Positions 1 through 64,000 of a stretch of 64,000 nt of DNA are shown here, one piece after another. A model generated the notes under the pieces. That model ran no database searches. It was not told where the DNA came from and saw only the letters and a program-made list of their open reading frames with translations. Made by a program: the position numbers and the translations under genes. The DNA lies in IMG/VR virus record IMGVR_UViG_3300037466_003456, positions 1 to 64,000 of that record; one strand, given 5' to 3'. Each line of letters begins with the position of its first letter. Positions within the stretch are counted from its first letter, which is position 1. The DNA comes from a virus.

Positions 1-1
1 T

Positions 2-514
2 CCGGGAACACTAGAGTACAACTCTCGTGACAATGTGGCCAATAAAGTGATTCATGAATCCAAAGTCGTCCTTCGGATGATGAACAACCCGCCCGTTTAC
101 TTTTTGTTGAAGCGGAGAGTCGGCTATCCTTGCTCGGAATGTTGGAATCCTATCACGAAAAGAGTCAGTTATGCGAACTGTCCGGTTTGTAACGGAACGG
201 GAATCATGGATGGATATCATGCTCCCATCCCATCAAGGGTATCTCAAGATGTATCACAACTGACAATGGCATCTGGGGAGATGGATAGTGATCGAGTGAG
301 TTTATCACCCATTCGGGCATGGACGACCAATACGCCTTTACTATATCCAGAGGACATATTAGTCGATGTATTGAACCAAAGGTACAAAATCATGAATGTC
401 GCTCGAAGAACCCGCTCGAATTCTGTCATCCGTCAAATCATTGACTTGGCACCTTTGGATAAGGGTCATCCTTGTTATCAGGTGGAAGTGGATAGGACGG
501 TGAAACCTGTATGA
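2..514 (+). CDS. Probable neck/head-tail joining protein with Cys4 zinc-binding motif; probably 5'-truncated by the window edge
   Basis: The frame is open from position 2, upstream of the GTG at 35. Motifs CSECW...CPVCNGTG. Lies two genes upstream of the tail sheath. Confidence 0.5.
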   Translation, partial: PGTLEYNSRDNVANKVIHESKVVLRMMNNPPVYFLLKRRVGYPCSECWNPITKRVSYANCPVCNGTGIMDGYHAPIPSRVSQDVSQLTMASGEMDSDRVSLSPIRAWTTNTPLLYPEDILVDVLNQRYKIMNVARRTRSNSVIRQIIDLAPLDKGHPCYQVEVDRTVKPV

Positions 515-1164
515 GTGAGCGAACAATTTTCCCGGATTTAAAGTTATTTAAAAAGACCGTAACCGAACATTTCTTATTGTCATTGCAAGAGATTTATAGG
601 ATTCATCCGGTCTACCCCTATACCGATGACGAGTCTCCATATACCTCGATTCATATTAGTCCAACATACGCCAATATCACCTATGATAGCCTGCGCCCTC
701 AGCTATTAGTGAAAGTGGGTCAGTATGATATGGCGTTACAAGATACACTTGGTAACAACTTATATGAAGAGATTAGAAATGATGACGATGTAATTGGGGG
801 TTATCGCTCCCTTAAAAATCTATCGACGATGGTTACAGTTATGGTTCGAGCATTTGCGGAAGAGGAATCTTCGGATATTGCGGACGAATTAGCGGTTTTA
901 GGTGTGTATGCAGCTCACCATATGTTTGCGCAAATGGGGCTGAATATCAGAGGCTCCTCTGTCTCTGAAACGGTTAAAGTGGACAATCAAAATGATTACT
1001 TTCAGACCAACGTTAATTTTCAAGTGGATGTTCCTTGGCAATTCACAACCGTTAATCGTTCGGGAGCTACTAATCCGGACTGGGAAACGACCATTCCAGA
1101 AGATTTTATAGGCGTGTATCGTATGCCGGGTGTGTATGTGCATCCTAAAAAACTAGTAAAATAG
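511..1164 (+). CDS. Probable tail completion/terminator protein
   Basis: 217 aa, ATGA overlap with the previous gene, immediately before the sheath. Call is by synteny. Confidence 0.5.
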   Translation: MSERTIFPDLKLFKKTVTEHFLLSLQEIYRIHPVYPYTDDESPYTSIHISPTYANITYDSLRPQLLVKVGQYDMALQDTLGNNLYEEIRNDDDVIGGYRSLKNLSTMVTVMVRAFAEEESSDIADELAVLGVYAAHHMFAQMGLNIRGSSVSETVKVDNQNDYFQTNVNFQVDVPWQFTTVNRSGATNPDWETTIPEDFIGVYRMPGVYVHPKKLVK

Positions 1165-1169
1165 TCTTA
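1154..1169 (+). promoter_or_regulatory. Copy of a 16-bp motif TAGKWAWWTAGTCYTA (putative operator)
   Basis: TAGTAAAATAGTCTTA; related copies at 3379-3394 (reverse), 23150-23165 and 24200-24215. Confidence 0.4.
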
Positions 1170-1261
1170 TAAAAACAAGGTAATTGCATCTTTCATTTGG
1201 TGCATAAGTCCTATAAAAGCTATAAAATTAGATTAATAGTTGATTAAAGGAGGGAAAACGG

Positions 1262-2734
1262 ATGGCAAACAGTTATCGTGCACCGGGTGTGGACGTATTA
1301 ATCGAGCGTCAACAACTGGAGCAAAAGAGTACGGAAACAGCCTTTTTGCCTGTATATATTGGAACGGGTATTACTTCACGCGTTCGTAATATCAAAAAAA
1401 CAGATGTTGAAGCTGATGTATCAGCTTTTCCAGTCGTCACGCTTACTTTTGAATTAACAGGTGATATAAACACTGATTTGTTCGAGGACACGAAATTTAC
1501 TTTAGGCCAAGTCGTGGTATCTAGAGCGAGTGGCGGCGGTTCCGCTGTGGCATTAGAACCTTCGTCAGGGTATTCCGTTGAAAAGGATATTTCTTTTTCT
1601 GAAAGCGAAGGCGCTGCGACCTATGTGTTAAAAATCCTCGATGGTTCATTGTCAGCCGCTGATACGGCTTACGAACTAAATATTACAGCTGAAAATTCAG
1701 ATGATGATTTCCAATTAAGATTAGTGGGTTCTGAAGATCGTTTCTTCTCGCAAGATCTATTTGGTCCAGTCATCCTTGAGGAGAATGGCAAGCAATTCTT
1801 TAATGATATTGCTATTGCTGTCGAGATTGCTTTCCGCATGAATGTTCCGAGCTTCTTCTACTTAGAAGTTCCTCGAAACTATGGGGAATTGCCAACAAAG
1901 GATGATTACTCTACCGCCATTGAACAGGCTTATTACTACAACGATGCTTATCGGTTGGTCCCTTTAACCTTTGACCCAGAGGTGGCTAGTGCGTTAAACG
2001 GCTTTGTATCTGGTGTAAGTAACCCACTCGATAGGCGCGAAACGGTAGGATTCATTTCCTATGATCCAACCAACATCACTAAAATGAGTGATATTAATGA
2101 ATTGGTTCAAAAAGTTGGCGGACTATCTACCTCTATTGACAACAAACGTATTTGTAATGTGTTTGGCGGAAGTTCTGTGGAGCTAACGATTAGTGGTGTT
2201 AGATACGAATTGCCACAATATTTCTTAGCGGCAGCGGTAGCTTCATTGGATGCAGTCGTAGGGCAGGTTGACCCTCTTTCATTAAGAGAAATTACCGTTT
2301 TCGATAAAATCAATGGACCTCGATTCCGCCCGCGTGACTGGGATAAGTTGGCTCAAAAAGGGGTCTTCATCATCAAGAAAGACAATGATGGATCACCTGC
2401 GCAAATTCGCCACCAACTTACTACTGCTATATCCAATGATGCAGCAGATCAAGAATATAGCGTAGTTAAAAATTTCGATGTGGTAACGAAGAAAATCCGA
2501 GACCGTTTTAAACCATATGCCGGACAATACAATATCGAAGTTGGATATATTGAGAGATTGGAAGGTACGATGGCAACCGTCCGTCAGGAAATTATTGAAA
2601 ACAAATTGGCTCGCAGTCTAACGGTTTTAACACCTTGGACAGTCAGTAATTCAGATGGACGAAATCTAGTCACTCGTTTGCAAATGGAACCGGTGTTCCC
2701 GGCCAATCATTTGGATGTTTACCTAGTAATTTAA
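1262..2734 (+). CDS. Contractile tail sheath protein
   Basis: 490 aa; N-terminal YRAPGVDV and C-terminal IRHQLTT...YSVVKNFD are sheath-like; precedes a tube-sized gene; strong RBS AGGAGG. Confidence 0.8.
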   Translation: MANSYRAPGVDVLIERQQLEQKSTETAFLPVYIGTGITSRVRNIKKTDVEADVSAFPVVTLTFELTGDINTDLFEDTKFTLGQVVVSRASGGGSAVALEPSSGYSVEKDISFSESEGAATYVLKILDGSLSAADTAYELNITAENSDDDFQLRLVGSEDRFFSQDLFGPVILEENGKQFFNDIAIAVEIAFRMNVPSFFYLEVPRNYGELPTKDDYSTAIEQAYYYNDAYRLVPLTFDPEVASALNGFVSGVSNPLDRRETVGFISYDPTNITKMSDINELVQKVGGLSTSIDNKRICNVFGGSSVELTISGVRYELPQYFLAAAVASLDAVVGQVDPLSLREITVFDKINGPRFRPRDWDKLAQKGVFIIKKDNDGSPAQIRHQLTTAISNDAADQEYSVVKNFDVVTKKIRDRFKPYAGQYNIEVGYIERLEGTMATVRQEIIENKLARSLTVLTPWTVSNSDGRNLVTRLQMEPVFPANHLDVYLVI

Positions 2735-2750
2735 AAGGGGGGGAGTATAA

Positions 2751-3326
2751 ATGGCTGAAACTATCACTGTCCCAAAATGGGACTATCATGACAAGAATAT
2801 TCAGGGATCTATCGCACAGAAGGATTTTACTCGTGCAGACAGGGTAATCATCTTCACTGCCCCTACGCCAATCCCGGGAGCTGCCAATGAAACGATGAAA
2901 CCAATTGGTTTAATTCAGGGCATGACTCACCAAGAACAAAAGCAATTGCAAATGTTCTTTGAGCTAGGTTCAGACAACGCTATGATTATTCCTGGATTAA
3001 CGCAAGGTCAAATCAGTTTGCAACGGATACTTTTGAACGGTGTGAACTTTATCAACGCCATCTATCACGGAGTGAATCTAAAGGAATTACGAGATGACCA
3101 GATTCTTAGATCCATTCGGGATATCAACGTGCCTTTTGACTTATTAATCGCTAAGTACGCCGTTAACGATAAGAACGCCTCTTCAACCGCAGTGGAAAGT
3201 ACGCTGTTCCGCGGTTGTCAGTTAAGCTCCAGAAGTGAGTCCATCACGGCTGGAGGTGTGGTTGTAATGGAAAACGTGTCGTTACAATACGCATCGATTC
3301 CAAAAGTGACATATAAATTAAGCTAA
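2751..3326 (+). CDS. Tail tube protein
   Basis: 191 aa directly after the sheath; beta-rich tube-like pattern (IGLIQG...FELGSD...LFRGCQLSS...VSLQY). Confidence 0.7.
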   Translation: MAETITVPKWDYHDKNIQGSIAQKDFTRADRVIIFTAPTPIPGAANETMKPIGLIQGMTHQEQKQLQMFFELGSDNAMIIPGLTQGQISLQRILLNGVNFINAIYHGVNLKELRDDQILRSIRDINVPFDLLIAKYAVNDKNASSTAVESTLFRGCQLSSRSESITAGGVVVMENVSLQYASIPKVTYKLS

Positions 3327-3327
3327 G

Positions 3328-3356
3328 AAAAAAGGGAGAGCAATCTCTCTTTTTTT
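3328..3356. terminator. Intrinsic, possibly bidirectional terminator
   Basis: AAAAAAGGGAGAG-CAAT-CTCTCTTTTTTT directly after the tube stop codon. Confidence 0.75.
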
Positions 3357-3378
3357 ATTTTTTGTTTTATAATGATAC

Positions 3379-3394
3379 TAGGACTATTTTACTA
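3379..3394 (-). promoter_or_regulatory. Copy of 16-bp motif, 5 nt downstream of a TATAAT box
   Basis: Reverse complement reads TAGTAAAATAGTCCTA; TATAAT at 3368-3373. Confidence 0.4.
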
Positions 3395-3413
3395 GATTAG
3401 ATTAGATAAGGGG

Positions 3414-3851
3414 TTGGGGTTTGTGAGTTTAGTACGAGACGCGATTCTTTCAGTGGCAAGAGAAGGGGAAATCACCCACAAGTTTACAATTAGAGATTTA
3501 AACTTTGTTTTGAAAGGGTTAAATACGGAAGAAGCCTTCCTAGCGGACTCAATGGTGGATACCGCCTTATTGAAAGAGAAATACGGAGCAACTAATTTAA
3601 TTACGCTTAACGATACGATTCAAAAGTACAGAACAATTGCAATGGTAGTGTTAGCAACCAAGACCATTAACGGGCAGTCGCCAATTGATTACAGCTTACC
3701 ATTGGAACAACAGTTCAAACAGCGTATGGAATTAAGAGATGAACTAATGGCATTGGATTCTGCGATGATTGACCAAATCATCCGCGAATATAACCAACTT
3801 AATTTAAAGCAAGTAAAGTTTTATGAAAAAATAGACGAAAACTTGGACTAG
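3414..3851 (+). CDS. Tail assembly chaperone (G-like)
   Basis: 145 aa between tube and tape measure; call is by synteny. Confidence 0.6.
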   Translation: MGFVSLVRDAILSVAREGEITHKFTIRDLNFVLKGLNTEEAFLADSMVDTALLKEKYGATNLITLNDTIQKYRTIAMVVLATKTINGQSPIDYSLPLEQQFKQRMELRDELMALDSAMIDQIIREYNQLNLKQVKFYEKIDENLD

Positions 3852-3874
3852 TACTGGACGACCCAATATTCCGA

Positions 3875-4309
3875 ATGAGGGCGAAGGTGGCCAGCCGAGC
3901 AGGAGGTCACGTCTTCGAAGAAAAGTTCCTTCGTTTGGAAGGATTACAGTTAAACATTGCTTACCGACAGGCGTTAAAGGAAGAAAAGGAACAAGCGGAT
4001 TTAATTGGTGCCATCCACAAAAATTGGGCTGATCGAATTGATGATTCTGTGAGGGTTTTAATGATGTTCAGCAACCCTACTCTCTACAAAGCGTGGGAAG
4101 ATATGAAGGAGCTGGATAAACATGAAGCGGAGTTGAAGCCGGAGGAGTTCCCAGAAGTGTGGGAAGAACTAATGCAATTCATACCGCAGGAAGTAGTCAT
4201 AGAAGATATCAAGGAAGACCCGCTTGCCCATTTACCAGTAAATGCCGCATTAGAAGACTTTCTTACAGGGTTCGTGCCATACAAGAAACAAGTGAAAGAG
4301 GGTGACTGA
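3875..4309 (+). CDS. Second tail assembly chaperone segment (T-like), possibly reached by -1 frameshift
   Basis: Frame is -1 relative to the upstream ORF and open from 3827; no clear RBS before ATG 3875. Confidence 0.5.
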   Translation: MRAKVASRAGGHVFEEKFLRLEGLQLNIAYRQALKEEKEQADLIGAIHKNWADRIDDSVRVLMMFSNPTLYKAWEDMKELDKHEAELKPEEFPEVWEELMQFIPQEVVIEDIKEDPLAHLPVNAALEDFLTGFVPYKKQVKEGD

Positions 4310-4310
4310 G

Positions 4311-7301
4311 ATGGAAATGAATGACCAAATATTGAACCATATAATGAATGTTCAAACTCAATTGTTACAACAGATGATTAAAATGGAACAGGATCGGAAT
4401 AGTACAATCTCCCAACCTGCCACCACAATCTCGCCAGATACGGGTTCTTTCGGTACTCCATTGCCTAGTTCGATTGCCAGCCCAGTCACACCACCGCCTG
4501 TACAACATATGTCACAGCCCGGAACGCCTTTTATGTCAGTCAATGATCCAACTCGATATGGGACATACGCTGCGCCCAATCAGGGTTACTGGAGTCGTCA
4601 GAATCAAGCGGCACAATCAGGGTTTAGGAATTTTATCGGTGGAACGATTGATGAAATGAAAAATTTTGATCCCATGGGCCAATCCAGAGAAGCGACAGAA
4701 CAATATTTTGCTCGACAATCAAGAGGGATGCAGGAACAAACCGTCAATATACTCGGAGGAGCCATCCACGGAGCTGCCTCCGTAGGAAGTTTTTTCGTTC
4801 CAGGAGGATTGGCCGCTTCACTAGTTGTTGGTGGGGCTGTTGCTGGGGGAGTCGGTTTAGCGACGAATGCCATGGTGAATGGGGCAAAAACGTCACTTGA
4901 TTATCAAGAACTCTTGCAGAACAACAGTTATAAATTTATCAATGCGTTTGAGTCTACCTCCGATTTGGGCGGCATTGGGTTCGGCTTAAACGATAGACAA
5001 GAAATATCAGGGTTTTTGAGAGATTTATCAACGGATAAGTATCTTGATGACAATGAGATGATGAAAATCTTGGATGGGGCCGCAAGTAATAATTTGCTAA
5101 AGTCTGTCTCTGATGTAAAGAGTTTTAAAAAGAAGTTTACGGAAATCGTAGATACGGTCAAAGCGATTGCAGTTACCATGAACGAGAGCGTGGAGGAAGC
5201 CACGAAGTTTATGGGTGAGATGGAAAGGATGGGCATTTCCAACAAGGATATGAGTTATCTTGCCTCTCAATCCAAGGTTACAAGTTCCTTTATGGGAATC
5301 AGTTCTAATGAAGGGGCACAAATGATGCTTAATACCACGAACCAAGTGGTACAGGGAACAGCTTTAAATTCAAAAAATATTGCAGAAAGTACAAATGAAA
5401 CTGGTTTTATTATCAGCCGAATAGCGGAAGGTCCTTTACGGCAATACATCAAAAATAATGGTGGGGAAGGCAATGTGACTTCTCAAGTCGAACAGCTCAC
5501 GAGAAATTACGTGACACAGGGGGCAGGGCTAACATCTTTACTCGGATACTTCGGTTCTGGTTTTCAATACAACGAGAAAACCAGAGAATTCGAAGTCAAT
5601 GAAAAAGAAATGAATCGTCTGTTGAACGGTAACATGTCAAGATCACAAATGCAACAAGCAAGCGATTCATATATGAATTCGTTATCGGATGACGAAAGGT
5701 ACCGATTGCTCCAATCAGCTTCAACTGTGTTCAATAATTATGCGGACACTGAAACGATGGCACGGTTTATGCAACGAAATGTACAGATGCTGCAACAAGA
5801 GACGCCGATGGATGAACAAACTGCTTTAACGAATCTAGGTATGGCACAAGATTTGGAACAAGCTAAATTGTTGGAAGAATATATCAACAATGCCACTGAT
5901 CCAAACATATTGAAAGCCTATAAATCACAAGCATTGAAGAATGAGCAGGATTCCAAAGTGATTAGCGAAAGCCCGGGGTTCTCGAAGAGACTGAAATTTT
6001 GGTGGCAAAGGGTTTTTGAGAATCCATTAGGGGATAAAGGGCAGGCAGTTTCGGACTTCACTGGAGACTTGATGCAAGATTACCAAAAAATCCTGACAGG
6101 CATTGACGATACAAGTACGCTTGGCGGTGACGCTTCGCTAGAAAAGTTTGACCAAAAAGGATTAGAGAAAGTCCTTAAAAATAGCAAAGATTTAATGGAT
6201 TACGGTATTACAAAACCGGGAGAGGCAGACTTGATTAATCAGGATTTGGATGAATCTACATTTAGTTCTTTGATGAGCCAAGTTCAGAAAGGAAAGATAA
6301 GTGCCTCTGATTTAGACAAGGCTCTGAAGAACAATAAAGGCTGGATGTCTAAGTGGAGAGCAAGCATGCTGAAATCGGAAGCGAAGGGTACCTACGATGA
6401 CATGGGGTTACTCGGGGATATCAGTTATGGCATACAAAGAGGTATTTTATGGGCGTCAGATAAAATAGTAGGCAATCAAGATGATTTTATGGAAGGTGTG
6501 GAGGATACAGCCAAAAGCACTTTCGACGATTTTAAAGATCAGGAAAAAGGTTTGAATCAGCAGCTCAATAGGTTAGTCCTAGATGGAGGTTTGGACCCGG
6601 ATAAAGTAGACCAAATCGAGAAAGCCATCAAAAAAGGGGACATGGATAAGGTTCGCTCCTATACGAATAATCGGGAAGCCATTAATTTGGCGGACAAGTT
6701 TAACTCGTTAGGAGAGAAAGAAAATCAATTCGAAAGATTGACACGCTATACCACATCGATGACGCAAGCAGGGAGCCAGTTAGCCGGAGTCTTTCAGGCG
6801 AGTGGGGCGTTTGATGAAGAGGAAATCGATAGCATGTTTGGAAGTCTAAGGAGACGTTCCAAAAAAATAAGAGATAAAATCAAAGAAGGCGATATGTCTG
6901 CATCAGGCATGGCTCAATTTGACTCCGATACGATGGCTAAGTTTGACAAGATGTTTGATAACTTGCCTGATTCGGATTTAAGGAAATTAGCCCATTACCT
7001 GAATGAAAAATACGACGCTGGTTTAAATGAGAAAAATGTAAATGCAGATAAACTGCAAGAATTCCTCTTAAATACCGTTGTCCGAGACCAACACATCACA
7101 GAACCTAACAAGGGTTCCGGTAAAGCGGAAAGTAAAACAGATGAGGTCGCAAGCGCCGCCACCAAAGCGGCTGAAGAACATCAACAGGCGTTTTATTCGT
7201 TCTTAAATACTTATAAACAAGAAACTCAAATGATGAAGGATGCTGTTGAGGGAAGGCCAATTAGAAATACAAAAAGCTCAAGTCTAAGCTATACCGGTTA
7301 A
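4311..7301 (+). CDS. Tape measure protein
   Basis: About 996 aa, helical, with Gly/Ala-rich hydrophobic segment (GGLAASLVVGGAVAGGVG); canonical position. ATG 4311 follows GAGGGTG. Confidence 0.8.
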   Translation: MEMNDQILNHIMNVQTQLLQQMIKMEQDRNSTISQPATTISPDTGSFGTPLPSSIASPVTPPPVQHMSQPGTPFMSVNDPTRYGTYAAPNQGYWSRQNQAAQSGFRNFIGGTIDEMKNFDPMGQSREATEQYFARQSRGMQEQTVNILGGAIHGAASVGSFFVPGGLAASLVVGGAVAGGVGLATNAMVNGAKTSLDYQELLQNNSYKFINAFESTSDLGGIGFGLNDRQEISGFLRDLSTDKYLDDNEMMKILDGAASNNLLKSVSDVKSFKKKFTEIVDTVKAIAVTMNESVEEATKFMGEMERMGISNKDMSYLASQSKVTSSFMGISSNEGAQMMLNTTNQVVQGTALNSKNIAESTNETGFIISRIAEGPLRQYIKNNGGEGNVTSQVEQLTRNYVTQGAGLTSLLGYFGSGFQYNEKTREFEVNEKEMNRLLNGNMSRSQMQQASDSYMNSLSDDERYRLLQSASTVFNNYADTETMARFMQRNVQMLQQETPMDEQTALTNLGMAQDLEQAKLLEEYINNATDPNILKAYKSQALKNEQDSKVISESPGFSKRLKFWWQRVFENPLGDKGQAVSDFTGDLMQDYQKILTGIDDTSTLGGDASLEKFDQKGLEKVLKNSKDLMDYGITKPGEADLINQDLDESTFSSLMSQVQKGKISASDLDKALKNNKGWMSKWRASMLKSEAKGTYDDMGLLGDISYGIQRGILWASDKIVGNQDDFMEGVEDTAKSTFDDFKDQEKGLNQQLNRLVLDGGLDPDKVDQIEKAIKKGDMDKVRSYTNNREAINLADKFNSLGEKENQFERLTRYTTSMTQAGSQLAGVFQASGAFDEEEIDSMFGSLRRRSKKIRDKIKEGDMSASGMAQFDSDTMAKFDKMFDNLPDSDLRKLAHYLNEKYDAGLNEKNVNADKLQEFLLNTVVRDQHITEPNKGSGKAESKTDEVASAATKAAEEHQQAFYSFLNTYKQETQMMKDAVEGRPIRNTKSSSLSYTG

Positions 7302-7312
7302 CCGGTTCGAGT

Positions 7313-7344
7313 ATAGGAACGAGATCATACTCGTTCCTATTTTT
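7313..7344 (+). terminator. Intrinsic terminator
   Basis: ATAGGAACGAG-ATCATA-CTCGTTCCTAT-TTTT, perfect 11-bp stem. Confidence 0.75.
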
Positions 7345-7360
7345 CTAGAGAAAACAGGGG

Positions 7361-7666
7361 GTGACACAGATGGCATTAGCGGATCGCAAGTCTTATCAGA
7401 AAATGAAACTTAACGAATTAAATACTTATGATGTCGAAAGGACATTACGGGAGAATATTTATCAGCTGGAACAAGAAGATATTCGAATTCAAAAGTTGGT
7501 GGAATCGATGGTAGAAGAAGACATACCGATATCCATTATCTTGGATTGGATTCGGCAAATCGAAGATAACGCCGGAGAAATTGCCTATCTCAACTCCGTC
7601 CTGCAATTGAATGTGGGGAGCTATGACTTTACCAGCAACCCAATTTTTAAGAGAGGAGCGAAATAA
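7361..7666 (+). CDS. Hypothetical protein
   Basis: 101 aa ORF with RBS GGGGG, in operon orientation. Confidence 0.6.
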   Translation: MTQMALADRKSYQKMKLNELNTYDVERTLRENIYQLEQEDIRIQKLVESMVEEDIPISIILDWIRQIEDNAGEIAYLNSVLQLNVGSYDFTSNPIFKRGAK

Positions 7667-7668
7667 TC

Positions 7669-8922
7669 ATGATTATATATGAAGTGAATCCGGGCGACTT
7701 GCTCGGGGTATTGGCGGTGAAATTCAAAACCACGATTCAAATCCTAATGAATGATAATCCGATTATACCTCCTGACCAATCTCTAAAAACAGGATGGAAG
7801 TTGACCATTTATGAGCCTTTAGAGAATGCGCAGCGGTTTGCTGATGCCGCGTATAAACAAGTAGAGGATGCTCATGCATTAAGAACATCCATCGAAACCA
7901 ACGAATACTTGCTTGGCACGGATTACACTCCGGTCACTTATAAAAACAGAACGGTAAGTCAAGGGCAAATCGGATATTTAAAAACGCTTAAAGAAACCCC
8001 GCTTTTAGAATTGCAAGCCAATGGATATGTCAAAACAATTCGACAGGTTGGGGAAGGTGAATTGTTAAAAGTGTATGGTGTAGCCATACAAAATGAGGAT
8101 TCCATGTTTGTTGTAGATGCCTATCGATGGGTAACTAGTGACCCGGAAGTGGTTATATACGAAGAAATCCCCAAAGCGATATTGGAAGGAAAATATCGTT
8201 TAGCGAACTATACAACTGCTTATTCTGCAGACAATGGGAAAATGTCTGCTTTGAATAGTAGCGATAAATTAACCGCTGCCCAAAGCAATCTATTAACACC
8301 TCAAACTTGGATTGGTTCAGGAACACCGGTACCGCAAGAGGCACGAAAAACAGCGGTTAGCTCTTTTCCAACTTTTAAACATCCGGGATACAAACGTCCT
8401 GTCATGCAATTGAAGAATGCAAAGGGAGAAACAACAAACATCGAATTACGGGTATTAGGGTTCAATGCCAGCTATCAAAATAACGTACAGGCGAATATGA
8501 CAAACGCAGGATGGATGATTAATGTTCGTGCCTCCAATTTATCCACTTTAACCATAAGTGGAATCTTATTGGAGACGAAGGGTACCAACGAATTCGATAG
8601 TTTCATGGATAGGTATTACAAATATCTGACTGCCACGAAAACAGATGATTATTATTCAATGGGAATCTCTACTTTATTTTATAAACAAACGCAATACCAA
8701 GGAGTCGTGGTTGGGTTTTCCTATTCTGACCAAGAGGTGGATACCTTTCATCGAAAATATACGATGCAGATGCTCGTATTGAAGGAAAAACGATTAAGTA
8801 GTTCGGAAATAAGCGCCATTAAAACCGTTGTTTCCAGAAGAAACTTATCAGAAGCTGAATTTAGAAGCGACTTAGGGGCTATGCTGGCGAACAGCATCAC
8901 AGGAACCTACTATGATATTTAA
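7669..8922 (+). CDS. LysM-domain baseplate/tube-initiation protein
   Basis: N-terminal LysM motif YEVNPGDLLGVLAVKFKTTIQILMNDNPII; position after tape measure. Confidence 0.7.
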   Translation: MIIYEVNPGDLLGVLAVKFKTTIQILMNDNPIIPPDQSLKTGWKLTIYEPLENAQRFADAAYKQVEDAHALRTSIETNEYLLGTDYTPVTYKNRTVSQGQIGYLKTLKETPLLELQANGYVKTIRQVGEGELLKVYGVAIQNEDSMFVVDAYRWVTSDPEVVIYEEIPKAILEGKYRLANYTTAYSADNGKMSALNSSDKLTAAQSNLLTPQTWIGSGTPVPQEARKTAVSSFPTFKHPGYKRPVMQLKNAKGETTNIELRVLGFNASYQNNVQANMTNAGWMINVRASNLSTLTISGILLETKGTNEFDSFMDRYYKYLTATKTDDYYSMGISTLFYKQTQYQGVVVGFSYSDQEVDTFHRKYTMQMLVLKEKRLSSSEISAIKTVVSRRNLSEAEFRSDLGAMLANSITGTYYDI

Positions 8923-8936
8923 TGAGGTGCACGTTT

Positions 8937-11900
8937 ATGAAGATATTACAATCGAGCGATTATCGTATTTATATAGATGATGTAAGAGTAGATCCCTATG
9001 TTAAGACTTGGACGGCAGCCTGTGGGTTGCGGGCAAGTGATGCTTCAGCGACGATTACCCTATACCGGACGAAAAAACTGGAGCAATGGAAAGGGTATCT
9101 AGCCCAAGTTCGTATTTTTACGAGAAATGTATTCTCAGGTAAATTCGGTATTGTTTTTGAAGGGGAAATCGTAAATCGAAATTGGGGAGACCAACGTTAT
9201 GACGTGGGAGAAATTGTCTTCACATGCAAAGGGTTTTACCACTGGCTAGACATTCCCATCCCCCTACTAATTGGGGAAGATGATACTTATAGCTTTGTTA
9301 AGAGGTTCCAGTTTGAAGCCCAAAACATGGATGTTGAAGGGATAAGAAAATTTTGGTTAAGCCGCGAAGATCAGTTGATGAAGGATTTAACGTTGGAACA
9401 AATCATCTCACAACTATTTGAATTGATTAATTCAGGTTATTACAACTACGATGATTCCACTTTTTCTTGGACGAAGCTTGGAGACCGATTCAAGGTAATG
9501 GGGGATATCATTACGGAGTTCCGATCAGCCGGATATTTAGATGCATTTACATGGACACGTTCCACTCAAATTGATTCATTTTATGTGTATCTGAATGAGA
9601 TTTTGACACAAATGATGTTTGAGTTTTATCAAGATAGAGATGGAGCCATTCGTATCAAGAACCCTTCGTGGAAGGACAACATCTTGAAAGCGCATATTAT
9701 CGATGAATCGGTGATTCAAAATGTTTCTGGATTTAACGACTGGTCAAACGAACCGACACGGGTACTTGTAATCGGCGGTGAGTCAGATGTTACAAAATAC
9801 TCATCTAAGCAGGTAGGGTCAGATGGGATTCTAACGATACCAATGGGCTTATATATTGGTAAGCCAGGCGAGGGAGAGTATTTTTCTCAAAACGTTGAAT
9901 TGCTGCTAAAAGCAACGGGTGACGACACGGATTATTCTGATCCTGCTCCAAGTTCTGACGGTACGGTTCAGCTTTCATGGAAAGCAGATCCAAAAAAAGC
10001 GAGTGCAGTAGGCAGAGGAGCTGGTTATGGTGGAATGATGTACTACGTGGAGGCTGCCTACAATGACGTAAAGGATCGTTTTGGGAAAACCAATTTCATG
10101 GGTGGTTATGCCAATAGAAACGTAGTAGGTGGGAGTTCAAAGTCCATGCATGCATTTGGACGAGCCTTTGATATCGGTTCGACATCAGCAATAATGAGTA
10201 AAATTGCGGAGTATGCGAAAGGATTCCCTAACGTCCAATATGTGATTTACAACAGAAGGATATGCGGTCCAGGTGGTGGGGAATGGAGAACATACAACGG
10301 GGCGAATCCTCACACTGATCATGTTCACGTCGATTTCTTGCCTGTGGATGGACCAAGCAGTAAAACGTCGACTGGTGGCGGCAAGGAAGATTCCGGAACA
10401 TCTGGTACAGGAAATCTAGCTAACTATATGAACCAAGATTTATTGAAACCAGCAAAGATTCCTTCGGCGGAAACGATTAATAAAATTATTAAACATGGTG
10501 TAGATTTACGCGGAGGAAAATCCAAGTTACTTAACCAAGGAGCGGCTTTTGTCCAAGCGGCGAATGAGTCGGGAATGAATCCGTTGTTTATGTTGGCTTT
10601 GGCAGGATGGGAATCAGGATGGGGAACAAACACCATTTCGAAGACTAAAAATAACTTTTTTAGTATTGGAGCTATTGATTCGAACCCGACCGGAGGAGCT
10701 TACAGATATGACACACCTGCAAGCGCGATTGTATCGGCTGCTAAATGGATACGTAAAAACTGGTACGACAGGGGACAAACAACGATTTGGAAGATGAATC
10801 ACAGCAAAAGCGGAACACACAATTGGGCGAGTGATAACAATTGGGTGAATGGAGTAGCTGGGGTATGGAAGGGATTTGGCAATGTTGCAAATGATGGAAC
10901 GAGTATATCAACGACATCTCCAACGTCAAGTACAACCTCGACTTCAACGAGCCCAAATGCGGCTGTAGGGGGTGTTAGCATTACCACTCGGTATGCTCCA
11001 ACTACGCCAACTGCATTGCGGCCATCACAGGTAACCCCGAAGGCCATTCCAGTTGATTATCATTCATTTAATGTGGATATCGTGAAGTACCCCATTCCAA
11101 CGGTGGCAAATACGTATAGAACCAGTATTACAGGTCGAACAAACGGCGTGAATGGAAACTTGATTTGTTTCATTATTGAAACCGCTTCGTCATGGAGGGA
11201 AAAGTATAAGTCTAATAAGCATTATGGACTGATGGGAATCCCGAAGAACTACATTGATTTAGTATTGGGAGGTAAAACTTCAAAAATGTATGTCCCTGAA
11301 GATAATATCTTCCACGGTACGAAACAATTTCAGAATGGATATGTTCGCTATAGCAACAAGGTAACATTTGGATTAGCTTCTCTTTATTTGGGAGACATAT
11401 CCTTACTTGAAGGGCCAATAAAGAGTGCGGGAGTAGAAGACTTTTCAAAGGTACGAAACTATCTGGGCGCAGATGTTGTGAAATTTGTAGATACGGTGAT
11501 TAATAACTTCTGTAAATTTTTTGGAGGAACTTATATTAAAGGGGATCCGCATTTTACCATAGCTCCAGACAAACCGGGTGGAAGCAATGCGGATGATCCG
11601 GTACCAGGAGAATATGAATCTAGCTATAAACCCATCATGAGTGATGAAGAACGGTTATACAAAGTCAATCTAAAGATATCCGAGCAATTGCTCATACGAT
11701 ACGACAGCGCAGCTATGCCAGCCAACGCTATGGGGGCAGATGAATTAGTCCAACGCTATGCTAAATACATGATGCAATTGTACCGTGCAGAGTCACATGG
11801 TGTGGCTGTTTCTTTGTCCACTTGTATGCCGTTCATCCGACCTGGCTGGAATGCGTGGTTAGAACCGACACGAAGGAATGTCGTGTTTTATGTAACGGGT

Positions 11901-12353
11901 GTGACTCACCAAGGTTCTTATGGAACCGGCGCATTCAGTACGGTCACCGGGGGATTTGTCAGAGACCCGGGAACTTATGATGACATTGAAGATAATATTT
12001 TTGTTGGACAAACCAAAGTAACGGCTGCGGACTTCGGGGAAGTGATTAAAAAGAGTGAAATGAATGATTTAAAGAAACAACTGAGTGCCCTCCATAATCA
12101 ATCCGACGAGGTAATAGGAGATGCGAGAAAAATCCCTACACTTAGTAAAATGTACAGTTCGGCAGTCGGCAGTGTAACAGACTTTACTACCATGTGGAAT
12201 AACGAATTTACGTCGAGCGAGATTGATACGAAGATCAAAACTTTGTATAAATCAGCTCCAAATGTAGTAAAGACCAGAAGTAGTACTTTCAAAAGCATCA
12301 TCGACGATGCCGCTGCTTTTTACAAAAAAGTGTTGTTAAGCACTACGTACTAG
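8937..12353 (+). CDS. Baseplate hub / tail-associated lysin with several cell-wall hydrolase inserts
   Basis: Hub-like N- and C-termini; HAFGRAFD...HTDHVH (M15-like metallopeptidase); ALAGWESGWG...NNFFSIGA (GH73-like); GLMG...PEDNIFHG (SLT-like). ATG 8937 follows GAGGTG; the track start is 8922. Confidence 0.75.
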   Translation: MKILQSSDYRIYIDDVRVDPYVKTWTAACGLRASDASATITLYRTKKLEQWKGYLAQVRIFTRNVFSGKFGIVFEGEIVNRNWGDQRYDVGEIVFTCKGFYHWLDIPIPLLIGEDDTYSFVKRFQFEAQNMDVEGIRKFWLSREDQLMKDLTLEQIISQLFELINSGYYNYDDSTFSWTKLGDRFKVMGDIITEFRSAGYLDAFTWTRSTQIDSFYVYLNEILTQMMFEFYQDRDGAIRIKNPSWKDNILKAHIIDESVIQNVSGFNDWSNEPTRVLVIGGESDVTKYSSKQVGSDGILTIPMGLYIGKPGEGEYFSQNVELLLKATGDDTDYSDPAPSSDGTVQLSWKADPKKASAVGRGAGYGGMMYYVEAAYNDVKDRFGKTNFMGGYANRNVVGGSSKSMHAFGRAFDIGSTSAIMSKIAEYAKGFPNVQYVIYNRRICGPGGGEWRTYNGANPHTDHVHVDFLPVDGPSSKTSTGGGKEDSGTSGTGNLANYMNQDLLKPAKIPSAETINKIIKHGVDLRGGKSKLLNQGAAFVQAANESGMNPLFMLALAGWESGWGTNTISKTKNNFFSIGAIDSNPTGGAYRYDTPASAIVSAAKWIRKNWYDRGQTTIWKMNHSKSGTHNWASDNNWVNGVAGVWKGFGNVANDGTSISTTSPTSSTTSTSTSPNAAVGGVSITTRYAPTTPTALRPSQVTPKAIPVDYHSFNVDIVKYPIPTVANTYRTSITGRTNGVNGNLICFIIETASSWREKYKSNKHYGLMGIPKNYIDLVLGGKTSKMYVPEDNIFHGTKQFQNGYVRYSNKVTFGLASLYLGDISLLEGPIKSAGVEDFSKVRNYLGADVVKFVDTVINNFCKFFGGTYIKGDPHFTIAPDKPGGSNADDPVPGEYESSYKPIMSDEERLYKVNLKISEQLLIRYDSAAMPANAMGADELVQRYAKYMMQLYRAESHGVAVSLSTCMPFIRPGWNAWLEPTRRNVVFYVTGVTHQGSYGTGAFSTVTGGFVRDPGTYDDIEDNIFVGQTKVTAADFGEVIKKSEMNDLKKQLSALHNQSDEVIGDARKIPTLSKMYSSAVGSVTDFTTMWNNEFTSSEIDTKIKTLYKSAPNVVKTRSSTFKSIIDDAAAFYKKVLLSTTY

Positions 12354-12369
12354 AAAGGTTTGATGTCGC

Positions 12370-13431
12370 ATGAAAAATTCCTATTATTCTTCAACTATCC
12401 AACAATTCCATGCGGGTAAAGATTCGGTCATGGAGATGGCGAAAATCTTAGATTTCAATTCTGAGCGATTGGTCGCACGCGTGTATACGTTGAATTCGAA
12501 GCAATACAAAGATGATGTCCCGGTCTTTTTCCCGAGTATGTATATGAATACGGGCATCATCACACCGCCGGTTATCAACTCGACTTCCCTTTTATTCTGG
12601 GGGCCCGACCGACAGCCTTTTTTGTTGCCCATTCAATTGACTGTACCTAATTCCTATGTGGAAGAAGGAATAACAAGGCTTTCGGCGTCTCCTAGTTTTA
12701 TCGATAAACTATTAAGTTTGAAAAATGTACAAGGTGGAGAAGTACTGTTTCGGTCATTGGGAAATTCTTATTTATTTTTAAAAAACTTAGGGGATGTGGA
12801 GTTTGGTACTTCTAGGCTCCACCGCATCAACCTTACATCAGCGGATGGGGCGTTCCATTCAACAACTGATAGAATACGTGCGGAAATCCCTAACAGCAGT
12901 TTCTATTTTGGTCCAGCATCCACCGATAGTTACGAAGACCTTCGTACTCATTTTCATTTAGAAATTGGAGAGACATCCAACAATTCTAGTGAACTATCAG
13001 AAACAGATAATGAAAAATTATTGGATCAACTCATGAATGACCAGTTGGATAACATAGAACTCGGTGAGCCTTCGCCGAAAATTGTGGATATACAGATGGG
13101 GCATGTGTTTGACGAGACGGGTAGTACGGTACAGGATGAGGTGGACGGAACTGAATTATTTTCTAAGCAAACAATGAAAAAGGATTCCGTGGAAACCATT
13201 GAACAACTGTCCAAGGGTGGCAGGAAATTGTTCAAAACAACAGATGGAACGAGAACCACTACTGTAGACCTGTCTCCAAATGAAGCATCTCTTAGTGTGG
13301 AACGAATTGTTAATGGGACGACACATTCCTCTAAAGTTGGAATTGATAAGGATGGAAATATTGTTTGCAGTAAAGATGGAGTCACGTATGATCTCTGGCA
13401 AGTCTTAAATTGGTTTTATGAGGAAAGGTAG
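12370..13431 (+). CDS. Probable baseplate spike (gp5/gpV-like)
   Basis: OB-fold-like N-terminus (MAKILDF...VARVYTL...VPVFFP) and beta-rich C-terminus; follows the hub. Confidence 0.55.
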   Translation: MKNSYYSSTIQQFHAGKDSVMEMAKILDFNSERLVARVYTLNSKQYKDDVPVFFPSMYMNTGIITPPVINSTSLLFWGPDRQPFLLPIQLTVPNSYVEEGITRLSASPSFIDKLLSLKNVQGGEVLFRSLGNSYLFLKNLGDVEFGTSRLHRINLTSADGAFHSTTDRIRAEIPNSSFYFGPASTDSYEDLRTHFHLEIGETSNNSSELSETDNEKLLDQLMNDQLDNIELGEPSPKIVDIQMGHVFDETGSTVQDEVDGTELFSKQTMKKDSVETIEQLSKGGRKLFKTTDGTRTTTVDLSPNEASLSVERIVNGTTHSSKVGIDKDGNIVCSKDGVTYDLWQVLNWFYEER

Positions 13432-13437
13432 GTGTGA

Positions 13438-13989
13438 ATGTTGGTTATCGATTTAAATCTATTTACACAGACCATTGCGGTGTTGAAAGAGAATAGTATT
13501 GACGATATCAAAGCTTCACTCGTATCCCTTGATATGCAGGAGCAAATAGCTCAGGATAAATACGATCAAGCGCTAAAGGAATTGAGAAGGCTGCTGATTC
13601 TGTTTAAAAAATACGAAAGCCAAATCAATACTCAGAAACAGATTGTCACGGACGAAAAAATACAACCATTGGTTCCGCTCATCAAACAACAGCAAGAAGC
13701 TGCGGTTTTTACCAGTGTTAGAACGGCAACTGTCACGGAAGTAATAAACGCAAAAAAAGAATTAGACAGCATGGATGCTTCTGTAGAGGAAATGAAATTA
13801 CGATTATTTTTCCAAGCAAGAGAAGCGAAACTCGCTTCCAATAACTTAGCAAAGATAGAATCTCAATGTTTCATCTTGGAAACTGCGATCGACATTGTGG
13901 AGCGATTTAATATAAACGGGTTTAGTATGCAAGAAATATCAGACTATGAAATTCCAAAATACTTTGAACTGTATCGAAAAGGCGGGTGA
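13438..13989 (+). CDS. Hypothetical coiled-coil protein
   Basis: 183 aa, heptad-rich, in the baseplate operon. Confidence 0.6.
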   Translation: MLVIDLNLFTQTIAVLKENSIDDIKASLVSLDMQEQIAQDKYDQALKELRRLLILFKKYESQINTQKQIVTDEKIQPLVPLIKQQQEAAVFTSVRTATVTEVINAKKELDSMDASVEEMKLRLFFQAREAKLASNNLAKIESQCFILETAIDIVERFNINGFSMQEISDYEIPKYFELYRKGG

Positions 13990-14870
13990 TGGGAATGGAT
14001 AACTTTTCTTATTTTCATTTATGTGACCATCAAATCAAAAAGGCTCAAAACAAAGGCGAGGTTGGTACCTTCTCTATTGAAAGCAATGATGAACAAATCC
14101 AGATTCTGACTAATGGGGCAGCCATCATAAAGATTCAGGAAGTCCGTGTACTTGCATACGACGAGGTAGTGGAGATTGTGGAGGCTTACTATGACAATCT
14201 TGAGAGCGAGCAAACATACGACGACAAGGACCCCGGAGAAGTCTATTATGACGACAAAAAGCAGTTCCTTGTAGATTTTTCTAAGTATTTTCAAGAAGGG
14301 AAAACAATATCCGACCCATTGCCAGATACCTTTTACGCTCCTATTTTGCATAATCGAATCCAGTGGAATGTAAAGCCACCCAAGAAGTATCAAGTGACCG
14401 CAGAAGTAAGATTTTCGAATGCTGGATACCAAATATATCGGGCGGCAGATTGCCCGGTTTGCGGCGGCTTGGGATGGTTTGTTGATATACTAAATAAAAA
14501 TGGGCAATTCCAACAGCCTACCGGTATTGCGAAAGTGGCGCAACGAGTGGTAAAGGATTTTCTTACGGAGCTGGGAACGTCAGTTTTTGATGATGCGTAT
14601 GGAACGACCATCAAGAGAGATGCCATGGATTATGTGGCTGATGATGAATCGTTGTTTAATCAGATTAGAATTTCCGTTTCTAATGTTGAAGATGGTTACC
14701 TCGATGACCAACAAAATGTTATTAGGGACCTAAGTTCAGATGAGATTTTACAATCCTTAATGGTGGAAGATGTTTACCGTTCCACTCAGAACCCCACTTT
14801 GGTGATTGTTCGTTTAAAGATTGAGACGGTAGACGAATCAAAGACTTTCCAGTTGGGATTTGGTTTATAA
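13986..14870 (+). CDS. Baseplate wedge protein with C-terminal gp25-like domain and a Cys motif
   Basis: CDH...CPVCGGLG, then KVAQRVVKDFLTELGTSVFDDAYGT, which is gp25-like; precedes baseplate J. Confidence 0.55.
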   Translation: MMGMDNFSYFHLCDHQIKKAQNKGEVGTFSIESNDEQIQILTNGAAIIKIQEVRVLAYDEVVEIVEAYYDNLESEQTYDDKDPGEVYYDDKKQFLVDFSKYFQEGKTISDPLPDTFYAPILHNRIQWNVKPPKKYQVTAEVRFSNAGYQIYRAADCPVCGGLGWFVDILNKNGQFQQPTGIAKVAQRVVKDFLTELGTSVFDDAYGTTIKRDAMDYVADDESLFNQIRISVSNVEDGYLDDQQNVIRDLSSDEILQSLMVEDVYRSTQNPTLVIVRLKIETVDESKTFQLGFGL

Positions 14871-14885
14871 AAAGGAGGTAATGAT

Positions 14886-16916
14886 ATGGCGATCAATGAT
14901 TTGTCAGTGAAAGAACAAGTGGTTCTTAACTATATGGAAGAACTACTGCGGGTTCAGTTCCCAAATCTTGACCTTAGTGAACATGGTGCATTTATGGAGA
15001 CCTTTGGGTTACCTCATATAAAGTTGCTAACACCTTTAATGGACGCGGCGGACAGAATCAAATTAACTCAAAGCCTTGATAATGCAGAAGATATGACTGA
15101 GGAAGAAATGGATCGATTGGCGGCAGGATATTTTTTCTACCGGCAAGCAGGAGAATATGCCACAGGCTATGTCACGATGACATTTGATGACATTCCCGCA
15201 AATGGAACCATTCAAATACCTGCTGGCACAGAGGTTCAGAGCAAGCAAGGCCTATACTTTAAAAGTATTAGTACCGTTGTTCTCAATATTAATGACTTAT
15301 CAAGTTATTACAATCCTGATGAGTTCATTTACCAGATCCCTGTTCTGTTTGAATCCGAAAATCCAGGAGCAGATTACAACGTGGAATCAGGGGAGATTAC
15401 AACTGTTATCACGCCTTTAAATCATCTTACAGGTGTTTCCAATGACGCCGCCTTTAAAGGGGGGAAAGCTAAGGAGACCAACACAGAACTGGCTGACCGT
15501 ATCCAGGAAACAGCCGGAACACCAAATTTAGGCGTAGAAAGAGGATGGGTGGCTTTTGCTAAACAGTTTCCAGAAGTGTTGGATGTCATTGTGGCAGGAT
15601 TCGGGCACCCACTTATGAAGAGAGATGTTATTGGCACTCTCCCGGCAGATAGAATCATTTCAACTCTTTCCCCCGACGTGCATTGGGGAGGTAAAGTCGA
15701 CTTGCATCTCAGAGGGAAGAAACTGACGGAAGTAACTGAAACCTTAACGATTGAGAAGAATGCAAGCGAGGAGCTTTTTGTTCCGTTATCTAACCATCCA
15801 ACTCACGACATTTTGGAGATAACATTTACCTCATCCAGATACACGGATCCCAAACTAGATCCATCTTTCTTTCAGGTAAAGGACTTTCTCTTAATGAAGG
15901 ACGAAGATACGGAAACGATGGGGACGGTCAATGAATCATCCTGGGCGATTATTATTGATGACCGCCTCCTGGTAAACGATACCGTAACGGTCCGATACCG
16001 TTACAATCAGTTGTTTGAAGATATTAACGCCGCCTTATACACAGAGGATAATCGTCCTCCAGCAAGTGACGTACTGCTAAAAGAAGCCATTAAAAAAACC
16101 GTGCAGGGTGCAGCTATTCTTAAATTGGAGTCCTATACAGGTATTCAAGAAAAAGACAAGAGTGTGATAAGGCAGCGTCTATACAATTGGATTGATGAAT
16201 TGAAGATGGGTTCGGAACTGCAAACCTCCGATTTTACGGAACCTATCTATGATTTTGGCAGTGATAGCATCGATTCGAAAGTCGATTACATCAGTTTGCC
16301 TACTCAATTCATGGTAACAGATTACGATAATAAATATCTTTATTATTGCATGAATCAAGAAAAAAGAGATTTCCTTGATGAAATCATGGCAAATTCCACT
16401 TACTTTACCGAATGGATTCCTTATTTCAGGGATAACGTCACGGTGTATGACTTTTTTGATGTCATGCATTTGTTAACTGTTCAAAATGTAGAAAAGGATG
16501 CATGGAAAACTTTGTCATATAAGGATCACGAATGGGGTAAAAAAGTGTACTTCTTCGGCTTAGCCAAAACCATGTTGGCCTATGTCAATTCCATTCAGCG
16601 GATGTCCCCTTCTAAATGGGTGGCTAAAGAAAATGCGTATTATGAACTTGGCAACTTAAGCATCTACGAGGATGTCACTTATACCGATACGGAACTGCAA
16701 AACCTAATTGAACTGTTTGAGTCCATCTCCAATCCGAATGTGGACAACGATGATGATTATGTGACGGATAATATCCTCCACTTAACAATTTATTGCTGCA
16801 CCATACTATATGTCATCACGACTGATAACGTAGGCGGATTAACGACTAAAGACTTCTTTAGTTGGTTATCCGAACTTTCTAAAGGTACGCCAATAGATTA
16901 CGAGGTTCAGAATTAA
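14886..16916 (+). CDS. Baseplate J-like wedge protein
   Basis: IPAGTEV...GADYNVESGEI...FKGGKAKETNTELADRI motifs typical of baseplate J. Confidence 0.8.
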   Translation: MAINDLSVKEQVVLNYMEELLRVQFPNLDLSEHGAFMETFGLPHIKLLTPLMDAADRIKLTQSLDNAEDMTEEEMDRLAAGYFFYRQAGEYATGYVTMTFDDIPANGTIQIPAGTEVQSKQGLYFKSISTVVLNINDLSSYYNPDEFIYQIPVLFESENPGADYNVESGEITTVITPLNHLTGVSNDAAFKGGKAKETNTELADRIQETAGTPNLGVERGWVAFAKQFPEVLDVIVAGFGHPLMKRDVIGTLPADRIISTLSPDVHWGGKVDLHLRGKKLTEVTETLTIEKNASEELFVPLSNHPTHDILEITFTSSRYTDPKLDPSFFQVKDFLLMKDEDTETMGTVNESSWAIIIDDRLLVNDTVTVRYRYNQLFEDINAALYTEDNRPPASDVLLKEAIKKTVQGAAILKLESYTGIQEKDKSVIRQRLYNWIDELKMGSELQTSDFTEPIYDFGSDSIDSKVDYISLPTQFMVTDYDNKYLYYCMNQEKRDFLDEIMANSTYFTEWIPYFRDNVTVYDFFDVMHLLTVQNVEKDAWKTLSYKDHEWGKKVYFFGLAKTMLAYVNSIQRMSPSKWVAKENAYYELGNLSIYEDVTYTDTELQNLIELFESISNPNVDNDDDYVTDNILHLTIYCCTILYVITTDNVGGLTTKDFFSWLSELSKGTPIDYEVQN

Positions 16917-16931
16917 AAAGGAGGTGCACAG

Positions 16932-18518
16932 ATGTTAAGCAAGGAACAATCTGAGAACCTATTATATAGTCTTCCCAGTTTTTATCGCGATTTTCTTCCG
17001 GTGGATAATTCTCTCTTAAAACTTTATGACGTGTATGCCAAAACCATTGACTATGCGTGGAATGTTTACCGGGAAACAGAGGATGGTCAATTTATATCAA
17101 CGACAAGAACCGTCAGCACTATCCCCTATTTTAAGGTCGATATAGAAGATGCTTTTTATAGTGTTCAGACAGCTGAGATCCTTTCTGGGATGAACTTCGA
17201 AGATCAAGTGGCATACATGGATAAAAATAATCTCTATGCTTCTTTCAGTTTTTCTCAAAAGAATCAAACGGATGACCCTATCGTATACAGTATGAGGTTG
17301 ATGATTAGTTTCACTGATACGGTACCGCTAAAAATGTTTACCGATTATTTCATTCGTAACAATCGCTTGTATTTATTGCCGAGCTTTGTTCAATCCAACA
17401 AACAAGTCCTTCGTTATCTGCATGCGTTTGATATGAAAATAAACGACTATACATTGGAAAAGAATTTCGGCAGTCGGTTTCAATTAAAACCGGGTTCTCT
17501 CTTAACCCGCTTTGAATACCGCGATGTATTGGAAGCCTATATTCGAGCCTTCCAAGGAAATCTAACCATTCGAGCGTTAAAAGAGAGTATCCGACTGGCG
17601 ACCAAATGGGATACCTTTTCGATTGAAGATATGAAAAGCCCATCAATTTCAGAGGCTAAATTGCAGTTATATAAAGACTGGACAATATCACCGTTGAAAT
17701 TTTTGGTGACTTTGCCTGAAGAGTTGATTCCAGAAAAAGCAAAAACCAATATCGTGCGGACATTATTGAATGAGATCAAGGAATCCCAGACGGATTATAT
17801 GTTGTTTTATGATGTTCTTCGTTTGGATGAAATGCCGATTATGATGAAGAAAAAGCCGATTTATCATGTGAATCGAACGGACCCCATTAGGAATAAGGAA
17901 ACATCAAAAGTCAGTAAGTTGACCTTAAAAGTTCACGACAATCCATTCGACTTATTCGGTACGTATGATACGACCTTTTTTTATAACCAAACCTTGGATT
18001 ATGATGCGGAACCGAAGCCTGAGATTGTGGGTATCCAACAACATAGTGCGAACTGGGATGAAACACAAGGCGATGACCAAGTAGCAGTTAAATTCTATTC
18101 TTTAATGATTCCTAGGAACTTTCATGCCAACAAAGACTTATCGGCTGAAACGATTACGTTCTCCGTTAATTCAAACCAAGATACAACAACCTCCTTCGAA
18201 TTATATGGTGCATTAAGAATCGATGGAACGTATAGATTGATAGAATCTGTTGCGAATAATAAACAACAAGGAACAATTTCCTTCCTACATAATGCAATAG
18301 GAAGCGGAAACTTGTATTATAAAAGTAGGTCGAAAGACCTATCGAAAGTGTCACTTTTCACTTTGCCTATCTACATTGGCGATCAATCGATGATCCCTAT
18401 GTTTGATGAGGACGACATCATTCACGAGGATTACTTGTTGGAAGAGGCGTATGTTGTAGACACTAGTTTAGGAATGCAATCGTTAATCGCTTATTTACTT
18501 GATATAACAGCTTATTAA
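16932..18518 (+). CDS. Probable baseplate wedge protein
   Basis: 528 aa following baseplate J; LLYSLPSFY N-terminus; call is by synteny. Confidence 0.5.
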   Translation: MLSKEQSENLLYSLPSFYRDFLPVDNSLLKLYDVYAKTIDYAWNVYRETEDGQFISTTRTVSTIPYFKVDIEDAFYSVQTAEILSGMNFEDQVAYMDKNNLYASFSFSQKNQTDDPIVYSMRLMISFTDTVPLKMFTDYFIRNNRLYLLPSFVQSNKQVLRYLHAFDMKINDYTLEKNFGSRFQLKPGSLLTRFEYRDVLEAYIRAFQGNLTIRALKESIRLATKWDTFSIEDMKSPSISEAKLQLYKDWTISPLKFLVTLPEELIPEKAKTNIVRTLLNEIKESQTDYMLFYDVLRLDEMPIMMKKKPIYHVNRTDPIRNKETSKVSKLTLKVHDNPFDLFGTYDTTFFYNQTLDYDAEPKPEIVGIQQHSANWDETQGDDQVAVKFYSLMIPRNFHANKDLSAETITFSVNSNQDTTTSFELYGALRIDGTYRLIESVANNKQQGTISFLHNAIGSGNLYYKSRSKDLSKVSLFTLPIYIGDQSMIPMFDEDDIIHEDYLLEEAYVVDTSLGMQSLIAYLLDITAY

Positions 18519-18536
18519 ACGTAGGGAGGGACAAAC

Positions 18537-19091
18537 ATGGCTCAATTTCCATTGACGGACTTACTCACAGGGATCAGAAGACTGTTTGTAGGTGTACAAG
18601 GGAAGGCAACAGACGGTTCATATAAAGATATAAATGTCACCGATAATGGGGAAGTCAAAACCGTATTGAGTGCAAGTAACCAAGTAATTGGGCGGACCGT
18701 TTTGTCAGATGGAACCAATTCTGTTTCTTTGACTTCTAACGGAAGTGTAAAGACATTACCTGTAAATGGTTCTGGGACTGAAATATTCAGTACCACGAAT
18801 CCGGCGAAAGTCTTTGTAACGGGGGCCACGACCTTTAAAGGAGCAAAACAATCAGTCTCCACGGCCGGAACTAAAGTGCAACTTCCGAGCTATGCCTGTA
18901 CGAAGGTGACGATTGTGGCACTAAAAGACAACACTGGTTCCATCTTTATCGGTGGTTCTGATGTAACACAAAGTGTATTCGGAGCTGAACTGGAAGCGAA
19001 AGATGCCGTCACCATTGAAGTATCAAATACGAATTTAATCTACCTGACATCCAGTGTATCTGGTGAAGGAATTTCTTATTTCGCCGTTTAA
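18537..19091 (+). CDS. Hypothetical virion-associated protein
   Basis: 184 aa, beta-rich, strong RBS GGGAGGG. Confidence 0.55.
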   Translation: MAQFPLTDLLTGIRRLFVGVQGKATDGSYKDINVTDNGEVKTVLSASNQVIGRTVLSDGTNSVSLTSNGSVKTLPVNGSGTEIFSTTNPAKVFVTGATTFKGAKQSVSTAGTKVQLPSYACTKVTIVALKDNTGSIFIGGSDVTQSVFGAELEAKDAVTIEVSNTNLIYLTSSVSGEGISYFAV

Positions 19092-19113
19092 TCCAAGGAG
19101 AGGGGAAAAGCAC

Positions 19114-19665
19114 ATGCAAAAACAGGAATACATGGATGGTTTTTCTGGTATCGGGACGGTCACCGTTCGACCATTTAAGATTGAAAAAGATGGCACACGC
19201 ACTTATTTTTCTGTAACAAAAAACAATTTGATTGTTGAAGCAGGGAGAGCGGCTTTGCTTGATTTGCTGGTAGGAGCAAAAAAGAAAAAGCTCAAATACA
19301 TTCGCTGGGGAAAAGGGGGAGCAAAGGCATTTCCTGACGGTGATCCACTCAGTCCGATACCAGTTGATGACAAGGATACAGATGTTGTCACCAAATTACT
19401 AGACAAACCATTAAGTGCTTACACTCGTGTAACACCTACCCAAATTGATTATACGGAGACTCTGATTTGTGATGAAGTTGATTCTGATGTCAACGAAGCT
19501 GCTATGTTGTTTGAGGAAGAAACTACTTTGGAGAGATCCATTTTCGCTCGTATCACTTTCCCGACCGTCAGATTGCAAATCGTTCAAGGTACAGGAATTG
19601 AAATTAAATGGACCTTCAATTTTACAAAAGCGGATGAGGTTCCAGCTTCAGTCACCACTATTTAA
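19114..19665 (+). CDS. Probable baseplate/tail-fibre attachment protein
   Basis: NLIVEAGRAALLDLL...IRWGKG...SIFARITFP pattern; ATG 19114 follows GGAGAGGGG. Confidence 0.55.
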   Translation: MQKQEYMDGFSGIGTVTVRPFKIEKDGTRTYFSVTKNNLIVEAGRAALLDLLVGAKKKKLKYIRWGKGGAKAFPDGDPLSPIPVDDKDTDVVTKLLDKPLSAYTRVTPTQIDYTETLICDEVDSDVNEAAMLFEEETTLERSIFARITFPTVRLQIVQGTGIEIKWTFNFTKADEVPASVTTI

Positions 19666-19688
19666 TTGTAAGGAGAGGTGAAAAATAG

Positions 19689-21068
19689 ATGACACAATAT
19701 GTGGATATTGAGTTTAGGGAACGAGTAACGTCCGCCCCTTTAAATAAAAGATTTAAAGATATTACTGGCCCTGCTATTCTAAGTGGATTCCGGTTGGATT
19801 TAGGAAGTGTAGACTTCTCTATTAGTCTTAAAAAAGGTGACTATAGCAGCAGTGTCGCCATACATCCTAGTGGAGTCAGAATCGAGGAAGACCGAGACTT
19901 ACTGGATGTAGTGGACATTGAGCCCAATGATTTAAATGAAGGAAATCCAAGGGTGGATTCGATTTATCTCGTATATAGCTTCGGAACGGAAGGAATTCCG
20001 GCATCTTATGTGGTCGTACATGGAATAGGAGGCGAAGATACACCATCTCCTAATCCTAACCCAAATACTCACTTACTCTTAGGATATATCAATGTTCCTC
20101 CTAATGGAGTGGCACCTAAAGTTACTGACTTAACTTCTGTGAATATTGGGATCAATACCCTTGAGGTTGCAAATAGTGCAACATTCAGGGGAGGTGCTAC
20201 CTTTAAGGATAAAGTAGTATTTGAAAAGTCGGTCGTGTTTCTTGATGGAACAGATGGAGTGGAAGACCCGAATGGTTCGTTTTTTGAGCAATTGTCCTAT
20301 CCTATCGTTGCAACGGCAGGGCAGCAAACGTTCACCGTCCCTAAAGGATACGCACCAAAGACAAATAGTTTGAAAGTATACAAGGATTGGGTTATCCAAC
20401 CTCCGAGTGTGTATGATGAAAATTCATCGACAACTTTCCGTTTCTTAGATCCGTTAAAGGGCGGAGAGAAAATCTGGTTCGAATGGGCGCGTAACATCTC
20501 CTTATACAAACCAGAAGATCATAATCACGATACTTTGTATTACCGGAAGAACGAAGTGAATAATAGAAGCCTTCATTATTCCACAGATTTTTTTGCAGGA
20601 CCTATCGGCCGTGTGATCAATCATTATTTTGGCACATTGGATTATATCGTCTTGCCTCCTGTGACCACGGACAAAGCCGCCGATGTGGGAGAAGTAACCG
20701 TCCAAAAACAAGAGGATTCCATAGTTGTGTACAATACAGGAACGTATAGAGGGAAATTCGACATTTCCTACTATCTAAAAAATTCCTTTCAATACACACC
20801 GAATAATGAGGACATTGGGATGTTTGATATCACATCCACTGATTTGGATGCGAACAATAACAACTGGAAAGCCGTTAGTTATAAACGTTCGGACGGAACC
20901 CTCTATCTTAAAACAACCCTTGAAAATTACGACGCTAGAGGATACTATCGTCGGATAAAAATTGATTATTATAACACAACGGGGACAACGGTTATTGATA
21001 CGAAAAGATATGCCTTAGATTATAACGACAAAGGCATAATCTATCAAAAAACTCTTATTCCAGGATAA
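19689..21068 (+). CDS. Probable tail fibre/baseplate accessory protein
   Basis: 459 aa; PRVDSIYL...LLLGYINV and VATAGQQTFTVP motifs recalled from fibre-base proteins. Confidence 0.5.
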   Translation: MTQYVDIEFRERVTSAPLNKRFKDITGPAILSGFRLDLGSVDFSISLKKGDYSSSVAIHPSGVRIEEDRDLLDVVDIEPNDLNEGNPRVDSIYLVYSFGTEGIPASYVVVHGIGGEDTPSPNPNPNTHLLLGYINVPPNGVAPKVTDLTSVNIGINTLEVANSATFRGGATFKDKVVFEKSVVFLDGTDGVEDPNGSFFEQLSYPIVATAGQQTFTVPKGYAPKTNSLKVYKDWVIQPPSVYDENSSTTFRFLDPLKGGEKIWFEWARNISLYKPEDHNHDTLYYRKNEVNNRSLHYSTDFFAGPIGRVINHYFGTLDYIVLPPVTTDKAADVGEVTVQKQEDSIVVYNTGTYRGKFDISYYLKNSFQYTPNNEDIGMFDITSTDLDANNNNWKAVSYKRSDGTLYLKTTLENYDARGYYRRIKIDYYNTTGTTVIDTKRYALDYNDKGIIYQKTLIPG

Positions 21069-21071
21069 ATG

Positions 21072-21105
21072 AAATAGGACGGGATTCGCCATCCTGTCCT
21101 ATTTT
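21072..21105 (+). terminator. Intrinsic terminator
   Basis: AATAGGAC-GGGAT...ATCC-T-GTCCTATTTT after the 19689..21068 stop. Confidence 0.6.
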
Positions 21106-21132
21106 CAAATATAAACAAAGGAGTGAAATGAT

Positions 21133-21615
21133 ATGGCAGCACCATTAACTATAGAACAAATGATTATGAATCATAACATTGGCGTGAATATTTCCGATGC
21201 AGATTCGTTAGAGGGTCATAAAGCATCAGAATTCTCCTTGGTGGGACATAAACATAGCGCTTCGGATATTAATTCGGGAACGATGGGAACAGCCTATTTA
21301 CCTTCGGCTTCTACCACGGCAAAAGGGATTGTACAGTTGTCCTCCAATACGGATAGTACGGATGCGACAACCGCAGCAACCCCTTATGCAGTAAATCAAG
21401 TCAAAGCATTAGCGCAGGGAAAAGCGGATGCCGTTCACAAACATGCCGCCGCCGATATTAATGCGGGAACCTTTCCAGGGCGGATGGTGGCTCTTAGTGA
21501 GGATACAGCTGGGGTCCCATTCATCCGCAATATCATTGTTTCCACCATTCCACCTACCTCCTCTGTTGGAAAAGATGGCGATCTGTACTTTATCTATAAA
21601 GACGTTATAATCTAA
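21133..21615 (+). CDS. Short tail-fibre-repeat protein
   Basis: ASTTAKGIVQLSS...AATPYAV fibre repeat and two H-x-H motifs (HKHSASDI, HKHAAADI). Confidence 0.7.
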   Translation: MAAPLTIEQMIMNHNIGVNISDADSLEGHKASEFSLVGHKHSASDINSGTMGTAYLPSASTTAKGIVQLSSNTDSTDATTAATPYAVNQVKALAQGKADAVHKHAAADINAGTFPGRMVALSEDTAGVPFIRNIIVSTIPPTSSVGKDGDLYFIYKDVII

Positions 21616-21635
21616 GGCTCGGAGGTGAGAAAACC

Positions 21636-23156
21636 GTGACTGGTTATATAAAGGTAAATGGCGTTCAAAAAGAAATCATTGGTGCTTATTTTAAAAAAAA
21701 TGGCGTTTGGAAACAAGGAATGGTGATGTCTAATAAGGTCAATGGGGTGTGGAAGGATGTATGGACAAGCGCCTATGATACACCAACAGGTTTAACCTAT
21801 CCGACTACAGCTCAACGTGGCAGTTCGTTTACATGGACAGCTACTGCGGTTTCGGGTTCGGCTTATGAACTCCAAGCGAAATTAGGAAGCGGCACTTGGG
21901 GTGCTTCTCAATTTTTCACAAACAATAGCAATTCTTATACGGTCACAACGGATGTGACGATTAATTCATTACAGCTAAGAGTGAGAACCGTTGATCCGAC
22001 TGATCATTCCAAACCGAGCGATTGGGTGACAGGTGCAGTAACAAGTTTAACGCCACAAAAACTTGCTACACCTACAGGTTTCACCGTTCCTACCAGCATT
22101 ACGAGAGGTCAAAAGATTCATCTTTCGTGGAATGGTCTAGCTGGAGTATCGTATGCTGTTGAGGTTTACTATAAAAACAGTGCGGGTACGGCGACTCTTG
22201 CGACACAACTTGGAGTCATGACACTTGCAGCAAACGGAACCACCGGCATTGATTATACAGTCGTTACCGATACATCAAAAGTAAAAATCTATTTTAAATT
22301 GAAGGGTTCGAAAACGGGATATTCCGATAGCGACTATGTAACATCATCTGAAGTTACATTGACTGCGCAAAAACTTGGAGCCGTTACTACAATGAATGTT
22401 CCAACTCCTGTAAAAGGCGCAACCATCACCATCACTTGGGGATCAGTTACGAGTGCTGAATCGTATCAACTGGAAGTTATTTATGATAATCAAACATCGT
22501 TTACGCGAATTTATACAGGCGGCACTCGTTCATTTAATTACACCCTGCCTAAAGACAAAGGTTATGTTCAATTCAGAGTGAGAGCAACCGCTACTAACTA
22601 TGCGGTCGGAGATTGGCATTATGCCTGGAATAATGGCGAGATTGGTGTTAAAATCCAAGACCCACCACTTAAAAACAAGACATGGACAGCGACGTGGACA
22701 GGGAACTGGAGACCAAACTTCGGTGGCCAATGGAACAACGAGAATAATTATGTGTACCAAGGTAAGTGGACAGATTCGGGTGGTACATGGGGGAACTACA
22801 AAGGGATGGCGATATTCAATTATCAGGACATCCAAAACACTTTGGAGGGTAAAGATATTGAAAAGGTTCAACTTTATTTTTACCGGGTGAATGCAGGTGG
22901 TTACGTGGCAGGTCAAGCGATAACCCTCTATACTCACAACTACTCCTCTCATCCTGATGGGGAACCTTCCTATTGGTTTGTTCAGGGACCGTTCAGTTCT
23001 TTTGCGCGGGGAGAAGGGAAATGGATTACAGTTGATAATTCGGTAGCAGAGAGACTTCGAGATGGAACAGCCAAAGGGATCGGTCTTTACCGTTCCGATG
23101 GGGCAGGGTACTTGTTCATGTCGACGAATGTCCAGCTATACGTTGAATATAGGTAA
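21636..23156 (+). CDS. Tail fibre tip / receptor-binding protein with Fn3-like repeats
   Basis: Three Fn3-like repeats (PTGLTYP, PTGFTVP, VTTMNVP) followed by a Trp/Gly-rich C-terminal domain. Confidence 0.65.
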   Translation: MTGYIKVNGVQKEIIGAYFKKNGVWKQGMVMSNKVNGVWKDVWTSAYDTPTGLTYPTTAQRGSSFTWTATAVSGSAYELQAKLGSGTWGASQFFTNNSNSYTVTTDVTINSLQLRVRTVDPTDHSKPSDWVTGAVTSLTPQKLATPTGFTVPTSITRGQKIHLSWNGLAGVSYAVEVYYKNSAGTATLATQLGVMTLAANGTTGIDYTVVTDTSKVKIYFKLKGSKTGYSDSDYVTSSEVTLTAQKLGAVTTMNVPTPVKGATITITWGSVTSAESYQLEVIYDNQTSFTRIYTGGTRSFNYTLPKDKGYVQFRVRATATNYAVGDWHYAWNNGEIGVKIQDPPLKNKTWTATWTGNWRPNFGGQWNNENNYVYQGKWTDSGGTWGNYKGMAIFNYQDIQNTLEGKDIEKVQLYFYRVNAGGYVAGQAITLYTHNYSSHPDGEPSYWFVQGPFSSFARGEGKWITVDNSVAERLRDGTAKGIGLYRSDGAGYLFMSTNVQLYVEYR

Positions 23157-23165
23157 TTAGTCCTA
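23150..23165 (+). promoter_or_regulatory. Copy of 16-bp motif upstream of endolysin
   Basis: TAGGTAATTAGTCCTA, followed by TGATAAAAT, an extended -10-like element. Confidence 0.4.
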
Positions 23166-23208
23166 CTAATATGATAAAATAAAAGTAACAAATAAGGGAG
23201 GGATATTT

Positions 23209-23931
23209 ATGTTTAAGATTTCATTGAGCGCAGGCCACGGTTTAGGTACGCCCGGAAAACGCTCACCTGATGGTATGCATGAGTGGGAATTTAATGGTGC
23301 CGTTGTTACGAAAATGGTTCAATTGTTTTCCCAATACAAGGATGTAGCTGTGAAACGATTGGACAATCCAACTGGTGCGACAGACATTCCATTGAAGGAT
23401 CGTGCTGCCGCCTCTGATGCCTTCGGAGCAAACTTCCATCTGGATGTTCACGCCAATGCCTCCGGTTCCACCTGGAACGATGCAAATGGCATTGAAACCT
23501 TCTGTTATAAAATGCAGGGTGTAGGCTATGAAGTGGCTAAGAAACTTCAAAAAGCTTTAATCGACGCGACAGGACTTAAGGATCGTGGCGTGAAAGATGG
23601 AGAAGATCTATACATGATCAATCATCCGAAAGCGCCAGCTGCCTTAGTGGAATGCGGATTCATGACCAATCAAAAGGAAGCGGCCCTTTTAAAATCAGAC
23701 GATTATCGTACGAAAGTAGCAAACGCATTGGTAAGTGCATTTGCCTCTCACTTTGGATTGGTGAAGGTACAGCCTGCTCCAACTCCTGTCACTCCAGCAA
23801 AACCGACTCCTTCTGTAACTGGAAAGTTGTACAAGGTGCAAGTTGGGGCATTTAGCAAGAAGGAAAATGCAGATGCCTTAATTAAAGACTTAGCTGTAAA
23901 AGGCTTTAAGGGTGCAGTCATTTATGAATAA
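23209..23931 (+). CDS. Endolysin: N-acetylmuramoyl-L-alanine amidase (Amidase_3) with C-terminal SPOR domain
   Basis: SAGHG, EWEFN, DVHANA and LVECGFMTN zinc-amidase motifs; YKVQVGAFSKKENA SPOR motif. Confidence 0.92.
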   Translation: MFKISLSAGHGLGTPGKRSPDGMHEWEFNGAVVTKMVQLFSQYKDVAVKRLDNPTGATDIPLKDRAAASDAFGANFHLDVHANASGSTWNDANGIETFCYKMQGVGYEVAKKLQKALIDATGLKDRGVKDGEDLYMINHPKAPAALVECGFMTNQKEAALLKSDDYRTKVANALVSAFASHFGLVKVQPAPTPVTPAKPTPSVTGKLYKVQVGAFSKKENADALIKDLAVKGFKGAVIYE

Positions 23932-24112
23932 TCAAAACCGTTGGAAATCCTATATATTATGGGCTGCCGTTGCCGCGTTAGTTGGCGATGCTCTCATTGA
24001 TTTGGGGTTATTAGGGGATTTAAATAAGTTTAATAGTTACGTAGATAAGGTGTTTTATATCTTGATGTTGTTAGGGATTGTCAATAACCCAACAAATAAA
24101 ACAGGATTATGA
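23924..24112 (+). CDS. Holin
   Basis: 62 aa, two hydrophobic segments, GIVNNPT motif; overlaps the endolysin stop. Confidence 0.8.
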   Translation: MNNQNRWKSYILWAAVAALVGDALIDLGLLGDLNKFNSYVDKVFYILMLLGIVNNPTNKTGL

Positions 24113-24118
24113 TCAGAG

Positions 24119-24150
24119 GAAAGACTCATATTATTGAGTCTTTCTTTTTT
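24119..24150 (+). terminator. Intrinsic terminator after the lysis cassette
   Basis: GAAAGACTCA-TATTAT-TGAGTCTTTC-TTTTTT. Confidence 0.8.
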
Positions 24151-24199
24151 GCTCACTAATTCTTAAAACAACCGTATAAAAAAAATGATAGAATACAAC

Positions 24200-24215
24200 T
24201 AGGATAATAGTCCTA
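24200..24215 (+). promoter_or_regulatory. Copy of 16-bp motif, 5 nt downstream of a TAGAAT box
   Basis: TAGGATAATAGTCCTA (TAGGA/TCCTA inverted repeat), upstream of the adhesin cassette. Confidence 0.45.
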
Positions 24216-24234
24216 TATAAAGGAGGGAGACGTA

Positions 24235-25128
24235 ATGCCTCAAAAGATACAAGTAAAACGTGGAGCAAAGGCAAAACTGCAAAGTTATACATTGAGTGAT
24301 GGAGAGCTTGGTTGGGCAACTGATACGAAAGAACTGTTTATCGGAACTGGCCTCACAAATATTCCAATCAATCCATTAGTTTACAATACTGAAGCTGAGG
24401 TGCAAAGCGCCTTTCCAAGTGGAACGGATATGCCAGTATGGGTCAAATCAACAAAAAGATGGTATTTCTGGGATGACGGAACAACACCATCAGATATTAC
24501 ACCACCGACTGTTGTAGTTAACGTTCTGGGTGGAACGTATACATCAGTTCAGAATGTAAATCTAAGCACGGAGGCTGGGGCAATCATTTATTATACCTTA
24601 GATGGTTCGACACCGACCCAGACAAGTTCTGTTTATACAGCTGCTTTAGTCATCAGTTCTTCTAAAGTATTAAAGTATTTCGCGAAGGACTCGGCTGGCA
24701 ATGTTTCCGATGTTCAAACACAAACATATACCATCAATATGGATACGACGGCTCCGACAGTTACTGTCTATCCAACGCCGGGCGCTTACACAAGCAGTCA
24801 AAGTGTAACATTTACTACTAACGAGACTGCGACCATCTATTACACCAAAGACGGTAGTACGCCAACAACAGGTAGTTCGGTATACACAAGCGCTATCGTT
24901 CTTAATGCGACGGGTACGATCAAATATTTTGCAAAAGACGTGGCAGGCAATTCGAGTGGGATTCAAACAGCGACATATACCATTAACATTCCAGATGCTA
25001 CTCCGCCTAGCTCAGTCCAAGGATTAAAAGTGGCAGCGGCTACCCAAAACAGCATCACTGTAAGCTGGAACGCTAATACAGAACCGGACCTTGCTGGGTA
25101 CGAAGTCTCTATATCCGAGGTCGTTTAA
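24235..25128 (+). CDS. Virion adaptor: fibre-type N-terminal domain, two chitobiase-C/Fn3-associated repeats and an N-terminal half Fn3
   Basis: KIQVKRG...DGELGWATDTKELFIG; two IYYTxDGSTP repeats; ends mid-Fn3 (SITVSWNANTEPDLAGYEVSISEVV). Confidence 0.7.
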   Translation: MPQKIQVKRGAKAKLQSYTLSDGELGWATDTKELFIGTGLTNIPINPLVYNTEAEVQSAFPSGTDMPVWVKSTKRWYFWDDGTTPSDITPPTVVVNVLGGTYTSVQNVNLSTEAGAIIYYTLDGSTPTQTSSVYTAALVISSSKVLKYFAKDSAGNVSDVQTQTYTINMDTTAPTVTVYPTPGAYTSSQSVTFTTNETATIYYTKDGSTPTTGSSVYTSAIVLNATGTIKYFAKDVAGNSSGIQTATYTINIPDATPPSSVQGLKVAAATQNSITVSWNANTEPDLAGYEVSISEVV

Positions 25129-25158
25129 TATCCTGAAAAGGAAAATGGAGGGACTATA

Positions 25159-27033
25159 ATGGCAACAACCACTAATACGAGTTATACCTTTACCGGGCTA
25201 TCGCCAGGAAAGTCTTATCAAATCACAGTTTCAGCAAAAGATAATGCTGGAAACTCATCCACTCCCGTTTCCATTATTGGAAATACGAGTGCGGAAACTC
25301 CACTAGATACGACTGCGCCAACTGTTGATATTTCTCCAGCTGCGGGAACTTATACATCTACGCAGAATGTCACCTTGACGGCGAACGAGCCAGCAACCAT
25401 TTTTTACACACTGGATGGTACTACTCCAACAGCAAGCAGTCCTGTATACAATTCGCCTATCAGCATTTCTGGATCCGCAACCCTTAAATATTTTGCAAAG
25501 GATACTTCTGGGAATTCAAGTTTGGTGCAAACGGCTGTATATACAATCAATATTCCTGATACTACTCCGCCATTGAATGTAGCAACAATTACTCCGACCA
25601 CGGTTACAGATACTAGCGTCACCTTGACTTGGACTGCGAGTGAATCAAATGACGTGGCGTCCTATGATGTATTCAATGGTGCTGCGAAACTAGGAAACAC
25701 TACATCACTCACTTATACTATAAACTCTTTGACAGCGGGAACGGACTATACCTTCTGGGTAAAGGCAGTAGATGGGGCCGGAAACAGTTCGAGTGGGACA
25801 AGCGTAAGTGTAAGAACTTCGGTACCGTTGGATACTACTCCGCCAGTACTTACGATTACACAGGGAGGAAATTTCTATAATACTAAGACCATTACAATGA
25901 GCGCGAACGAAGCAGCGACCATTTACTATACAACGGATAATAGTGATCCTGTAACATCAGGTACAAGAATGATCTATACGTCTGCTCTCACTCTTTCCAG
26001 TACAACGACCATCAAAGCATATGCGGTGGACGGAAGCAACAATGCTAGTGGGGTTCAGACTGTGACGTACACACAAGTAGCATATGTAACGAATGGACTT
26101 CAGGTTTACTATGACTTTGCCAGCCTCAACTCGACACCTACTACAGTGACGGATTCGAGTGGTAATGGGAATACGGGAACATTAAAAAATTACTCTGGTT
26201 CATATGGAAGCGGCGTGATAAACGGAGAATTAGTCGGGGATGGTACAGGTGATTACATTACAATTCCTTCGAAGTCAACATTGAAAACTTATCCGTTTAC
26301 AGTCGAATTCTATGCCAGTTTTAGACGAGATCAAGCGGATGCGGCTGGGTCATTCAAATTATTCTCCGATGCATCTGGCACAGGAACAGGTAATGGTGTA
26401 TCAGTGAATCTTAATACGATAAAACATGCAACAACACCTAATACAATCTATCTTAGCGGTCCTGTTTCACAGCCTAACTACGGTGTTTCTTTTAATGCAT
26501 TTGATAACGTGTATCATCATATCGTTGCGGTATTTGGTTCAAATTACCAAAAAATATATGTGGACAACGTTTTGTTAGGTACAGGTAACCAAACTTCTAC
26601 TGCTACTTTAGGTGACAGGGTACTCGCTTTATTCGCAGATAATGACACCGTTTCTGCCTCTGCTACAACATTACAGCACTCCGCTCGATTATTCCGATTC
26701 TATAATCGTGAACTAACACAAGCGGAAGTAACACAGAACTATAATAATTTACCTTCAAGCTTTACACCAGGAGATTACAAAGCTCCAATCGCTACGTTCT
26801 CTCCAGCTCCTGGTACATATACAGGGGCACAGACCATCACTATTACGTTAGATGATGCAGACGGAGCTGAGGTATATTACACCACAAACGGAACGATTCC
26901 GAATATAACAAATGCTTCACAAAAATACACGGCTCCATTTACTATTTCAGCAACTTGTCGTATCAGCTATATTCCGAAAGACGCAGCGGGTAACAAAACT
27001 GCGATGAAGTATGTTGATTACACAATTAATTAA
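25159..27033 (+). CDS. Adhesin-like protein: C-half Fn3, IYYT repeats, intact Fn3 and LamG-like domain
   Basis: Starts MATTTNTSYTFTGLSPGKSY; LQVYYDF...FYNRELTQAEVTQNY is LamG-like; RBS GGAGGG. Confidence 0.75.
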   Translation: MATTTNTSYTFTGLSPGKSYQITVSAKDNAGNSSTPVSIIGNTSAETPLDTTAPTVDISPAAGTYTSTQNVTLTANEPATIFYTLDGTTPTASSPVYNSPISISGSATLKYFAKDTSGNSSLVQTAVYTINIPDTTPPLNVATITPTTVTDTSVTLTWTASESNDVASYDVFNGAAKLGNTTSLTYTINSLTAGTDYTFWVKAVDGAGNSSSGTSVSVRTSVPLDTTPPVLTITQGGNFYNTKTITMSANEAATIYYTTDNSDPVTSGTRMIYTSALTLSSTTTIKAYAVDGSNNASGVQTVTYTQVAYVTNGLQVYYDFASLNSTPTTVTDSSGNGNTGTLKNYSGSYGSGVINGELVGDGTGDYITIPSKSTLKTYPFTVEFYASFRRDQADAAGSFKLFSDASGTGTGNGVSVNLNTIKHATTPNTIYLSGPVSQPNYGVSFNAFDNVYHHIVAVFGSNYQKIYVDNVLLGTGNQTSTATLGDRVLALFADNDTVSASATTLQHSARLFRFYNRELTQAEVTQNYNNLPSSFTPGDYKAPIATFSPAPGTYTGAQTITITLDDADGAEVYYTTNGTIPNITNASQKYTAPFTISATCRISYIPKDAAGNKTAMKYVDYTIN

Positions 27034-27081
27034 AAGTGGGGGGGATTTGCCCCCCTCTGTTAAAAAAGGAGGTAGGATTCA

Positions 27082-30000
27082 TTGGCCACAACAAGTAGTA
27101 CGAACTATACCTTTACAGATCTGACGCCTTTGACCGATTACGAAATTGATGTAAAAGCAAAAGATACATCGGGAAACTTATCGTCTATTGCTTCGATAAC
27201 GTACAAGACCCCTGACGTAGATAGTACGCCCCCTGAATTGACCGTCCCAGATAGTGGGACCTTCAACGGAACAAAAACGATAGCTTTTACCACAAACGAG
27301 CCATCGACGATTTATTACACACAAGATGGTTCCATACCAACTCGTGCTAGTTCGGTTTATACTGACCCGATTGTTTTAACAGATTCAAAAGCTGTTAAAG
27401 CCTTTGCAGTGGACTGGCAAGGAAATGAGAGTGATGTAAAGGTTGGAACCTATACGAGGAACTTTGAACCGGATGAAAAGTATTTAGATCTCGATGGAGT
27501 GACTAGTGGCATTGTGACAGCTAGTTCTATTACTACTACGGCAATAGAAATGGATGTAATGTTTTATGATCGCGCTCCGACTGATAGCGGGACGATTGTA
27601 GAGCAAAACTATCAATGGGTTAGACGGCAATCCCCAAATGATAATATCTCAAACGGGTATTATTCAGTATTCGTAGACGGAAACCCTACTACAAACGCAA
27701 CACCCTTTCTGCCCGCTAATAAGAAGGTAACAGTCCGTTTGGTTAATACCAATCCAATGACCGCCAAGGTATACATTGGGGTATCATGGAACAACGGTTC
27801 CCGATTAAAAGCAAGGCTATATGGGCTTCGTTTTTTTAATGGCGGCGCATTGATTGGAAAATACGATTTTACTAAAGGGAATGCCAATGACTTATCAGGA
27901 AGCAATACCGTATTAAGCCTATATGGTACACCTACTTATAGATTCCCTGATTCACCAAAATTGACTGCTCCAACAGAGGTACAGGATATTCATGTATCAA
28001 GTACGATGACCTCCAATACCATTGCCTGGTCCGAGCCAGTCGATGCTGATTACAGTCATGTGAGATTGCTGCGTAATGGCGTGGAGCTGTTCGATGATTT
28101 GACAGGAAATCTATTCGTGGATAAAGGGCTAAAGCCGAATACTTCTTATACTTACCGGCTTATTTCAACGGACAATTACGGAAATGAAAGTTTGGGAACA
28201 AAGCTGGTATTATCGACGTTACCAGACACTTCGATCGTTCCAGAAGTATCGAGTGTTGCCCAAACCCATACCCATGATTCGGTGAAGCTGACATGGACAA
28301 ATCCTTTTGACCCATATACTTCCGTGAAAATTTATCGAAATGGTACTGCTATTGCAAGTGATTTAATGGGAACGGAATATACGGATAACGGATTGAGTTT
28401 AGGAACGACTTATAACTATAAGATCGTTGTTGTTGGAGTGACCGGAAAAGAAAGTGCAGGAACATCGATTAGTGCGACTACCGACGCTACACCAACTGTA
28501 ATGGCATTATATATGTACGGTAACAGTTATCGGAACTGGATTGAGACTCCTTCTGTTACGTATAACCGACTCGTCTTGGATTTTAAACTTCCTGACCAAA
28601 CAATTATTCCGCCAAATGGTACGTTTATTCTTTTAAATACGGGTCAAGAAACATTTGGAAATAAAGTGTTCTATTCACCTACGGGAACAGAAACGGTCAA
28701 TCACACTGTAGCTCCCGGAGGATTAATTGTTAATGGAGTGCCCGCATCGACGGGAACCAACTTTATTACTCCGAATACACGGACTGTTTTCGATATGACA
28801 TTAGGCTCAACGGTTACCGAAGTTATTCGTGTGTTTGGTACACATAGTGCTTCACCATCCCCAGAAGGATACGTGTATAGTCTAAAAGCGTATAACGGAG
28901 ATAATTTAATTCTTCATTACGACATGGGAAAAGGTACTCTGAATGACCAGTCCGGCAATAACAAAAACGGTAAAATTGTAGGTGTCGGGGGTAAATGGTT
29001 AAAATCAAGCGACCCATATGTAGATACCACTCCACCACCAGACGTGGCGAATTTAGAAGCAGCAAGTGTTACAGGAACAGGTTGCGTTCTTAAATGGACT
29101 GAGATATTCAAGGCGACTGATTTTGCTCGTTACGATATCTATAAAAATGATGTACTACTTGGGAACGTAACAGGCCTTTCATACACTGTATCGGGATTGA
29201 CTGCTGATAATTTGTATAAATTTACAGTTAAAGCGGTGGATACAAAAGGAAACTTCAGTGTCGGGGAATCTGTACAGGTTCTTACATCAACAGCGATGTC
29301 TACGGTCATTCCGCCTGTAGCAGATTCCATCTTGTTCGATTTGAATTTAATCAAGAACAAAGGCTCGTGGAATCGTACAGTATATGATCGGGTGAGCAAC
29401 GTAAAAGTAGACCTGCCTAATGCTTTTGGTACAGACAAATTTAATAACATAGACTTTGGTTTCATTAATGATAAAGGTTACACCATTTATGAACAAGGTA
29501 GGGCAACCATCAACACTGGCGGGACGGCACTTGCATCAGGAATCAATATGTCGAGTGGCATCACACTTGAGTTCTTAATGGCGGCTCAACCTGTAAGAGC
29601 GATGCTAATTACTAGTACCCAGTTTGAATTAAAGAGTGATCCGAACGGTTTTACCCTAAAGTATACGTATTTAGATTTTTCAGGAGTGCAAAAGACTTAC
29701 AGTGCGGGTACTTCTAATACTGCTAAATTTACGAATCTGGATACTCTAGGCACACCAACCAACCCGTATACAGATACGTTAAGGCCAAAAGGAGAGCTAA
29801 ACTTAGTCACTGTCCGACTTAATACAAATGGTACGGTAGACGTAATTGGAAACACGTACAAATATCGTGTAGCCGCTCCAGCTGATTTCTCTTCGTATGT
29901 GAATTGTTTTAATCAAGCTTCAATGACATTTGGCGGTTTTGGGTTTATAGATAATACCCAAATTATGACTATGGGTAAAATCGTCATTCACAATCGGCTC

Positions 30001-31935
30001 TTGACCGACGGGGAAGTATTACAGAACTATGCCTTCTACAATGAGTTGTATCCATTTGAGGACATTACGATTACCCCATCTTCGGTAAATTTGGATGTTG
30101 GGTCACAAAGACAACTCGTTGTTTATACTGTACCTTACTATTATGACAACAAAGCTACAAAAACTTTTGATAGTGGTAATGCTGGATTTGTAACAGTTAG
30201 TAGCACAGGTCTTTTAGCCGGGGTACTTCCGGGAGAAACCGACATAGGTGTCCATGTTGCCTATGGCGGGAAAGAAGTGGTTCGTAACGTTCCGGTAGAA
30301 ATTGTGAGTCCTGTATCGGACCCGGACGCTATCGGTTCCACTTCACGTACAATCACAGGTATTTCCATCAACAAAAAGACAGACAGCATAGAAGTAGGAG
30401 AAGCTTATGTAGTCATGGCAACTACGCTTCCTTACGACATTTTTTACGATAACGTGGTGATTTGGGAAAGTTCCAATCCAGACGTATGTGAAGTGCATTA
30501 CGGGGTGCTAGAAGGAAAGTCGGTAGGGACAGCAACTATTACAGCCTATGATAGTACCAAAACTTTTTCTGAGAGTTTTACAATTGAAGTAAAGCAACCA
30601 GTTCCACTGGTGATCACTGAAGCAGAGACTTATTATGTCAATGGGACTGATTATGGTCTCCAATTAAACAATACGGATTCCTTGAACACGACAAATGGTA
30701 TCCAAGCAGCATGGGATTTTGCTCATGCAAATGGTTACAAAAAAATTGTGTATCCGAACGGTACTTACTTAGTCAATCCAACTGTTAGGTCACTTGACCT
30801 CCCTTCGGATATGGTGATTGATTTTAGTGATTCTGTTATGAATATCGAACCTAGTGCAAAAACGGCTACTGGTTATGTCATGATTAATATGAAGAACATC
30901 AAAAATACCATGGTAACCCGGTTGCATTTGTATGGGGAAGCAGATTCAACAACGCTAAAAGCGTCTTGGGAAGGCTGCTTGAATACCGAGATAAAAAACA
31001 CTATAAATTGCGGCTATTACAAATGTACGATTAGTAAATCTCCGGGATTCAATATAGCTTTTGGTAATAGTCCAGTTGAACCGGGAACAGAAACGGTAGT
31101 TTTAAGTAAAAATAATCTTTTTCCAGGCAATATAAATAACCATGGACTAGAGGATGACAGTATCACTAGCTGGCATTTTAGGACTAAATTTTTCCTAGAC
31201 ATCTCGTCATTAGGTGCTTACTACATGTTAGGGTATAACCAAGGATATTCAGGATATCCATTCTTGCGTTCTCGACTATACAGCATATACTTTTATGACG
31301 CAAATAAGCAATTTATGACCGCTCATCTATATAACTTACAGTTCTACGAATACGTGAAACCAGTCGGTGCAAAGTACGCGAAGATTGTAATTTATCAAGA
31401 AGCAGCTCCTACTGGGGCAGACCCAGACTTCCAATCGGTAGCGTTACTCCGTACGATTGGTACAAATCGTAAATCCTATATTCGAGAGTGCCGCATTGAA
31501 AACAATTTTAGCACAGGTATTGCGGCATGTGGTGGATATGACAACCGGATTGAAGGAAACTTCTTCTCGGGAAACAATGGTCGTATGCCAGGATGTGACA
31601 TTGACTATGAGGATGGTTGGGAAAATGCTTGTGGAGATATTGTCCGAAACAATACATTTGGTTCCAATTTAGGTATTACTACTGCTTCAAGTTCGAGTTT
31701 AGCGGTATTCGATAATCTATTTAACAACTCACGGATCACGGTTTGGGATAGAACCTGTACTTGGCGAATATTCCGTAACACTTTCAATGGTAGAAGTAAT
31801 ATGCAACCATCGTTTGGCACTCAGGGAGATTCCTATCTTGCGGAGAACGTCTTTATTAACCAAGTGTTTAGTACTTCGAAAAACCATGCCACTGCAAATT
31901 ATAGTGTCCATGTAATTAATAACACAGTAATGTAA
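27082..31935 (+). CDS. Giant adhesin/depolymerase-like protein: C-half Fn3, lectin-like domains, Fn3, Ig-like repeats and beta-helix
   Basis: 1617 aa, TTG start after AGGAGGT; Fn3 and Big_2-like repeats; C-terminal repetitive beta-helix (GIAACGG, IEGNFFSGN, IDYEDG). Confidence 0.75.
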   Translation: MATTSSTNYTFTDLTPLTDYEIDVKAKDTSGNLSSIASITYKTPDVDSTPPELTVPDSGTFNGTKTIAFTTNEPSTIYYTQDGSIPTRASSVYTDPIVLTDSKAVKAFAVDWQGNESDVKVGTYTRNFEPDEKYLDLDGVTSGIVTASSITTTAIEMDVMFYDRAPTDSGTIVEQNYQWVRRQSPNDNISNGYYSVFVDGNPTTNATPFLPANKKVTVRLVNTNPMTAKVYIGVSWNNGSRLKARLYGLRFFNGGALIGKYDFTKGNANDLSGSNTVLSLYGTPTYRFPDSPKLTAPTEVQDIHVSSTMTSNTIAWSEPVDADYSHVRLLRNGVELFDDLTGNLFVDKGLKPNTSYTYRLISTDNYGNESLGTKLVLSTLPDTSIVPEVSSVAQTHTHDSVKLTWTNPFDPYTSVKIYRNGTAIASDLMGTEYTDNGLSLGTTYNYKIVVVGVTGKESAGTSISATTDATPTVMALYMYGNSYRNWIETPSVTYNRLVLDFKLPDQTIIPPNGTFILLNTGQETFGNKVFYSPTGTETVNHTVAPGGLIVNGVPASTGTNFITPNTRTVFDMTLGSTVTEVIRVFGTHSASPSPEGYVYSLKAYNGDNLILHYDMGKGTLNDQSGNNKNGKIVGVGGKWLKSSDPYVDTTPPPDVANLEAASVTGTGCVLKWTEIFKATDFARYDIYKNDVLLGNVTGLSYTVSGLTADNLYKFTVKAVDTKGNFSVGESVQVLTSTAMSTVIPPVADSILFDLNLIKNKGSWNRTVYDRVSNVKVDLPNAFGTDKFNNIDFGFINDKGYTIYEQGRATINTGGTALASGINMSSGITLEFLMAAQPVRAMLITSTQFELKSDPNGFTLKYTYLDFSGVQKTYSAGTSNTAKFTNLDTLGTPTNPYTDTLRPKGELNLVTVRLNTNGTVDVIGNTYKYRVAAPADFSSYVNCFNQASMTFGGFGFIDNTQIMTMGKIVIHNRLLTDGEVLQNYAFYNELYPFEDITITPSSVNLDVGSQRQLVVYTVPYYYDNKATKTFDSGNAGFVTVSSTGLLAGVLPGETDIGVHVAYGGKEVVRNVPVEIVSPVSDPDAIGSTSRTITGISINKKTDSIEVGEAYVVMATTLPYDIFYDNVVIWESSNPDVCEVHYGVLEGKSVGTATITAYDSTKTFSESFTIEVKQPVPLVITEAETYYVNGTDYGLQLNNTDSLNTTNGIQAAWDFAHANGYKKIVYPNGTYLVNPTVRSLDLPSDMVIDFSDSVMNIEPSAKTATGYVMINMKNIKNTMVTRLHLYGEADSTTLKASWEGCLNTEIKNTINCGYYKCTISKSPGFNIAFGNSPVEPGTETVVLSKNNLFPGNINNHGLEDDSITSWHFRTKFFLDISSLGAYYMLGYNQGYSGYPFLRSRLYSIYFYDANKQFMTAHLYNLQFYEYVKPVGAKYAKIVIYQEAAPTGADPDFQSVALLRTIGTNRKSYIRECRIENNFSTGIAACGGYDNRIEGNFFSGNNGRMPGCDIDYEDGWENACGDIVRNNTFGSNLGITTASSSSLAVFDNLFNNSRITVWDRTCTWRIFRNTFNGRSNMQPSFGTQGDSYLAENVFINQVFSTSKNHATANYSVHVINNTVM

Positions 31936-31980
31936 TCATCTACGAGGGCACTCTTGGGTGTCCTCTAAATTAGAAAGGGA

Positions 31981-34614
31981 GTGTCATATATGGGAACATG
32001 GAGAGAATTACCTGGTGGTTCTTATAGCAATGGAGTAACAGCTTTAGCGGGATTATCAGATGTTGATGTCAGCACCCAAGTACCAACCGAAGGAGATCTG
32101 TTAAAGTACATTAATGGTAAGTGGAAACCGGGCGCAGCTGCTGCCAGTGGTAGCGGAGGAACGATTATATCTTCTTCAGGTTCAACATATATTGTCGAGT
32201 TATCAAAATGGGGAATTGTAGCGGGAATCCCTTCTAAGCCTTATAACAATGCAGCTTATACACAAGCCAACAACAACGTAGTAGGATTCAACAACGCGAT
32301 TCAATACGCGGTAAATAATGGCTATACGGATATTGTTCTCCCAAGAGGTCAATATGCCATTTGTTATCCGTCCGTGATTAGCATGGCGAGTTACCTGACG
32401 TTCGATTTCAACGGTTCTACGTTGAAAGTAATCTACGATTCCGATAACCGTTCTCCTTATGATACAGCAGGAGCATCGGCTGGTCTATCTCCATGGAAAT
32501 TCTATGGAACCAGTATTGCCATGGATAACCTTGTTCATGCACATATTAAAAACCTTACACTCATTGGCTGCCGAGCAGACAGAAGTTTCGCTGACAAGGG
32601 AACAGATGGGATTTCCGGTGAACTGTCAATGGAACAAACTTATGGTATCTCATTCGGGAATGGTACACGTCACTGTTCGGTAAAACATTGTGATATCAGT
32701 TATTACATGGGTGATAATATCACATTTAGTTCCTTGCCAAACGGAACTCGTTGGGCTGAATTTAGCATGGGACTTACTGTAAATGACATCGATTTTACTA
32801 CCGGTCAGCTTATTGCTGCTACTGACAAACTGACCACTATGTTATTCACCCTTCCAGCTGGAACGAAAACATGGGCCATACAAGGGGCGGGATATTCACG
32901 GGCAACAAGTGCATATAACAGACACGAGTTTGATGTGTTTTACTACGATGCAAGTGGAAACTATTTAGGAGTTCTTCCTAAAAGACATTTCTATTCTCCT
33001 ATCGACGTTCCATACAATGCGGCCAAATTTAGAGTTGTGTTCTTTAATGAAACCAACACGACTAAAAATATGGGTATGATCTTCGTATTTGGGGATTTCA
33101 ACTACAACAACCTTGTTGAATACAACGTTTTGCATGATTCCCATCGTGGCGGTTTAACGCTTGGCGGAAACCACAATATTGTTCAACGAAATGTCATTAA
33201 AAACAATGGTAAGTATATTGGTAGAATGTTAGACGGAAAACCAGCGTTCAATGATCCTACTCGATATGGTATCAACCAAGAGGATAGTTATGGTGAAGGT
33301 TCGATTATTAGGGAGAATGTCATCTACGGAAGTTTCCATGGTGTCTTGATGGGTGCTTATTCCTCAATCATTGAAAATAACCATATTTATGACTGTGACT
33401 ACTTAGCTATCAATGTTTATACCTTGGATTATCTGCTTATCCGTGGCAACAAGATTCAAAACTGCTTATATAATCTAGGAATTGGCGGGAATGGATTTTC
33501 TGATGGATTTGTGGAAGTTGTTCAAAATAGCTTTTATGGGGGGATGCTTGATATCGGTTGGACAAGTAGCCCAGTTCACTACTTCCATTTTGAGTCCAAT
33601 AATTTTTACAATCCACATGGCTTACAGGATGTTGGCTCTAATGCCACCTTTAAAGATAATCGTATCCGTTTGTACCTAGATGCACCGGGCCAACATGTCC
33701 CGTCTACTGCGGAATACTACGACTACTCCACTTATGAGCCAGTAGTATTTAAGATTCCGAAGATGGATAATTGCGTCATCGAAGGACGGGTAAACAGCGT
33801 ATTTACAGCTAAATCGGATGCGACATTCATTACTGACAGGTTCCTTAACTGTAAGTTATCGAACTTGAACGCAACTTTCACGACCCTTACAGACACAATA
33901 AAGGATAGTGAAGTAGCTTTTCAAGATTGCGAGTTTAACAGTGTTTTCTTTATCAATCATGTAACAAGCAAATCAAGACATGCCAAAGCAACTCGATCTA
34001 CTTTCAATGACACGATAATCAAAATATCTAATGCCGGAGTATCAACGTCTGTAGTAAAGGTAAGTATGGATAAGTGTAAAGTGAATTCCACGCTTTTAGA
34101 CTCTTTCTTCTTAACGAGCTTAGACCAGACAACAGGAGCAATAGATGTAACAGATACAGAATTCACTTACTCCAATGGTGGTATGTTGAATATCGTGAGA
34201 AACTTACAGACGGCAACGAACACTCAGAATACAGCATCGTTTAAGAATTCTACGTTCACTTATACTGGGGCTATTCCAATCGCATTGGGCTATTACAATG
34301 ACAAAAACCCAATGAAGTCGTTTGTTTCTCATAACAACAAATTCGTAAACGTCACTCTTCCGACCCAAGATGCGGGTATCTATATTGGTTATGACCCAAG
34401 TAAACAATATAAGAAGACGGTCACTCTTGCTCAAAATGGTTCGGTGTATGAAGCGACCATCACGCACAATCTGAATACCACTGAACCATATGTATTTTGT
34501 GCGATTTCCAATCAGATTATTTATCCGACTGTAACGGTGATTGATGCTAATAACATTAAGGTGAGCCATACCGCTAGTGGTACCGCGAGTATAGCGGTTT
34601 CTAAGTTTCTATAA
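31981..34614 (+). CDS. Tailspike-like right-handed beta-helix protein
   Basis: LAGLSDVDV...GDLLKYINGKWKP fibre motif, FNNAIQYA...IVLPRGQY entry motif, Asn-ladder repeats, C-terminal ITHNL domain. Confidence 0.7.
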   Translation: MSYMGTWRELPGGSYSNGVTALAGLSDVDVSTQVPTEGDLLKYINGKWKPGAAAASGSGGTIISSSGSTYIVELSKWGIVAGIPSKPYNNAAYTQANNNVVGFNNAIQYAVNNGYTDIVLPRGQYAICYPSVISMASYLTFDFNGSTLKVIYDSDNRSPYDTAGASAGLSPWKFYGTSIAMDNLVHAHIKNLTLIGCRADRSFADKGTDGISGELSMEQTYGISFGNGTRHCSVKHCDISYYMGDNITFSSLPNGTRWAEFSMGLTVNDIDFTTGQLIAATDKLTTMLFTLPAGTKTWAIQGAGYSRATSAYNRHEFDVFYYDASGNYLGVLPKRHFYSPIDVPYNAAKFRVVFFNETNTTKNMGMIFVFGDFNYNNLVEYNVLHDSHRGGLTLGGNHNIVQRNVIKNNGKYIGRMLDGKPAFNDPTRYGINQEDSYGEGSIIRENVIYGSFHGVLMGAYSSIIENNHIYDCDYLAINVYTLDYLLIRGNKIQNCLYNLGIGGNGFSDGFVEVVQNSFYGGMLDIGWTSSPVHYFHFESNNFYNPHGLQDVGSNATFKDNRIRLYLDAPGQHVPSTAEYYDYSTYEPVVFKIPKMDNCVIEGRVNSVFTAKSDATFITDRFLNCKLSNLNATFTTLTDTIKDSEVAFQDCEFNSVFFINHVTSKSRHAKATRSTFNDTIIKISNAGVSTSVVKVSMDKCKVNSTLLDSFFLTSLDQTTGAIDVTDTEFTYSNGGMLNIVRNLQTATNTQNTASFKNSTFTYTGAIPIALGYYNDKNPMKSFVSHNNKFVNVTLPTQDAGIYIGYDPSKQYKKTVTLAQNGSVYEATITHNLNTTEPYVFCAISNQIIYPTVTVIDANNIKVSHTASGTASIAVSKFL

Positions 34615-34615
34615 T

Positions 34616-34650
34616 AAAAAAAACAGAACTCCAAAAGGGTTCTGTTTTTT
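34616..34650. terminator. Bidirectional terminator at the strand convergence
   Basis: AAAAAAACAGAACTC-CAAAA-GGGTTCTGTTTTTT between convergent gene blocks. Confidence 0.85.
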
Positions 34651-34663
34651 ATTGTGCGCTGAT

Positions 34664-35047
34664 TCACTTTTTTTGACGGTTGCTCTCACGTACTGCACAA
34701 TCCAATCGTTCCATTTCTCCGAGTACCCAATCGAAGGTACGCACTTGATTATTATCGTGATCGTCTATGGCTTTTTGTCGCGCCTGTAATGAGGTTTCAT
34801 ATAAGTTTTTAATGGCCTTGATTAACACCGTCACATCATTTCCGTTGTGCTCATATAATTTAATGGCATTGTAGACTATTACATCATTTTTTTCTATGGC
34901 TTCTCTTTTCATTTGTCTTAACTTTTCTTCATTTGTCACTAAATTCACCTCTTTAGTTTTCTTTGGTGCAAAAGGGTCTATGGAATAATCTGACTTACGT
35001 TTGTAAATAATTTTACCTTTCACCTTTTCGCTCTCCTTTTTAGACAC
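34664..35047 (-). CDS. Hypothetical protein
   Basis: 127 aa ORF. Confidence 0.55.
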   Translation of the reverse strand: MSKKESEKVKGKIIYKRKSDYSIDPFAPKKTKEVNLVTNEEKLRQMKREAIEKNDVIVYNAIKLYEHNGNDVTVLIKAIKNLYETSLQARQKAIDDHDNNQVRTFDWVLGEMERLDCAVRESNRQKK

Positions 35048-35081
35048 TATATATTCGTATAGCGACTTAATACTTTATACT

Positions 35082-35306
35082 TTATTGTTTTTCCATTTTG
35101 TTTTGAAGAATTTCTTTTGTTTCTTGTAGATCCAATAAATCTTTAAAAACATGATGATTAATAAAGACAGGTTCCCATCTTGAACAATAATTCCTTTGTG
35201 AATGATCTTCCCAAATATAACTAGCTTCTTCTAAAGTAATGTTATATCCTCTTTTCGCAAATTCTTCCTGAATTATTTTGCAATCCTTTAAGATTTCAGT
35301 ATCCAT
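35082..35306 (-). CDS. Hypothetical protein
   Basis: 74 aa with RBS GGAGGAAG. Confidence 0.6.
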   Translation of the reverse strand: MDTEILKDCKIIQEEFAKRGYNITLEEASYIWEDHSQRNYCSRWEPVFINHHVFKDLLDLQETKEILQNKMEKQ

Positions 35307-35344
35307 CTTACTTCCTCCTTTGCTTCGCTATATAGGTCTATTTT

Positions 35345-35851
35345 CTATTTGTTCATCACTGCAAAAAAGTCACCCAGAGGATCGTCTTCAATTTCCTCCA
35401 CGACTTCTTCTTCGCGCTGAGCAGAAAAATCAAATTGAAAATTATCAAGATCATCAAAGCTATCCAGGTCATCCACGTTCTGTAAGCCATTTCCCGTCTC
35501 TTCTTTTTGAGGGGGAATGGGTTCAGGTGTAGGTTTGGTCGGAATCATTTCGGGTACCTTGATTTCCACCGAAGAAGTAGGCTCGCTGAGGAGCTGGTAA
35601 AAGACGTTTCGTATAAGGGTTTCGGTCTGTTCGTGCTTCAGCCATTCTCTTTGTTCCTTGGTCAACGGCTGATGGAGAGGAATGGAGATGCTTTCCTGTT
35701 GAGTGCTAGCGGCAATCCCGTTAAAAAAAATTCCAGTTATTTTCTTTGAAAACTTTCGGCCCTCTGTATCCTTTAGATTCTGTAAGTATTTCAATATGTG
35801 ATCAGGCGTATCAGAAGGCAAACGGAAAGAAAGAACATGACCTCTTTCCAT
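35345..35851 (-). CDS. Possible ribbon-helix-helix, ParR-like partition adaptor
   Basis: N-terminal VLSFRLPSDTPDHILKYL resembles proteins recalled next to Bacillus ParM/StbA actins; acidic flexible tail. Not verified by search. Confidence 0.4.
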   Translation of the reverse strand: MERGHVLSFRLPSDTPDHILKYLQNLKDTEGRKFSKKITGIFFNGIAASTQQESISIPLHQPLTKEQREWLKHEQTETLIRNVFYQLLSEPTSSVEIKVPEMIPTKPTPEPIPPQKEETGNGLQNVDDLDSFDDLDNFQFDFSAQREEEVVEEIEDDPLGDFFAVMNK

Positions 35852-35873
35852 CTCACCACCACCTTATTTTTGG

Positions 35874-36038
35874 TTAATACCATTCCTTTATAAAAAGAAG
35901 CGTTCCTTCGAAAAATGCCACAACCAAAATGGCAGAATAAAATATTTTTTTCGCGATTGACCGACGTCCCATCAGATAAAGAACAATTGAGACAATAAAT
36001 GCGCTAACCATAAGCCAAAAAATAAGATCTAAAAGCAT
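35874..36038 (-). CDS. Small two-TM membrane protein (54 aa, absent from the ORF track)
   Basis: MLLDLIFWLMVSAFIVSIVLYLMGRRS...; RBS AAGGAG. Confidence 0.6.
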   Translation of the reverse strand: MLLDLIFWLMVSAFIVSIVLYLMGRRSIAKKIFYSAILVVAFFEGTLLFIKEWY

Positions 36039-36068
36039 TTCATTTCTCTCCTTTTTTAACCACCTATT

Positions 36069-36167
36069 TTAGCCGTATTTCTTCGCAAGTTCACCAATAA
36101 CAGCAAATCCTATAAGGGCAAGAGTAAGGGGAATAAGGTCAATCACCGCATCAATAAAGGCACTCAA
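36069..36167 (-). CDS. 32-aa single-TM peptide
   Basis: TTG start after AGGAGG; MSAFIDAVIDLIPLTLALIGFAVIGELAKKYG. Confidence 0.55.
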   Translation of the reverse strand: MSAFIDAVIDLIPLTLALIGFAVIGELAKKYG

Positions 36168-36271
36168 AGAACACCCTCCTTAATGTATGCATATTTGTAT
36201 ACTTACCTAATTATGCAATTAGCATATTATAAAAATATCTAAAGGTCATGTGCCAAAAGTCCTAACATCTA

Positions 36272-36412
36272 CTAATCTTTATAAATCCTGAAATGTTCAT
36301 TGATAAATTTCACTGCCTCTTCCGCTTTTTTCTGTTCTGCTTCGGTTAAATAACCGACAAACTTTATACCACGTATTTCTACCGTTACTTTTTCTTTTAC
36401 TTGATTTTCCAT
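36272..36412 (-). CDS. 46-aa hypothetical protein
   Basis: MENQVKEKVTVEIRGIKF...; RBS AGGAG directly after the recombinase stop. Confidence 0.55.
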   Translation of the reverse strand: MENQVKEKVTVEIRGIKFVGYLTEAEQKKAEEAVKFINEHFRIYKD

Positions 36413-36426
36413 TGTAAATAACTCCT

Positions 36427-36969
36427 TTATAAATAAAAATCGTATTGCGCCTGGTCGATCTGTTCCTGTGTGATCCCGATGTATCTTAGGGTGACGGAAG
36501 GGGAGCTGTGGTTAAAAATCTCCTGCAGCATCGCCACATCTTTGTTTCGTTTGTAAAAATGGTATCCATAGGTTTTGCGGCATGTGTGCGTCCCGATGTT
36601 ATCGAGCCCCGCTTTCCTGGCTGCCTTATTTAATATTTTATAAGCCTGAACCCGCTGAATGGGTTTGTCGGTTAGGCGGGAAGGAAAGAGATAATCTTCT
36701 TCGCCCATATCAAAGGTATAGTCGTCGATGTCGACCCGCAGACTAGGACTAATGATGTGGGACTTCATCTTTTTTGTTTTCTGCTCGTTGATGTAGATGT
36801 GACTTTTGCCCCGTACGTGTTTGACTTTTAATTGGAGCAGGTCACTGATCCTGAGTCCGGTGTTTATTCCCATGACGAATAAAAACCAATTTCTGTAACT
36901 TTCTTTTTTTAGGATGCGTTTGACTTCTTCGATTTTTTCTGGGTCTCGGATTGGTTGAACGAACTTCAT
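36427..36969 (-). CDS. Small tyrosine recombinase (resolvase-type, catalytic domain only)
   Basis: TGLRISD (R), HTCRKT (HxxR), NHSS (H) and YIG (Y). Likely start MKFVQPIRD at 36969 with RBS GGGAG; the track start 37071 looks over-extended. Confidence 0.9.
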   Translation of the reverse strand: MKFVQPIRDPEKIEEVKRILKKESYRNWFLFVMGINTGLRISDLLQLKVKHVRGKSHIYINEQKTKKMKSHIISPSLRVDIDDYTFDMGEEDYLFPSRLTDKPIQRVQAYKILNKAARKAGLDNIGTHTCRKTYGYHFYKRNKDVAMLQEIFNHSSPSVTLRYIGITQEQIDQAQYDFYL

Positions 36970-37053
36970 TTTAGCGCTCCCTGTGTTTCCTTTTTGTATA
37001 CAAGTATAACCGATATGTTTCCCTATTAAAAATGAAAAAAACGGGAGACTCCG

Positions 37054-37077
37054 AAAACGTTGATTTATCAACGTTTT
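37054..37077. repeat. Perfect 11-bp inverted repeat upstream of the recombinase
   Basis: AAAACGTTGAT-TT-ATCAACGTTTT. Confidence 0.85.
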
Positions 37078-37217
37078 TGGATAGTCGACCTATTGAAAGA
37101 GAGAAACATAATGTCTCTTTTGTTTCCCTTCGGGTCCGTGAGCGCTCTGAACGTTCTTTTGACGATGCTCTACCCATCTCGATGCAAAATAAAAACAGTG
37201 CCCCGAAGGGCACCGCT

Positions 37218-37421
37218 TTATACTAGTGTCGTTAGCATGCTTCCATTAATCATTTTAATCTTTAATATTCCATCATTGATCATTTTGCTTAATTGTGTTC
37301 CGATTTCTCGGTTTAATACATTGTTTTTCTTTGCTAATGTTTCGATTACATAAGAACCTCTTACTGCTCCATGTTGTTTCACCATATTCATAATTTGTGT
37401 TTTTATTTCTTGTACTTCCAT
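37218..37421 (-). CDS. Small possible winged-helix protein
   Basis: 67 aa; helix pattern ending QLSKMINDGILKI; has its own promoter motif and terminator. Confidence 0.55.
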   Translation of the reverse strand: MEVQEIKTQIMNMVKQHGAVRGSYVIETLAKKNNVLNREIGTQLSKMINDGILKIKMINGSMLTTLV

Positions 37422-37506
37422 TTCTCATCTCTCCTTTTGTTTTCTTCACTTTTCTTATAACAGGAAAAAGACAAAAAAATAAAGACCCCGAAGGGCCTTG
37501 CTATAG

Positions 37507-37812
37507 TTAATCAATTTCACTTTGATTTCGTTTGATTGCTGCTTTATTGGCTAAATAGGCACCAGCCAAACCACCTGCAGCTATTCCTCCTTTTAAAAAC
37601 TTAGGAAGATTGTTTTCCATTTCAGCTGTATTTTTCCCTTGCCAATCCATCATATTTAAGGTACCAATTAATCCAGCGAATCCTGCTCCTGCGCCGGCTA
37701 CCCCTCCGCCTAATGCACCTGCCAATGTGGGACCTGGATACACTTGTGATGGTTTCTTTTGTTCTTCCGCGATTTTTGCTAATCCAAACATTTGAACGAC
37801 CTCCTTTTTCAT
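37507..37812 (-). CDS. Small Gly/Ala-rich membrane protein
   Basis: Two glycine-zipper-like hydrophobic segments; the true start is probably MFGLAK. Confidence 0.6.
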   Translation of the reverse strand: MKKEVVQMFGLAKIAEEQKKPSQVYPGPTLAGALGGGVAGAGAGFAGLIGTLNMMDWQGKNTAEMENNLPKFLKGGIAAGGLAGAYLANKAAIKRNQSEID

Positions 37813-37888
37813 AACTGTATAATTATCATATTAGCATATTAACGACTTTCATATTTAAATAAAAAAAGAAGACCCCGAAGGGTCTTGC

Positions 37889-38218
37889 TCACTTTGCTTT
37901 ATTCATTCTTACTTTTATTATCAACGGTAGCCATGCTACAACTAATAATGCAAATACCTTTTTTGTTACTCTTTCGTCTAATAAATCGAGTAATTGTTTA
38001 TTTTCTACTACTACTTCATGCTTCTTATCGAATACCATGATCTCATCACGAATCATTGCTTTTTCTTCATACGTTTCTGCCTGATTCTTTTTGTCCAGTA
38101 ATTGTTCCAAACCTTCATCATACTGCTGCTTTCCTTCAACCATAAACTTTGTTGATAACTGCGCGATTACTGTTCCAATCAATAAATATACTGCTAATCC
38201 TATCATCATTCCTGTCAT
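37889..38218 (-). CDS. Small membrane protein
   Basis: TM segments at both ends; start MTGMMIG follows AAGGAG (the track start 38287 runs into the terminator). Confidence 0.6.
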   Translation of the reverse strand: MTGMMIGLAVYLLIGTVIAQLSTKFMVEGKQQYDEGLEQLLDKKNQAETYEEKAMIRDEIMVFDKKHEVVVENKQLLDLLDERVTKKVFALLVVAWLPLIIKVRMNKAK

Positions 38219-38309
38219 TCTTTCCATCTCCTTAATTATTATTATCTTCCACCTTTCTTGTAACATCTTTTTGACAAAAAAATACAAGACCCCGAAGGGC
38301 CCTGCTGTT

Positions 38310-38546
38310 TTATGCTTCTGCTAATCTGCTTTCCAGTTTATCTTTTAAACTTTTCATTTCCTCCATTACCTGGCTGATTCGTTTGATACATTCTTCTGGG
38401 TTATTTGCACCTTTAAGAAATTCTCTGCATAATTTTAAAAAATGCATTGTTGTCGCCTTTACTATATCGCTTGGCTGCTTATATGCTAATTCTGCGATTT
38501 CCAATTGTATATCCTGACATTCGTCTAATAATTGTTCTACCTTCAT
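38310..38546 (-). CDS. Hypothetical helical protein
   Basis: 78 aa with RBS, promoter motif and terminator. Confidence 0.6.
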   Translation of the reverse strand: MKVEQLLDECQDIQLEIAELAYKQPSDIVKATTMHFLKLCREFLKGANNPEECIKRISQVMEEMKSLKDKLESRLAEA

Positions 38547-38631
38547 TTTTCATCTCTCCTTTAGTTTTATTCACTTTTCTTATAACAGGAAAAAGATAGA
38601 AAAAAATAAAGGACCCCGAAGGGCCCTCATG

Positions 38632-38781
38632 TTATAACCACAATAGGAATAATCCAAATCCTATTACCAACGATATTGCTAATACTTCATTTGCTATTTC
38701 TTCTTTCTCAGTGAAATAACTGTCTTCATCTGATCTTACTCTAAATCCTTTGTCTGTTGTTTCAATTGTATACTTGCTCAT
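38632..38781 (-). CDS. 49-aa protein with C-terminal TM (absent from the ORF track)
   Basis: MSKYTIETTDKGFRV...ISLVIGFGLFLLWL; RBS AAGGAG. Confidence 0.6.
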   Translation of the reverse strand: MSKYTIETTDKGFRVRSDEDSYFTEKEEIANEVLAISLVIGFGLFLLWL

Positions 38782-38845
38782 ACTTCCATCTCCTTAAATT
38801 GTTATTGTCTTCCACTTTTCTTATAACAGCTTTTTGGACAAATAT

Positions 38846-39067
38846 TTATCGGAACCGGCTCGCCTTTTTAATCACTTCAACAATCCCAGCACTTAGCAAC
38901 CCGATGCCACCATCAATGAAAAACAGAATGACTAATCCTAATGCCGCGATAATGATGGATGATACGATAATCGTTTTCTTTTTGTTTGGTGGTGGTGTTA
39001 CCCCAGTTGATTCGTTTACACATACCATGCTGTCACCTTGACGCTTAAATCTAAGTTGTCTCTCCAT
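38846..39067 (-). CDS. Small membrane protein
   Basis: 73 aa, TM IIVSSIIIAALGLVILFF; RBS GGAGGG. Confidence 0.6.
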   Translation of the reverse strand: MERQLRFKRQGDSMVCVNESTGVTPPPNKKKTIIVSSIIIAALGLVILFFIDGGIGLLSAGIVEVIKKASRFR

Positions 39068-39264
39068 GATGAAAACCCTCCTTAAAATTAAAAAAGCAGA
39101 ACCTTTTTCGGTTCTGCCTTCATCGCTTTGCTAAGTATTCTAATAATCTTATCTTCTGCGTCGCTGTTAAATTTCGCCATACTCTCACTTTAATCATCAT
39201 TCATTCTCACTCCTTTTGTTTTCTCCACTCTCCTTATAACAGGAAAACAAAGGTAGTTAAAAAA

Positions 39265-40494
39265 TTACCTCTTTACGAAAACATCTAAATATGAGAATTC
39301 CTTGTTTGGCGGAATAGGCACACCATTTTTAAATTTATAACCCATTCGTTCCAGTTTCCCACGAACACCAAGAGCCGACCTACCAATCCGTTCCCCGATG
39401 TCTTCCATACAATGACCTTTCATAACCATTGATTCAATTAGCTCCACTTGTTTCGGTGTATATTCATCGACTGGGCGAGCGGTAATATTTAATTTTCTCA
39501 TACGGTTTTTTAGTGAACTCACAGAACGACCAGTCTTTTTTGATATTTCCACGACGGTGAGATTTTCGTTGCACATTTGGATAAGTTTTTGTGATTCTTC
39601 CTCTGTCCATACTTTCCGTGTTTCCTTTTTAGGAAGCTGTGCGCGCAGCTGATCTATTGCCAAACGTCCGCTTGAATCTCTCGTTGGTATATATTCTTTT
39701 AACTGCACTTGAAGTTGGTCATATCTAATTTTGTCTCTGACCGAACCTACAGTCCTTTCAAGAGCAAAGGCCAATTCTACAATATTATATTTATGGTCTT
39801 TCCCCAATTCTAACAGCTGACGAACTTCTTCTTCAGACCAATTTGGACGTTCATGTGCCGATATGATGACGTCATCTGGATAAGCAATATTTGCGCGGAT
39901 TGGTCGAGCTTTTAAGCCGAGATTTTTTATTCTAGCTTTGATTGCTCCTTGACTTCGATTTAGGCGGTCGCTAATCTCTGCGTAGGTATAAATATAAGCA
40001 GACAGCATCCCTTTTAAAATGTTGTCTTCTTCGGTTGTCCATGCCGATTCGTTGCTCTTTTTGACCTTTCTTGCTTTGATATAATCCGCATTCCGTTTTT
40101 CCTTTAGCCAATTGGGTTCCTTGCCCAGTGAGTTCGGTCCTATTTTAGAGAAATCAACCATGTGCTTATTCGCTTCAAGCCATTTCCATAAATCCTTTTC
40201 TTTCACGACCAGAATTCGTTTTTCTGCGGTAAACTTTTTCGTCTTAGCAGGGAAGTCATATCGTTCGACCCAATTCATAATCCGTTTATAATCCACTTTC
40301 AAATATTTTGATAAGGAGTGAAGGGTAAAGCCTTCATAGTTATCAATAGGTCTCCCAAGTCCAAGTCTATTGGCTTTTAGCTTAATAGCATCTTCTGATC
40401 TGCCTAACTTTTTACTGATGGTTGGGAGAGAGTAGGTACCCCACCATTCTTCCAGCGCATCGACTTCTTCTCCCGTCCATTTCTTAACGCCCAT
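39265..40494 (-). CDS. DNA-binding protein with about five Myb/SANT-like HTH repeats
   Basis: Repeats KWTGEE, AWTTEE, NWSEEE, VWTEEE and EYTPKQ, each followed by (L/T/I)xRSxxAIxx(K/R). Confidence 0.75.
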   Translation of the reverse strand: MGVKKWTGEEVDALEEWWGTYSLPTISKKLGRSEDAIKLKANRLGLGRPIDNYEGFTLHSLSKYLKVDYKRIMNWVERYDFPAKTKKFTAEKRILVVKEKDLWKWLEANKHMVDFSKIGPNSLGKEPNWLKEKRNADYIKARKVKKSNESAWTTEEDNILKGMLSAYIYTYAEISDRLNRSQGAIKARIKNLGLKARPIRANIAYPDDVIISAHERPNWSEEEVRQLLELGKDHKYNIVELAFALERTVGSVRDKIRYDQLQVQLKEYIPTRDSSGRLAIDQLRAQLPKKETRKVWTEEESQKLIQMCNENLTVVEISKKTGRSVSSLKNRMRKLNITARPVDEYTPKQVELIESMVMKGHCMEDIGERIGRSALGVRGKLERMGYKFKNGVPIPPNKEFSYLDVFVKR

Positions 40495-40522
40495 ACGTTA
40501 CCTCCTAGAAACTGCTCCTTTC

Positions 40523-40551
40523 ATTGTAATAGGGAATGGTTACATTATGAA
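40523..40551 (-). promoter_or_regulatory. SigA-like promoter
   Basis: TTCATA-17 nt-TACAAT upstream of the Myb-repeat gene. Confidence 0.5.
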
Positions 40552-40614
40552 AGTAGCAAAATAGAAAATTAGAAAAAGAAAAAGAGAAAAGGAGACAATT
40601 TTATAGTTGTCTCC

Positions 40615-40749
40615 TCATCCCGCTTTGTTGACTTTATTCAGCTGCAATAATTCCCACGTTAAGTTAATGAATTTTTCTTGGTCCTGATCCTCTAATGCCT
40701 GGAGCATCTGGTCAATAACCTCCTCTTTAGGCGACTTGTTCTCTATCAT
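40615..40749 (-). CDS. 44-aa hypothetical protein
   Basis: MIENKSPKEEVIDQMLQAL...; overlaps the upstream ORF end. Confidence 0.45.
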   Translation of the reverse strand: MIENKSPKEEVIDQMLQALEDQDQEKFINLTWELLQLNKVNKAG

Positions 40750-40999
40750 TCTTCTCATCCTTTCTTATTTTTCTGCGAGTTTCTATATATTTTTTGATCA
40801 CATCTCGAGTAAATTCTTCTTCCGTTTTGTTGTAGTATTCTAAGGCGTCTTCAAAAGATAGGTCAGTAATGAAATAATGACTAAAATCATCTTTTAATTC
40901 TGAAATGGAAGTGGCTAAGTGGCAATATCCATAAGCGGCAGGGTAACAGGCATCACCGACAATAGTTTCGTAATTATAATCGTAACCAAACGTTTTCAT
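40727..40999 (-). CDS. Hypothetical protein
   Basis: 90 aa with RBS AAGGAG. Confidence 0.6.
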   Translation of the reverse strand: MKTFGYDYNYETIVGDACYPAAYGYCHLATSISELKDDFSHYFITDLSFEDALEYYNKTEEEFTRDVIKKYIETRRKIRKDEKNDREQVA

Positions 41000-41012
41000 A
41001 TTTCATCTCTCC

Positions 41013-41144
41013 TTAAATAAAAAATAACATATCATCGTCATTATTCGGTTGAACCCAATCACAATCTCCACAGCCATATATATCAACACTTTCAACATTT
41101 ACATCAACGACTTGCAATTTTTGATTACAGAATGGACAATTCAT
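41013..41144 (-). CDS. 43-aa zinc-ribbon protein
   Basis: CPFC...CGDC; RBS GAGGAG. Confidence 0.55.
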   Translation of the reverse strand: MNCPFCNQKLQVVDVNVESVDIYGCGDCDWVQPNNDDDMLFFI

Positions 41145-41146
41145 TT

Positions 41147-41383
41147 TTAACACTCCTCATCTTCATCATCTAATTTAATCACAATCATGGATTTGCTAGT
41201 ATTCTTTCTTTTGTTTAACTTTTTCTGATAGGACGGTGTAGTGTAATACCAAATAGTGTAAGGTTTCATTCCTGTATAGTCTGCACACTCTTCAAGCGTT
41301 CCTAAACAAATAAAGGAGTCGCCTTTATATACGGCGTACTCCTTTACAGTCTGTTCATTCATACTCATATGTTCACTCCTCAA
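41147..41383 (-). CDS. Small possible DNA-binding protein
   Basis: YAVYKGDSFICLGTLEECADYTGMKPYTI, HTH-like; the true start is probably a few codons downstream. Confidence 0.55.
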   Translation of the reverse strand: MRSEHMSMNEQTVKEYAVYKGDSFICLGTLEECADYTGMKPYTIWYYTTPSYQKKLNKRKNTSKSMIVIKLDDEDEEC

Positions 41384-41492
41384 TCAATTGATCCCAGCAT
41401 TCCTTACAGTATTTTTCTTCTTCAAAAAATATCGTTACTTGGATAGTTAGTTCTGATTCAGGAAATTCATTGTTACAATTACAGCACCTCAT
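41373..41492 (-). CDS. 39-aa Cys-rich peptide
   Basis: MRCCNC...CKEC; ATGA overlap with the helicase stop. Confidence 0.45.
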   Translation of the reverse strand: MRCCNCNNEFPESELTIQVTIFFEEEKYCKECWDQLIEE

Positions 41493-43507
41493 ACCGGAAA
41501 CTCCAACTCAGCCAACAAGGACTCTAAATCACGATCCAAGTCATCCAAATTTATATCCGGAATTTCTTCATAATCCCTTTCCCCAAACATCAAGGCCTGA
41601 ATAATTTCTTCGCCCTTTTGTCGGTCTGTTTCATCCGGGATATTTGCTACTACTGCTTTTAATCCCACAATGTTTAATTCGCCTTCGATGATTCCAGACT
41701 GGAACCGAACGCGATCCGCACCAAATTCCTCTTTCAAGAAGCGCACCCGTTTCCATGCTTGCGATTCGAAGAAAGGAACATTAACATCAAGGACATCAAA
41801 AGATTCACCAATGGAGCCATCCTCACGCATACGAACGGTACGTCCAGCTCTCTGTGGTTCCCGTACTTCTGAACCCCCTGCATTAAAACGGACAATTTTA
41901 GAGGCATTTTTCGCATTGAAACCAACATCAAACACACTGGTTCCAATTAATACTTTAAACTCTCCATTTCGGTAAGCAGCAATCGTATCCTGCCGTAGTT
42001 TCTTTGGCGTATCTCCGTCAATATAATGGATATCATTTTCGTCCATTCCCATTTCTACTAGGATGTTCTTCACGATTTCCCCATGTGCCTTTCGGGTTAC
42101 AAGCGCAAGGACATAATAATCTTTTGCCCATTCCACGACCTTATTACAAAGGAATCGATTACGCACGTCGTTCTGAACAATAAAAATGTCATAGGCCTGA
42201 TGATAGTCCAGCTTCAAATCCTTCATAATCTTTTTATCCATCTTGTGGTCAAATTTCGTAAAATGACCGATGAACTCTGCTAATCTTCCTTTTTCAATCT
42301 GTTCGCCTGCAGAAGACACATAGCGCTGTTCACCTGTCGCAGCTACAATTTGAATCCCTCCGCCATCTGTTCGAACAGGGGTTGCCGAAAGGGTATAGCG
42401 GTAGGGGGCAGGGCAGGCATGAAGAAACTCATTCCACGAATCGGTTCCTAATACTTGGGCTTCATCCACGACAAACAGATCAACGCTTTGAAGGAAAGGA
42501 ATAATTTCGGCATGTCGTTTCAACTGCTTTTCGATGCTGCGGACACGGTTTTGAAACTTCTTTACTTCCTTCTCGCATTCCTTTTTATGCTCTTCATCGG
42601 TAGCAAATTGAAGGCGCTGTTCGGCTAGTTCGAGTTGATAATTCGCCACCTGTTGTTCCTTTGCAGTGGGAGGTTTCAAAGCAACAGAAATGGTTTGAAT
42701 GCTTGCAACCGTTATGTCACCTGGTTCGAATACTCCGTCGCCAATCATGCCAATCTTAATATCGTTGCCAGCAAAGACTTCATCGAAATCTGCTTTGGCA
42801 TCATCCGTCAAAACACGCTGATTCGCAATGAACATGGAACGGACACCTTTCTTAGCGATAAGAGAAGATGCTACGAAACTCGTTTTTCCAAATCCAGTGG
42901 GTAACTTTCCGATGCCACAATTCGCCGCGTCCAGTGCTTCAACGGAGGCAAATTGGTCTTCTGTAGGTTCAAAGGAGAACGTCGTCTTTAAATTGAAATA
43001 AGGTTCAGGATACTCGAATTCTCTTTCTACATGATAAGGAATGTCGTGTTTGTCTAAGATGGAGAGAATCCGTTCCAATAATCCTGACGGAAAACAGCCT
43101 TCTGTCACATTGAACAAATGGACATAGCCGCTCCATGTTTTCCCGTACAGCTTAGAGTTTTTTGCCTTTTTGTCCAAATAAGAAGTCGCTGGAATAATCT
43201 CATTCCAAGGAAGTCCTGCTCCTTGGATGTAACAAGTGGCAGGCATCCATTTGATAAAAATAGGGTTCTTTTTATTTAAAACAAAGTTGTTGGCGAACTT
43301 TTCATAAGAAAGCGAAAAGCCTAGTTGTTCCCGATACTTCTGACTTAACACTTCACGAACCACATTAAAGTGTTCGAGGGATATATAAAAATTGTTTTTG
43401 TAGTCTCTCGATTTAACTTCCTTCATGGCTTGAAGGTCGCCTTTAAATTCCTTAATATCGGCAATCTGGGAGAAGATCAATTCATTATTCTTTAAGTCTA
43501 AGAACAT
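41489..43507 (-). CDS. Superfamily 2 (DEAD/DEAH-like) helicase
   Basis: LPTGFGKT (I), DEAQ (II), SAT (III), VFDVGFN (V) and QRAGRTVR (VI). Confidence 0.92.
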   Translation of the reverse strand: MFLDLKNNELIFSQIADIKEFKGDLQAMKEVKSRDYKNNFYISLEHFNVVREVLSQKYREQLGFSLSYEKFANNFVLNKKNPIFIKWMPATCYIQGAGLPWNEIIPATSYLDKKAKNSKLYGKTWSGYVHLFNVTEGCFPSGLLERILSILDKHDIPYHVEREFEYPEPYFNLKTTFSFEPTEDQFASVEALDAANCGIGKLPTGFGKTSFVASSLIAKKGVRSMFIANQRVLTDDAKADFDEVFAGNDIKIGMIGDGVFEPGDITVASIQTISVALKPPTAKEQQVANYQLELAEQRLQFATDEEHKKECEKEVKKFQNRVRSIEKQLKRHAEIIPFLQSVDLFVVDEAQVLGTDSWNEFLHACPAPYRYTLSATPVRTDGGGIQIVAATGEQRYVSSAGEQIEKGRLAEFIGHFTKFDHKMDKKIMKDLKLDYHQAYDIFIVQNDVRNRFLCNKVVEWAKDYYVLALVTRKAHGEIVKNILVEMGMDENDIHYIDGDTPKKLRQDTIAAYRNGEFKVLIGTSVFDVGFNAKNASKIVRFNAGGSEVREPQRAGRTVRMREDGSIGESFDVLDVNVPFFESQAWKRVRFLKEEFGADRVRFQSGIIEGELNIVGLKAVVANIPDETDRQKGEEIIQALMFGERDYEEIPDINLDDLDRDLESLLAELEFPV

Positions 43508-43573
43508 ATTGTTCTCCTTTCATAATTTCGCAGTTTGATAATTCAATATTATCATAACTATAAAATTACGAAT

Positions 43574-43783
43574 TTAAATAATTTCATCACAATGCAGATT
43601 ACAACCGCAATACGTACAATAGTTTAAATGTTCCATCTTGATGCCCTTATCCTGTTTAATGAAGGAGAAAATGCTAACATCATGTTTACGTATTTCTAAC
43701 GCCTTTTGTCTCATTTCCTTCTCCGTCATTCCTTCACAAACGTGAATATAACTTTCTTGAGAGTTTTTATCTTTAATGAACAT
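43574..43783 (-). CDS. Hypothetical protein with a Cys cluster
   Basis: 69 aa ending CTYCGCNLHC. Confidence 0.55.
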   Translation of the reverse strand: MFIKDKNSQESYIHVCEGMTEKEMRQKALEIRKHDVSIFSFIKQDKGIKMEHLNYCTYCGCNLHCDEII

Positions 43784-43808
43784 TGTTTATTCCCCCTTAT
43801 AAAATTAG

Positions 43809-43837
43809 AAAAAGGGACAATTATGTAATTGTCCCTT
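43809..43837 (-). terminator. Intrinsic terminator-like hairpin
   Basis: AAGGGACAATTA-CA-TAATTGTCCCTT plus U-tract. Confidence 0.7.
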
Positions 43838-43844
43838 CGTGTTT

Positions 43845-44861
43845 TTAATCGAATTGAATTTTCCTTGGATCGTAACCTTCTTTAATCAATTCATTGCCAA
43901 TGATAAAGGCACCCATAATCATTCCAAGATAAGCCAGCATTTGTCCGTTGCCATCAAACTCTCGTTTACCTGCCAGAATCGCCATCATCATCTCAAACGA
44001 AACCATGATACCAAACTTGGTGATAGCCTTTGCTTTGTTTGTTCTGAGCCAGGCCTTTACGTTATGCCACATGTTTTTGAATCGGAATTTCTTTCCGGCG
44101 AACAGTTTCTTATAGTTAGCTGGACGGTCATCTGGTGTGCGATATCCTTTTCCATCCACTGCAGCTTGATAGGCCATATTTTTATCATCATCGAGATTAT
44201 CCCAATAAGCCCTTTTCTTCGCATCCAGATCATCCGCATCGATGACGGTTTCCCGATTGGTTCTTTTGCTTTTATATTGTTTTTCATTCAAGTTTACTCG
44301 GCTTGTGAATCCACTGCTACGGAATCGATAAGAGGTATCCTCGCCCATTACTCTTTGATAGGTCTTTTCATTCTCCTTTTGCTGTTCCGACTTCTGACTC
44401 ATCTGGAGTAATCCTGCTATGACCTTTTCTTTCTTCTCCTTGTATTCTTGGATATTCAGTGGATCCTCTGTATCTACAGTAAATTCTGTCACCTGTTTGA
44501 TTTTCTCGGATGCGTCATATTCAATATTGTCTATCCGTTGTTTTTCAGCCAATTCCAGAGCTTCCTTAGAACCTTCTGTCATTTCCTGAGCGATTTGGGT
44601 AAGCATTTTAGATGGATCATCGATTTCTTCTAAATTGACTTCCTCTTCAAGATCACACCAGGACAGAAATTTTTCTAAGTTCATGGCAGCTTCTTCTTTT
44701 TGGATTTCCTCAAGGGTTCGGTTATCATCCGGTAACGTTCCGTCTTCCGCCTTCTTCATAAACTTTTTCACAAACGCTTCATTGCTGACATCATCAAGCT
44801 GGGCTAATACATTTTCCCTTTGACCTTGATGTTCTTCAGCATCAATTATGATTCTTCTCAT
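43845..44861 (-). CDS. Acidic hypothetical protein with C-terminal membrane anchor
   Basis: 338 aa; two hydrophobic segments near the C-terminus. Confidence 0.65.
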   Translation of the reverse strand: MRRIIIDAEEHQGQRENVLAQLDDVSNEAFVKKFMKKAEDGTLPDDNRTLEEIQKEEAAMNLEKFLSWCDLEEEVNLEEIDDPSKMLTQIAQEMTEGSKEALELAEKQRIDNIEYDASEKIKQVTEFTVDTEDPLNIQEYKEKKEKVIAGLLQMSQKSEQQKENEKTYQRVMGEDTSYRFRSSGFTSRVNLNEKQYKSKRTNRETVIDADDLDAKKRAYWDNLDDDKNMAYQAAVDGKGYRTPDDRPANYKKLFAGKKFRFKNMWHNVKAWLRTNKAKAITKFGIMVSFEMMMAILAGKREFDGNGQMLAYLGMIMGAFIIGNELIKEGYDPRKIQFD

Positions 44862-44880
44862 TCATTCCACTTCCTTTTTG

Positions 44881-45663
44881 TTAGTCCATTTTAATGTTTC
44901 GCATACATGATTTAAGTTCTTGCCGGCCGAAGATTTCCATTGCTACTCCTATGGCACCGACAAGAACAGCCGCAATGGTGACACCGATACCATCACCTTC
45001 AGACAACTTCTTTCTACCTATCCATGCGCCAATCCCAACGATGACAGCTCCAAATCCGATGGCTATCCGTTTTTGGAAATGCTTATCTTTTAACTTTTCC
45101 TTTGTATTCTGTCTAAAGTTATCTCCTAGCTTTCCTGCGTTTTCTTTGATGCTCTCTTCATATATTTCGCTGGTTTTTGCTTTGGAATTTTCATCGAGGC
45201 ACCTTTTTACATCTAATTCATCAAAAACAGCAATCACCATTTTGTATTCTTTTCCTGGAAGCTCTTCGACCATATCCACTTTACGTCCTTTGTAATAAAC
45301 AGCGACTTCATTACTCATGAAGTTTCTTTTTTCAAAAAGCTCGTTGAGATCAGCCATTTGACGAGAATTAAAGAAACAGGAATGTCTCCCGTCCTTAAAA
45401 CTTCTCTTAATCCTTTCTGATGATTTATTTGGCATCATTTCATTTTGAAAAAGTTCCTCTGCATCAAATTCGCTCACCTCCATTTCTTGTCTAATCAATT
45501 GGTGACCACAATGAAACACTTGATCCCCTGTAACAAGGCCATCCAAAGTAATGGATAGTTCAGGGCTTAGATGATATTCGAGTCCTCCTGTTTCGATTGG
45601 CGATACAAACTCCCATGGCAATTGAATCGGTTTGATAATATGAAAATTAAATTTGAGGTTCAT
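44881..45663 (-). CDS. Hypothetical protein with two C-terminal TM segments
   Basis: 260 aa; IAIGFGAVIVGIGAW and IGVTIAAVLVGAIGVAM. Confidence 0.65.
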   Translation of the reverse strand: MNLKFNFHIIKPIQLPWEFVSPIETGGLEYHLSPELSITLDGLVTGDQVFHCGHQLIRQEMEVSEFDAEELFQNEMMPNKSSERIKRSFKDGRHSCFFNSRQMADLNELFEKRNFMSNEVAVYYKGRKVDMVEELPGKEYKMVIAVFDELDVKRCLDENSKAKTSEIYEESIKENAGKLGDNFRQNTKEKLKDKHFQKRIAIGFGAVIVGIGAWIGRKKLSEGDGIGVTIAAVLVGAIGVAMEIFGRQELKSCMRNIKMD

Positions 45664-45716
45664 TGTTCCCTCTCCTTTCTAAAATAAAAAAGGACAGCAA
45701 TATTGCTGCCCCTTTC

Positions 45717-45911
45717 TTAATCCTTTAACACTTTTAGTTTGGTTACTCCTTGCCTTACGCCCATTTCAACCTCTCTTACTACTGCGTTACCTCTTTCTTT
45801 CATTTTGCTTCCTGTATAATTATTCGCTGCTGTCCATGCTCCTAATTCCATCAATTGTGCTGCTGTTTTTAATATCATCATGCCAATTACTTTAATTCCC
45901 ATTCTTCTCAC
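45717..45911 (-). CDS. Small hypothetical protein
   Basis: About 61-64 aa; RBS GAGGTG. Confidence 0.5.
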   Translation of the reverse strand: MRRMGIKVIGMMILKTAAQLMELGAWTAANNYTGSKMKERGNAVVREVEMGVRQGVTKLKVLKD

Positions 45912-45945
45912 CTCATGTCATTTTTTTTACTTCCTTTCCATTATT

Positions 45946-45954
45946 CTTATAACA
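45946..45954 (-). promoter_or_regulatory. Copy of the TGTTATAAG promoter core
   Basis: Upstream of 45717..45911. Confidence 0.55.
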
Positions 45955-45988
45955 CTTTATAAGCAAAAAAGGAGACAACCTTCCGCCC

Positions 45989-48900
45989 TTAAAACAGGAC
46001 TTCGGCTGTCTCCTTTTTATTTCCGTATTTCACAATTTCCGTTTGCTTGGTGATGAATTGTCGTACATTCAAGGTCCAACGATACCCATTGGTGTTTTTC
46101 TTGTATCCGAACTGACGGATTAATCCATCGTCATTTAAAGTCATGCGTGTTTCAATTCGATGTTTCTTTGTATCAAAACTCTTTCCTAAAACATTTTTCA
46201 TGGCAGTATGGATTTGCTTTAAATTGAAATCCTGAGTGGCGTCCATTTCTTCTGCCAGCACCTTCAAATGAACACTATCAATTTGAAAATTATCTCCCGA
46301 TACGTCAATCGGCTTATCATAAATATGGGAAGTATTTAACACCCAATGGCGTTTGGCATATCCTAAGATTTCTTCTGCAATTGTCACGAAGATATATTCC
46401 AACTTACCTTCTAAGGTGTTCATGGAAATTTCCTTCTTCATTTCCTTCACATTATTCTCGTAGAAAGACATCAAATACTTTTCATAATCGCCACCGCACA
46501 ACCGAGCGATGGTAACGAGAGGTCGTAGAATCTGCGTTAAACGGGCGTTCCCGGTTTCTAAACGTGTATCCGTTTCGAAGATTTGTTCAACATCCGAGAA
46601 ATAGGTCAAAGCGGAAATAGCGGCTCTGGAAGTGATGCTATAGGCTTCCCCTCGACGTTCCCCTTTAAACTTCTCTGGAGTGACCAATTTCTTTAAAACA
46701 GATTCAGGGGCTTGGTGGGTTTCAACATAAATACACCGGTCAGCGATAACATCGTCAACCCCGTTGATATTACTGATTACTTTAGGGCCAAACACTTTGT
46801 AATAGGTGGTAAATCCTGTGTCTGGATCCACACGACCAACTTCCCCTTTGTCGGAATACCCTGATTTTATGACTGCCGCAAGACCAGATTCGTTTACCTT
46901 CTTGGTATCCACTAAATACTCCAATTCATCGAGAATGAACGTGCCGCCGAATTGGTGGATCGAACGGAATAAAGCAGATTCTGTGATGTTAACCACAAAG
47001 GTTGGATTAAAACCTAACAGCTGAATAATTGCATCAAGAGTAGACTTCCCTGTACCCTTCGCCCCATTCAAAACAAGGTAAGGGAATCCACTTGAGAACA
47101 ATGTGTAAAAGTAGGTGGCGTAAATCCACAATGACAGTACCTTAATGACTTCATCGGTGCTGTAATAAATGTTGCGGATGAAGCTTTCGATTTCTTGAAT
47201 GATAATGCTGGGATGATAGGACATTTCATCGATTTCATCGTTAACCCATTTGTGAATCCACTCATACTGCAAGGAAAGATTCTCTACATCCCGCACATTA
47301 GTTTCCACTTCAGTCGGCAATTCGTATTTGTTATGAATGAGCAAAAGGCTTTGCGGAGTTTTCTTTTTAAGAAGATCCAGCCGAATCTCTTCTTTTTTGT
47401 TGCTGATGAGACACGGGACCATCTTAGGGGAATCATCATCCTTCACCATTTTCGCAAAGTACATATAGCCATCTCCTTTTTCCGGGAAAAAGGATTGAGC
47501 CAGTTGAATCTTTTGCGGTGCTCGAAGCAGGTCAACTTCCTCATTCTCATAGCCATTGACTTCTCGTAAAATCTCGGCCACATCAATGTCTGATTTAATT
47601 TTACGCTGGACTTGGCGAACCAGTAGCTCGTACTTCTTTGCAGGTGCGTGGAAAATGTACCAGGCAATCTGCTTAATGATTTCACTTTTAAACTTAGATA
47701 AATGGAAGATGTCGAGAAGTTCATCCATGGTGCGCTGTGGCTCATTTTCCACCCATCGGATGTCATGGTAATAGCTGTTGATTTCGTTGCTTAGAGCGAG
47801 TTTTAAGATGTTTTTATCGGGTGTCAGATTGATAGCCTCAATATCCTTTCCTACCCGTTTTTCATACATCAACTTTCCGTTGTAAAGCAACAAATCCCCG
47901 CTGAATGTGCGGTTTGGTTTCAAATAATCAATTTCATACCGAATGCCAACAAACCGATTTTTAATTTCCCAATGATGACGAGTACCATCACGCCAAATTT
48001 TGTATCCATCAGTTTCTTGTATCTTTGCCATATCAATGGAGTTCTTTAATATTTCAATGGCATTTTCATCGTTTTTCAAAAACTCATCGATATCCTTATA
48101 TTGTTCAGGAAACTCAAGGCTTTTCACCTTCACATCAGGGAGTTCATCGCTCAGCTGCTCTCTGTATTTGTCGCCAGCATCATCATGGTCAAATGCTTCG
48201 TAGATTTCATCAAACTGTCGAAGAAGATCGTTATCAAAAAATCCTTCTGGTGCATTACCACCGATTCCCCAAACCATGAAGTTTTTCTGATAAGAGGAAG
48301 GAAGTTCTAAAAATGCTTCTTTCGTAGATTGCTTGTCATTTTCTCCTTCGACTAATATCAGAGACTTTTTCTTTTTGGATTTTAACTCCTTGGGATGGGC
48401 GAAGAAAACTCCTTCCTTATCCCCACGACTTAAATTGTTAGGAGTCATGGTGTGCCCTGTCATATTCTCGTGGGCCGTCTTTAAGTAATCGTCAAGACTG
48501 TAATAATTTTGATTACAGTCATAGTGATAACCGCCATTCGGTTTCGCTTTACCTCGACAGGTACGGACGAAGATTTTACAGTTTACCCGAACCAAGTTTC
48601 CTTTTTCATCGCAGTAAGGATAGATAAAGTAACCCTCGGGCAACCCAACTAATGCCTGGGCACGGTTGATTTCAAATTCCTCATAGCCTTCTTCAAGTAA
48701 TTTCTTTTTCAATTCTGGCCAGCCACCGGTGTAACCTACTCGATCTTCAATCAAGGTTTCTGCTTTGTGCTTACGTTTTCTTGTTAAGTAATGAAGCGGC
48801 ACAATAATTTCCTCGGAGCCAGAGCTGTAATCCGTATAGGTTACGCTTCTTAACCGGGAATGGTAGTAATCGATGGCTCTTTGACAAATCCGTTGGAAGC

Positions 48901-49231
48901 GGGCATATTGTTCTCTTGCTGCTGATTGGGATGGTTCATGGCTGGCAAAGTTATATTTCTTTCCTGCCCACTCTCCAAGCCTTGTTCTGCCTTCAATTTC
49001 ACCAAGCTGATCTTCTACGATTTTAATAAGGGATCCACTAGCGTCACAAGAAAAACAATGACCTCCATTAAATCCCTTTGTCAGACTGAAACAGTTGTTA
49101 TGTCCGCAATAGGGACAGGGATTTACAAATATGGACTTTCCGGAAACTTCTATATTCGTAGACAAAAAGGTCCTGGCATAATCATCTAAGTTTCGTAGAA
49201 TATGTTCTGTAATGTCTTTAACCCAACTCAA
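45989..49231 (-). CDS. Primase-helicase fusion (Zn finger + TOPRIM + C-terminal P-loop ATPase)
   Basis: CPYC...CFSC zinc finger; VEGEND and FDHDDAG TOPRIM motifs; GAKGTGKST Walker A and FILDE Walker B. Confidence 0.85.
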   Translation of the reverse strand: MSWVKDITEHILRNLDDYARTFLSTNIEVSGKSIFVNPCPYCGHNNCFSLTKGFNGGHCFSCDASGSLIKIVEDQLGEIEGRTRLGEWAGKKYNFASHEPSQSAAREQYARFQRICQRAIDYYHSRLRSVTYTDYSSGSEEIIVPLHYLTRKRKHKAETLIEDRVGYTGGWPELKKKLLEEGYEEFEINRAQALVGLPEGYFIYPYCDEKGNLVRVNCKIFVRTCRGKAKPNGGYHYDCNQNYYSLDDYLKTAHENMTGHTMTPNNLSRGDKEGVFFAHPKELKSKKKKSLILVEGENDKQSTKEAFLELPSSYQKNFMVWGIGGNAPEGFFDNDLLRQFDEIYEAFDHDDAGDKYREQLSDELPDVKVKSLEFPEQYKDIDEFLKNDENAIEILKNSIDMAKIQETDGYKIWRDGTRHHWEIKNRFVGIRYEIDYLKPNRTFSGDLLLYNGKLMYEKRVGKDIEAINLTPDKNILKLALSNEINSYYHDIRWVENEPQRTMDELLDIFHLSKFKSEIIKQIAWYIFHAPAKKYELLVRQVQRKIKSDIDVAEILREVNGYENEEVDLLRAPQKIQLAQSFFPEKGDGYMYFAKMVKDDDSPKMVPCLISNKKEEIRLDLLKKKTPQSLLLIHNKYELPTEVETNVRDVENLSLQYEWIHKWVNDEIDEMSYHPSIIIQEIESFIRNIYYSTDEVIKVLSLWIYATYFYTLFSSGFPYLVLNGAKGTGKSTLDAIIQLLGFNPTFVVNITESALFRSIHQFGGTFILDELEYLVDTKKVNESGLAAVIKSGYSDKGEVGRVDPDTGFTTYYKVFGPKVISNINGVDDVIADRCIYVETHQAPESVLKKLVTPEKFKGERRGEAYSITSRAAISALTYFSDVEQIFETDTRLETGNARLTQILRPLVTIARLCGGDYEKYLMSFYENNVKEMKKEISMNTLEGKLEYIFVTIAEEILGYAKRHWVLNTSHIYDKPIDVSGDNFQIDSVHLKVLAEEMDATQDFNLKQIHTAMKNVLGKSFDTKKHRIETRMTLNDDGLIRQFGYKKNTNGYRWTLNVRQFITKQTEIVKYGNKKETAEVLF

Positions 49232-49270
49232 AAAAGTTCCCCCGCCTTCTAAAGAAAAGGTTTTCTATAT

Positions 49271-49981
49271 TTAAAAAGACTCGATCTCTCTCTGTATGGT
49301 CTTTTTCGGTAATGATAAAACGGCCTCTAGTCCTGTTACTAATTGCCTATTCGTAATACTAATTCTATCATGGAAAACAGCAATTGAAACAGTTTTACCG
49401 TTAGAAAATAATTTTAAGGCATGGAGGAAGGTATTGCTATTGACGGTTATAAACAACTCGTCCTTTTCAATCGAATGTCCTGTAGTAAACCCCATTTGTT
49501 CAACTCGAAAAATTTGGTTGTCATGCTTTTGAAAAAGAGCTGCCTCTAAGCGAGCGTTGTGTCTTTTTAATCTTAGCCAGGTTTGATCTCTTTCTCGTTT
49601 CTTTTTGATGGTCTCAAGGAACGTAATAAGACAATCACTCTGAATTTCTATTTCTCTTTCAGGCTCACCTGAAAAGATGAAGGTTAAATCTTTACGGGTT
49701 AATTCATTTTTAGTAAAAAGTGATTGATATTTGCTAGGTCGCTTTTTCATATTTTGATAGGGGAAGGTCACAATCACTTCGCCTTCATCCTCACTATTCG
49801 TAGGGATATAAAAAACAGGGGACGTGGGTTCCTCATGCTTCATCCGAACTGCATAGCTCGTTTCCACCATGTACCCATATTCTTCATCAAAATAAACGCC
49901 TGCCGTATGGTCATCACCTTTCCAATTTAAAAGTGGCCAATGCTGCCTAAGCAGCATCGCCACATCGTATCGCGTTACCAT
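49271..49981 (-). CDS. Hypothetical protein, possible sliding-clamp-like fold
   Basis: C-terminal FITVNSNTFLHALKLFSNGKTVSIAV...LEAVLSLP resembles a clamp-domain strand-helix-strand pattern; weak inference. Confidence 0.35.
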   Translation of the reverse strand: MVTRYDVAMLLRQHWPLLNWKGDDHTAGVYFDEEYGYMVETSYAVRMKHEEPTSPVFYIPTNSEDEGEVIVTFPYQNMKKRPSKYQSLFTKNELTRKDLTFIFSGEPEREIEIQSDCLITFLETIKKKRERDQTWLRLKRHNARLEAALFQKHDNQIFRVEQMGFTTGHSIEKDELFITVNSNTFLHALKLFSNGKTVSIAVFHDRISITNRQLVTGLEAVLSLPKKTIQREIESF

Positions 49982-50370
49982 ACTTTCCCCACTGGAGGAT
50001 TAATCAATCCGTTGTCTTTTTTCTTTTCATACTCGGAAAATCGATTTCTAAAAGAAAGATGGTTACGATGTAAATAATTGATTAAGTTTTCTAACGTGGA
50101 GTCCGCCTTATTCGTGCGTGACAAAACATCAAAAATCGCACCATGTTCTTCTGACATAACAGCTTTAAACATTTCATCTTCTTCACTACCCCAGCGAAAT
50201 GGATTGTTTTTAATTTCAAGGATGGCCTGACTTTTGCTGGTATGAAAAAAGAGTTCGTCAAAATAAGCAGGACCTGAATCACACAATCCTGAATAAATAT
50301 CCCACATCAATTGATTGTAGTGGGTATCTAGTATATGAGCCAGCTCTTGTTTTGCCTTTAAAGCATCCAT
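49975..50370 (-). CDS. GxVW-array paralog 12 (most distal)
   Basis: Ends INPPVGKVW; likely start MDALKAK. Confidence 0.75.
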   Translation of the reverse strand: MDALKAKQELAHILDTHYNQLMWDIYSGLCDSGPAYFDELFFHTSKSQAILEIKNNPFRWGSEEDEMFKAVMSEEHGAIFDVLSRTNKADSTLENLINYLHRNHLSFRNRFSEYEKKKDNGLINPPVGKVW

Positions 50371-50375
50371 GTTCC

Positions 50376-50816
50376 TTACCACACCTTTCCAACGGGTATA
50401 TTTATATATCTTTTTAGAAAGCCATCGAGATAGGACATATTTTTATAATTTAATACTGTCATAATGTCTTGGTACAATAAATTCTCGTACAGACCATCCG
50501 AGTGGTCGCCTGATGCTTTCTTCATTTCATATTTATTTAGCTCACCATGTAAAAACAGAAATCGTTCCCGCTTTGACATCTTTTCGATTATGTCAAAAAG
50601 GTACCGTTCATTTAAATGCTTCTGTCCTAAGAGGGCAGAAAGGAAATATTCAGGTTTATCCCTGGTCAAATGCAGTAAAATGTTTTCAAGGACAGTTGGT
50701 AAACCTTTCCCGTTGTATCTCATGTACGTATCGACCACCTGATTTTCAAACTCTTTTTGAAATGCAGGTATAACGAAGTTTAAATGTAACGGTTCTATTT
50801 TGCTAACTTCATTCAT
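50376..50816 (-). CDS. GxVW-array paralog 11
   Basis: FVIPAFQKEFENQVVDTY ... YQDIMTVLNYKNMSY ... INIPVGKVW. Confidence 0.8.
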   Translation of the reverse strand: MNEVSKIEPLHLNFVIPAFQKEFENQVVDTYMRYNGKGLPTVLENILLHLTRDKPEYFLSALLGQKHLNERYLFDIIEKMSKRERFLFLHGELNKYEMKKASGDHSDGLYENLLYQDIMTVLNYKNMSYLDGFLKRYINIPVGKVW

Positions 50817-50822
50817 GCATTC

Positions 50823-51191
50823 TCACCATACGCTTCCTACAGGTATATTTCGGCAATCAATATAATGCCGTCTTGTTGGATGGATATCCTTTGCATAGAA
50901 CATGTGTTTAAATTCCAATAAAATCTGAACGTCCTTTCGAATTTCATCTGCGTCGGTAATACGGATTTTGTCTCCTTTATTTCCAAGAAGAACAGAAAGG
51001 TCACTATACGGATTGCCTGTTTCTAAATAATTGTGTCGATAAACAGAAAAATAACTTGCAGCATACGTAAGATCTTTAAGACCATGTACTCCTTCATCAA
51101 AATATGCCCCGAATACAAATTCCTCAAAATCCGATGCCAGCTCCTCTGGAATGAATTGTAGCTGTAACTTTCGTTTAACTAATCCATCCAT
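50823..51191 (-). CDS. GxVW-array paralog 10
   Basis: FIPEELASDFEEFVFGAY ... RNIPVGSVW. Confidence 0.8.
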   Translation of the reverse strand: MDGLVKRKLQLQFIPEELASDFEEFVFGAYFDEGVHGLKDLTYAASYFSVYRHNYLETGNPYSDLSVLLGNKGDKIRITDADEIRKDVQILLEFKHMFYAKDIHPTRRHYIDCRNIPVGSVW

Positions 51192-51194
51192 CCC

Positions 51195-51572
51195 TTACCA
51201 CACCTTTCCGACAGGGAAATTGATAAACTTTCTATTCTTGAAACTAACGCTCATATGATATTTAAAAATAACGCTAAACAAGTCTTTATCGTACGCCCTT
51301 GAATACTTTTCAACTGCATCGTCCTGCCACTTTAGAATATCTGGTAGTTTGAACCAAGCGAATCGATCTCCGAATTCCAGTAACGAAGCTACCTCACGAA
51401 ATGAATCTACTGATTGGTCATAGATGGTGCCTGCTAAAGGAATAAATTCTGGAATTCCCCACTTAGTCTGTGTATCTGCGACCTTTTCGTAAATATCAAA
51501 TACGTCCATTTCAAATTGACTTCGCGATTCCTCCGGAACTAAAAGAAATGGTTTTTGCTGAACTACTTGCAT
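51195..51572 (-). CDS. GxVW-array paralog 9
   Basis: LVPEESRSQFEMDVFDIY ... INFPVGKVW; TAATG overlap. Confidence 0.8.
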   Translation of the reverse strand: MQVVQQKPFLLVPEESRSQFEMDVFDIYEKVADTQTKWGIPEFIPLAGTIYDQSVDSFREVASLLEFGDRFAWFKLPDILKWQDDAVEKYSRAYDKDLFSVIFKYHMSVSFKNRKFINFPVGKVW

Positions 51573-51937
51573 TACCAAACCCTCCCGACTGGCAGATTGA
51601 TATATTTATCAAGTAAAAAAGAGTCATAAGACAAATTGTGAAAGTTAAGAACTGCCATTATGTCATTTATGAAATCATCTTCGTTCGCATCTTTGAACTC
51701 CGATAATTCATCAGCTGGATACGGGTTCGAAAAATAATGCTGATCCTCGAATATTTCCAATCTTGCTGTTTTATGCAAATAAGACAAGACACACCCGAAT
51801 ATGTGATGGTCGGTTGGAAGTTGGACAGGATTTTTCATTGCAATTTCAAAATAGGATTTTTCAACATCTCGAATAAAGGAATCTCGAAGCTGTTCAGGGA
51901 CAACAGTTAATTTAAGTTTTTCTCTTTTTGCTAACAT
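51572..51937 (-). CDS. GxVW-array paralog 8
   Basis: VVPEQLRDSFIRDVEKSY ... FINDIMAVLNFHNLSY ... INLPVGRVW. Confidence 0.8.
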   Translation of the reverse strand: MLAKREKLKLTVVPEQLRDSFIRDVEKSYFEIAMKNPVQLPTDHHIFGCVLSYLHKTARLEIFEDQHYFSNPYPADELSEFKDANEDDFINDIMAVLNFHNLSYDSFLLDKYINLPVGRVW

Positions 51938-52336
51938 TTACCACACCTGCCCGATTGGATGATTGATAACGCGGTTATTGTGTGTATGAGACATGTTATA
52001 GTGAAGCAAAACTCTCCTAATATCATTTATAAAACCATCGGTATTATTTTCTTGGCAAATCCCAAAATCCAAAAATTCATTAGCATCCAGTTCATTCGGA
52101 GGACGCCACATTTTAAAAACTTCAAGTGAGCATAATTGTTCAAATAAATCATTTACTTCATACATGTTAATGTCTTCAGGTGTTAGAAAATATAGTTTAG
52201 TTTTTTTGAACAGATAACCTGCAGTATCAAACTGGACGTTTTCGTATCCTTCCTTTACCAGCTCAACGAATTTATCTGACATGTAATCTGGAACAACAGA
52301 AAACTTCGGATACCCATTAACAACTAATTGCTTCAT
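51938..52336 (-). CDS. GxVW-array paralog 7
   Basis: VVPDYMSDKFVELVKEGY ... FINDIRRVLLHYNMSH ... INHPIGQVW. Confidence 0.8.
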   Translation of the reverse strand: MKQLVVNGYPKFSVVPDYMSDKFVELVKEGYENVQFDTAGYLFKKTKLYFLTPEDINMYEVNDLFEQLCSLEVFKMWRPPNELDANEFLDFGICQENNTDGFINDIRRVLLHYNMSHTHNNRVINHPIGQVW

Positions 52337-52737
52337 TACCACACCTGCCCTACAAAATGATTGACATGTTTTTTGGGATTTTCTGAATTGATATAACTTA
52401 AGTTCAAAAATCTTAGCAGCCGTTCAACATCTCTAAAAGCAAATTCATAATACGGATCGGTAATGGCATATTTTCTTGTGCGTTTTTCTTCGTTGTCTCC
52501 CATTCCTTTCAACACATCGGACCAATAATTGATATTCCTACCGTTGGTTTCCTGATGGGAAGCCACCTTCAGAATGACATCTCTTGTAGCATCTGTAAGA
52601 ACATGTAAATCTGGCAACTCTCCTGATTTATAACCATAATAGGTGTTGAATATAAGATTCATAAAATCAAACGAAAGATGGTCAGGCACCCAAGGGAATG
52701 CCTGACCACTGTAAATGATATCTGCTGTCAATCTCAT
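52336..52737 (-). CDS. GxVW-array paralog 6
   Basis: WVPDHLSFDFMNLIFNTY ... VNHFVGQVW. Confidence 0.8.
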   Translation of the reverse strand: MRLTADIIYSGQAFPWVPDHLSFDFMNLIFNTYYGYKSGELPDLHVLTDATRDVILKVASHQETNGRNINYWSDVLKGMGDNEEKRTRKYAITDPYYEFAFRDVERLLRFLNLSYINSENPKKHVNHFVGQVW

Positions 52738-52738
52738 C

Positions 52739-53215
52739 TCACCATACCTTTCCAACAGGGAAATTGCGAAATACTGGATTGACGGAAAAGCCATGAATGG
52801 AATAGGATTCCTGGAAGAACATTTTGTTGTGATACAAATACCTTTTCATATCCTCAATAAATCGCAGTTCAATCACCGTTTCATTCTTTTCCAAGAATTT
52901 TCGTGATTGTTCCCAATGGTGGTCATCCTGATATACCCAATTGTGAGGAAATTGATTGGGATCGAATTTAACATTTGCTTCTTTTAAATAATGGTGATTA
53001 TAGATATCCGTGTAATGATCAAGCAGAATGTCTCTTGTAAGTTCGTCCTTAAACATCATATTATTTGTAATTAAAGGAACGAGGTCTTCTGGGCATCTGT
53101 CAGTTGCAGCTAATTCTATATACCAATCTTCCATGTAGCTCTCGAATAATTTTGTCGCTACCTCTGGAACCCACTGATAATTGACCGTTTGTTTCGCTAA
53201 TTGATTACTTTTCAT
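52739..53215 (-). CDS. GxVW-array paralog 5
   Basis: WVPEVATKLFESYMEDWY ... RNFPVGKVW. Confidence 0.8.
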   Translation of the reverse strand: MKSNQLAKQTVNYQWVPEVATKLFESYMEDWYIELAATDRCPEDLVPLITNNMMFKDELTRDILLDHYTDIYNHHYLKEANVKFDPNQFPHNWVYQDDHHWEQSRKFLEKNETVIELRFIEDMKRYLYHNKMFFQESYSIHGFSVNPVFRNFPVGKVW

Positions 53216-53580
53216 TACCACACCTCACCAGAAAAATGATTGAAATACCTTGTACGAGGATGAGCGTCATCCGTATAGCAATAAAATAGGTGATACGCAT
53301 TTAATACAGAGACCACATCTTCATATGCCTCAACAGAATCCCTATGTTTTCCGAAATGAGCAAAGACATCAATTCCTGTAAACCCAGGATGTTCCTTCAT
53401 TCTGAATAAATTAGGCGGATGTTGGTTTCCATGTAAAATATTTGATTTAATCAAATCCTTTTGATACCACTCGAGCACATCAAATACAAACCATTCAAAT
53501 TGATGTTGATTACCTTGAATTAATTTCATTTGTTCCCGCAATTTTTTTACTCCAGAAACCGTCAGGGCTCCGTTCACCAT
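53215..53580 (-). CDS. GxVW-array paralog 4
   Basis: FVFDVLEWY ... YEDVVSVLNAYHLFY ... FNHFSGEVW. Confidence 0.75.
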   Translation of the reverse strand: MVNGALTVSGVKKLREQMKLIQGNQHQFEWFVFDVLEWYQKDLIKSNILHGNQHPPNLFRMKEHPGFTGIDVFAHFGKHRDSVEAYEDVVSVLNAYHLFYCYTDDAHPRTRYFNHFSGEVW

Positions 53581-53972
53581 ATCCCACCTCCATAGGGACA
53601 ATTAATGACTTTTTTACGATCTGCCCCTGTGTAAGACATGTATCTTGTTCTCAAATAATTAAGGACAATGGAATCCGTTTCGCTTTTTTGCATTTCCTGA
53701 AAGGTAAACTCGGAAATGCCTCCCATCGCCGCTTTCGAATGGAATACATGAGGGGCGTATCCATATTTTAGATGGATCCCTGCCGCAACCATTTCATTGA
53801 CCTTTTCTGAACGGGCTTTAAGATTTATTTCATCATGACATCTCTCTAATAATTCACCGATAAACGGGAAACCGGGAGATTTTAAGTTATATGAGTTGTT
53901 CACCAAATGGGCGTAAGTTTGCCATATCTGGTCTTCGTATGGAAAAATCACATACTTTTCAAGTTGGTTCAT
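53574..53972 (-). CDS. GxVW-array paralog 3
   Basis: Ends VLNYLRTRYMSY ... INCPYGGGIW. Confidence 0.75.
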   Translation of the reverse strand: MNQLEKYVIFPYEDQIWQTYAHLVNNSYNLKSPGFPFIGELLERCHDEINLKARSEKVNEMVAAGIHLKYGYAPHVFHSKAAMGGISEFTFQEMQKSETDSIVLNYLRTRYMSYTGADRKKVINCPYGGGIW

Positions 53973-54245
53973 TTACCACACCTCTCCTATAGGGAAATTG
54001 ATATAACCGTCACGAAATCTCAAGAAGATATGATGGTCTTGGCAGCATCTAATAACTGAAAACGCGACTTCTTCAAAAGGTTTATCACTTAATATCTTCA
54101 CAGTGACGTCGTTTAGACTTGGAATGAAACCTACTTCTTGTAACAAAAAAGGAGGAGCATGATACGACATCTCTATTACCTCATCGTAATAGGCGTCCAT
54201 CACTTTATTTAAAAACACTTGGTCTTTTCTTTGAATAATATTCAT
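53973..54245 (-). CDS. GxVW-array paralog 2
   Basis: FLNKVMDAY ... INFPIGEVW; about 90 aa. Confidence 0.75.
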   Translation of the reverse strand: MNIIQRKDQVFLNKVMDAYYDEVIEMSYHAPPFLLQEVGFIPSLNDVTVKILSDKPFEEVAFSVIRCCQDHHIFLRFRDGYINFPIGEVW

Positions 54246-54640
54246 TACCACACCTTCCCTACAGGCATATTGATGTAAGGGTCTTTTATTTTCCATAGTT
54301 CAATAAACTCTTTGCTTTTTATCACAAAAGAATAACCTTGACTTACAAGCTCGTCATAGATGACGGCTTCACCCTTAATAGGAGAATTCTTTATTGTGCT
54401 AACTAAGTGATTAAATTCATCTAGAGATAAATCTTTGCTTTTTAATTGCTCCGTTGCCCGAGTCAATAAATTAAGCATTTTCTGGGTGTATTCATTTTCC
54501 TTATCCAGATTGTGCATCATGTGGTGCATATAGATATTTTCAAAAGTTGGCAAAAAAATAGTATTAGAAGCAGAGGATCGATATGCTTCAAACATATCGA
54601 TCCTCTTAACTGCTGACAAAGAAAAGGTTTCGTTGCTCAC
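54245..54640 (-). CDS. GxVW-array paralog 1 (first transcribed)
   Basis: Ends INMPVGKVW; start is either GTG 54640 (GTGA overlap) or ATG 54595. Confidence 0.7.
   Translation of the reverse strand: MSNETFSLSAVKRIDMFEAYRSSASNTIFLPTFENIYMHHMMHNLDKENEYTQKMLNLLTRATEQLKSKDLSLDEFNHLVSTIKNSPIKGEAVIYDELVSQGYSFVIKSKEFIELWKIKDPYINMPVGKVW
54572..54606. promoter_or_regulatory. Perfect 14-bp hairpin enclosing an RBS and ATG
   Basis: Minus strand AGAGGATCGATATG-TTTGAAG-CATATCGATCCTCT. Confidence 0.75.
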
Positions 54641-55731
54641 GGTATCCAAATCCTTCCACGTATATGTTGGTAAGTCGGTGCTATTGCTGCTTCAATCGTA
54701 GGATGTTCATTATGTCCTTCCGCATAAAAATAACCCCCGCTATAGGCATCAGCGAATTGCATCGAGATACGAGGATATCCTTTTAATGTGTTCATTAAGG
54801 CAGAGAAAAGATCTAAGTCAAATGTAAGCATCGGAGCACCTTGAATCCACTTGTCGTTATAATCAGGCATAAATGGATGGTCCATAATATATTTCACGTT
54901 ATTAGTATCACTTTTATTCACCTCATAAGAACCATGACCAGCACGAAGCATACCGCGATCAAAATGCTGAACGGCAATCCGAATACCAGTCTTTAAGGGT
55001 TGCAGCACGTTGCAAGTTTTAACGCCAGCTTGCTTATCTTCGTTCATTGGTCTGATCAAATACACCAATCCCGGACGAATTCTTTCGGCATTAATGATGG
55101 AGTCCTTATCAACAAAACTCTTGACGGTATACAATTTTCCTTTAAATTCAAATTCAGAAACCATGATGATTTCGTTATTTGGTTGTTTCTCAGCCATCGC
55201 GGCTAAATGTCCGACTGGAACTCCAGCTGTAAATTGGATATTAATCTTCCTGTCTTGGTATTGCGGAGAACTTTGAAAACCTGTGAAATGATCATTAACA
55301 AATTCATGGATATCATTCGGACTTAAATCAACATTAAACTTTAACGCTGTTTTCTCCTTCATGGCGTTAATGTAATCAATCGCTTCCTTAGTACGGATTC
55401 TTTCCCGTTCTTTTCCGTCGTTTACATCGTCCCCTAGAATTCCTTCAGTGTCTGCGGTAGTTGTGTCATAGGTCTCTTTTCTATAATGATAGAGGCCGTT
55501 TTCATGCATAATTCCTCTCGGACCGACTCCTAGATCCACTTCTGCTCCTCTTGCATACTGGGCCCTGAAAAACATTACACCTCGATTGGAAACAACTCTT
55601 CTTACTCCACCCACTATACTTCCGTTTTCAACGTCAAAAAACATATACTGATTGTCGCTATCGCGATTCAAAGTAACGATTGGATAAAATAAAGGAATCG
55701 CATGCCCCATTTGTCTTGCTACAGTTTCCAT
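54637..55731 (-). CDS. Hypothetical protein, possible beta-clamp-like fold
   Basis: About 364 aa from METVAR; C-terminal LTFDLDLFSALMNTLKGYPRISMQF...IEAAIAP resembles DnaN domain III; inference only. Confidence 0.4.
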   Translation of the reverse strand: METVARQMGHAIPLFYPIVTLNRDSDNQYMFFDVENGSIVGGVRRVVSNRGVMFFRAQYARGAEVDLGVGPRGIMHENGLYHYRKETYDTTTADTEGILGDDVNDGKERERIRTKEAIDYINAMKEKTALKFNVDLSPNDIHEFVNDHFTGFQSSPQYQDRKINIQFTAGVPVGHLAAMAEKQPNNEIIMVSEFEFKGKLYTVKSFVDKDSIINAERIRPGLVYLIRPMNEDKQAGVKTCNVLQPLKTGIRIAVQHFDRGMLRAGHGSYEVNKSDTNNVKYIMDHPFMPDYNDKWIQGAPMLTFDLDLFSALMNTLKGYPRISMQFADAYSGGYFYAEGHNEHPTIEAAIAPTYQHIRGRIWIP

Positions 55732-55797
55732 ACATATCAATCTCCCTTTTTTAAAAATTAAATAAAAAAGACAGCACATCATTGTGCCGTCTATTCC

Positions 55798-56319
55798 TTA
55801 CTTCTTTTCTTCAACTGTTTCTGTTGCGTTGATTACTGCTTCTGCTTCTGCATTAAGCTCTTTTCCTTTTAATGCTGCTGATAAATTGCTGAATTTTTCT
55901 AATTCATCGTTCCATTTTTTCTTGGTCTTCTTTGTCACTAATTTTGTTTCATCAATCATGCGTTTTAATTCTATTTGTAAATCTAATGGGTTTTTCATTG
56001 TTTTATTTGCTAAATCAATTTCTTCTTTATTCCATTTCATCTTTGTATCAGTTGGGTTTTGATCCATATGTGTTGCGATTGCATTCACTTTCGCTAATAG
56101 TTCAAAATACTTTTTTGCTTCCCGTTTTTCCTTAATCCATAATCCACCGAATATGCCGCCTGTTACTGCTGCGCCTGCTCCTGCTCCGATTACTAATCCT
56201 TTTACAAAATCATTACTCTTACTTTCAATTACTTCTACATCTTCAAAACTTCTAAAACCTCCAAAATTTTCATCATATACATTTTCCATTTCTGCTGCTT
56301 GTTCTGCCATTTGTACCAT
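55798..56319 (-). CDS. Hypothetical membrane-anchored protein
   Basis: GLVIGAGAGAAVTGGIFGGLW TM; AT-rich. Confidence 0.65.
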   Translation of the reverse strand: MVQMAEQAAEMENVYDENFGGFRSFEDVEVIESKSNDFVKGLVIGAGAGAAVTGGIFGGLWIKEKREAKKYFELLAKVNAIATHMDQNPTDTKMKWNKEEIDLANKTMKNPLDLQIELKRMIDETKLVTKKTKKKWNDELEKFSNLSAALKGKELNAEAEAVINATETVEEKK

Positions 56320-56367
56320 GTTTAATCGTCTCCTTTTTATTTCATAAATTTTTTCTTACTCACTGTC

Positions 56368-56376
56368 CTTATAACA
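56368..56376 (-). promoter_or_regulatory. Copy of the TGTTATAAG promoter core
   Basis: TGTTATAAGGACAGTG upstream of 55798..56319. Confidence 0.55.
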
Positions 56377-56443
56377 TGAAATTGGAGATTTTTTACATAA
56401 GAAAAAGCCTACTAGATAGTAGGCTATATGTTCGTATAATTCA

Positions 56444-56665
56444 CTACTTGAAAAATCCGTTTGCAAAGTGATCGAGCCAATCGGAAAACCAAAGAAGACC
56501 AAAGAGAAAAGCAAAAGCAGCCATAACAGACAATGTACCCATAATTGCGAAATTTCTGCGTTCCCTGTTCTCTTTGTCTTGTTTTTGCATTTCAACCGGA
56601 GCTGGAGCTTTTTTATTTAACTTCCCGATTTCAGTGTCATCATAATAACCCATTAAAATCTTCAC
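56444..56665 (-). CDS. Small membrane protein
   Basis: 73 aa; TM FAIMGTLSVMAAFAFLFGLLW; RBS GAAGGAG. Confidence 0.6.
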   Translation of the reverse strand: MKILMGYYDDTEIGKLNKKAPAPVEMQKQDKENRERRNFAIMGTLSVMAAFAFLFGLLWFSDWLDHFANGFFK

Positions 56666-56786
56666 TCCTTCGCTATATGTGTCTTTATGCTCGAAATGTT
56701 CACTAATGATTATTTTTTAAATTCCTTGTCCATAATTCTTAATAGCCTAATTTGCAATCACTTTTCTATAGAAAGAGGTAAAAACT

Positions 56787-57047
56787 ATGGCATTAAATCC
56801 TCGTTTTAAAATTTCTATCCAGTTTGAAGAAGGACAAGAAGAATCGGTAGAAATAATGAAACAAGAGTTTAAAACTCGCTTAATTAAAGGAAATTATGAC
56901 TATTTTGCAATCATTGATGAAGCAAAAGATAACATGGTGATTAGTTTCATTCCAAGTCGATATGTTAGTCAAAAAGAGTTTCTAGACAGCTTTAAAAAAA
57001 ATGTATTAGAACCAGCAAGAAAAGCTGCTGGGTTAAAACAAGCATGA
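56787..57047 (+). CDS. Hypothetical protein, lone + strand gene in the - strand block
   Basis: RBS GAAAGAGGT; followed by hairpin AAACAAGCA...TGCTTGTTT plus T-tract. Confidence 0.7.
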   Translation: MALNPRFKISIQFEEGQEESVEIMKQEFKTRLIKGNYDYFAIIDEAKDNMVISFIPSRYVSQKEFLDSFKKNVLEPARKAAGLKQA

Positions 57048-57106
57048 TAATTGCTTGTTTTTTTTGTTACACAATTTACGTCATTGACGGCAAATGGTCG
57101 AATTGT

Positions 57107-57217
57107 TCACTCTTTATCTTCACCATCAATCCAACAATCAGAGCATACATAAACACCGTTTGATGTGACTTTAACAGTGACAGAATGGCTTTCACAACGT
57201 TCACACTCATACAACAT
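57107..57217 (-). CDS. 36-aa zinc-ribbon peptide
   Basis: MLYECERC...CSDC; RBS AGGAGGTG. Confidence 0.55.
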   Translation of the reverse strand: MLYECERCESHSVTVKVTSNGVYVCSDCWIDGEDKE

Positions 57218-57261
57218 ATGAACACCTCCTTATGACGTTATATTTGTCTATAACGATATAG

Positions 57262-57453
57262 CTAATTTTTTGTTAACCGATCCATCCCAGTTTTTGTCAC
57301 CAGCCATTTATCTCCGTCTTTTCGTGCTTCCCAGGGGGTAAATCTCCCCCGGTTGCACCATTTATTGACTGTGTTTGTTGCAAGACCCCACTTGATTTCA
57401 GCTCCTCTTGTTGTATAAACCTCAAACAGTGGGGTAATTACTTTTCCAGCTTT
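57262..57453 (-). CDS. Start-less open frame encoding an HTH domain, in the -1 frame of the upstream gene
   Basis: KVITPLFEVYTTRGAEIKWGLATNTVNKWCNRGRF...ARKDGDKWLVTKTGMDRL; no ATG/GTG/TTG near its 5' end. Confidence 0.6.
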   Translation of the reverse strand, partial: KAGKVITPLFEVYTTRGAEIKWGLATNTVNKWCNRGRFTPWEARKDGDKWLVTKTGMDRLTKN

Positions 57454-58124
57454 TCAGCGATCTCCGTCATATACTCGTTTACATCACGACCTATTGATTC
57501 CAGGTGATTCTTAACGTCATCAAGGTCCATAATTTCACCGGAAGGCAGAGAACCTTGCCATTGTGACCATCTAACGAGAAGATATTTATCATTAACTTTT
57601 TCGCCATCTAGTTCGATGATTTTTTGGATGTATTGATGCAGTCCTGTGCCGCCAGTAACCATATTCCGTCCATCCCACTCATCAAGATTGACTTCATCTT
57701 CTTCAACTTCTAGTTCATATTCAACCATTTCATCATTGGTGATATCCTTAAAATTGTGACCATCCCAATAACTATAAACCATAACAGTCTCCCAATAGCT
57801 ACCGAAGGCGAATTTATTAGTGTTTGGATCATAAATAATTTTATCTTCGTAATTTTCAACATCTCCGTAAAAATCAGTTCCGGTTACATTAGCTTTAATA
57901 CCAATGCTTGCAAAGAATTCTTCAAGTTCTTCGTTATTATCATGATCTTCCTTGTATGCAGCGAGTTTTTCGTTTAACCAGTCAAGATCTATATCCTTAT
58001 CTGTTGTAAAGTCAACTTCCCAAGGTTCTTCCCCGAAGTTATAGCATTCTTTGATATCTTCTGGAGCTAGTAAATATGTGGTTCCCTCTTCATAACTTGC
58101 TATCCAAAGTACTTTTTTCATCAT
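57438..58124 (-). CDS. Highly acidic hypothetical protein
   Basis: 228 aa, D/E-rich; RBS AAGGAGG; SigA-like TTGTTT-17-TATAAT upstream. Confidence 0.7.
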   Translation of the reverse strand: MMKKVLWIASYEEGTTYLLAPEDIKECYNFGEEPWEVDFTTDKDIDLDWLNEKLAAYKEDHDNNEELEEFFASIGIKANVTGTDFYGDVENYEDKIIYDPNTNKFAFGSYWETVMVYSYWDGHNFKDITNDEMVEYELEVEEDEVNLDEWDGRNMVTGGTGLHQYIQKIIELDGEKVNDKYLLVRWSQWQGSLPSGEIMDLDDVKNHLESIGRDVNEYMTEIAEKLEK

Positions 58125-58324
58125 CCATTCCTCCTTAGATTTACTATGCCGTTTCTTTTATTGATAGTTTTATTATAACTCCTTTCTGTCTTGAAAACAA
58201 GACGGTAAGGATATTGTTTTTTGCGAAAATATTCCATTAAGGTCGTTTCATAAATCGAGCCACTATTTTCATAGCTTCTTTTGTTCGTAACCAACGCACT
58301 TCACGACTTCTTTTTCTTTTCATG

Positions 58325-58606
58325 TCAACCAACCATCCTTCCTCTTCTGCTAACAGAACGTTGTATCGTTCCGGGTTTATGATAGTCAGGATCTGCACCT
58401 GGCATATCCCATCCAAACATGGCACCAACCCACATTGCCTTTGCTTCTTCAGATGTCACGCCATGAAGAAAATTCAATTCGTCTGATGATTTCACATTAT
58501 TTTTATCCCAATGATGAAGCCCTCTTTCGCCCAGAATAATCATCATCGTTTTTCCTGTTAATTCAGATTGAGCAAATGCATATAACGGTAAATTGTTTTT
58601 CATCAT
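58325..58606 (-). CDS. Hypothetical protein with N..HGVT..EA.AM..GAMFGW..PGADPD motif
   Basis: The motif is recalled from Firmicute mobile-element proteins; function unknown. Confidence 0.6.
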   Translation of the reverse strand: MMKNNLPLYAFAQSELTGKTMMIILGERGLHHWDKNNVKSSDELNFLHGVTSEEAKAMWVGAMFGWDMPGADPDYHKPGTIQRSVSRRGRMVG

Positions 58607-58651
58607 TATCCATCCCTTCTCAAATAAAAAGACCCACCGGAATAAGGTGGG

Positions 58652-59038
58652 TCAACTGATTTTTATAAAGTTGTGTACATCTTCACCGAATACAGTCTTC
58701 AACTTTTCTAAAGAAATCAATGTCCATGGGTCAATATCAACAGGTTTTGTATCCATAATCTCTTCGATTTTAATAGGCGTTCCATCAGCCTTTGCTACAA
58801 CAGAATTTCCCGTTAAGTTTTGCTGATGGATCAAGGTCGCGATTTCTAACTCAACGAACAATTCTCTGGCTAGTTTTTCCCAATGCCTAATGATTTTTTC
58901 AGCCTGAAGCGTTTCTCTAGATAGAATCGCTTCTTCCAACATCTTGGAACCTTTGTTCAATCGAATCAAAGTAGCTTTTGCTTTTTTTAAACTTTCCTGA
59001 TATTCAACGGTGCCTGCTGGGACTTTCACTGTTATCAC
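58652..59038 (-). CDS. Hypothetical coiled-coil protein
   Basis: 128 aa after the SbcC C-terminal piece. Confidence 0.55.
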   Translation of the reverse strand: MITVKVPAGTVEYQESLKKAKATLIRLNKGSKMLEEAILSRETLQAEKIIRHWEKLARELFVELEIATLIHQQNLTGNSVVAKADGTPIKIEEIMDTKPVDIDPWTLISLEKLKTVFGEDVHNFIKIS

Positions 59039-59043
59039 TCTTT

Positions 59044-59688
59044 CTAGGATGGAATGCTTGAACTAATTCTGCTGACACCATTTACTTTCTCTATATAAAT
59101 AGAGTGGTCAGCTACCTGCATTAATGAGGTGTCATGGGTAATCATAATGTTTTGCTTTTTAAACATGTGTGTAAGTTCATAAATCAATTCGGCAAAGGCT
59201 TGTCTAGAACTTGCTGACACCATTTTACCTGGTTCATCAAGAATGATAGGACCGATTGGGGCGGGATTTAAAATTTTCAGTAATCCGAAACGAAGACCGG
59301 CAGCAATCACATCCACCACGCCACCACCTACGCTATCTTTTGGCTCAGAGCGGACATTTCCTTCTTCGTTCAATACATAGAAGGAAACAGCTGTACTATT
59401 ATGAGATGTATCAATTTCAATTTCAAAAGACATGGAGTCTCCAAAAACGGACTGCAAGCATAATGTAACAATTTGTTCTAAACCAGAAGCAATCTCGGCT
59501 CGTGCTGCTTCTGCTAACTCTTGGAGGAAAATACGAACTTCCTCCAATTTGGAAACTTCTTTTGTTAACTCTTCAAAAATTGATTCATTTCGCTGAATAT
59601 CTCTTTTAAGGTCTTTGTGAGCTTGAATTAATTCTTCATGTTCTTGAATACGTCGACTGGTGATAGACAACAGACTTTCCAGTTCCAT
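59044..59688 (-). CDS. sbcC: SbcC/Rad50-like ATPase, C-terminal half
   Basis: Coiled coil, signature-like DSVGGG, Walker B IILDEP and H-switch ITHD. Confidence 0.8.
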   Translation of the reverse strand: MELESLLSITSRRIQEHEELIQAHKDLKRDIQRNESIFEELTKEVSKLEEVRIFLQELAEAARAEIASGLEQIVTLCLQSVFGDSMSFEIEIDTSHNSTAVSFYVLNEEGNVRSEPKDSVGGGVVDVIAAGLRFGLLKILNPAPIGPIILDEPGKMVSASSRQAFAELIYELTHMFKKQNIMITHDTSLMQVADHSIYIEKVNGVSRISSSIPS

Positions 59689-59957
59689 TAAACATCCTCC
59701 CCTAAGTCACGAAGGATTTCAGCCATTTGATTTTTCTTCTCTGTAATGGTCTTAGCGATTTCTTTCAAGTGCTCCATGCCCTCTTCATAAGAAGATATCT
59801 CGATTCCAGTTTCTTTTTTGATAGATTGATAAATATGCTGAATCTCACCAGTCAAGGCTTCTTTTTTACCTTGAGCCTGCTGTCCCTTCCGTTTGATTCG
59901 TTCCCCTTTGCTTTTCATATCCTCAATTTCTTTAAAAACTTCATCGAAAGTTGCCAT
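59688..59957 (-). CDS. Coiled-coil protein, probable middle segment of the split SbcC
   Basis: 89 aa heptad-rich ORF between the two SbcC halves, with its own RBS. Confidence 0.6.
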   Translation of the reverse strand: MATFDEVFKEIEDMKSKGERIKRKGQQAQGKKEALTGEIQHIYQSIKKETGIEISSYEEGMEHLKEIAKTITEKKNQMAEILRDLGEDV

Positions 59958-59974
59958 TTATGATTTCCTCCCCT

Positions 59975-61255
59975 TTAAATAAAAAGTGCCTCAACGTGTT
60001 CGTGACTGATAGAATCCGTCTTTTGTCCACATGTAGCACAAATGCCGGCATCATGAAACTTTGCCGCAAGCTCTAGGATGAGCTGTTTAAGCTGTGCTTC
60101 TGTTTCCTTAGTGATTTTTTTGTTGACTTCAATATCCTCTTCGTAACGCTTTATTCCTTCTAAATGGTTGAACAATATTCGGAATGTAGTTAATTCCATA
60201 TCGGGAGTAACGGAATCAAGTTCAGTCAGACGACCGATATAACTGGTATCTATACCTTCTAACTCACTTTCCTTTGTTTCTAATTGCTGAAGCAGACGAG
60301 ATAACTCCCGAAAATTCTCCACTTTTTCATCGATTTCTTTACGTTTGCCATCCCACGCTCGAATTTTATCCTCCGGGATTGTGTGGAGTACAGAAAGTTC
60401 AGCTTGGAGCTGTTCTAAACGATTGATAATGGGACTCAAAAAACGGAATTGTCGGACTTGATCATCGGCTTCGGCTGGCCATTCAGTAATCAAACGGTCT
60501 GCTTTTTCGATGTCTTTTTTAAGTTGAATTAATTCTTCCTGAATATCACATAGCCTTTTTAATTGTTTCGTCATATATTCGTTTACTTCTAGGATCGATT
60601 CAATTCCTTCTTTTAGTTCTTTTAATGTTCCGATTTTCACCTGCAGCCGTTCGATTTCCACTTTCTTTTTCTCTAATTCCAGCTTTAGTTTTTTCAATTC
60701 TTTTTCAACACTATTTTTGGCTTTATTACTGGCGGTATGATCCGAATTGACCTCTGATAATGCACGATCGACCCGAGATAATTCCTCTAAGTTTCCTAAT
60801 ACTTCAGCTCTTTGTTTCGGCTTCAATGACATCATAAAAGGACCTTCGGTTTGTTCGGCTATCTGAAAATAAATGCCGTCCCCCACAGGTGTAATGCCAT
60901 GAGCTTTCACAATCTTTTCAGGTATTTTTTTGCCAAATCCAGAAAACGGATCTAATTTTCCATTCTCGTCTATTAGTTCATAAAAATTGCCTTTCTTTCG
61001 GTCTCTTTTACGGATAATGGTTTTTCCGTTGGAGAGAAAAACTTTTACAATCGCTTCATTGGCCCCGTTTCGAATGAAATCTGTTCCGTCAGGACTATTT
61101 AACAAGCACCAACGGATTGCTCGGATAATCGAAGTTTTCCCTTGGTTGGATTCTCCAACAATGGCATTTAGACCATTAACGAAATCAATCGTAGTGAACT
61201 CGTGAGATTGAAAATTCGTTATTTCCAATCTCTTAATCCAAATATCTTCATTCAT
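59975..61255 (-). CDS. sbcC: SbcC/Rad50-like ATPase, N-terminal half with zinc hook
   Basis: NFQSH, Walker A GESNQGKTS, long coiled coil, terminal CATCG hook. Confidence 0.85.
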   Translation of the reverse strand: MNEDIWIKRLEITNFQSHEFTTIDFVNGLNAIVGESNQGKTSIIRAIRWCLLNSPDGTDFIRNGANEAIVKVFLSNGKTIIRKRDRKKGNFYELIDENGKLDPFSGFGKKIPEKIVKAHGITPVGDGIYFQIAEQTEGPFMMSLKPKQRAEVLGNLEELSRVDRALSEVNSDHTASNKAKNSVEKELKKLKLELEKKKVEIERLQVKIGTLKELKEGIESILEVNEYMTKQLKRLCDIQEELIQLKKDIEKADRLITEWPAEADDQVRQFRFLSPIINRLEQLQAELSVLHTIPEDKIRAWDGKRKEIDEKVENFRELSRLLQQLETKESELEGIDTSYIGRLTELDSVTPDMELTTFRILFNHLEGIKRYEEDIEVNKKITKETEAQLKQLILELAAKFHDAGICATCGQKTDSISHEHVEALFI

Positions 61256-62289
61256 GTTACTGGCGCACCTTCTTTATTTAAACGTTTAAGTATTTCCTTA
61301 GCATCTTCATCAGTAGCAGTCGTAGGAACATCAATATATAAAGTTCCGATAAACATTCCATATTGCTTACGCTCCGGATCATACAGACCACCATCGGGTA
61401 TATTGATAAGGTTCCTATTTTTTATTCCTTTGTTGATCGGCATCTTCACTTTTTTTCCGTTAGGTAATGAAATGGTGATTTCGCCTCCTAATAAGGCTGT
61501 TTCAAAGGGAACAAGAATCTCTTGTGCCAAGTCATATTTATTTCGAATTACGTAAGTATCATTAACAGATTGCTGGAAAACGATAAATAGATCACCGTTC
61601 TTCCCGCCATTCAATCCTGCGTCGCCCTTGTCCCGAATCCGCATTTGGAACCCTTCTGTCACTCCATCTGGAATCGGAAAGGTTATTTTTACTGCTTCGG
61701 AAACCTTTCCTTTTGTATGACAGGTTTGGCAATCTTCCCTTTGAAAATAACCGGTACCGTCGCAAGTACCGCATTCTTTTTCTGTTTTAATACTTCCAAA
61801 AGGAGTATGGGTATCAGTGAATGTATGGCCAGCACCTCCACAACGACTACACATGTTTGCGATGTCCCTGTGATAGCCGTGGCCGTCACAATCTTTGCAA
61901 TTGGCTTCACGAACAAATTCAATTGTCTTTTCGGCTTGGGTTAATACTTCAGATGCGGTGAAGTATACTTTCATCTCCACGCTTTCGCCTTGTACGGGAC
62001 TATGAGCACCTGTGCGATGGAAATGAAATTTACTTAACAGTTGATCAAACCCAAGGCCTTTTCCAACCGTTTTTAGTAAATGGTCATAGCGTTCCCGTTC
62101 TTCAACATCTTTTAAGATTTCATAAGCGTTCACGACTTCCTGGTAACGCTCGACAGCATCCGGTTCTTTACATATATCTGGGTGCCACTTCTTTGCCTGT
62201 TTTCGATAAGCGACGTTGATTTCTTTTTCGGTTGCTGTTTCTTCAATTTCAAGGACTTCATAAAAGTTAATCATTTCGTGTTTCGTCAA
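61252..62289 (-). CDS. dnaJ: DnaJ-like co-chaperone (J domain, four CxxCxGxG-type repeats, C-terminal domain)
   Basis: WHPD; CKDCDGHG, CSRCGGAG, CGTCDGTG and CQTCHTKG; GDAGLNGGKNGDLF. Confidence 0.92.
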   Translation of the reverse strand: MTKHEMINFYEVLEIEETATEKEINVAYRKQAKKWHPDICKEPDAVERYQEVVNAYEILKDVEERERYDHLLKTVGKGLGFDQLLSKFHFHRTGAHSPVQGESVEMKVYFTASEVLTQAEKTIEFVREANCKDCDGHGYHRDIANMCSRCGGAGHTFTDTHTPFGSIKTEKECGTCDGTGYFQREDCQTCHTKGKVSEAVKITFPIPDGVTEGFQMRIRDKGDAGLNGGKNGDLFIVFQQSVNDTYVIRNKYDLAQEILVPFETALLGGEITISLPNGKKVKMPINKGIKNRNLINIPDGGLYDPERKQYGMFIGTLYIDVPTTATDEDAKEILKRLNKEGAPVT

Positions 62290-62303
62290 ATCTATCCCTC
62301 ATT

Positions 62304-63326
62304 TCATCCTATTTGTCTTAAATCCTCAAAACCTAGATATCTGACAACTTCGTTAAAGATTTCTGGTTTGGTTGAGTTTCGATATTCTTCTAGGATGGCG
62401 CGAAGGTCGAGAGATTGAATATCGATGGTTCTAATGATTTCTCGGACATTTCCTTTTGCTTCTTTTAACTTTGCTAAAGCTTCTGCTTTTTTATCTATCT
62501 CTGTTCGGTCCATTACCTCTGTTCCTAACTTAGCGACAGGGCATTGAATCGGTTCGATTTCAGGAGTTCCATCGTCATGGATGGTGATTAAGGCATATTT
62601 CGGCATACGGTTCATTTCCACATGACTAGCATGAACCCTGGCTAATGCACCCGGATTATAAACCAAACCATGGTCTGTTTTAGTGACTGGAAATCCTGTG
62701 TGCTCATGCCCTGTCAATGTCACCGTAGCACGGGTATGTTTCATTTCATCAATGACCGTATGGACAATATCATCCATAATCGGTTTAGGCGTTAACCAGC
62801 CATGCACGATATGAATATGGGGAGTTCCGTCGTATTCCTCAATGACGTAATCCCTTGAACGATGTTCTACAATTTCCTGTGTTTCAGGATCTAAGATATG
62901 TCGGTCTAACTGAGCGTAGGAACTCACGCCACTCAACTTCACCTTTTGCCCGTTTGCCTCAAAAATAATAGGCTGTCGATTTAAGATGACAAGATTAGGG
63001 AAAAAGTTTTGAAACACCCCAATGGAATTTTGATTGACCGTATTCGGGTTCATTCCGTGAATATCATGATTCCCCCAAATTCCATACATCATTTTTCCTT
63101 TTAATCCTTCGCGTATGATATTTCCTAAATGATTTACATACGACGCTGCTATATTTTCTCTATTAAAAAAATCTCCACCATGCAAATAAGCATCTACACC
63201 TAATTCATGACCCAACCAAAAGGAATGGTTAATTTTAGCCTCTAGGGTACTGGGGAAATCATCGATTCGGGATTTTGGATTTTTGTTATCTCCATGCCAA
63301 TCTGTTGTATATATAAATCTAAGCAT
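62304..63326 (-). CDS. sbcD: SbcD/Mre11-like metallophosphoesterase nuclease
   Basis: DWH, GDFF, GNHD, HG and GHEH motifs, then YNPGAL. Confidence 0.88.
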   Translation of the reverse strand: MLRFIYTTDWHGDNKNPKSRIDDFPSTLEAKINHSFWLGHELGVDAYLHGGDFFNRENIAASYVNHLGNIIREGLKGKMMYGIWGNHDIHGMNPNTVNQNSIGVFQNFFPNLVILNRQPIIFEANGQKVKLSGVSSYAQLDRHILDPETQEIVEHRSRDYVIEEYDGTPHIHIVHGWLTPKPIMDDIVHTVIDEMKHTRATVTLTGHEHTGFPVTKTDHGLVYNPGALARVHASHVEMNRMPKYALITIHDDGTPEIEPIQCPVAKLGTEVMDRTEIDKKAEALAKLKEAKGNVREIIRTIDIQSLDLRAILEEYRNSTKPEIFNEVVRYLGFEDLRQIG

Positions 63327-63930
63327 CTTCCATGCCTCCGCCTATCGGTAGAACCAAGTTGGAAACTGGCTCTTTCATTATGTTTTTTAACTCATCATCA
63401 AATTCAAATTCCACTACAACATCTTCATCGATTTCATCCAATGTGTCTTCATCCACATCGGGTACCTCTGTTTCTATCAATTCTTTTTCTGTCCTAGAAA
63501 GACGGATGCCTTCTGTAATAGAAACAATTAAACGGTTCACTAATTCTTCTGTTAATACTTTGGTATCATAGGTTACTACAAGTTCTGGATAACCTGGGTG
63601 ATCAATAAATGCTGTATGCATCGGGGCACTTGATTCCTTAATATAGAAATCCATGCACGCCTTAAATAATTGTCTTCCATAAGGGTTAGGAATATGGATT
63701 GGGATGGATACCAAGTTCTTCTTTGGGTCGTAAGGAAATTCGGTTCGATCCCCTACGATGGCGAAACAGACGGTATTTCCAAAGTTATTCAGCAAATCTT
63801 CATTTTTACTGGTTAACCGCCAGTGTTCCGTAAATTCCACTCGAATGGTGAGTAGGTGATTCTCGACTTTTTCCCAGAATTCTAGTTTGTAAATGTGATA
63901 ATCTTGGCATTCCATTTGTACCAATTCCAC
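63319..63930 (-). CDS. Hypothetical protein with acidic C-terminus
   Basis: GTG 63930 follows GGAGG; overlaps the sbcD start. Confidence 0.6.
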   Translation of the reverse strand: MELVQMECQDYHIYKLEFWEKVENHLLTIRVEFTEHWRLTSKNEDLLNNFGNTVCFAIVGDRTEFPYDPKKNLVSIPIHIPNPYGRQLFKACMDFYIKESSAPMHTAFIDHPGYPELVVTYDTKVLTEELVNRLIVSITEGIRLSRTEKELIETEVPDVDEDTLDEIDEDVVVEFEFDDELKNIMKEPVSNLVLPIGGGMEDA

Positions 63931-64000
63931 AGGACATTCCTCCCAAAGACTTAAAAAATAATAGGACAGGAGAACCATTTCGGCTCTCCTGTCATTCTAT

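Follow-up and report, generated by a model that had tools for sequence, protein, structure and literature searches.

We find that a 122-kb uncultured soil phage encodes a single small fibronectin-III (Fn3) domain in halves, with the N-terminal half closing one open reading frame (ORF A) and a C-terminal half opening two others (ORFs B and C). From sequence comparison and structure models we propose, with a probability of roughly 60%, that trans fragment complementation between these halves joins the anchor protein A to two alternative distal modules, B and C. Coordinates refer to the window, the 64,000-nucleotide stretch that was analyzed (positions 1 to 64,000 of IMG/VR record IMGVR_UViG_3300037466_003456), and features are on its plus strand. 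In the proposed mechanism, A, B, and C would be made as three separate polypeptides. A would be the virion-proximal one, consisting of an Mtd_N anchor, Ig-like spacer domains, and an unfinished Fn3 that breaks off shortly after C' begins (strands A-B-C plus the first part of C'), and B and C would each supply the complementary strands, that is, the rest of C', E, F, and G. Both Fn3 sheets (A-B-E and C'-C-F-G) would be assembled from two chains, which is why we propose that the rebuilt Fn3 acts as a tight noncovalent joint. A single anchor could then carry either B, which has a lectin domain of the LamG type, or the multidomain protein C, of 1617 residues.

Gene order and signals

ORF A (24235..25128, 297 aa) encodes an anchor and shaft protein with half an Fn3 at its C-terminus, and its Shine-Dalgarno sequence, AAGGAGG (24220..24226), as read from the sequence, lies 8 nt 5' of the ATG. 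The TAA stop of A and the 30 stop-free nt behind it (25126..25158) separate A from ORF B (25159..27033, 624 aa, distal module 1), with GGAGGG (25147-25152) located 6 nt 5' of the ATG of B. ORF C (27082..31935, 1617 aa, distal module 2) has the Shine-Dalgarno sequence AAGGAGG (27066..27072) 9 nt 5' of a TTG start, and three in-frame stops (27031, 27061, and 27073) lie ahead of it, between B and C. The stop codon of A, the separate ribosome-binding site (RBS) and start codon of each downstream gene, and the different frames found in relatives all point to separate polypeptides. Several of these signals had been noted in the preliminary description of this DNA, which reported strong RBSs at B and C, a TAA followed by 30 stop-free nt, and a shared reading frame, and all of these hold, with A, B, and C in frame 1. 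The common frame is taken to be chance, since the A-type and B-type genes are in different frames in both relatives. A G7-ATTTG-C6 hairpin between B and C (27038..27055), which like the three in-frame stops is new relative to that description, has a terminator-like score only on the minus strand; because it has no T-tract on the plus strand, it may attenuate or stabilize the transcript.

Domain content of the three proteins

At the N-terminus of A, Pfam places an Mtd_N domain (PF18454; aa 5 to 40, 24247..24354; E = 4.6e-11) with 42.9 bits against a curated cutoff of 26.3, in line with the earlier proposal that A is anchored through a fiber-type N-terminus. This domain is presumed to be the trimerizing and virion-attachment end. 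It is followed in the interior of A by two CHB_HEX_C_1/Fn3_assoc Ig-like domains (Pfam), and the protein has a virion-anchor domain and no distal tip. Its last 44 residues (24994..25125, ending ...GYEVSISEVV) are the N-half or “socket” of the split Fn3, which runs through strands A, B, and C into the beginning of C', and they match positions 1 to 44 of the intact Fn3 within B. By phmmer, A 254-291 corresponds to seed positions 1-38, with six further residues before the stop, and by Pfam, A 259-295 matches positions 1-38 of the 84-position fn3 profile.

The C-half of B (“plug” 1, 25159..25293, starting MATTTNTSYTF) contains the end of C' and then strands E, F, and G, and that of C (“plug” 2, 27082..27216) starts MATTSSTNYTF. 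In phmmer, seed positions 46-89 are matched gap-free by B 2-45, and positions 47-87 by C 3-43, with Pfam placing FN3_DSCAM positions 43-77 of 89 at B residues 5-39 and positions 43-81 of 89 at C residues 5-43. Both methods thus bear out the original observation that the tail of A is the first part of an Fn3 like the internal one of B and that B and C begin, gap-free from the next position, with the missing second part. The reference for the cut position, the intact internal Fn3 of B (25558..25833), covers HMM positions 1-88 and matches itself with E = 4e-55. The two C-halves are 51% identical, with the Fn3 core invariant in the half of C (Y9, F11, L14, P16, Y20, I22, V24, A26, D28, G31, N32, and S34), and at the DNA level the 5' ends of C and B are only about 60-65% identical.

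Behind its C-half, B has the order CHB_HEX, intact Fn3, CHB_HEX, Laminin_G_3, CHB_HEX. The “LamG lectin” label given to B at the outset stands because of the Laminin_G_3 match (Pfam, E = 9e-12). C continues with CHB_HEX, three intact Fn3 domains, two Big_2 domains, and several further regions; there was no match in Pfam or among PDB sequences for C aa 125-300, 470-650, and 735-1000 and the C-terminal 450-510 residues, and the description of C as a lectin plus beta-helix found no confirmation in either. Both B and C are distal modules without a recognizable anchor domain.

Completeness and conservation of the joined domain

We joined the last 44 residues of A to the N-terminal 46 residues of either B or C and compared the joined sequences with an 88-position Fn3 HMM. 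Both align to HMM positions 1-88, end to end and without a gap, at 103.8 bits for A plus B and 102.3 bits for A plus C, against 113-118 bits for intact domains, these scores coming from an HMM trained in part on the same halves. Taken as a composite of two chains, the sequence belongs to the Fn3 family (PF00041), and the core residues are invariant, namely, the Trp of strand B, the Tyr of strand C, the Leu of the E-F loop, and the tyrosine corner of strand F. Such cuts are rare: a stop occurs within 45 codons in 1 of the 139 Fn3 domains bearing WNxNTEPDLA in the genome and viral collections, and outside this clade no truncated N-half was found in a set of 354 related proteins with 593 full Fn3 domains. 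Judged by sequence, the A/B/C layout of half-domains exceeds chance.

These scores bear on an alternative in which the joint is limited to A and B, whose genes are adjacent and probably cotranslated, with the half on C simply inherited, binding elsewhere or serving as a linker, and C reaching the virion by another route. B starts 30 nt after A and C lies 2 kb away, behind the hairpin; in relatives, a B-type partner alone is visible, and G000 has one N-half and two C-halves. C, however, has no other recognizable anchor domain, no core residue of the Fn3 has been lost from its half despite the identity of 51%, and the A-plus-C join fits the Fn3 HMM as well as A plus B does (102.3 versus 103.8 bits). 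We consider a joint confined to A and B unlikely and propose that the half-domain of A would accept C in addition to B.

The halves are also conserved. The N-half is 73% and 61% identical to that of the window in the two relatives, compared with 75% and 69% for the neighboring whole domains, and the C-half of B is 80% identical over 45 aa to that of its homolog P0121, the remainder of B being 70% identical; the C-half of P0257, the B-type partner in the other relative, is 64% identical over 45 aa. By these alignments, the half-domains are conserved to the same degree as adjacent whole domains.

Structure models

Fold compatibility was observed with AlphaFold2. For the A-B junction, a Gly took the place of the stop codon, which ties the halves together covalently and so favors a closed domain, and in this setting the read-through model is a canonical seven-stranded Fn3 (pLDDT 91.6, pTM 0.82) whose best Foldseek matches are all Fn3 domains, with TM scores of up to 0.90. 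In the linked model, the C-C' hairpin is formed by the tail of A and the N-terminus of B. The engineered Fn3 fragments mentioned below were reportedly cut near the C-C' region. The N-half has a pLDDT of 97-98 inside the linked model, whereas modeled without a partner it has a pLDDT of 53-77 and loses most strands. The conservation of the halves, the linked model, and the poor model of the lone half lend indirect support to the proposed association of the half-domains.

The low confidence for the lone N-half may also be read as a sign that the cut is a scar of gene fission without docking, left when recombination or an insertion divided an ancestral single fiber gene, the half-domains being disordered or loosely folded and the proteins assembling through other contacts or acting independently. 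Recombination is frequent in fiber genes, and the ancestral state was a single ORF, both of which would suit such a scar. Against it, three lineages retain the cut at one and the same residue despite changed spacers, stop codon, and frame, the halves are conserved like whole domains, and unpaired half-sandwiches with intact hydrophobic cores would tend to aggregate. A mere scar is thus, in our view, quite improbable.

Relatives and the age of the cut

Following the suggestion that relatives be searched for an identical split point, we find the same Fn3 break in three related elements, namely, the window, the P0002/P0121 contig, and L102/L006. The A-type proteins of the latter two are 73% (P0002) and 61-68% (L102) identical to A and have a different N-terminus; in L102, Mtd_N is located on a separate 295-aa protein. 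P0121 is a 625-aa homolog of B with 70% identity and the same kind of N-terminus, and the split pair of L102 (8853-9953 and 10001-11338) includes P0257, an intact but shorter B-type partner. The spacer is 30 nt in the window, 26 nt between P0002 and P0121, and 47 nt in L102, the A-type stop is TAA in the window and TAG in L102, and the frame offset from A to B, 0 in the window, is 2 in each of the two relatives. The break is thus old and constant, and neither uniformly intact homologs nor variable break points, either of which had been named as grounds for giving up the split-Fn3 interpretation, were found; that interpretation is supported.

These comparisons weigh on recoding, in which readthrough of the TAA in the window, or a hop over the spacer in relatives, would yield a fused A-B protein. 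The stop-free spacer and the common frame of A and B in the window would permit this, and in L102 the last sense codon, GGA, is followed by TAG, with another GGA within the RBS in the frame of the downstream gene. The L102 GGA pair is similar to the take-off and landing codons used in T4 gene 60. The match is nevertheless a chance expectation, because GGA belongs to almost any AGGAGG RBS, and a gene 60-like hop was rejected on this ground and because the GGA-TAG of L102 is not conserved: the last codon of A in the window is GTT, with no matching landing codon in the spacer. Frameshifting was likewise rejected, since the downstream frames are closed upstream, that of the L102 B-type gene opening only 9 nt ahead of its ATG. 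The different frames and spacers (26 and 47 nt) and the TAG stop exclude readthrough as a common mechanism, a strong RBS and a start codon are present at each of the downstream genes, and ahead of C there are three in-frame stops. With frame relation and signals varying between the window and its relatives, no programmed recoding is evident; as far as sequence comparison goes, recoding is largely refuted, and we hold it to be very improbable. The same observations contradict readthrough, bypassing, and splicing, which the preliminary description had listed as alternatives.

That the cut is an error of sequencing or assembly, or a mutation that recently inactivated the gene in this genome alone, has next to no probability. 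L006 and L102 do differ by one T in a T5 run within the B-type gene, so errors or variants of this kind exist. However, the identical protein A is present on 9 contigs, contigs of other soil and rhizosphere runs span both junctions with no difference, the independent contigs X9 and X10 span the A-B spacer with no differences, and the same cut recurs in relatives of 61-73% identity. Decay has a different look, as seen in L103, with its many Fn3-rich fragments and unrelated break points. By sequence, L103 looks like a broken large gene, and P0343, which has a C-half at its N-terminus, was rejected as another case because it sits among these fragmented ORFs. Error or recent mutation is accordingly refuted at the sequence level.

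More distant relatives encode a single uninterrupted fiber with an intact Fn3 (L007, 870 aa; L010, 1106 aa; P0124; P0139; and P0178), which indicates that the split is a derived state that was subsequently retained. Since only three split lineages are known, all fairly close (61-73%), this conservation spans limited evolution. One socket with two plugs is seen only in the window, the DNA of the split relatives being covered at most to just downstream of the B-type gene. On the JGI 3300071358 contig, P0002 and P0121 are followed by a GDSL lipase of 382 aa and a protein of more than 1186 aa.

Other searches yielded little. The locus had no blastn match among GenBank phages, and tblastn of ORF A gave three weak CHB_HEX matches only. 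A metagenome scan with an alignment of A led to 80 loci, all unrelated, and to no additional split, the patterns chosen being generic CHB_HEX. A protein search with B residues 1-48 recovered only an internal Fn3/Y_Y_Y domain (P0234), and P0257 came from a profile search of the representative library in which the profile spanned all 625 columns and repeat-rich giants were dominant. In IMG/VR, no relatives of ORF C were found, the pattern NTEPDLAGYEV had no match, and TTTNTSYTF was found only within intact domains. In L102, N-half-like modules are also embedded in a protein in which the sequence behind them is not Fn3, so that an N-half need not always await a trans partner.

Possible role of the joint

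The host range of phages depends on attachment and on the exchange of receptor-binding modules. To our knowledge, the attachment devices known so far use dedicated adaptor domains. Complementation of A by B or C would provide two receptor specificities, or modules that can be swapped, and an Fn3 split between genes would be another route to branched or alternative fibers. Among the relatives, the anchor and tip parts differ on both sides of a constant joint. It is quite possible, although somewhat less likely than not, that the split Fn3 is a standard connector, in which an anchor, probably a three-armed trimer, presents identical sockets to any protein with the 45-residue plug. If so, a single virion could carry mixed B and C tips and recognize two receptors, and new tips could be gained via recombination at the boundary of RBS and plug. 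The pair would then be a natural, portable protein-ligation tag for host-range modules, to be used like engineered split-domain tags; as a small natural tag pair of about 45 residues each, it may be of use in protein assembly. The Fn3 cut is readily recognized from sequence.

Comparison with known systems

Our literature search found no paper describing an Fn3 split between phage fiber genes, and the nearest published cases are BppU-BppA of Tuc2009 and Fn3nc of HCF-1. In the baseplate tripod of Lactococcus phage Tuc2009, a C-terminal beta-hairpin of BppU completes the beta-sheet of the Ig-like domain 2 of BppA in the crystal structure, and the composite domain resembles a titin domain (PMC4742702). 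As proposed for the window, a phage anchor protein there gives strands to an Ig-like sandwich of an accessory carbohydrate-binding protein. In Tuc2009, however, 25 residues (one hairpin) are added to a nearly whole domain, whereas the window has a cut of about 44/46 residues with both sheets shared and has two different partners bearing the same plug. In the animal protein HCF-1, half-Fn3n and a half within Fn3c associate noncovalently as the SAS1 module (bioRxiv 10.1101/577890). Here, too, two polypeptides rebuild one Fn3 with the chains held noncovalently, an association that for the window is proposed from sequence. In HCF-1, a single gene yields a single precursor, from which proteolysis produces the halves; those of the window belong to a virus of bacteria, are encoded by separate genes, each with a ribosome-binding site, and have alternative partners. 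No BppU/BppA or HCF-1 family match was found among A, B, and C (PHROGs, Pfam, and NCBIfam), and the likeness is one of mechanism only, not of homology. Engineered Fn3 fragments can reassociate with high affinity, according to the title of a 2005 paper by Dutta et al. (listed in PMC11666773); these are an artificial construct, unlike the natural halves of the window.

The window also differs from donor-strand systems. In chaperone-usher pili, incomplete Ig-like subunits are joined by a strand donated by the neighboring subunit. Each pilin is short of just one strand and depends on a chaperone and an usher, whereas in the window about half of the Fn3 is missing from one chain and supplied by another, and no chaperone or usher gene was found among the neighbors of A, B, and C.

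Also similar in layout are the ordinary single-chain fibers of related phages and prophages (L007, L010, P0124, P0139, and P0178, and Bacillus/Paenibacillus-type “CHB_HEX C-terminal domain-containing” proteins). They share the order of A plus B, with an anchor, a YPNGT..WYYW motif, CHB_HEX repeats, Fn3, CHB_HEX, and LamG, but, unlike A and B in the window, they have the Fn3 intact in one polypeptide.

The divided Fn3 domain and its genes

We confirm that a single Fn3 domain is divided between adjacent plus-strand fibre/spike genes, with its N-half (the socket) at the C-terminus of A (24235-25128, 297 aa) and its C-half (the plug) at the N-terminus of both B (25159-27033, 624 aa) and C (27082-31935, 1617 aa). 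With the intact Fn3 within B as ruler for the cut position, A 254-291 corresponds to ruler positions 1-38, followed by six further residues to the stop, B 2-45 to positions 46-89 and C 3-43 to positions 47-87, all gap-free, which bears out the complementary halves claimed in the preliminary description. Nothing is lost or gained at the cut, the joined halves matching an 88-position Fn3 HMM end to end without gaps; the 44 A residues score 103.8 bits with the first 46 of B and 102.3 bits with the first 46 of C (intact domains, 113-118), on an HMM whose training set included these very halves. The cut lies within edge strand C', with A ending in ...YEVSISEVV and B starting with MATTTNTSYTF. The strong ribosome-binding signals previously ascribed to B and C were located at GGAGGG, 6 nt upstream of the ATG of B, and AAGGAGG, 9 nt upstream of the TTG of C. 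The B-C intergenic region contains three in-frame stops and a perfect G7/C6 hairpin (27038-27055) with no T-tract on the coding strand; by attenuating or stabilising the transcript, this hairpin could set the B:C ratio.

With respect to domain content, A consists of Mtd_N (aa 5-40, exceeding the Pfam cutoff), two CHB_HEX_C_1/Fn3_assoc Ig-like domains and the first Fn3 half, whose 44 residues run to the stop. In B, the second Fn3 half is followed by CHB_HEX, an intact Fn3, CHB_HEX, Laminin_G_3 (E 9e-12) and CHB_HEX, and in C by CHB_HEX, three intact Fn3 and two Big_2, plus long stretches without domain assignment. A carries an anchor but lacks a tip, and B and C carry tips but lack a recognisable anchor, a division that agrees with a reading of anchor plus distal module.

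The window comprises the first 64 kb of a linear IMG/VR record of 121,681 nt (completeness estimate 80%) found in soil and rhizosphere metagenomes. Tail and baseplate genes, with matches to baseplate wedge and tail lysin, occupy 4302-23156, and a fourth fibre/spike gene on the plus strand, encoding a tail-spike-like beta-helix protein, lies at 31981-34614. Predicted lysis genes (23209-24112) lie between the baseplate genes and A-C and so divide the fibre cluster from the remaining tail genes; they are a candidate amidase-type endolysin with a SPOR-like C-terminus (23209-23931) and a candidate small holin-like ORF (23912-24112), both judged by eye from translation. Just upstream of these, the gene at 21636-23156 encodes 506 aa that include Hoc-like Ig repeats (PHROG 10993). 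Pfam gives no match to this protein, C-terminal domain included, and it is a candidate for a further fibre or decoration protein.

Authenticity and conservation of the cut

To cover 24800-27400 we aligned Logan contigs taken from four runs that are not flagged as the source. Independent contigs X9 and X10 cover the A-B junction and X9 and X11 the B-C junction, with zero differences and zero indels, and protein A is recorded in its exact window form on 9 contigs. These observations exclude assembly error, and the probability that the split is an artefact is negligible.

The preliminary description had asked whether homologues are always intact or break at variable points; two relatives break at the same residue as A. 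P0002 (387 aa, 73% identical to A) stops at ...GYEVSIAEVV, and P0006, together with its full-length form at the related locus L102 (366 aa, 61-68% identical), at ...AYEVDITQVG. The gene downstream of P0002 encodes P0121 (625 aa), which starts MMATTTNTSYTF, and the B-type product of L102, P0257 (445 aa), starts MMTTTTNTTYTF. The common frame of A and B would suit recoding, which is nevertheless very improbable, as the downstream gene is 2 nt out of the upstream frame in both relatives (from coordinates), the spacers measure 26 nt and 47 nt, the A-type stop codon of L102 is TAG, and the downstream frame in L102 is closed up to 9 nt before the ATG. These differences indicate that the common frame in the window is due to chance and that readthrough, frameshifting and hopping cannot be the common mechanism. 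What the lineages have kept is a pair of polypeptides divided at a single position.

In more distant relatives, which show what we take to be the ancestral state, a single polypeptide keeps the domain order and the Fn3 at this point is whole, as in L007 (870 aa), L010 (1106 aa), P0124, P0139 and P0178. We retrieved 354 proteins, which together have 593 full Fn3 domains; terminal Fn3 halves among them are confined to this clade, except for P0343, which we rejected as a further case because its gene sits in a row that is visibly broken up at unrelated positions. Only 1 of 139 genomic and viral Fn3 domains sharing the WNxNTEPDLA motif has a stop within 45 codons. As a contrast case with the appearance of decay or long-read errors, we used a 356-kb bacterial contig carrying five Fn3-rich ORFs in a row (L103:2242-12489; 1057, 416, 110, 737 and 755 aa), which suggest one or two giant genes interrupted at unrelated positions.

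Two further observations concern the relatives. On the JGI 3300071358 contig with P0002 and P0121, the B-type gene is followed downstream by genes for a GDSL lipase (382 aa) and for another protein that exceeds 1186 aa. Between sister-sample contigs, a single-T difference in a T5 run of the plug-coding region (L006:11010-11030 versus L102:10025-10045) frameshifts the B-type gene in L006; this could reflect either a mistake in sequencing or natural on/off variation.

Identity between lineages is 73% and 61% for the N-half and 75% and 69% for the adjacent CHB_HEX region; between B and P0121 it is 80% for the C-half and 70% for the remainder. The C-halves of C and B are 51% identical (DNA about 60-65%), indicating that C is not a recent copy of B. 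Pairing limited to A and B, with the half in C inherited and unused, is unlikely, though by no means negligible. All plugs share invariant Fn3 core positions (Y, F, L, P, the tyrosine corner, the strand F I-V-A-D run and GN-S). The split could also be a scar of gene fission that plays no part in docking, which we consider quite unlikely, given that retention of exactly these residues is not expected for a relic without a folding partner.

Proposed joint and comparison with known systems

We favour, with a probability of roughly 60%, a non-covalent joint in which A is completed in trans by B or C. The plug-and-socket proposal of the preliminary description thus stands as regards gene structure and conserved cut, while association of the halves remains predicted; docking is supported, though not proven. 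A would be the virion-proximal piece, probably trimerised through Mtd_N, judging from BPP-1 Mtd, and every A chain would end as an open half-sandwich. The N-terminal 45 residues of B or C would insert there, completing both sheets (A-B-E and C'-C-F-G). B would probably pair with A during translation from adjacent cistrons, and C, expressed behind the hairpin from its own ribosome-binding site, would compete for the same socket.

An A-B junction model (112 aa, TAA read as Gly, 11-row alignment of phage Fn3 domains) has seven strands (pLDDT 91.6, pTM 0.82), its C-C' hairpin being formed by the A tail and B N-terminus with the spacer peptide as turn, and Foldseek ranks Fn3 domains as its top matches (TM up to 0.90). 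When the last CHB_HEX of A and the N-half were modelled alone, the CHB_HEX was kept (pLDDT 81-93) and the N-half lost most strands (pLDDT 53-77). Both models are weak evidence, since the halves are covalently linked in the first and pLDDT does not measure stability.

It is already known that one subunit of a phage adhesion device can complete an Ig-like sandwich of another. In Tuc2009, the BppU C-terminal beta-hairpin completes a sheet of BppA Ig-like domain 2 into a composite titin-like domain (PMC4742702), which is the same principle, although a smaller piece is donated, to one partner. HCF-1 offers a natural split Fn3, in which a half Fn3n and an Fn3c element hold two proteolytic fragments together (bioRxiv 10.1101/577890), but there the halves come from one gene. 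A looser parallel is donor-strand complementation in pili. Engineered Fn3 fragment complementation was reportedly treated by Dutta et al. in 2005, going by the title. In literature searches we found no account of an Fn3 domain shared out between genes for phage fibres; distinguishing here are the half-and-half cut between genes and the one socket with two alternative plug-bearing partners.

Among the relatives, both sides vary while the joint itself stays constant: their A-type protein has a different N-terminus, L102 has Mtd_N on a separate protein, and P0257 is without the CHB_HEX-Fn3 unit of B. In L102, the Mtd_N anchor stands alone on a 295-aa protein (7947-8834), next to an A-type protein (8853-9953) whose different, coiled N-terminus spans about 110 residues. 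Three or more proteins may be joined in series in this fibre. N-half-like Fn3 modules also occur twice inside a 578-aa protein at L102:5157-6893 (L006 about 6144-7880), each with ...SITVSWNANTEPD...; the first is followed by MTSTTSSG, resembling the first residues of the plug, and a GLIxINGTST-type repeat, and the second continues into a C-terminal domain common to the neighbouring Mtd_N protein; it may represent a re-fused joint or further sockets.

What the first reader, a model, noticed from the sequence alone, without database searches (positions are those of the whole stretch)
49975..54640. Tandem array of 12 highly divergent paralogs with a fixed scaffold, hypervariable core and invariant C-terminal Trp motif
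Seen: twelve consecutive 90-160 aa ORFs, all ending [IVRF]-N-x-[PF]-[VISY]-G-x-[VI]-W-stop (one, GGGIW, has an extra residue). Most also share an N-terminal phi-P-x5-F-x3-phi-x3-Y motif and a pre-terminal F/Y-x2-D-phi-x2-phi-L-x3-[NH]-[LM]-[SF]-Y helix, while the middle 40-90 residues differ in length and sequence. Synonymous positions in the motif vary (CCA/CCC/CCT, GTG/GTT/GTA/GTC), which points to selection on the peptide. The array is co-oriented and tightly coupled within the replication block just upstream of the primase-helicase. I do not recognise this family. Inference: a diversified repertoire of binders on a common scaffold, for example anti-defence or host-targeting adaptors that dock through the terminal Trp on a shared partner or polymerise head to tail.
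Basis: partly seen in the sequence, partly recalled or inferred. Interest (0 to 1): 0.92.

Follow-up and report, generated by a model that had tools for sequence, protein, structure and literature searches.

The report
Clamp-flanked array of VW-tailed phage proteins
A soil Bacillus-type phage carries twelve old, strongly diverged copies of a small unknown protein that all end in the same valine-tryptophan tail; they sit between two sliding-clamp-like replication genes, so they may be adaptors that plug into the phage's DNA clamp, but binding is unproven.

Summary
Twelve co-oriented, start/stop-coupled genes (49975-54640, minus strand; 90-158 aa) all end N-x-[PF]-x-G-x-[VI]-W-stop. A 13th solo copy lies about 50 kb away, directly upstream of a sigma-factor gene.

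The family has no Pfam, PHROG, NCBIfam, PADLOC or PDB match. A confident AlphaFold model (helical bundle plus hairpin) finds no known fold.

The array is ancient, not hypervariable. Five related soil or Priestia-associated phage contigs carry colinear arrays of 12-14 members. Members cluster by position rather than by phage, and ortholog dN/dS is 0.17-0.35 along the whole protein.

The tail has two layers:
- Codons -4/-3 double as the next gene's Shine-Dalgarno site.
- N, P, V and the terminal W are selected as peptide. They survive synonymous changes and survive in the junctions that have their own downstream SD.

New here: both genes bracketing the array have the sliding-clamp fold. The 364-aa protein reaches Z 15 against DnaN, and the 236-aa protein reaches TM 0.64-0.68 against DnaN/PCNA clusters.

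Best reading (about 0.4): non-redundant acidic adaptors that dock by a PIP-box-spaced C-terminal peptide on a phage clamp, as T4 gp33, gp55 and gp43 do. No binding has been shown. Other first-reader notes of this scan on this same stretch had raised the RBS overlap and the clamp flanks; both were tested here.

The parts
54637..55731 (-). Clamp A. A 364-aa sliding-clamp-fold protein: two clamp domains plus an OB/S1-like insert at about residues 172-246. It ends in a disordered tail R-G-R-I-W-I-P. Its stop is coupled to member 1.
   Evidence: AlphaFold pLDDT 74.8. VIA-align Z 15.0, rmsd 3.6 over 200 residues to DnaN 3t0p_B; the top 38 rows are all clamps. Foldseek gives 255 hits at E<=1e-3, and every listed row is a DnaN, PCNA or 9-1-1 clamp. 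There is no sequence-level Pfam match. R, G, W and P of the tail are invariant in 13 homologues.
54245..54640 (-). Member W01 (131 aa, GTG start). Ends NMPVGKVW.
   Evidence: The ortholog in L001 starts with ATG at the same place. Body homology to the rest of the family is not significant without the tail.
53973..54245 (-). Member W02 (90 aa). Ends NFPIGEVW.
   Evidence: It belongs to an orthogroup present in five phages. Without the tail it shares only the N-terminal helix motif with the family (P 7e-4).
53574..53972 (-). Member W03 (132 aa). Ends NCPYGGGIW, the one-residue-longer tail.
   Evidence: Its orthogroup carries the same insertion in all five phages.
53215..53580 (-). Member W04 (121 aa). 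Ends NHFSGEVW.
   Evidence: Found by the tail-less profile at E 2.7e-9.
52739..53215 (-). Member W05 (158 aa). Ends NFPVGKVW.
   Evidence: E 4e-10.
52336..52737 (-). Member W06 (133 aa). Ends NHFVGQVW.
   Evidence: E 1.4e-7.
51938..52336 (-). Member W07 (132 aa). Ends NHPIGQVW. It is the fastest-evolving slot.
   Evidence: E 1.1e-8. Only 37-38% identical to its L001 counterpart.
51572..51937 (-). Member W08 (121 aa). Ends NLPVGRVW. This is the member whose structure was modelled.
   Evidence: AlphaFold pLDDT 91.5, pTM 0.83: helices 15-35, 43-49, 51-63 and 75-99, then a hairpin at 104-113. The tail has pLDDT about 89, but the terminal Trp only 52.
51195..51572 (-). Member W09 (125 aa). Ends NFPVGKVW.
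   Evidence: E 4.7e-12.
50823..51191 (-). Member W10 (122 aa). Ends NIPVGSVW. The next gene's start lies 6 nt after the stop, and the -3 codon (AGC) is not SD-like.
50376..50816 (-). Member W11 (146 aa). Ends NIPVGKVW.
   Evidence: E 3.9e-15.
49975..50370 (-). Member W12 (131 aa). Ends NPPVGKVW. Its Val-Trp codons (GTATGG) contain the ATG of the next gene.
   Evidence: Its orthogroup is 85% hhalign-probable to the rest of the family without the tail.
49271..49981 (-). Clamp B. A 236-aa probable two-domain sliding-clamp-fold protein of gp45/PCNA size.
   Evidence: The ESM Atlas model (pTM 0.74) matches clusters of beta clamp (TM 0.67 over 201 residues), phage DnaN-like proteins (0.68) and PCNA (0.64). 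No sequence-level match was found. It is conserved next to the array in all six phages.
45989..49231 (-). Primase-helicase (1080 aa), downstream end of the block.
   Evidence: phrog_239 E 1.1e-17 and Toprim_2. 92% and 52% identical in the L002 and L004 phages.
56361..56376 (-). Promoter-like motif TGTTATAAG-N4-GTG upstream of the block. The next copy, at 45939-45954, follows the primase.
   Evidence: 7 matches in the window against 0.52 expected.
55769..55792 (-). Terminator-like hairpin between the 173-aa gene and clamp A.
   Evidence: 10-bp stem followed by a T-run. Its effect on transcription of the array is unknown.

Best explanation
**Shown**
- The stretch is the middle of a translationally coupled replication block in a new lineage of large phages from soil. 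One relative sits in a Priestia megaterium assembly.
- The gene order is: clamp-fold gene A (364 aa), then 12 small acidic helical proteins of a lineage-specific family, then clamp-fold gene B (236 aa), then primase-helicase.
- The paralogs are old. Each slot has its own ortholog in five phages, and all are under purifying selection, so each copy does something of its own.
- The invariant end is N-x-P-[VI]-x-x-V-W-COOH. Its two middle codons also serve as the next gene's Shine-Dalgarno site. N, P, V and W are kept as peptide.

**Inferred**
- The conserved first and last helices form a constant scaffold, and the variable middle is a member-specific surface.
- The C-terminal octapeptide has PIP-box spacing (polar-x-x-aliphatic-x-x-hydrophobic-aromatic) and a free terminal Trp. 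It would be a common plug that docks every member on one shared partner.
- The most likely partner is one of the two clamp-fold proteins encoded on either side. This is the way T4 gp33, gp55 and gp43 use interchangeable C-terminal tails to bind gp45.
- The array would then be a 'tool-belt' of adaptors that bring different cargos or activities to the phage clamp.
- The solo 13th copy is coupled to a sigma-factor gene. It could link the clamp to transcription, as gp33/gp55 do in T4.
For: **The family and its body**
- The array and its tail are real.
- Body homology holds without the tail for 10 of 13 copies.
- The confident helical model places the tail, but not the last Trp (pLDDT 52).
- All 66 members are acidic to neutral (pI 4.05-6.97, median 4.93), which argues against DNA binding and fits protein adaptors.

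**Age and selection**
- Syntenic arrays of 12-14 members, with both flanks, occur in L001/L002, L004, L011, L012 and L015.
- In the tree, members cluster by slot with starred support, not by phage.
- dN/dS is 0.17-0.35.

**Peptide-level constraint on the tail**
- Pro, Val and Asn codons vary synonymously.
- In the 8 junctions with their own downstream SD, the SD-like codon choices vanish: 0 of 8 have a -3 codon ending in G, against 41 of 47 elsewhere, and 0 of 8 use GTG. The [VI]W end is still kept in 8 of 8.

**Concerted tail dialect**
- Gly at -4 occurs in 13 of 13 copies (window phage, including the solo copy 50 kb away) and 9 of 12 (L001), but in 0 of 54 in four other phages. The Gly codons vary (GGG, GGA, GGT).
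- Val versus Ile at -5 follows the same split.
- This is what a shared co-evolving partner would produce.

**Flanks and precedent**
- Clamp fold of the flanks.
- C-terminal clamp-binding tails are interchangeable among T4 gp55, gp33 and gp43 (PMC2988020).
- The gene after the solo copy is a sigma factor (Sigma70_r2, 33.2 bits against a cutoff of 24).
Against: - No binding has been demonstrated.
- The link to the clamps rests on conserved adjacency within a single phage lineage, so it is effectively one evolutionary observation.
- The motif starts with Asn rather than the Gln of PIP boxes or QL[SD]LF motifs, and contains Pro and often Gly.
- No other replication protein in the 121.7-kb record ends in VW, whereas in T4 the polymerase shares the tail.
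- No DNA polymerase was recognised at all.
- AlphaFold places residues 114-120 with pLDDT about 89. The tail, apart from its last Trp, may therefore pack on its own domain rather than act as a flexible plug.
- Clamp A itself ends in a similar G-R-I-W-I-P tail, which could equally mean that clamp A and the family all dock on some third partner.
- Whether the clamp-fold proteins form rings is unknown.
- The concerted tail dialect could also come from gene conversion at the junctions.
Confidence: 0.4

Rival explanations
1. Same family, no shared partner. The tail is an intramolecular cap of the fold: N-cap, Pro and Val pack on the bundle. The members are independent early or middle proteins, for example host-takeover or anti-defence factors, each with its own target. 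They stay in the clamp-primase operon only for timing.
For: - Tail residues 114-120 are placed confidently on the domain in the model.
- The paralogs are very diverged (11-19% identity outside the tail), and each is conserved separately.
- No other protein of the phage carries the tail.
Against: - The one residue conserved in every member of all six phage contigs (79 members) and in nearly all remote hits, the terminal Trp, is the residue the model cannot place (pLDDT 52).
- The protein always stops exactly after Trp.
- All paralogs of one phage share a tail dialect.
Confidence: 0.2
2. The tail docks on a host hub rather than on the phage clamps. Candidates are the host beta clamp, an SSB-tail pocket, RNA polymerase or a protease adaptor. 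The array would then be a host-takeover battery competing with host clients.
For: - C-terminal hydrophobic or aromatic tips with a free carboxylate are a general docking device of replisome hubs. Established examples are the SSB IPF tip and the T7 gp2.5 and gp4 terminal Phe.
- A solved complex of a small phage protein with the host beta clamp (Gp168, PDB 7evp) turned up among the clamp matches.
- Clamp A carries a related tail itself.
- The solo copy sits next to a sigma-factor gene.
Against: - There is no similarity to known beta-clamp motifs (QL[SD]LF) or to the acidic SSB tip.
- The phage-specific tail dialect is easier to explain with a fast-evolving phage partner than with a conserved host hub.
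- The strict synteny with two phage clamp genes would be left unexplained.
Confidence: 0.2
3. The members assemble with each other, head to tail or as hetero-oligomers. The tail of one inserts into the conserved N-terminal or pre-terminal helices of another, building a multi-subunit scaffold.
For: - Conserved tail plus conserved scaffold helices.
- Translational coupling, which favours equimolar synthesis.
- A concerted tail dialect.
Against: - No direct evidence.
- Copy number differs (12-14) between phages, and middle slots are gained and lost.
- The solo copy is expressed elsewhere in the genome.
Confidence: 0.1
4. The shared C-terminus is only a by-product of translational coupling. It would be conserved RNA (SD, spacer, stop-start overlap), possibly a recombination-prone junction cassette, with no role as peptide.
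For: - Codons -4/-3/-2 spell an SD-like sequence (GGNAAGGTG or GGAGGTG) 5-9 nt before the next ATG in 47 junctions, and the -3 codon ends in G in 41 of those 47.
- In some junctions GTATGG itself holds the next start.
Against: - Val uses four codons and Pro four.
- N-x-P lies upstream of any SD.
- In 8 junctions with a separate downstream SD, the SD-like codon choices disappear but [VI]W remains.
- The same ending is kept on the last member of the array in every phage and on the solo copy.
Confidence: 0.05

Closest known systems
T4 gp33, gp55 and gp43 with the gp45 clamp (C-terminal clamp-binding tails; PMC2988020, PMC7892883)
   Same: - Small proteins carry a short hydrophobic peptide at the extreme C-terminus that plugs into the phage's own sliding clamp.
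- The same kind of tail is shared by unrelated proteins.
- There is a link to a phage sigma factor: here the solo copy is start/stop-coupled to a Sigma70_r2 gene.
   Different: - No sequence or detectable fold relation to gp33.
- The tail is N-x-P-[VI]-x-x-V-W, not the acidic-hydrophobic T4 epitope.
- There are 12-14 tandem paralogs instead of single genes.
- There are two clamp-fold genes instead of one.
- No polymerase carrying the tail was found.
- Binding is untested.
PIP-box clients of PCNA (Q-x-x-[LIM]-x-x-[FY]-[FY]), often C-terminal in archaea
   Same: - Eight-residue spacing: polar, x, x, aliphatic, x, x, then two hydrophobic or aromatic residues.
- Position at the very C-terminus.
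- A clamp-fold protein is encoded next door.
   Different: - Asn replaces Gln, Pro is fixed at position 3, and Val-Trp replaces the aromatic pair.
- The resemblance is one of pattern only.
C-terminal aromatic tips of replisome hubs (bacterial SSB ...DDDIPF; T7 gp2.5 and gp4 terminal Phe)
   Same: - An invariant last aromatic residue, with the chain ending exactly there.
- Replication context.
- The primase-helicase of this phage also ends in a conserved acidic ...E-V-L-F.
   Different: - There is no acidic run before the tip.
- The tip sits on folded small proteins rather than on a long disordered tail.
Small phage proteins that bind the host beta clamp (Gp168-beta-clamp complex, PDB 7evp, seen)
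   Same: Small phage proteins aimed at a sliding clamp.
   Different: Single genes, with no shared tail motif. From my knowledge of that work they act on the host clamp as inhibitors; that was not checked here.
Blocks of small early genes in large Bacillus phages, such as the SPO1 host-takeover module (from general knowledge, not tested here)
   Same: Many small, co-transcribed, lineage-specific proteins of unknown fold.
   Different: As far as I know, those blocks are not paralogs with a common terminal motif and are not bracketed by clamp genes.

Membership tests
Clamp-interacting proteins with a C-terminal docking peptide (T4 gp33/gp55/gp43 type, PIP-box type) | A short hydrophobic or aromatic peptide at the extreme C-terminus, conserved as peptide | tested here: met
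   Trp is last in 66 of 66 members and Val or Ile precedes it in 66 of 66, with synonymous codon variation. The ending is kept where the SD lies elsewhere.
Clamp-interacting proteins with a C-terminal docking peptide (T4 gp33/gp55/gp43 type, PIP-box type) | Match to a known consensus (Q-x-x-h-x-x-a-a, or QL[SD]LF) | tested here: inconclusive
   The spacing fits the PIP box, but Asn replaces Gln, Pro is fixed at position 3 and the end is V-W. There is no fit to QL[SD]LF.
Clamp-interacting proteins with a C-terminal docking peptide (T4 gp33/gp55/gp43 type, PIP-box type) | A cognate sliding clamp is present | tested here: met
   Clamp A: Z 15.0 over 200 residues to DnaN, and only clamps in the top 38 rows. 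Clamp B: TM 0.64-0.68 to clamp clusters.
Clamp-interacting proteins with a C-terminal docking peptide (T4 gp33/gp55/gp43 type, PIP-box type) | Physical binding of the tail to the hydrophobic pocket of the clamp | not testable with these tools
   This needs ITC, pull-down or a structure.
T4 gp33 co-activator family | Sequence or fold homology to gp33 | tested here: inconclusive
   No Pfam or PHROG family matched any member. No gp33 chain appears among the fold matches, but a missing fold match does not exclude the family.
Bacterial beta clamp (DnaN) or PCNA, for the two flanking genes | Repeated clamp-domain fold | tested here: met
   for the 364-aa protein. for the 236-aa protein, which rests on the Atlas model only.
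Bacterial beta clamp (DnaN) or PCNA, for the two flanking genes | Match to the sequence families (PF00712, PF02767, PF02768, PCNA, gp45) | tested here: not met
   No Pfam hit. PF02768 finds nothing in the whole record even at E<=10. No PDB sequence hit.
Actively diversifying (arms-race) repertoire | Excess non-synonymous change in the variable core; unstable orthology | tested here: not met
   dN/dS is 0.28 in the middle against 0.32 and 0.25 at the ends, and all 11 computable pairs lie between 0.17 and 0.35. Orthogroups are colinear across five phages.
Translationally coupled junction (SD inside the upstream coding tail) | An SD-like sequence 5-9 nt before a start that overlaps or abuts the stop | tested here: met
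   TAATG or TGATG overlaps and AGGTG, GAGGTG or GGAGG in codons -4 to -2. 47 of 66 junctions are of this type.

The most novel reading that the evidence does not exclude
The two clamp-fold proteins form a phage-specific, possibly heteromeric, sliding clamp. The 12-14 VW-tailed proteins are a genetically hard-wired 'tool-belt': a dozen non-redundant adaptors that all plug into that clamp through one PIP-like C-terminal peptide. They would couple the moving replisome to other processes. That includes transcription through the solo copy and its sigma factor, which would be an independent reinvention of the T4 gp45-gp33-gp55 logic.
Probability: 0.25. Interest if true: 0.85.

Novelty: new variant of a known kind. 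Interest (0 to 1): 0.62.

Why it matters
- **If the tails dock on the flanking clamps.** This would be the largest known set of dedicated clamp clients encoded in one operon, and it would define a new clamp-binding motif ending in Trp. It would also be a tractable system for asking how one clamp sorts many partners.
- **Link to transcription.** It would offer a second, independent example of a phage wiring a clamp to a sigma factor.
- **If the clamp reading fails.** The block still defines a new protein family with an unmatched fold that has been kept as 12-14 distinct copies over deep phage divergence. It also shows cleanly how a peptide motif and a ribosome-binding site can share the same codons.

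Tried and rejected
**Family members: searches that found nothing**
- Pfam, PHROGs, NCBIfam and PADLOC: no credible hit.
- PDB sequence profile search: nothing below E 0.1.
- Foldseek against PDB and BFVD with the member-8 model: no hit at E<=1.
- VIA-align against 48,161 chains: best Z 5.6, which is noise for helical proteins. A scatter of winged-helix rows at Z 4-5 was not pursued, because all members are acidic.
- ESM Atlas for member 8: no usable hit.

**Searches for relatives**
- megablast of the block and tblastn of the primase against 50,697 phage records: no match.
- IMG/VR scans with the primase: only about 26%-identical strangers. The family alignment was too diverse for a pattern scan.
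- GTDB genome contigs with clamp A: none.
- Whole-record search of the related contigs: the records are not held.

**Comparisons among the local genes**
- hhalign of clamp B against clamp A, and of the family against clamp A: no relation.

**Complex prediction**
- Complex prediction of clamp A with member 8 gave 'no answer' (score 0.00, controls not run). It says nothing for or against binding.

**Other checks**
- Sequencing runs: 11 soil or rhizosphere DNA holders and no RNA holder listed, so no statement on expression can be made.
- DNA polymerase families A, B and C in the 121.7-kb record (estimated 80% complete): none found. Whether the polymerase shares the tail could therefore not be checked.
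- The idea that only the RBS-coding tail is shared was rejected for 10 of 13 copies. It remains open for W01-W03.

Full report
**1. The observation**

ORF listing and direct reading of the minus strand show twelve consecutive genes between 54640 and 49975. Each ends in N-x-[PF]-x-G-x-[VI]-W followed at once by a stop, and one has an extra Gly.
- Most starts are the ATG that overlaps the preceding stop (TAATG or TGATG). After trimming, the products are 90-158 aa.
- A six-frame scan finds this ending in these twelve ORFs only within the window.
- The window is part of a 121,681-bp IMG/VR virus record, estimated 80% complete. A profile search of that record finds all twelve plus a thirteenth copy at 103537-103917.
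- No other ORF of at least 60 aa in the record ends in VW.
Its Tyr and the last Trp are the only invariant columns in a 73-sequence alignment.

**2. Is only the tail shared?**

I removed the last 12 residues from both the training set and the targets. The profile was built solely from members of three other phages.
- It still finds 10 of the 13 copies (E 4e-15 to 1e-4) and nothing else among 339 ORFs of the genome.
- The first three members (W01-W03) are the exception. Tail-less profile-profile comparison gives only short, weak matches to one helix (P 0.09, 7e-4, 0.01).
- W01-W03 are therefore either extremely diverged members or different proteins that carry the same tail.

**3. What the family looks like**

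- No Pfam, PHROG, NCBIfam, PADLOC or PDB sequence match was found.
- An exhaustive HMM search of 1.84 billion cluster representatives finds only 49 proteins at E<=1e-3. Nearly all end in N-x-P-[IV]-x-x-V-W.
- With the 73-sequence alignment, AlphaFold gives a confident model of member 8 (pLDDT 91.5, pTM 0.83). It has a long first helix carrying the F/Y motif, two short helices in the variable middle, a long pre-terminal helix carrying the D-phi-x2-phi-L motif, a small hairpin and then the tail.
- The tail up to Val has pLDDT about 89, but the terminal Trp only 52.
- Foldseek (PDB, BFVD) and VIA-align find no convincing fold match; the best Z is 5.6.
- All 66 members examined are acidic to neutral, with median pI 4.93.

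**4. Age and selection**

- Contigs from other samples carry the same module: L001/L002 (12 members), L004 (14), L012 (13), L015 (13), and L011 (14 members plus an inserted HTH gene). L011 is a 180-kb contig of a Priestia megaterium assembly.
- In a maximum-likelihood tree of 66 members, sequences group by array position with starred support, not by phage. Gain and loss is confined to the middle slots.
- The paralogs therefore predate the divergence of phages whose primases are only 52% identical.
- Against the closest relative, orthologs are 37-80% identical while paralogs are 15-30%.
- dN/dS is 0.17-0.35 for the 11 computable pairs. The variable middle (0.28) is no higher than the N-terminal (0.32) or C-terminal (0.25) parts. 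The two flanks score 0.17-0.18 and the primase 0.05.
- Over deeper comparisons the middle is the least conserved part (21% identity, against 30% and 26% for the ends). It still retains twice the paralog level of 11%.
- This is a set of old, individually maintained genes, not a currently diversifying cassette.

**5. The tail: two superimposed codes**

The DNA of codons -4 to -2 reads GGNAAGGTG or GGAGGTG, 5-9 nt before the next start. Sixty-six junctions fall into three classes.

| Class | Junctions | -3 codon ends in G | Val codon GTG | [VI]W kept |
|---|---|---|---|---|
| SD embedded in the tail | 47 | 41 of 47 | 26 of 47 | all |
| Own SD in a 6-15-nt spacer | 8 | 0 of 8 | 0 of 8 | 8 of 8 |
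| Next ATG formed by the Val-Trp codons themselves (GTATGG) | the remaining junctions | not scored | GTA or ATA in most | all |

- Pro, Val and Asn codons vary freely at synonymous sites.
- So the middle of the tail is shaped by the ribosome-binding site, while N, P, V, W and the stop right after W are selected as peptide.

**6. A phage-specific dialect**

- Gly at -4 is present in 13 of 13 copies of this phage, including the solo copy 50 kb away, and in 9 of 12 copies of its close relative. It is present in none of the 54 copies of four other phages.
- Val against Ile at -5 follows the same split.
- The paralogs split long before the phages did, so all tails of a phage have changed together. 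The Gly codons differ (GGG, GGA, GGT), which argues against very recent gene conversion.
- This pattern is what a single co-evolving partner would produce. Junction gene conversion is the alternative.

**7. The neighbours**

- *Upstream gene (364 aa).* It has no sequence-family match. Its AlphaFold model (pLDDT 74.8) matches sliding clamps almost exclusively.
  - VIA-align gives Z 15.0, rmsd 3.6 and 200 aligned residues to DnaN domains II-III. The top 38 rows are DnaN, PCNA, 9-1-1, gp45 and herpesviral processivity factors.
  - Foldseek gives 255 hits at E<=1e-3, and every listed row is a DnaN, PCNA or 9-1-1 clamp.
  - Residues 172-246 resemble an S1/OB barrel (Z 7-8).
  - Its disordered C-terminus, R-G-[RK]-[IV]-W-[IL]-P, is invariant at R, G, W and P in 13 homologues and looks like the family tail with two extra residues.
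- *Downstream gene (236 aa).* Its ESM Atlas model has pTM 0.74. Its nearest structural clusters are beta clamps, phage DnaN-like proteins and PCNA (TM 0.64-0.68 over about 200 residues). Again there is no sequence-level support.
- Both flanks accompany the array in all six phages. The primase-helicase follows.
- A phage promoter-like motif lies upstream of the block and again after the primase. A terminator-like hairpin precedes clamp A.

**8. The solo copy**

The thirteenth member (126 aa, ending NLPVGRVW) is start/stop-coupled to a 196-aa ORF that passes the Pfam threshold for Sigma70_r2. A multi-HTH protein follows.

**9. Reading**

C-terminal hydrophobic peptides are the usual way clients bind clamp-fold proteins. 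In T4 the C-terminal clamp-binding motifs of gp55, gp33 and the polymerase are interchangeable (PMC2988020).
- The family tail has PIP-box spacing and an invariant terminal aromatic residue, and it sits between two clamp-fold genes.
- I therefore rate 'adaptors that dock on a phage clamp' as the best single mechanism, at about 0.4.
- Points against: adjacency in one lineage is one observation; the motif is not a known consensus; no polymerase with the tail was found; and the model places most of the tail on its own domain.
- Rivals are an intramolecular cap with independent functions (0.2), a host hub as partner (0.2), self-assembly (0.1) and a pure RNA-level artefact (0.05).

**10. Source and novelty**

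- The stretch occurs in soil and rhizosphere metagenome runs, and a relative lies in a Priestia megaterium assembly.
- The record also encodes an integrase.
- No close relative exists among 50,697 deposited phage genomes.
- The family is new and its fold is unmatched. The concept it most resembles, clamp clients with C-terminal plugs, is known.

Noticed in passing
outside the window: G000:C1:103537-103917 (-), equal to L005 5538-5918 (-); next ORF L005 4954-5544 (-): A thirteenth, solo family member (126 aa, ending NLPVGRVW) is start/stop-coupled to a 196-aa sigma factor (Sigma70_r2, 33.2 bits). A 310-aa multi-HTH protein follows. Its last 20 nt are identical to those of array member W08, although the two bodies are very different.
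   Followed up: partly
window 54572-54606 (-): A perfect 14-bp hairpin lies inside the coding start of member W01 and covers an internal GAGGA and ATG. It is kept in L001 with a G-U change and in L012 with compensatory changes, but not in L004 or L011.
   Followed up: partly
window 54637-54663 (-), C-terminus of the 364-aa clamp-fold protein: Clamp A ends in a disordered R-G-[RK]-[IV]-W-[IL]-P tail that is invariant at R, G, W and P in 13 homologues. It resembles the family tail plus two residues.
   Followed up: partly
window about 54990-55220 (-), residues about 172-246 of the 364-aa protein: An S1/OB-like beta barrel appears to be inserted into the clamp fold. It matches RNase R and NusA S1 domains at Z 7-8.
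   Followed up: no
window 45989-46015 (-): The primase-helicase ends in a conserved acidic tail with a terminal Phe (...E-x-A-E-V-L-F; E, A, E, L and F invariant in three phages). This recalls the T7 gp4 C-terminal tail.
   Followed up: no
L011 16063-16485 (+): In the Priestia megaterium-associated relative, a 140-aa HTH protein (weak KORA and Sigma70_r4 hits) that lacks the VW end is inserted between array members 12 and 13.
   Followed up: no
window 37447, 38250, 38572, 38813, 39226, 45939 and 56361 (all on the minus strand): Seven copies of TGTTAYAAG-N4-GTG (one with a mismatch) against 0.52 expected. This is probably a phage promoter class. Two of the copies bracket the clamp-array-primase block.
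   Followed up: partly
whole record G000 (121,681 bp): No match to DNA polymerase families A, B or C, although the record has a primase-helicase, two clamp-fold genes, helicases and SbcCD-like genes. The polymerase is either in the missing roughly 20% or unrecognisably diverged.
   Followed up: partly
window 36427-37071 (-): A 214-aa ORF matches the integrase family phrog_216 (E 1e-62). This suggests a temperate or recombinase-bearing phage.
   Followed up: no
window 51938-52336 (-): Slot 7 is far more diverged from its L001 counterpart (37-38% identity, synonymous sites saturated) than the other eleven slots (53-80%). The cause could be replacement or accelerated evolution.
   Followed up: no
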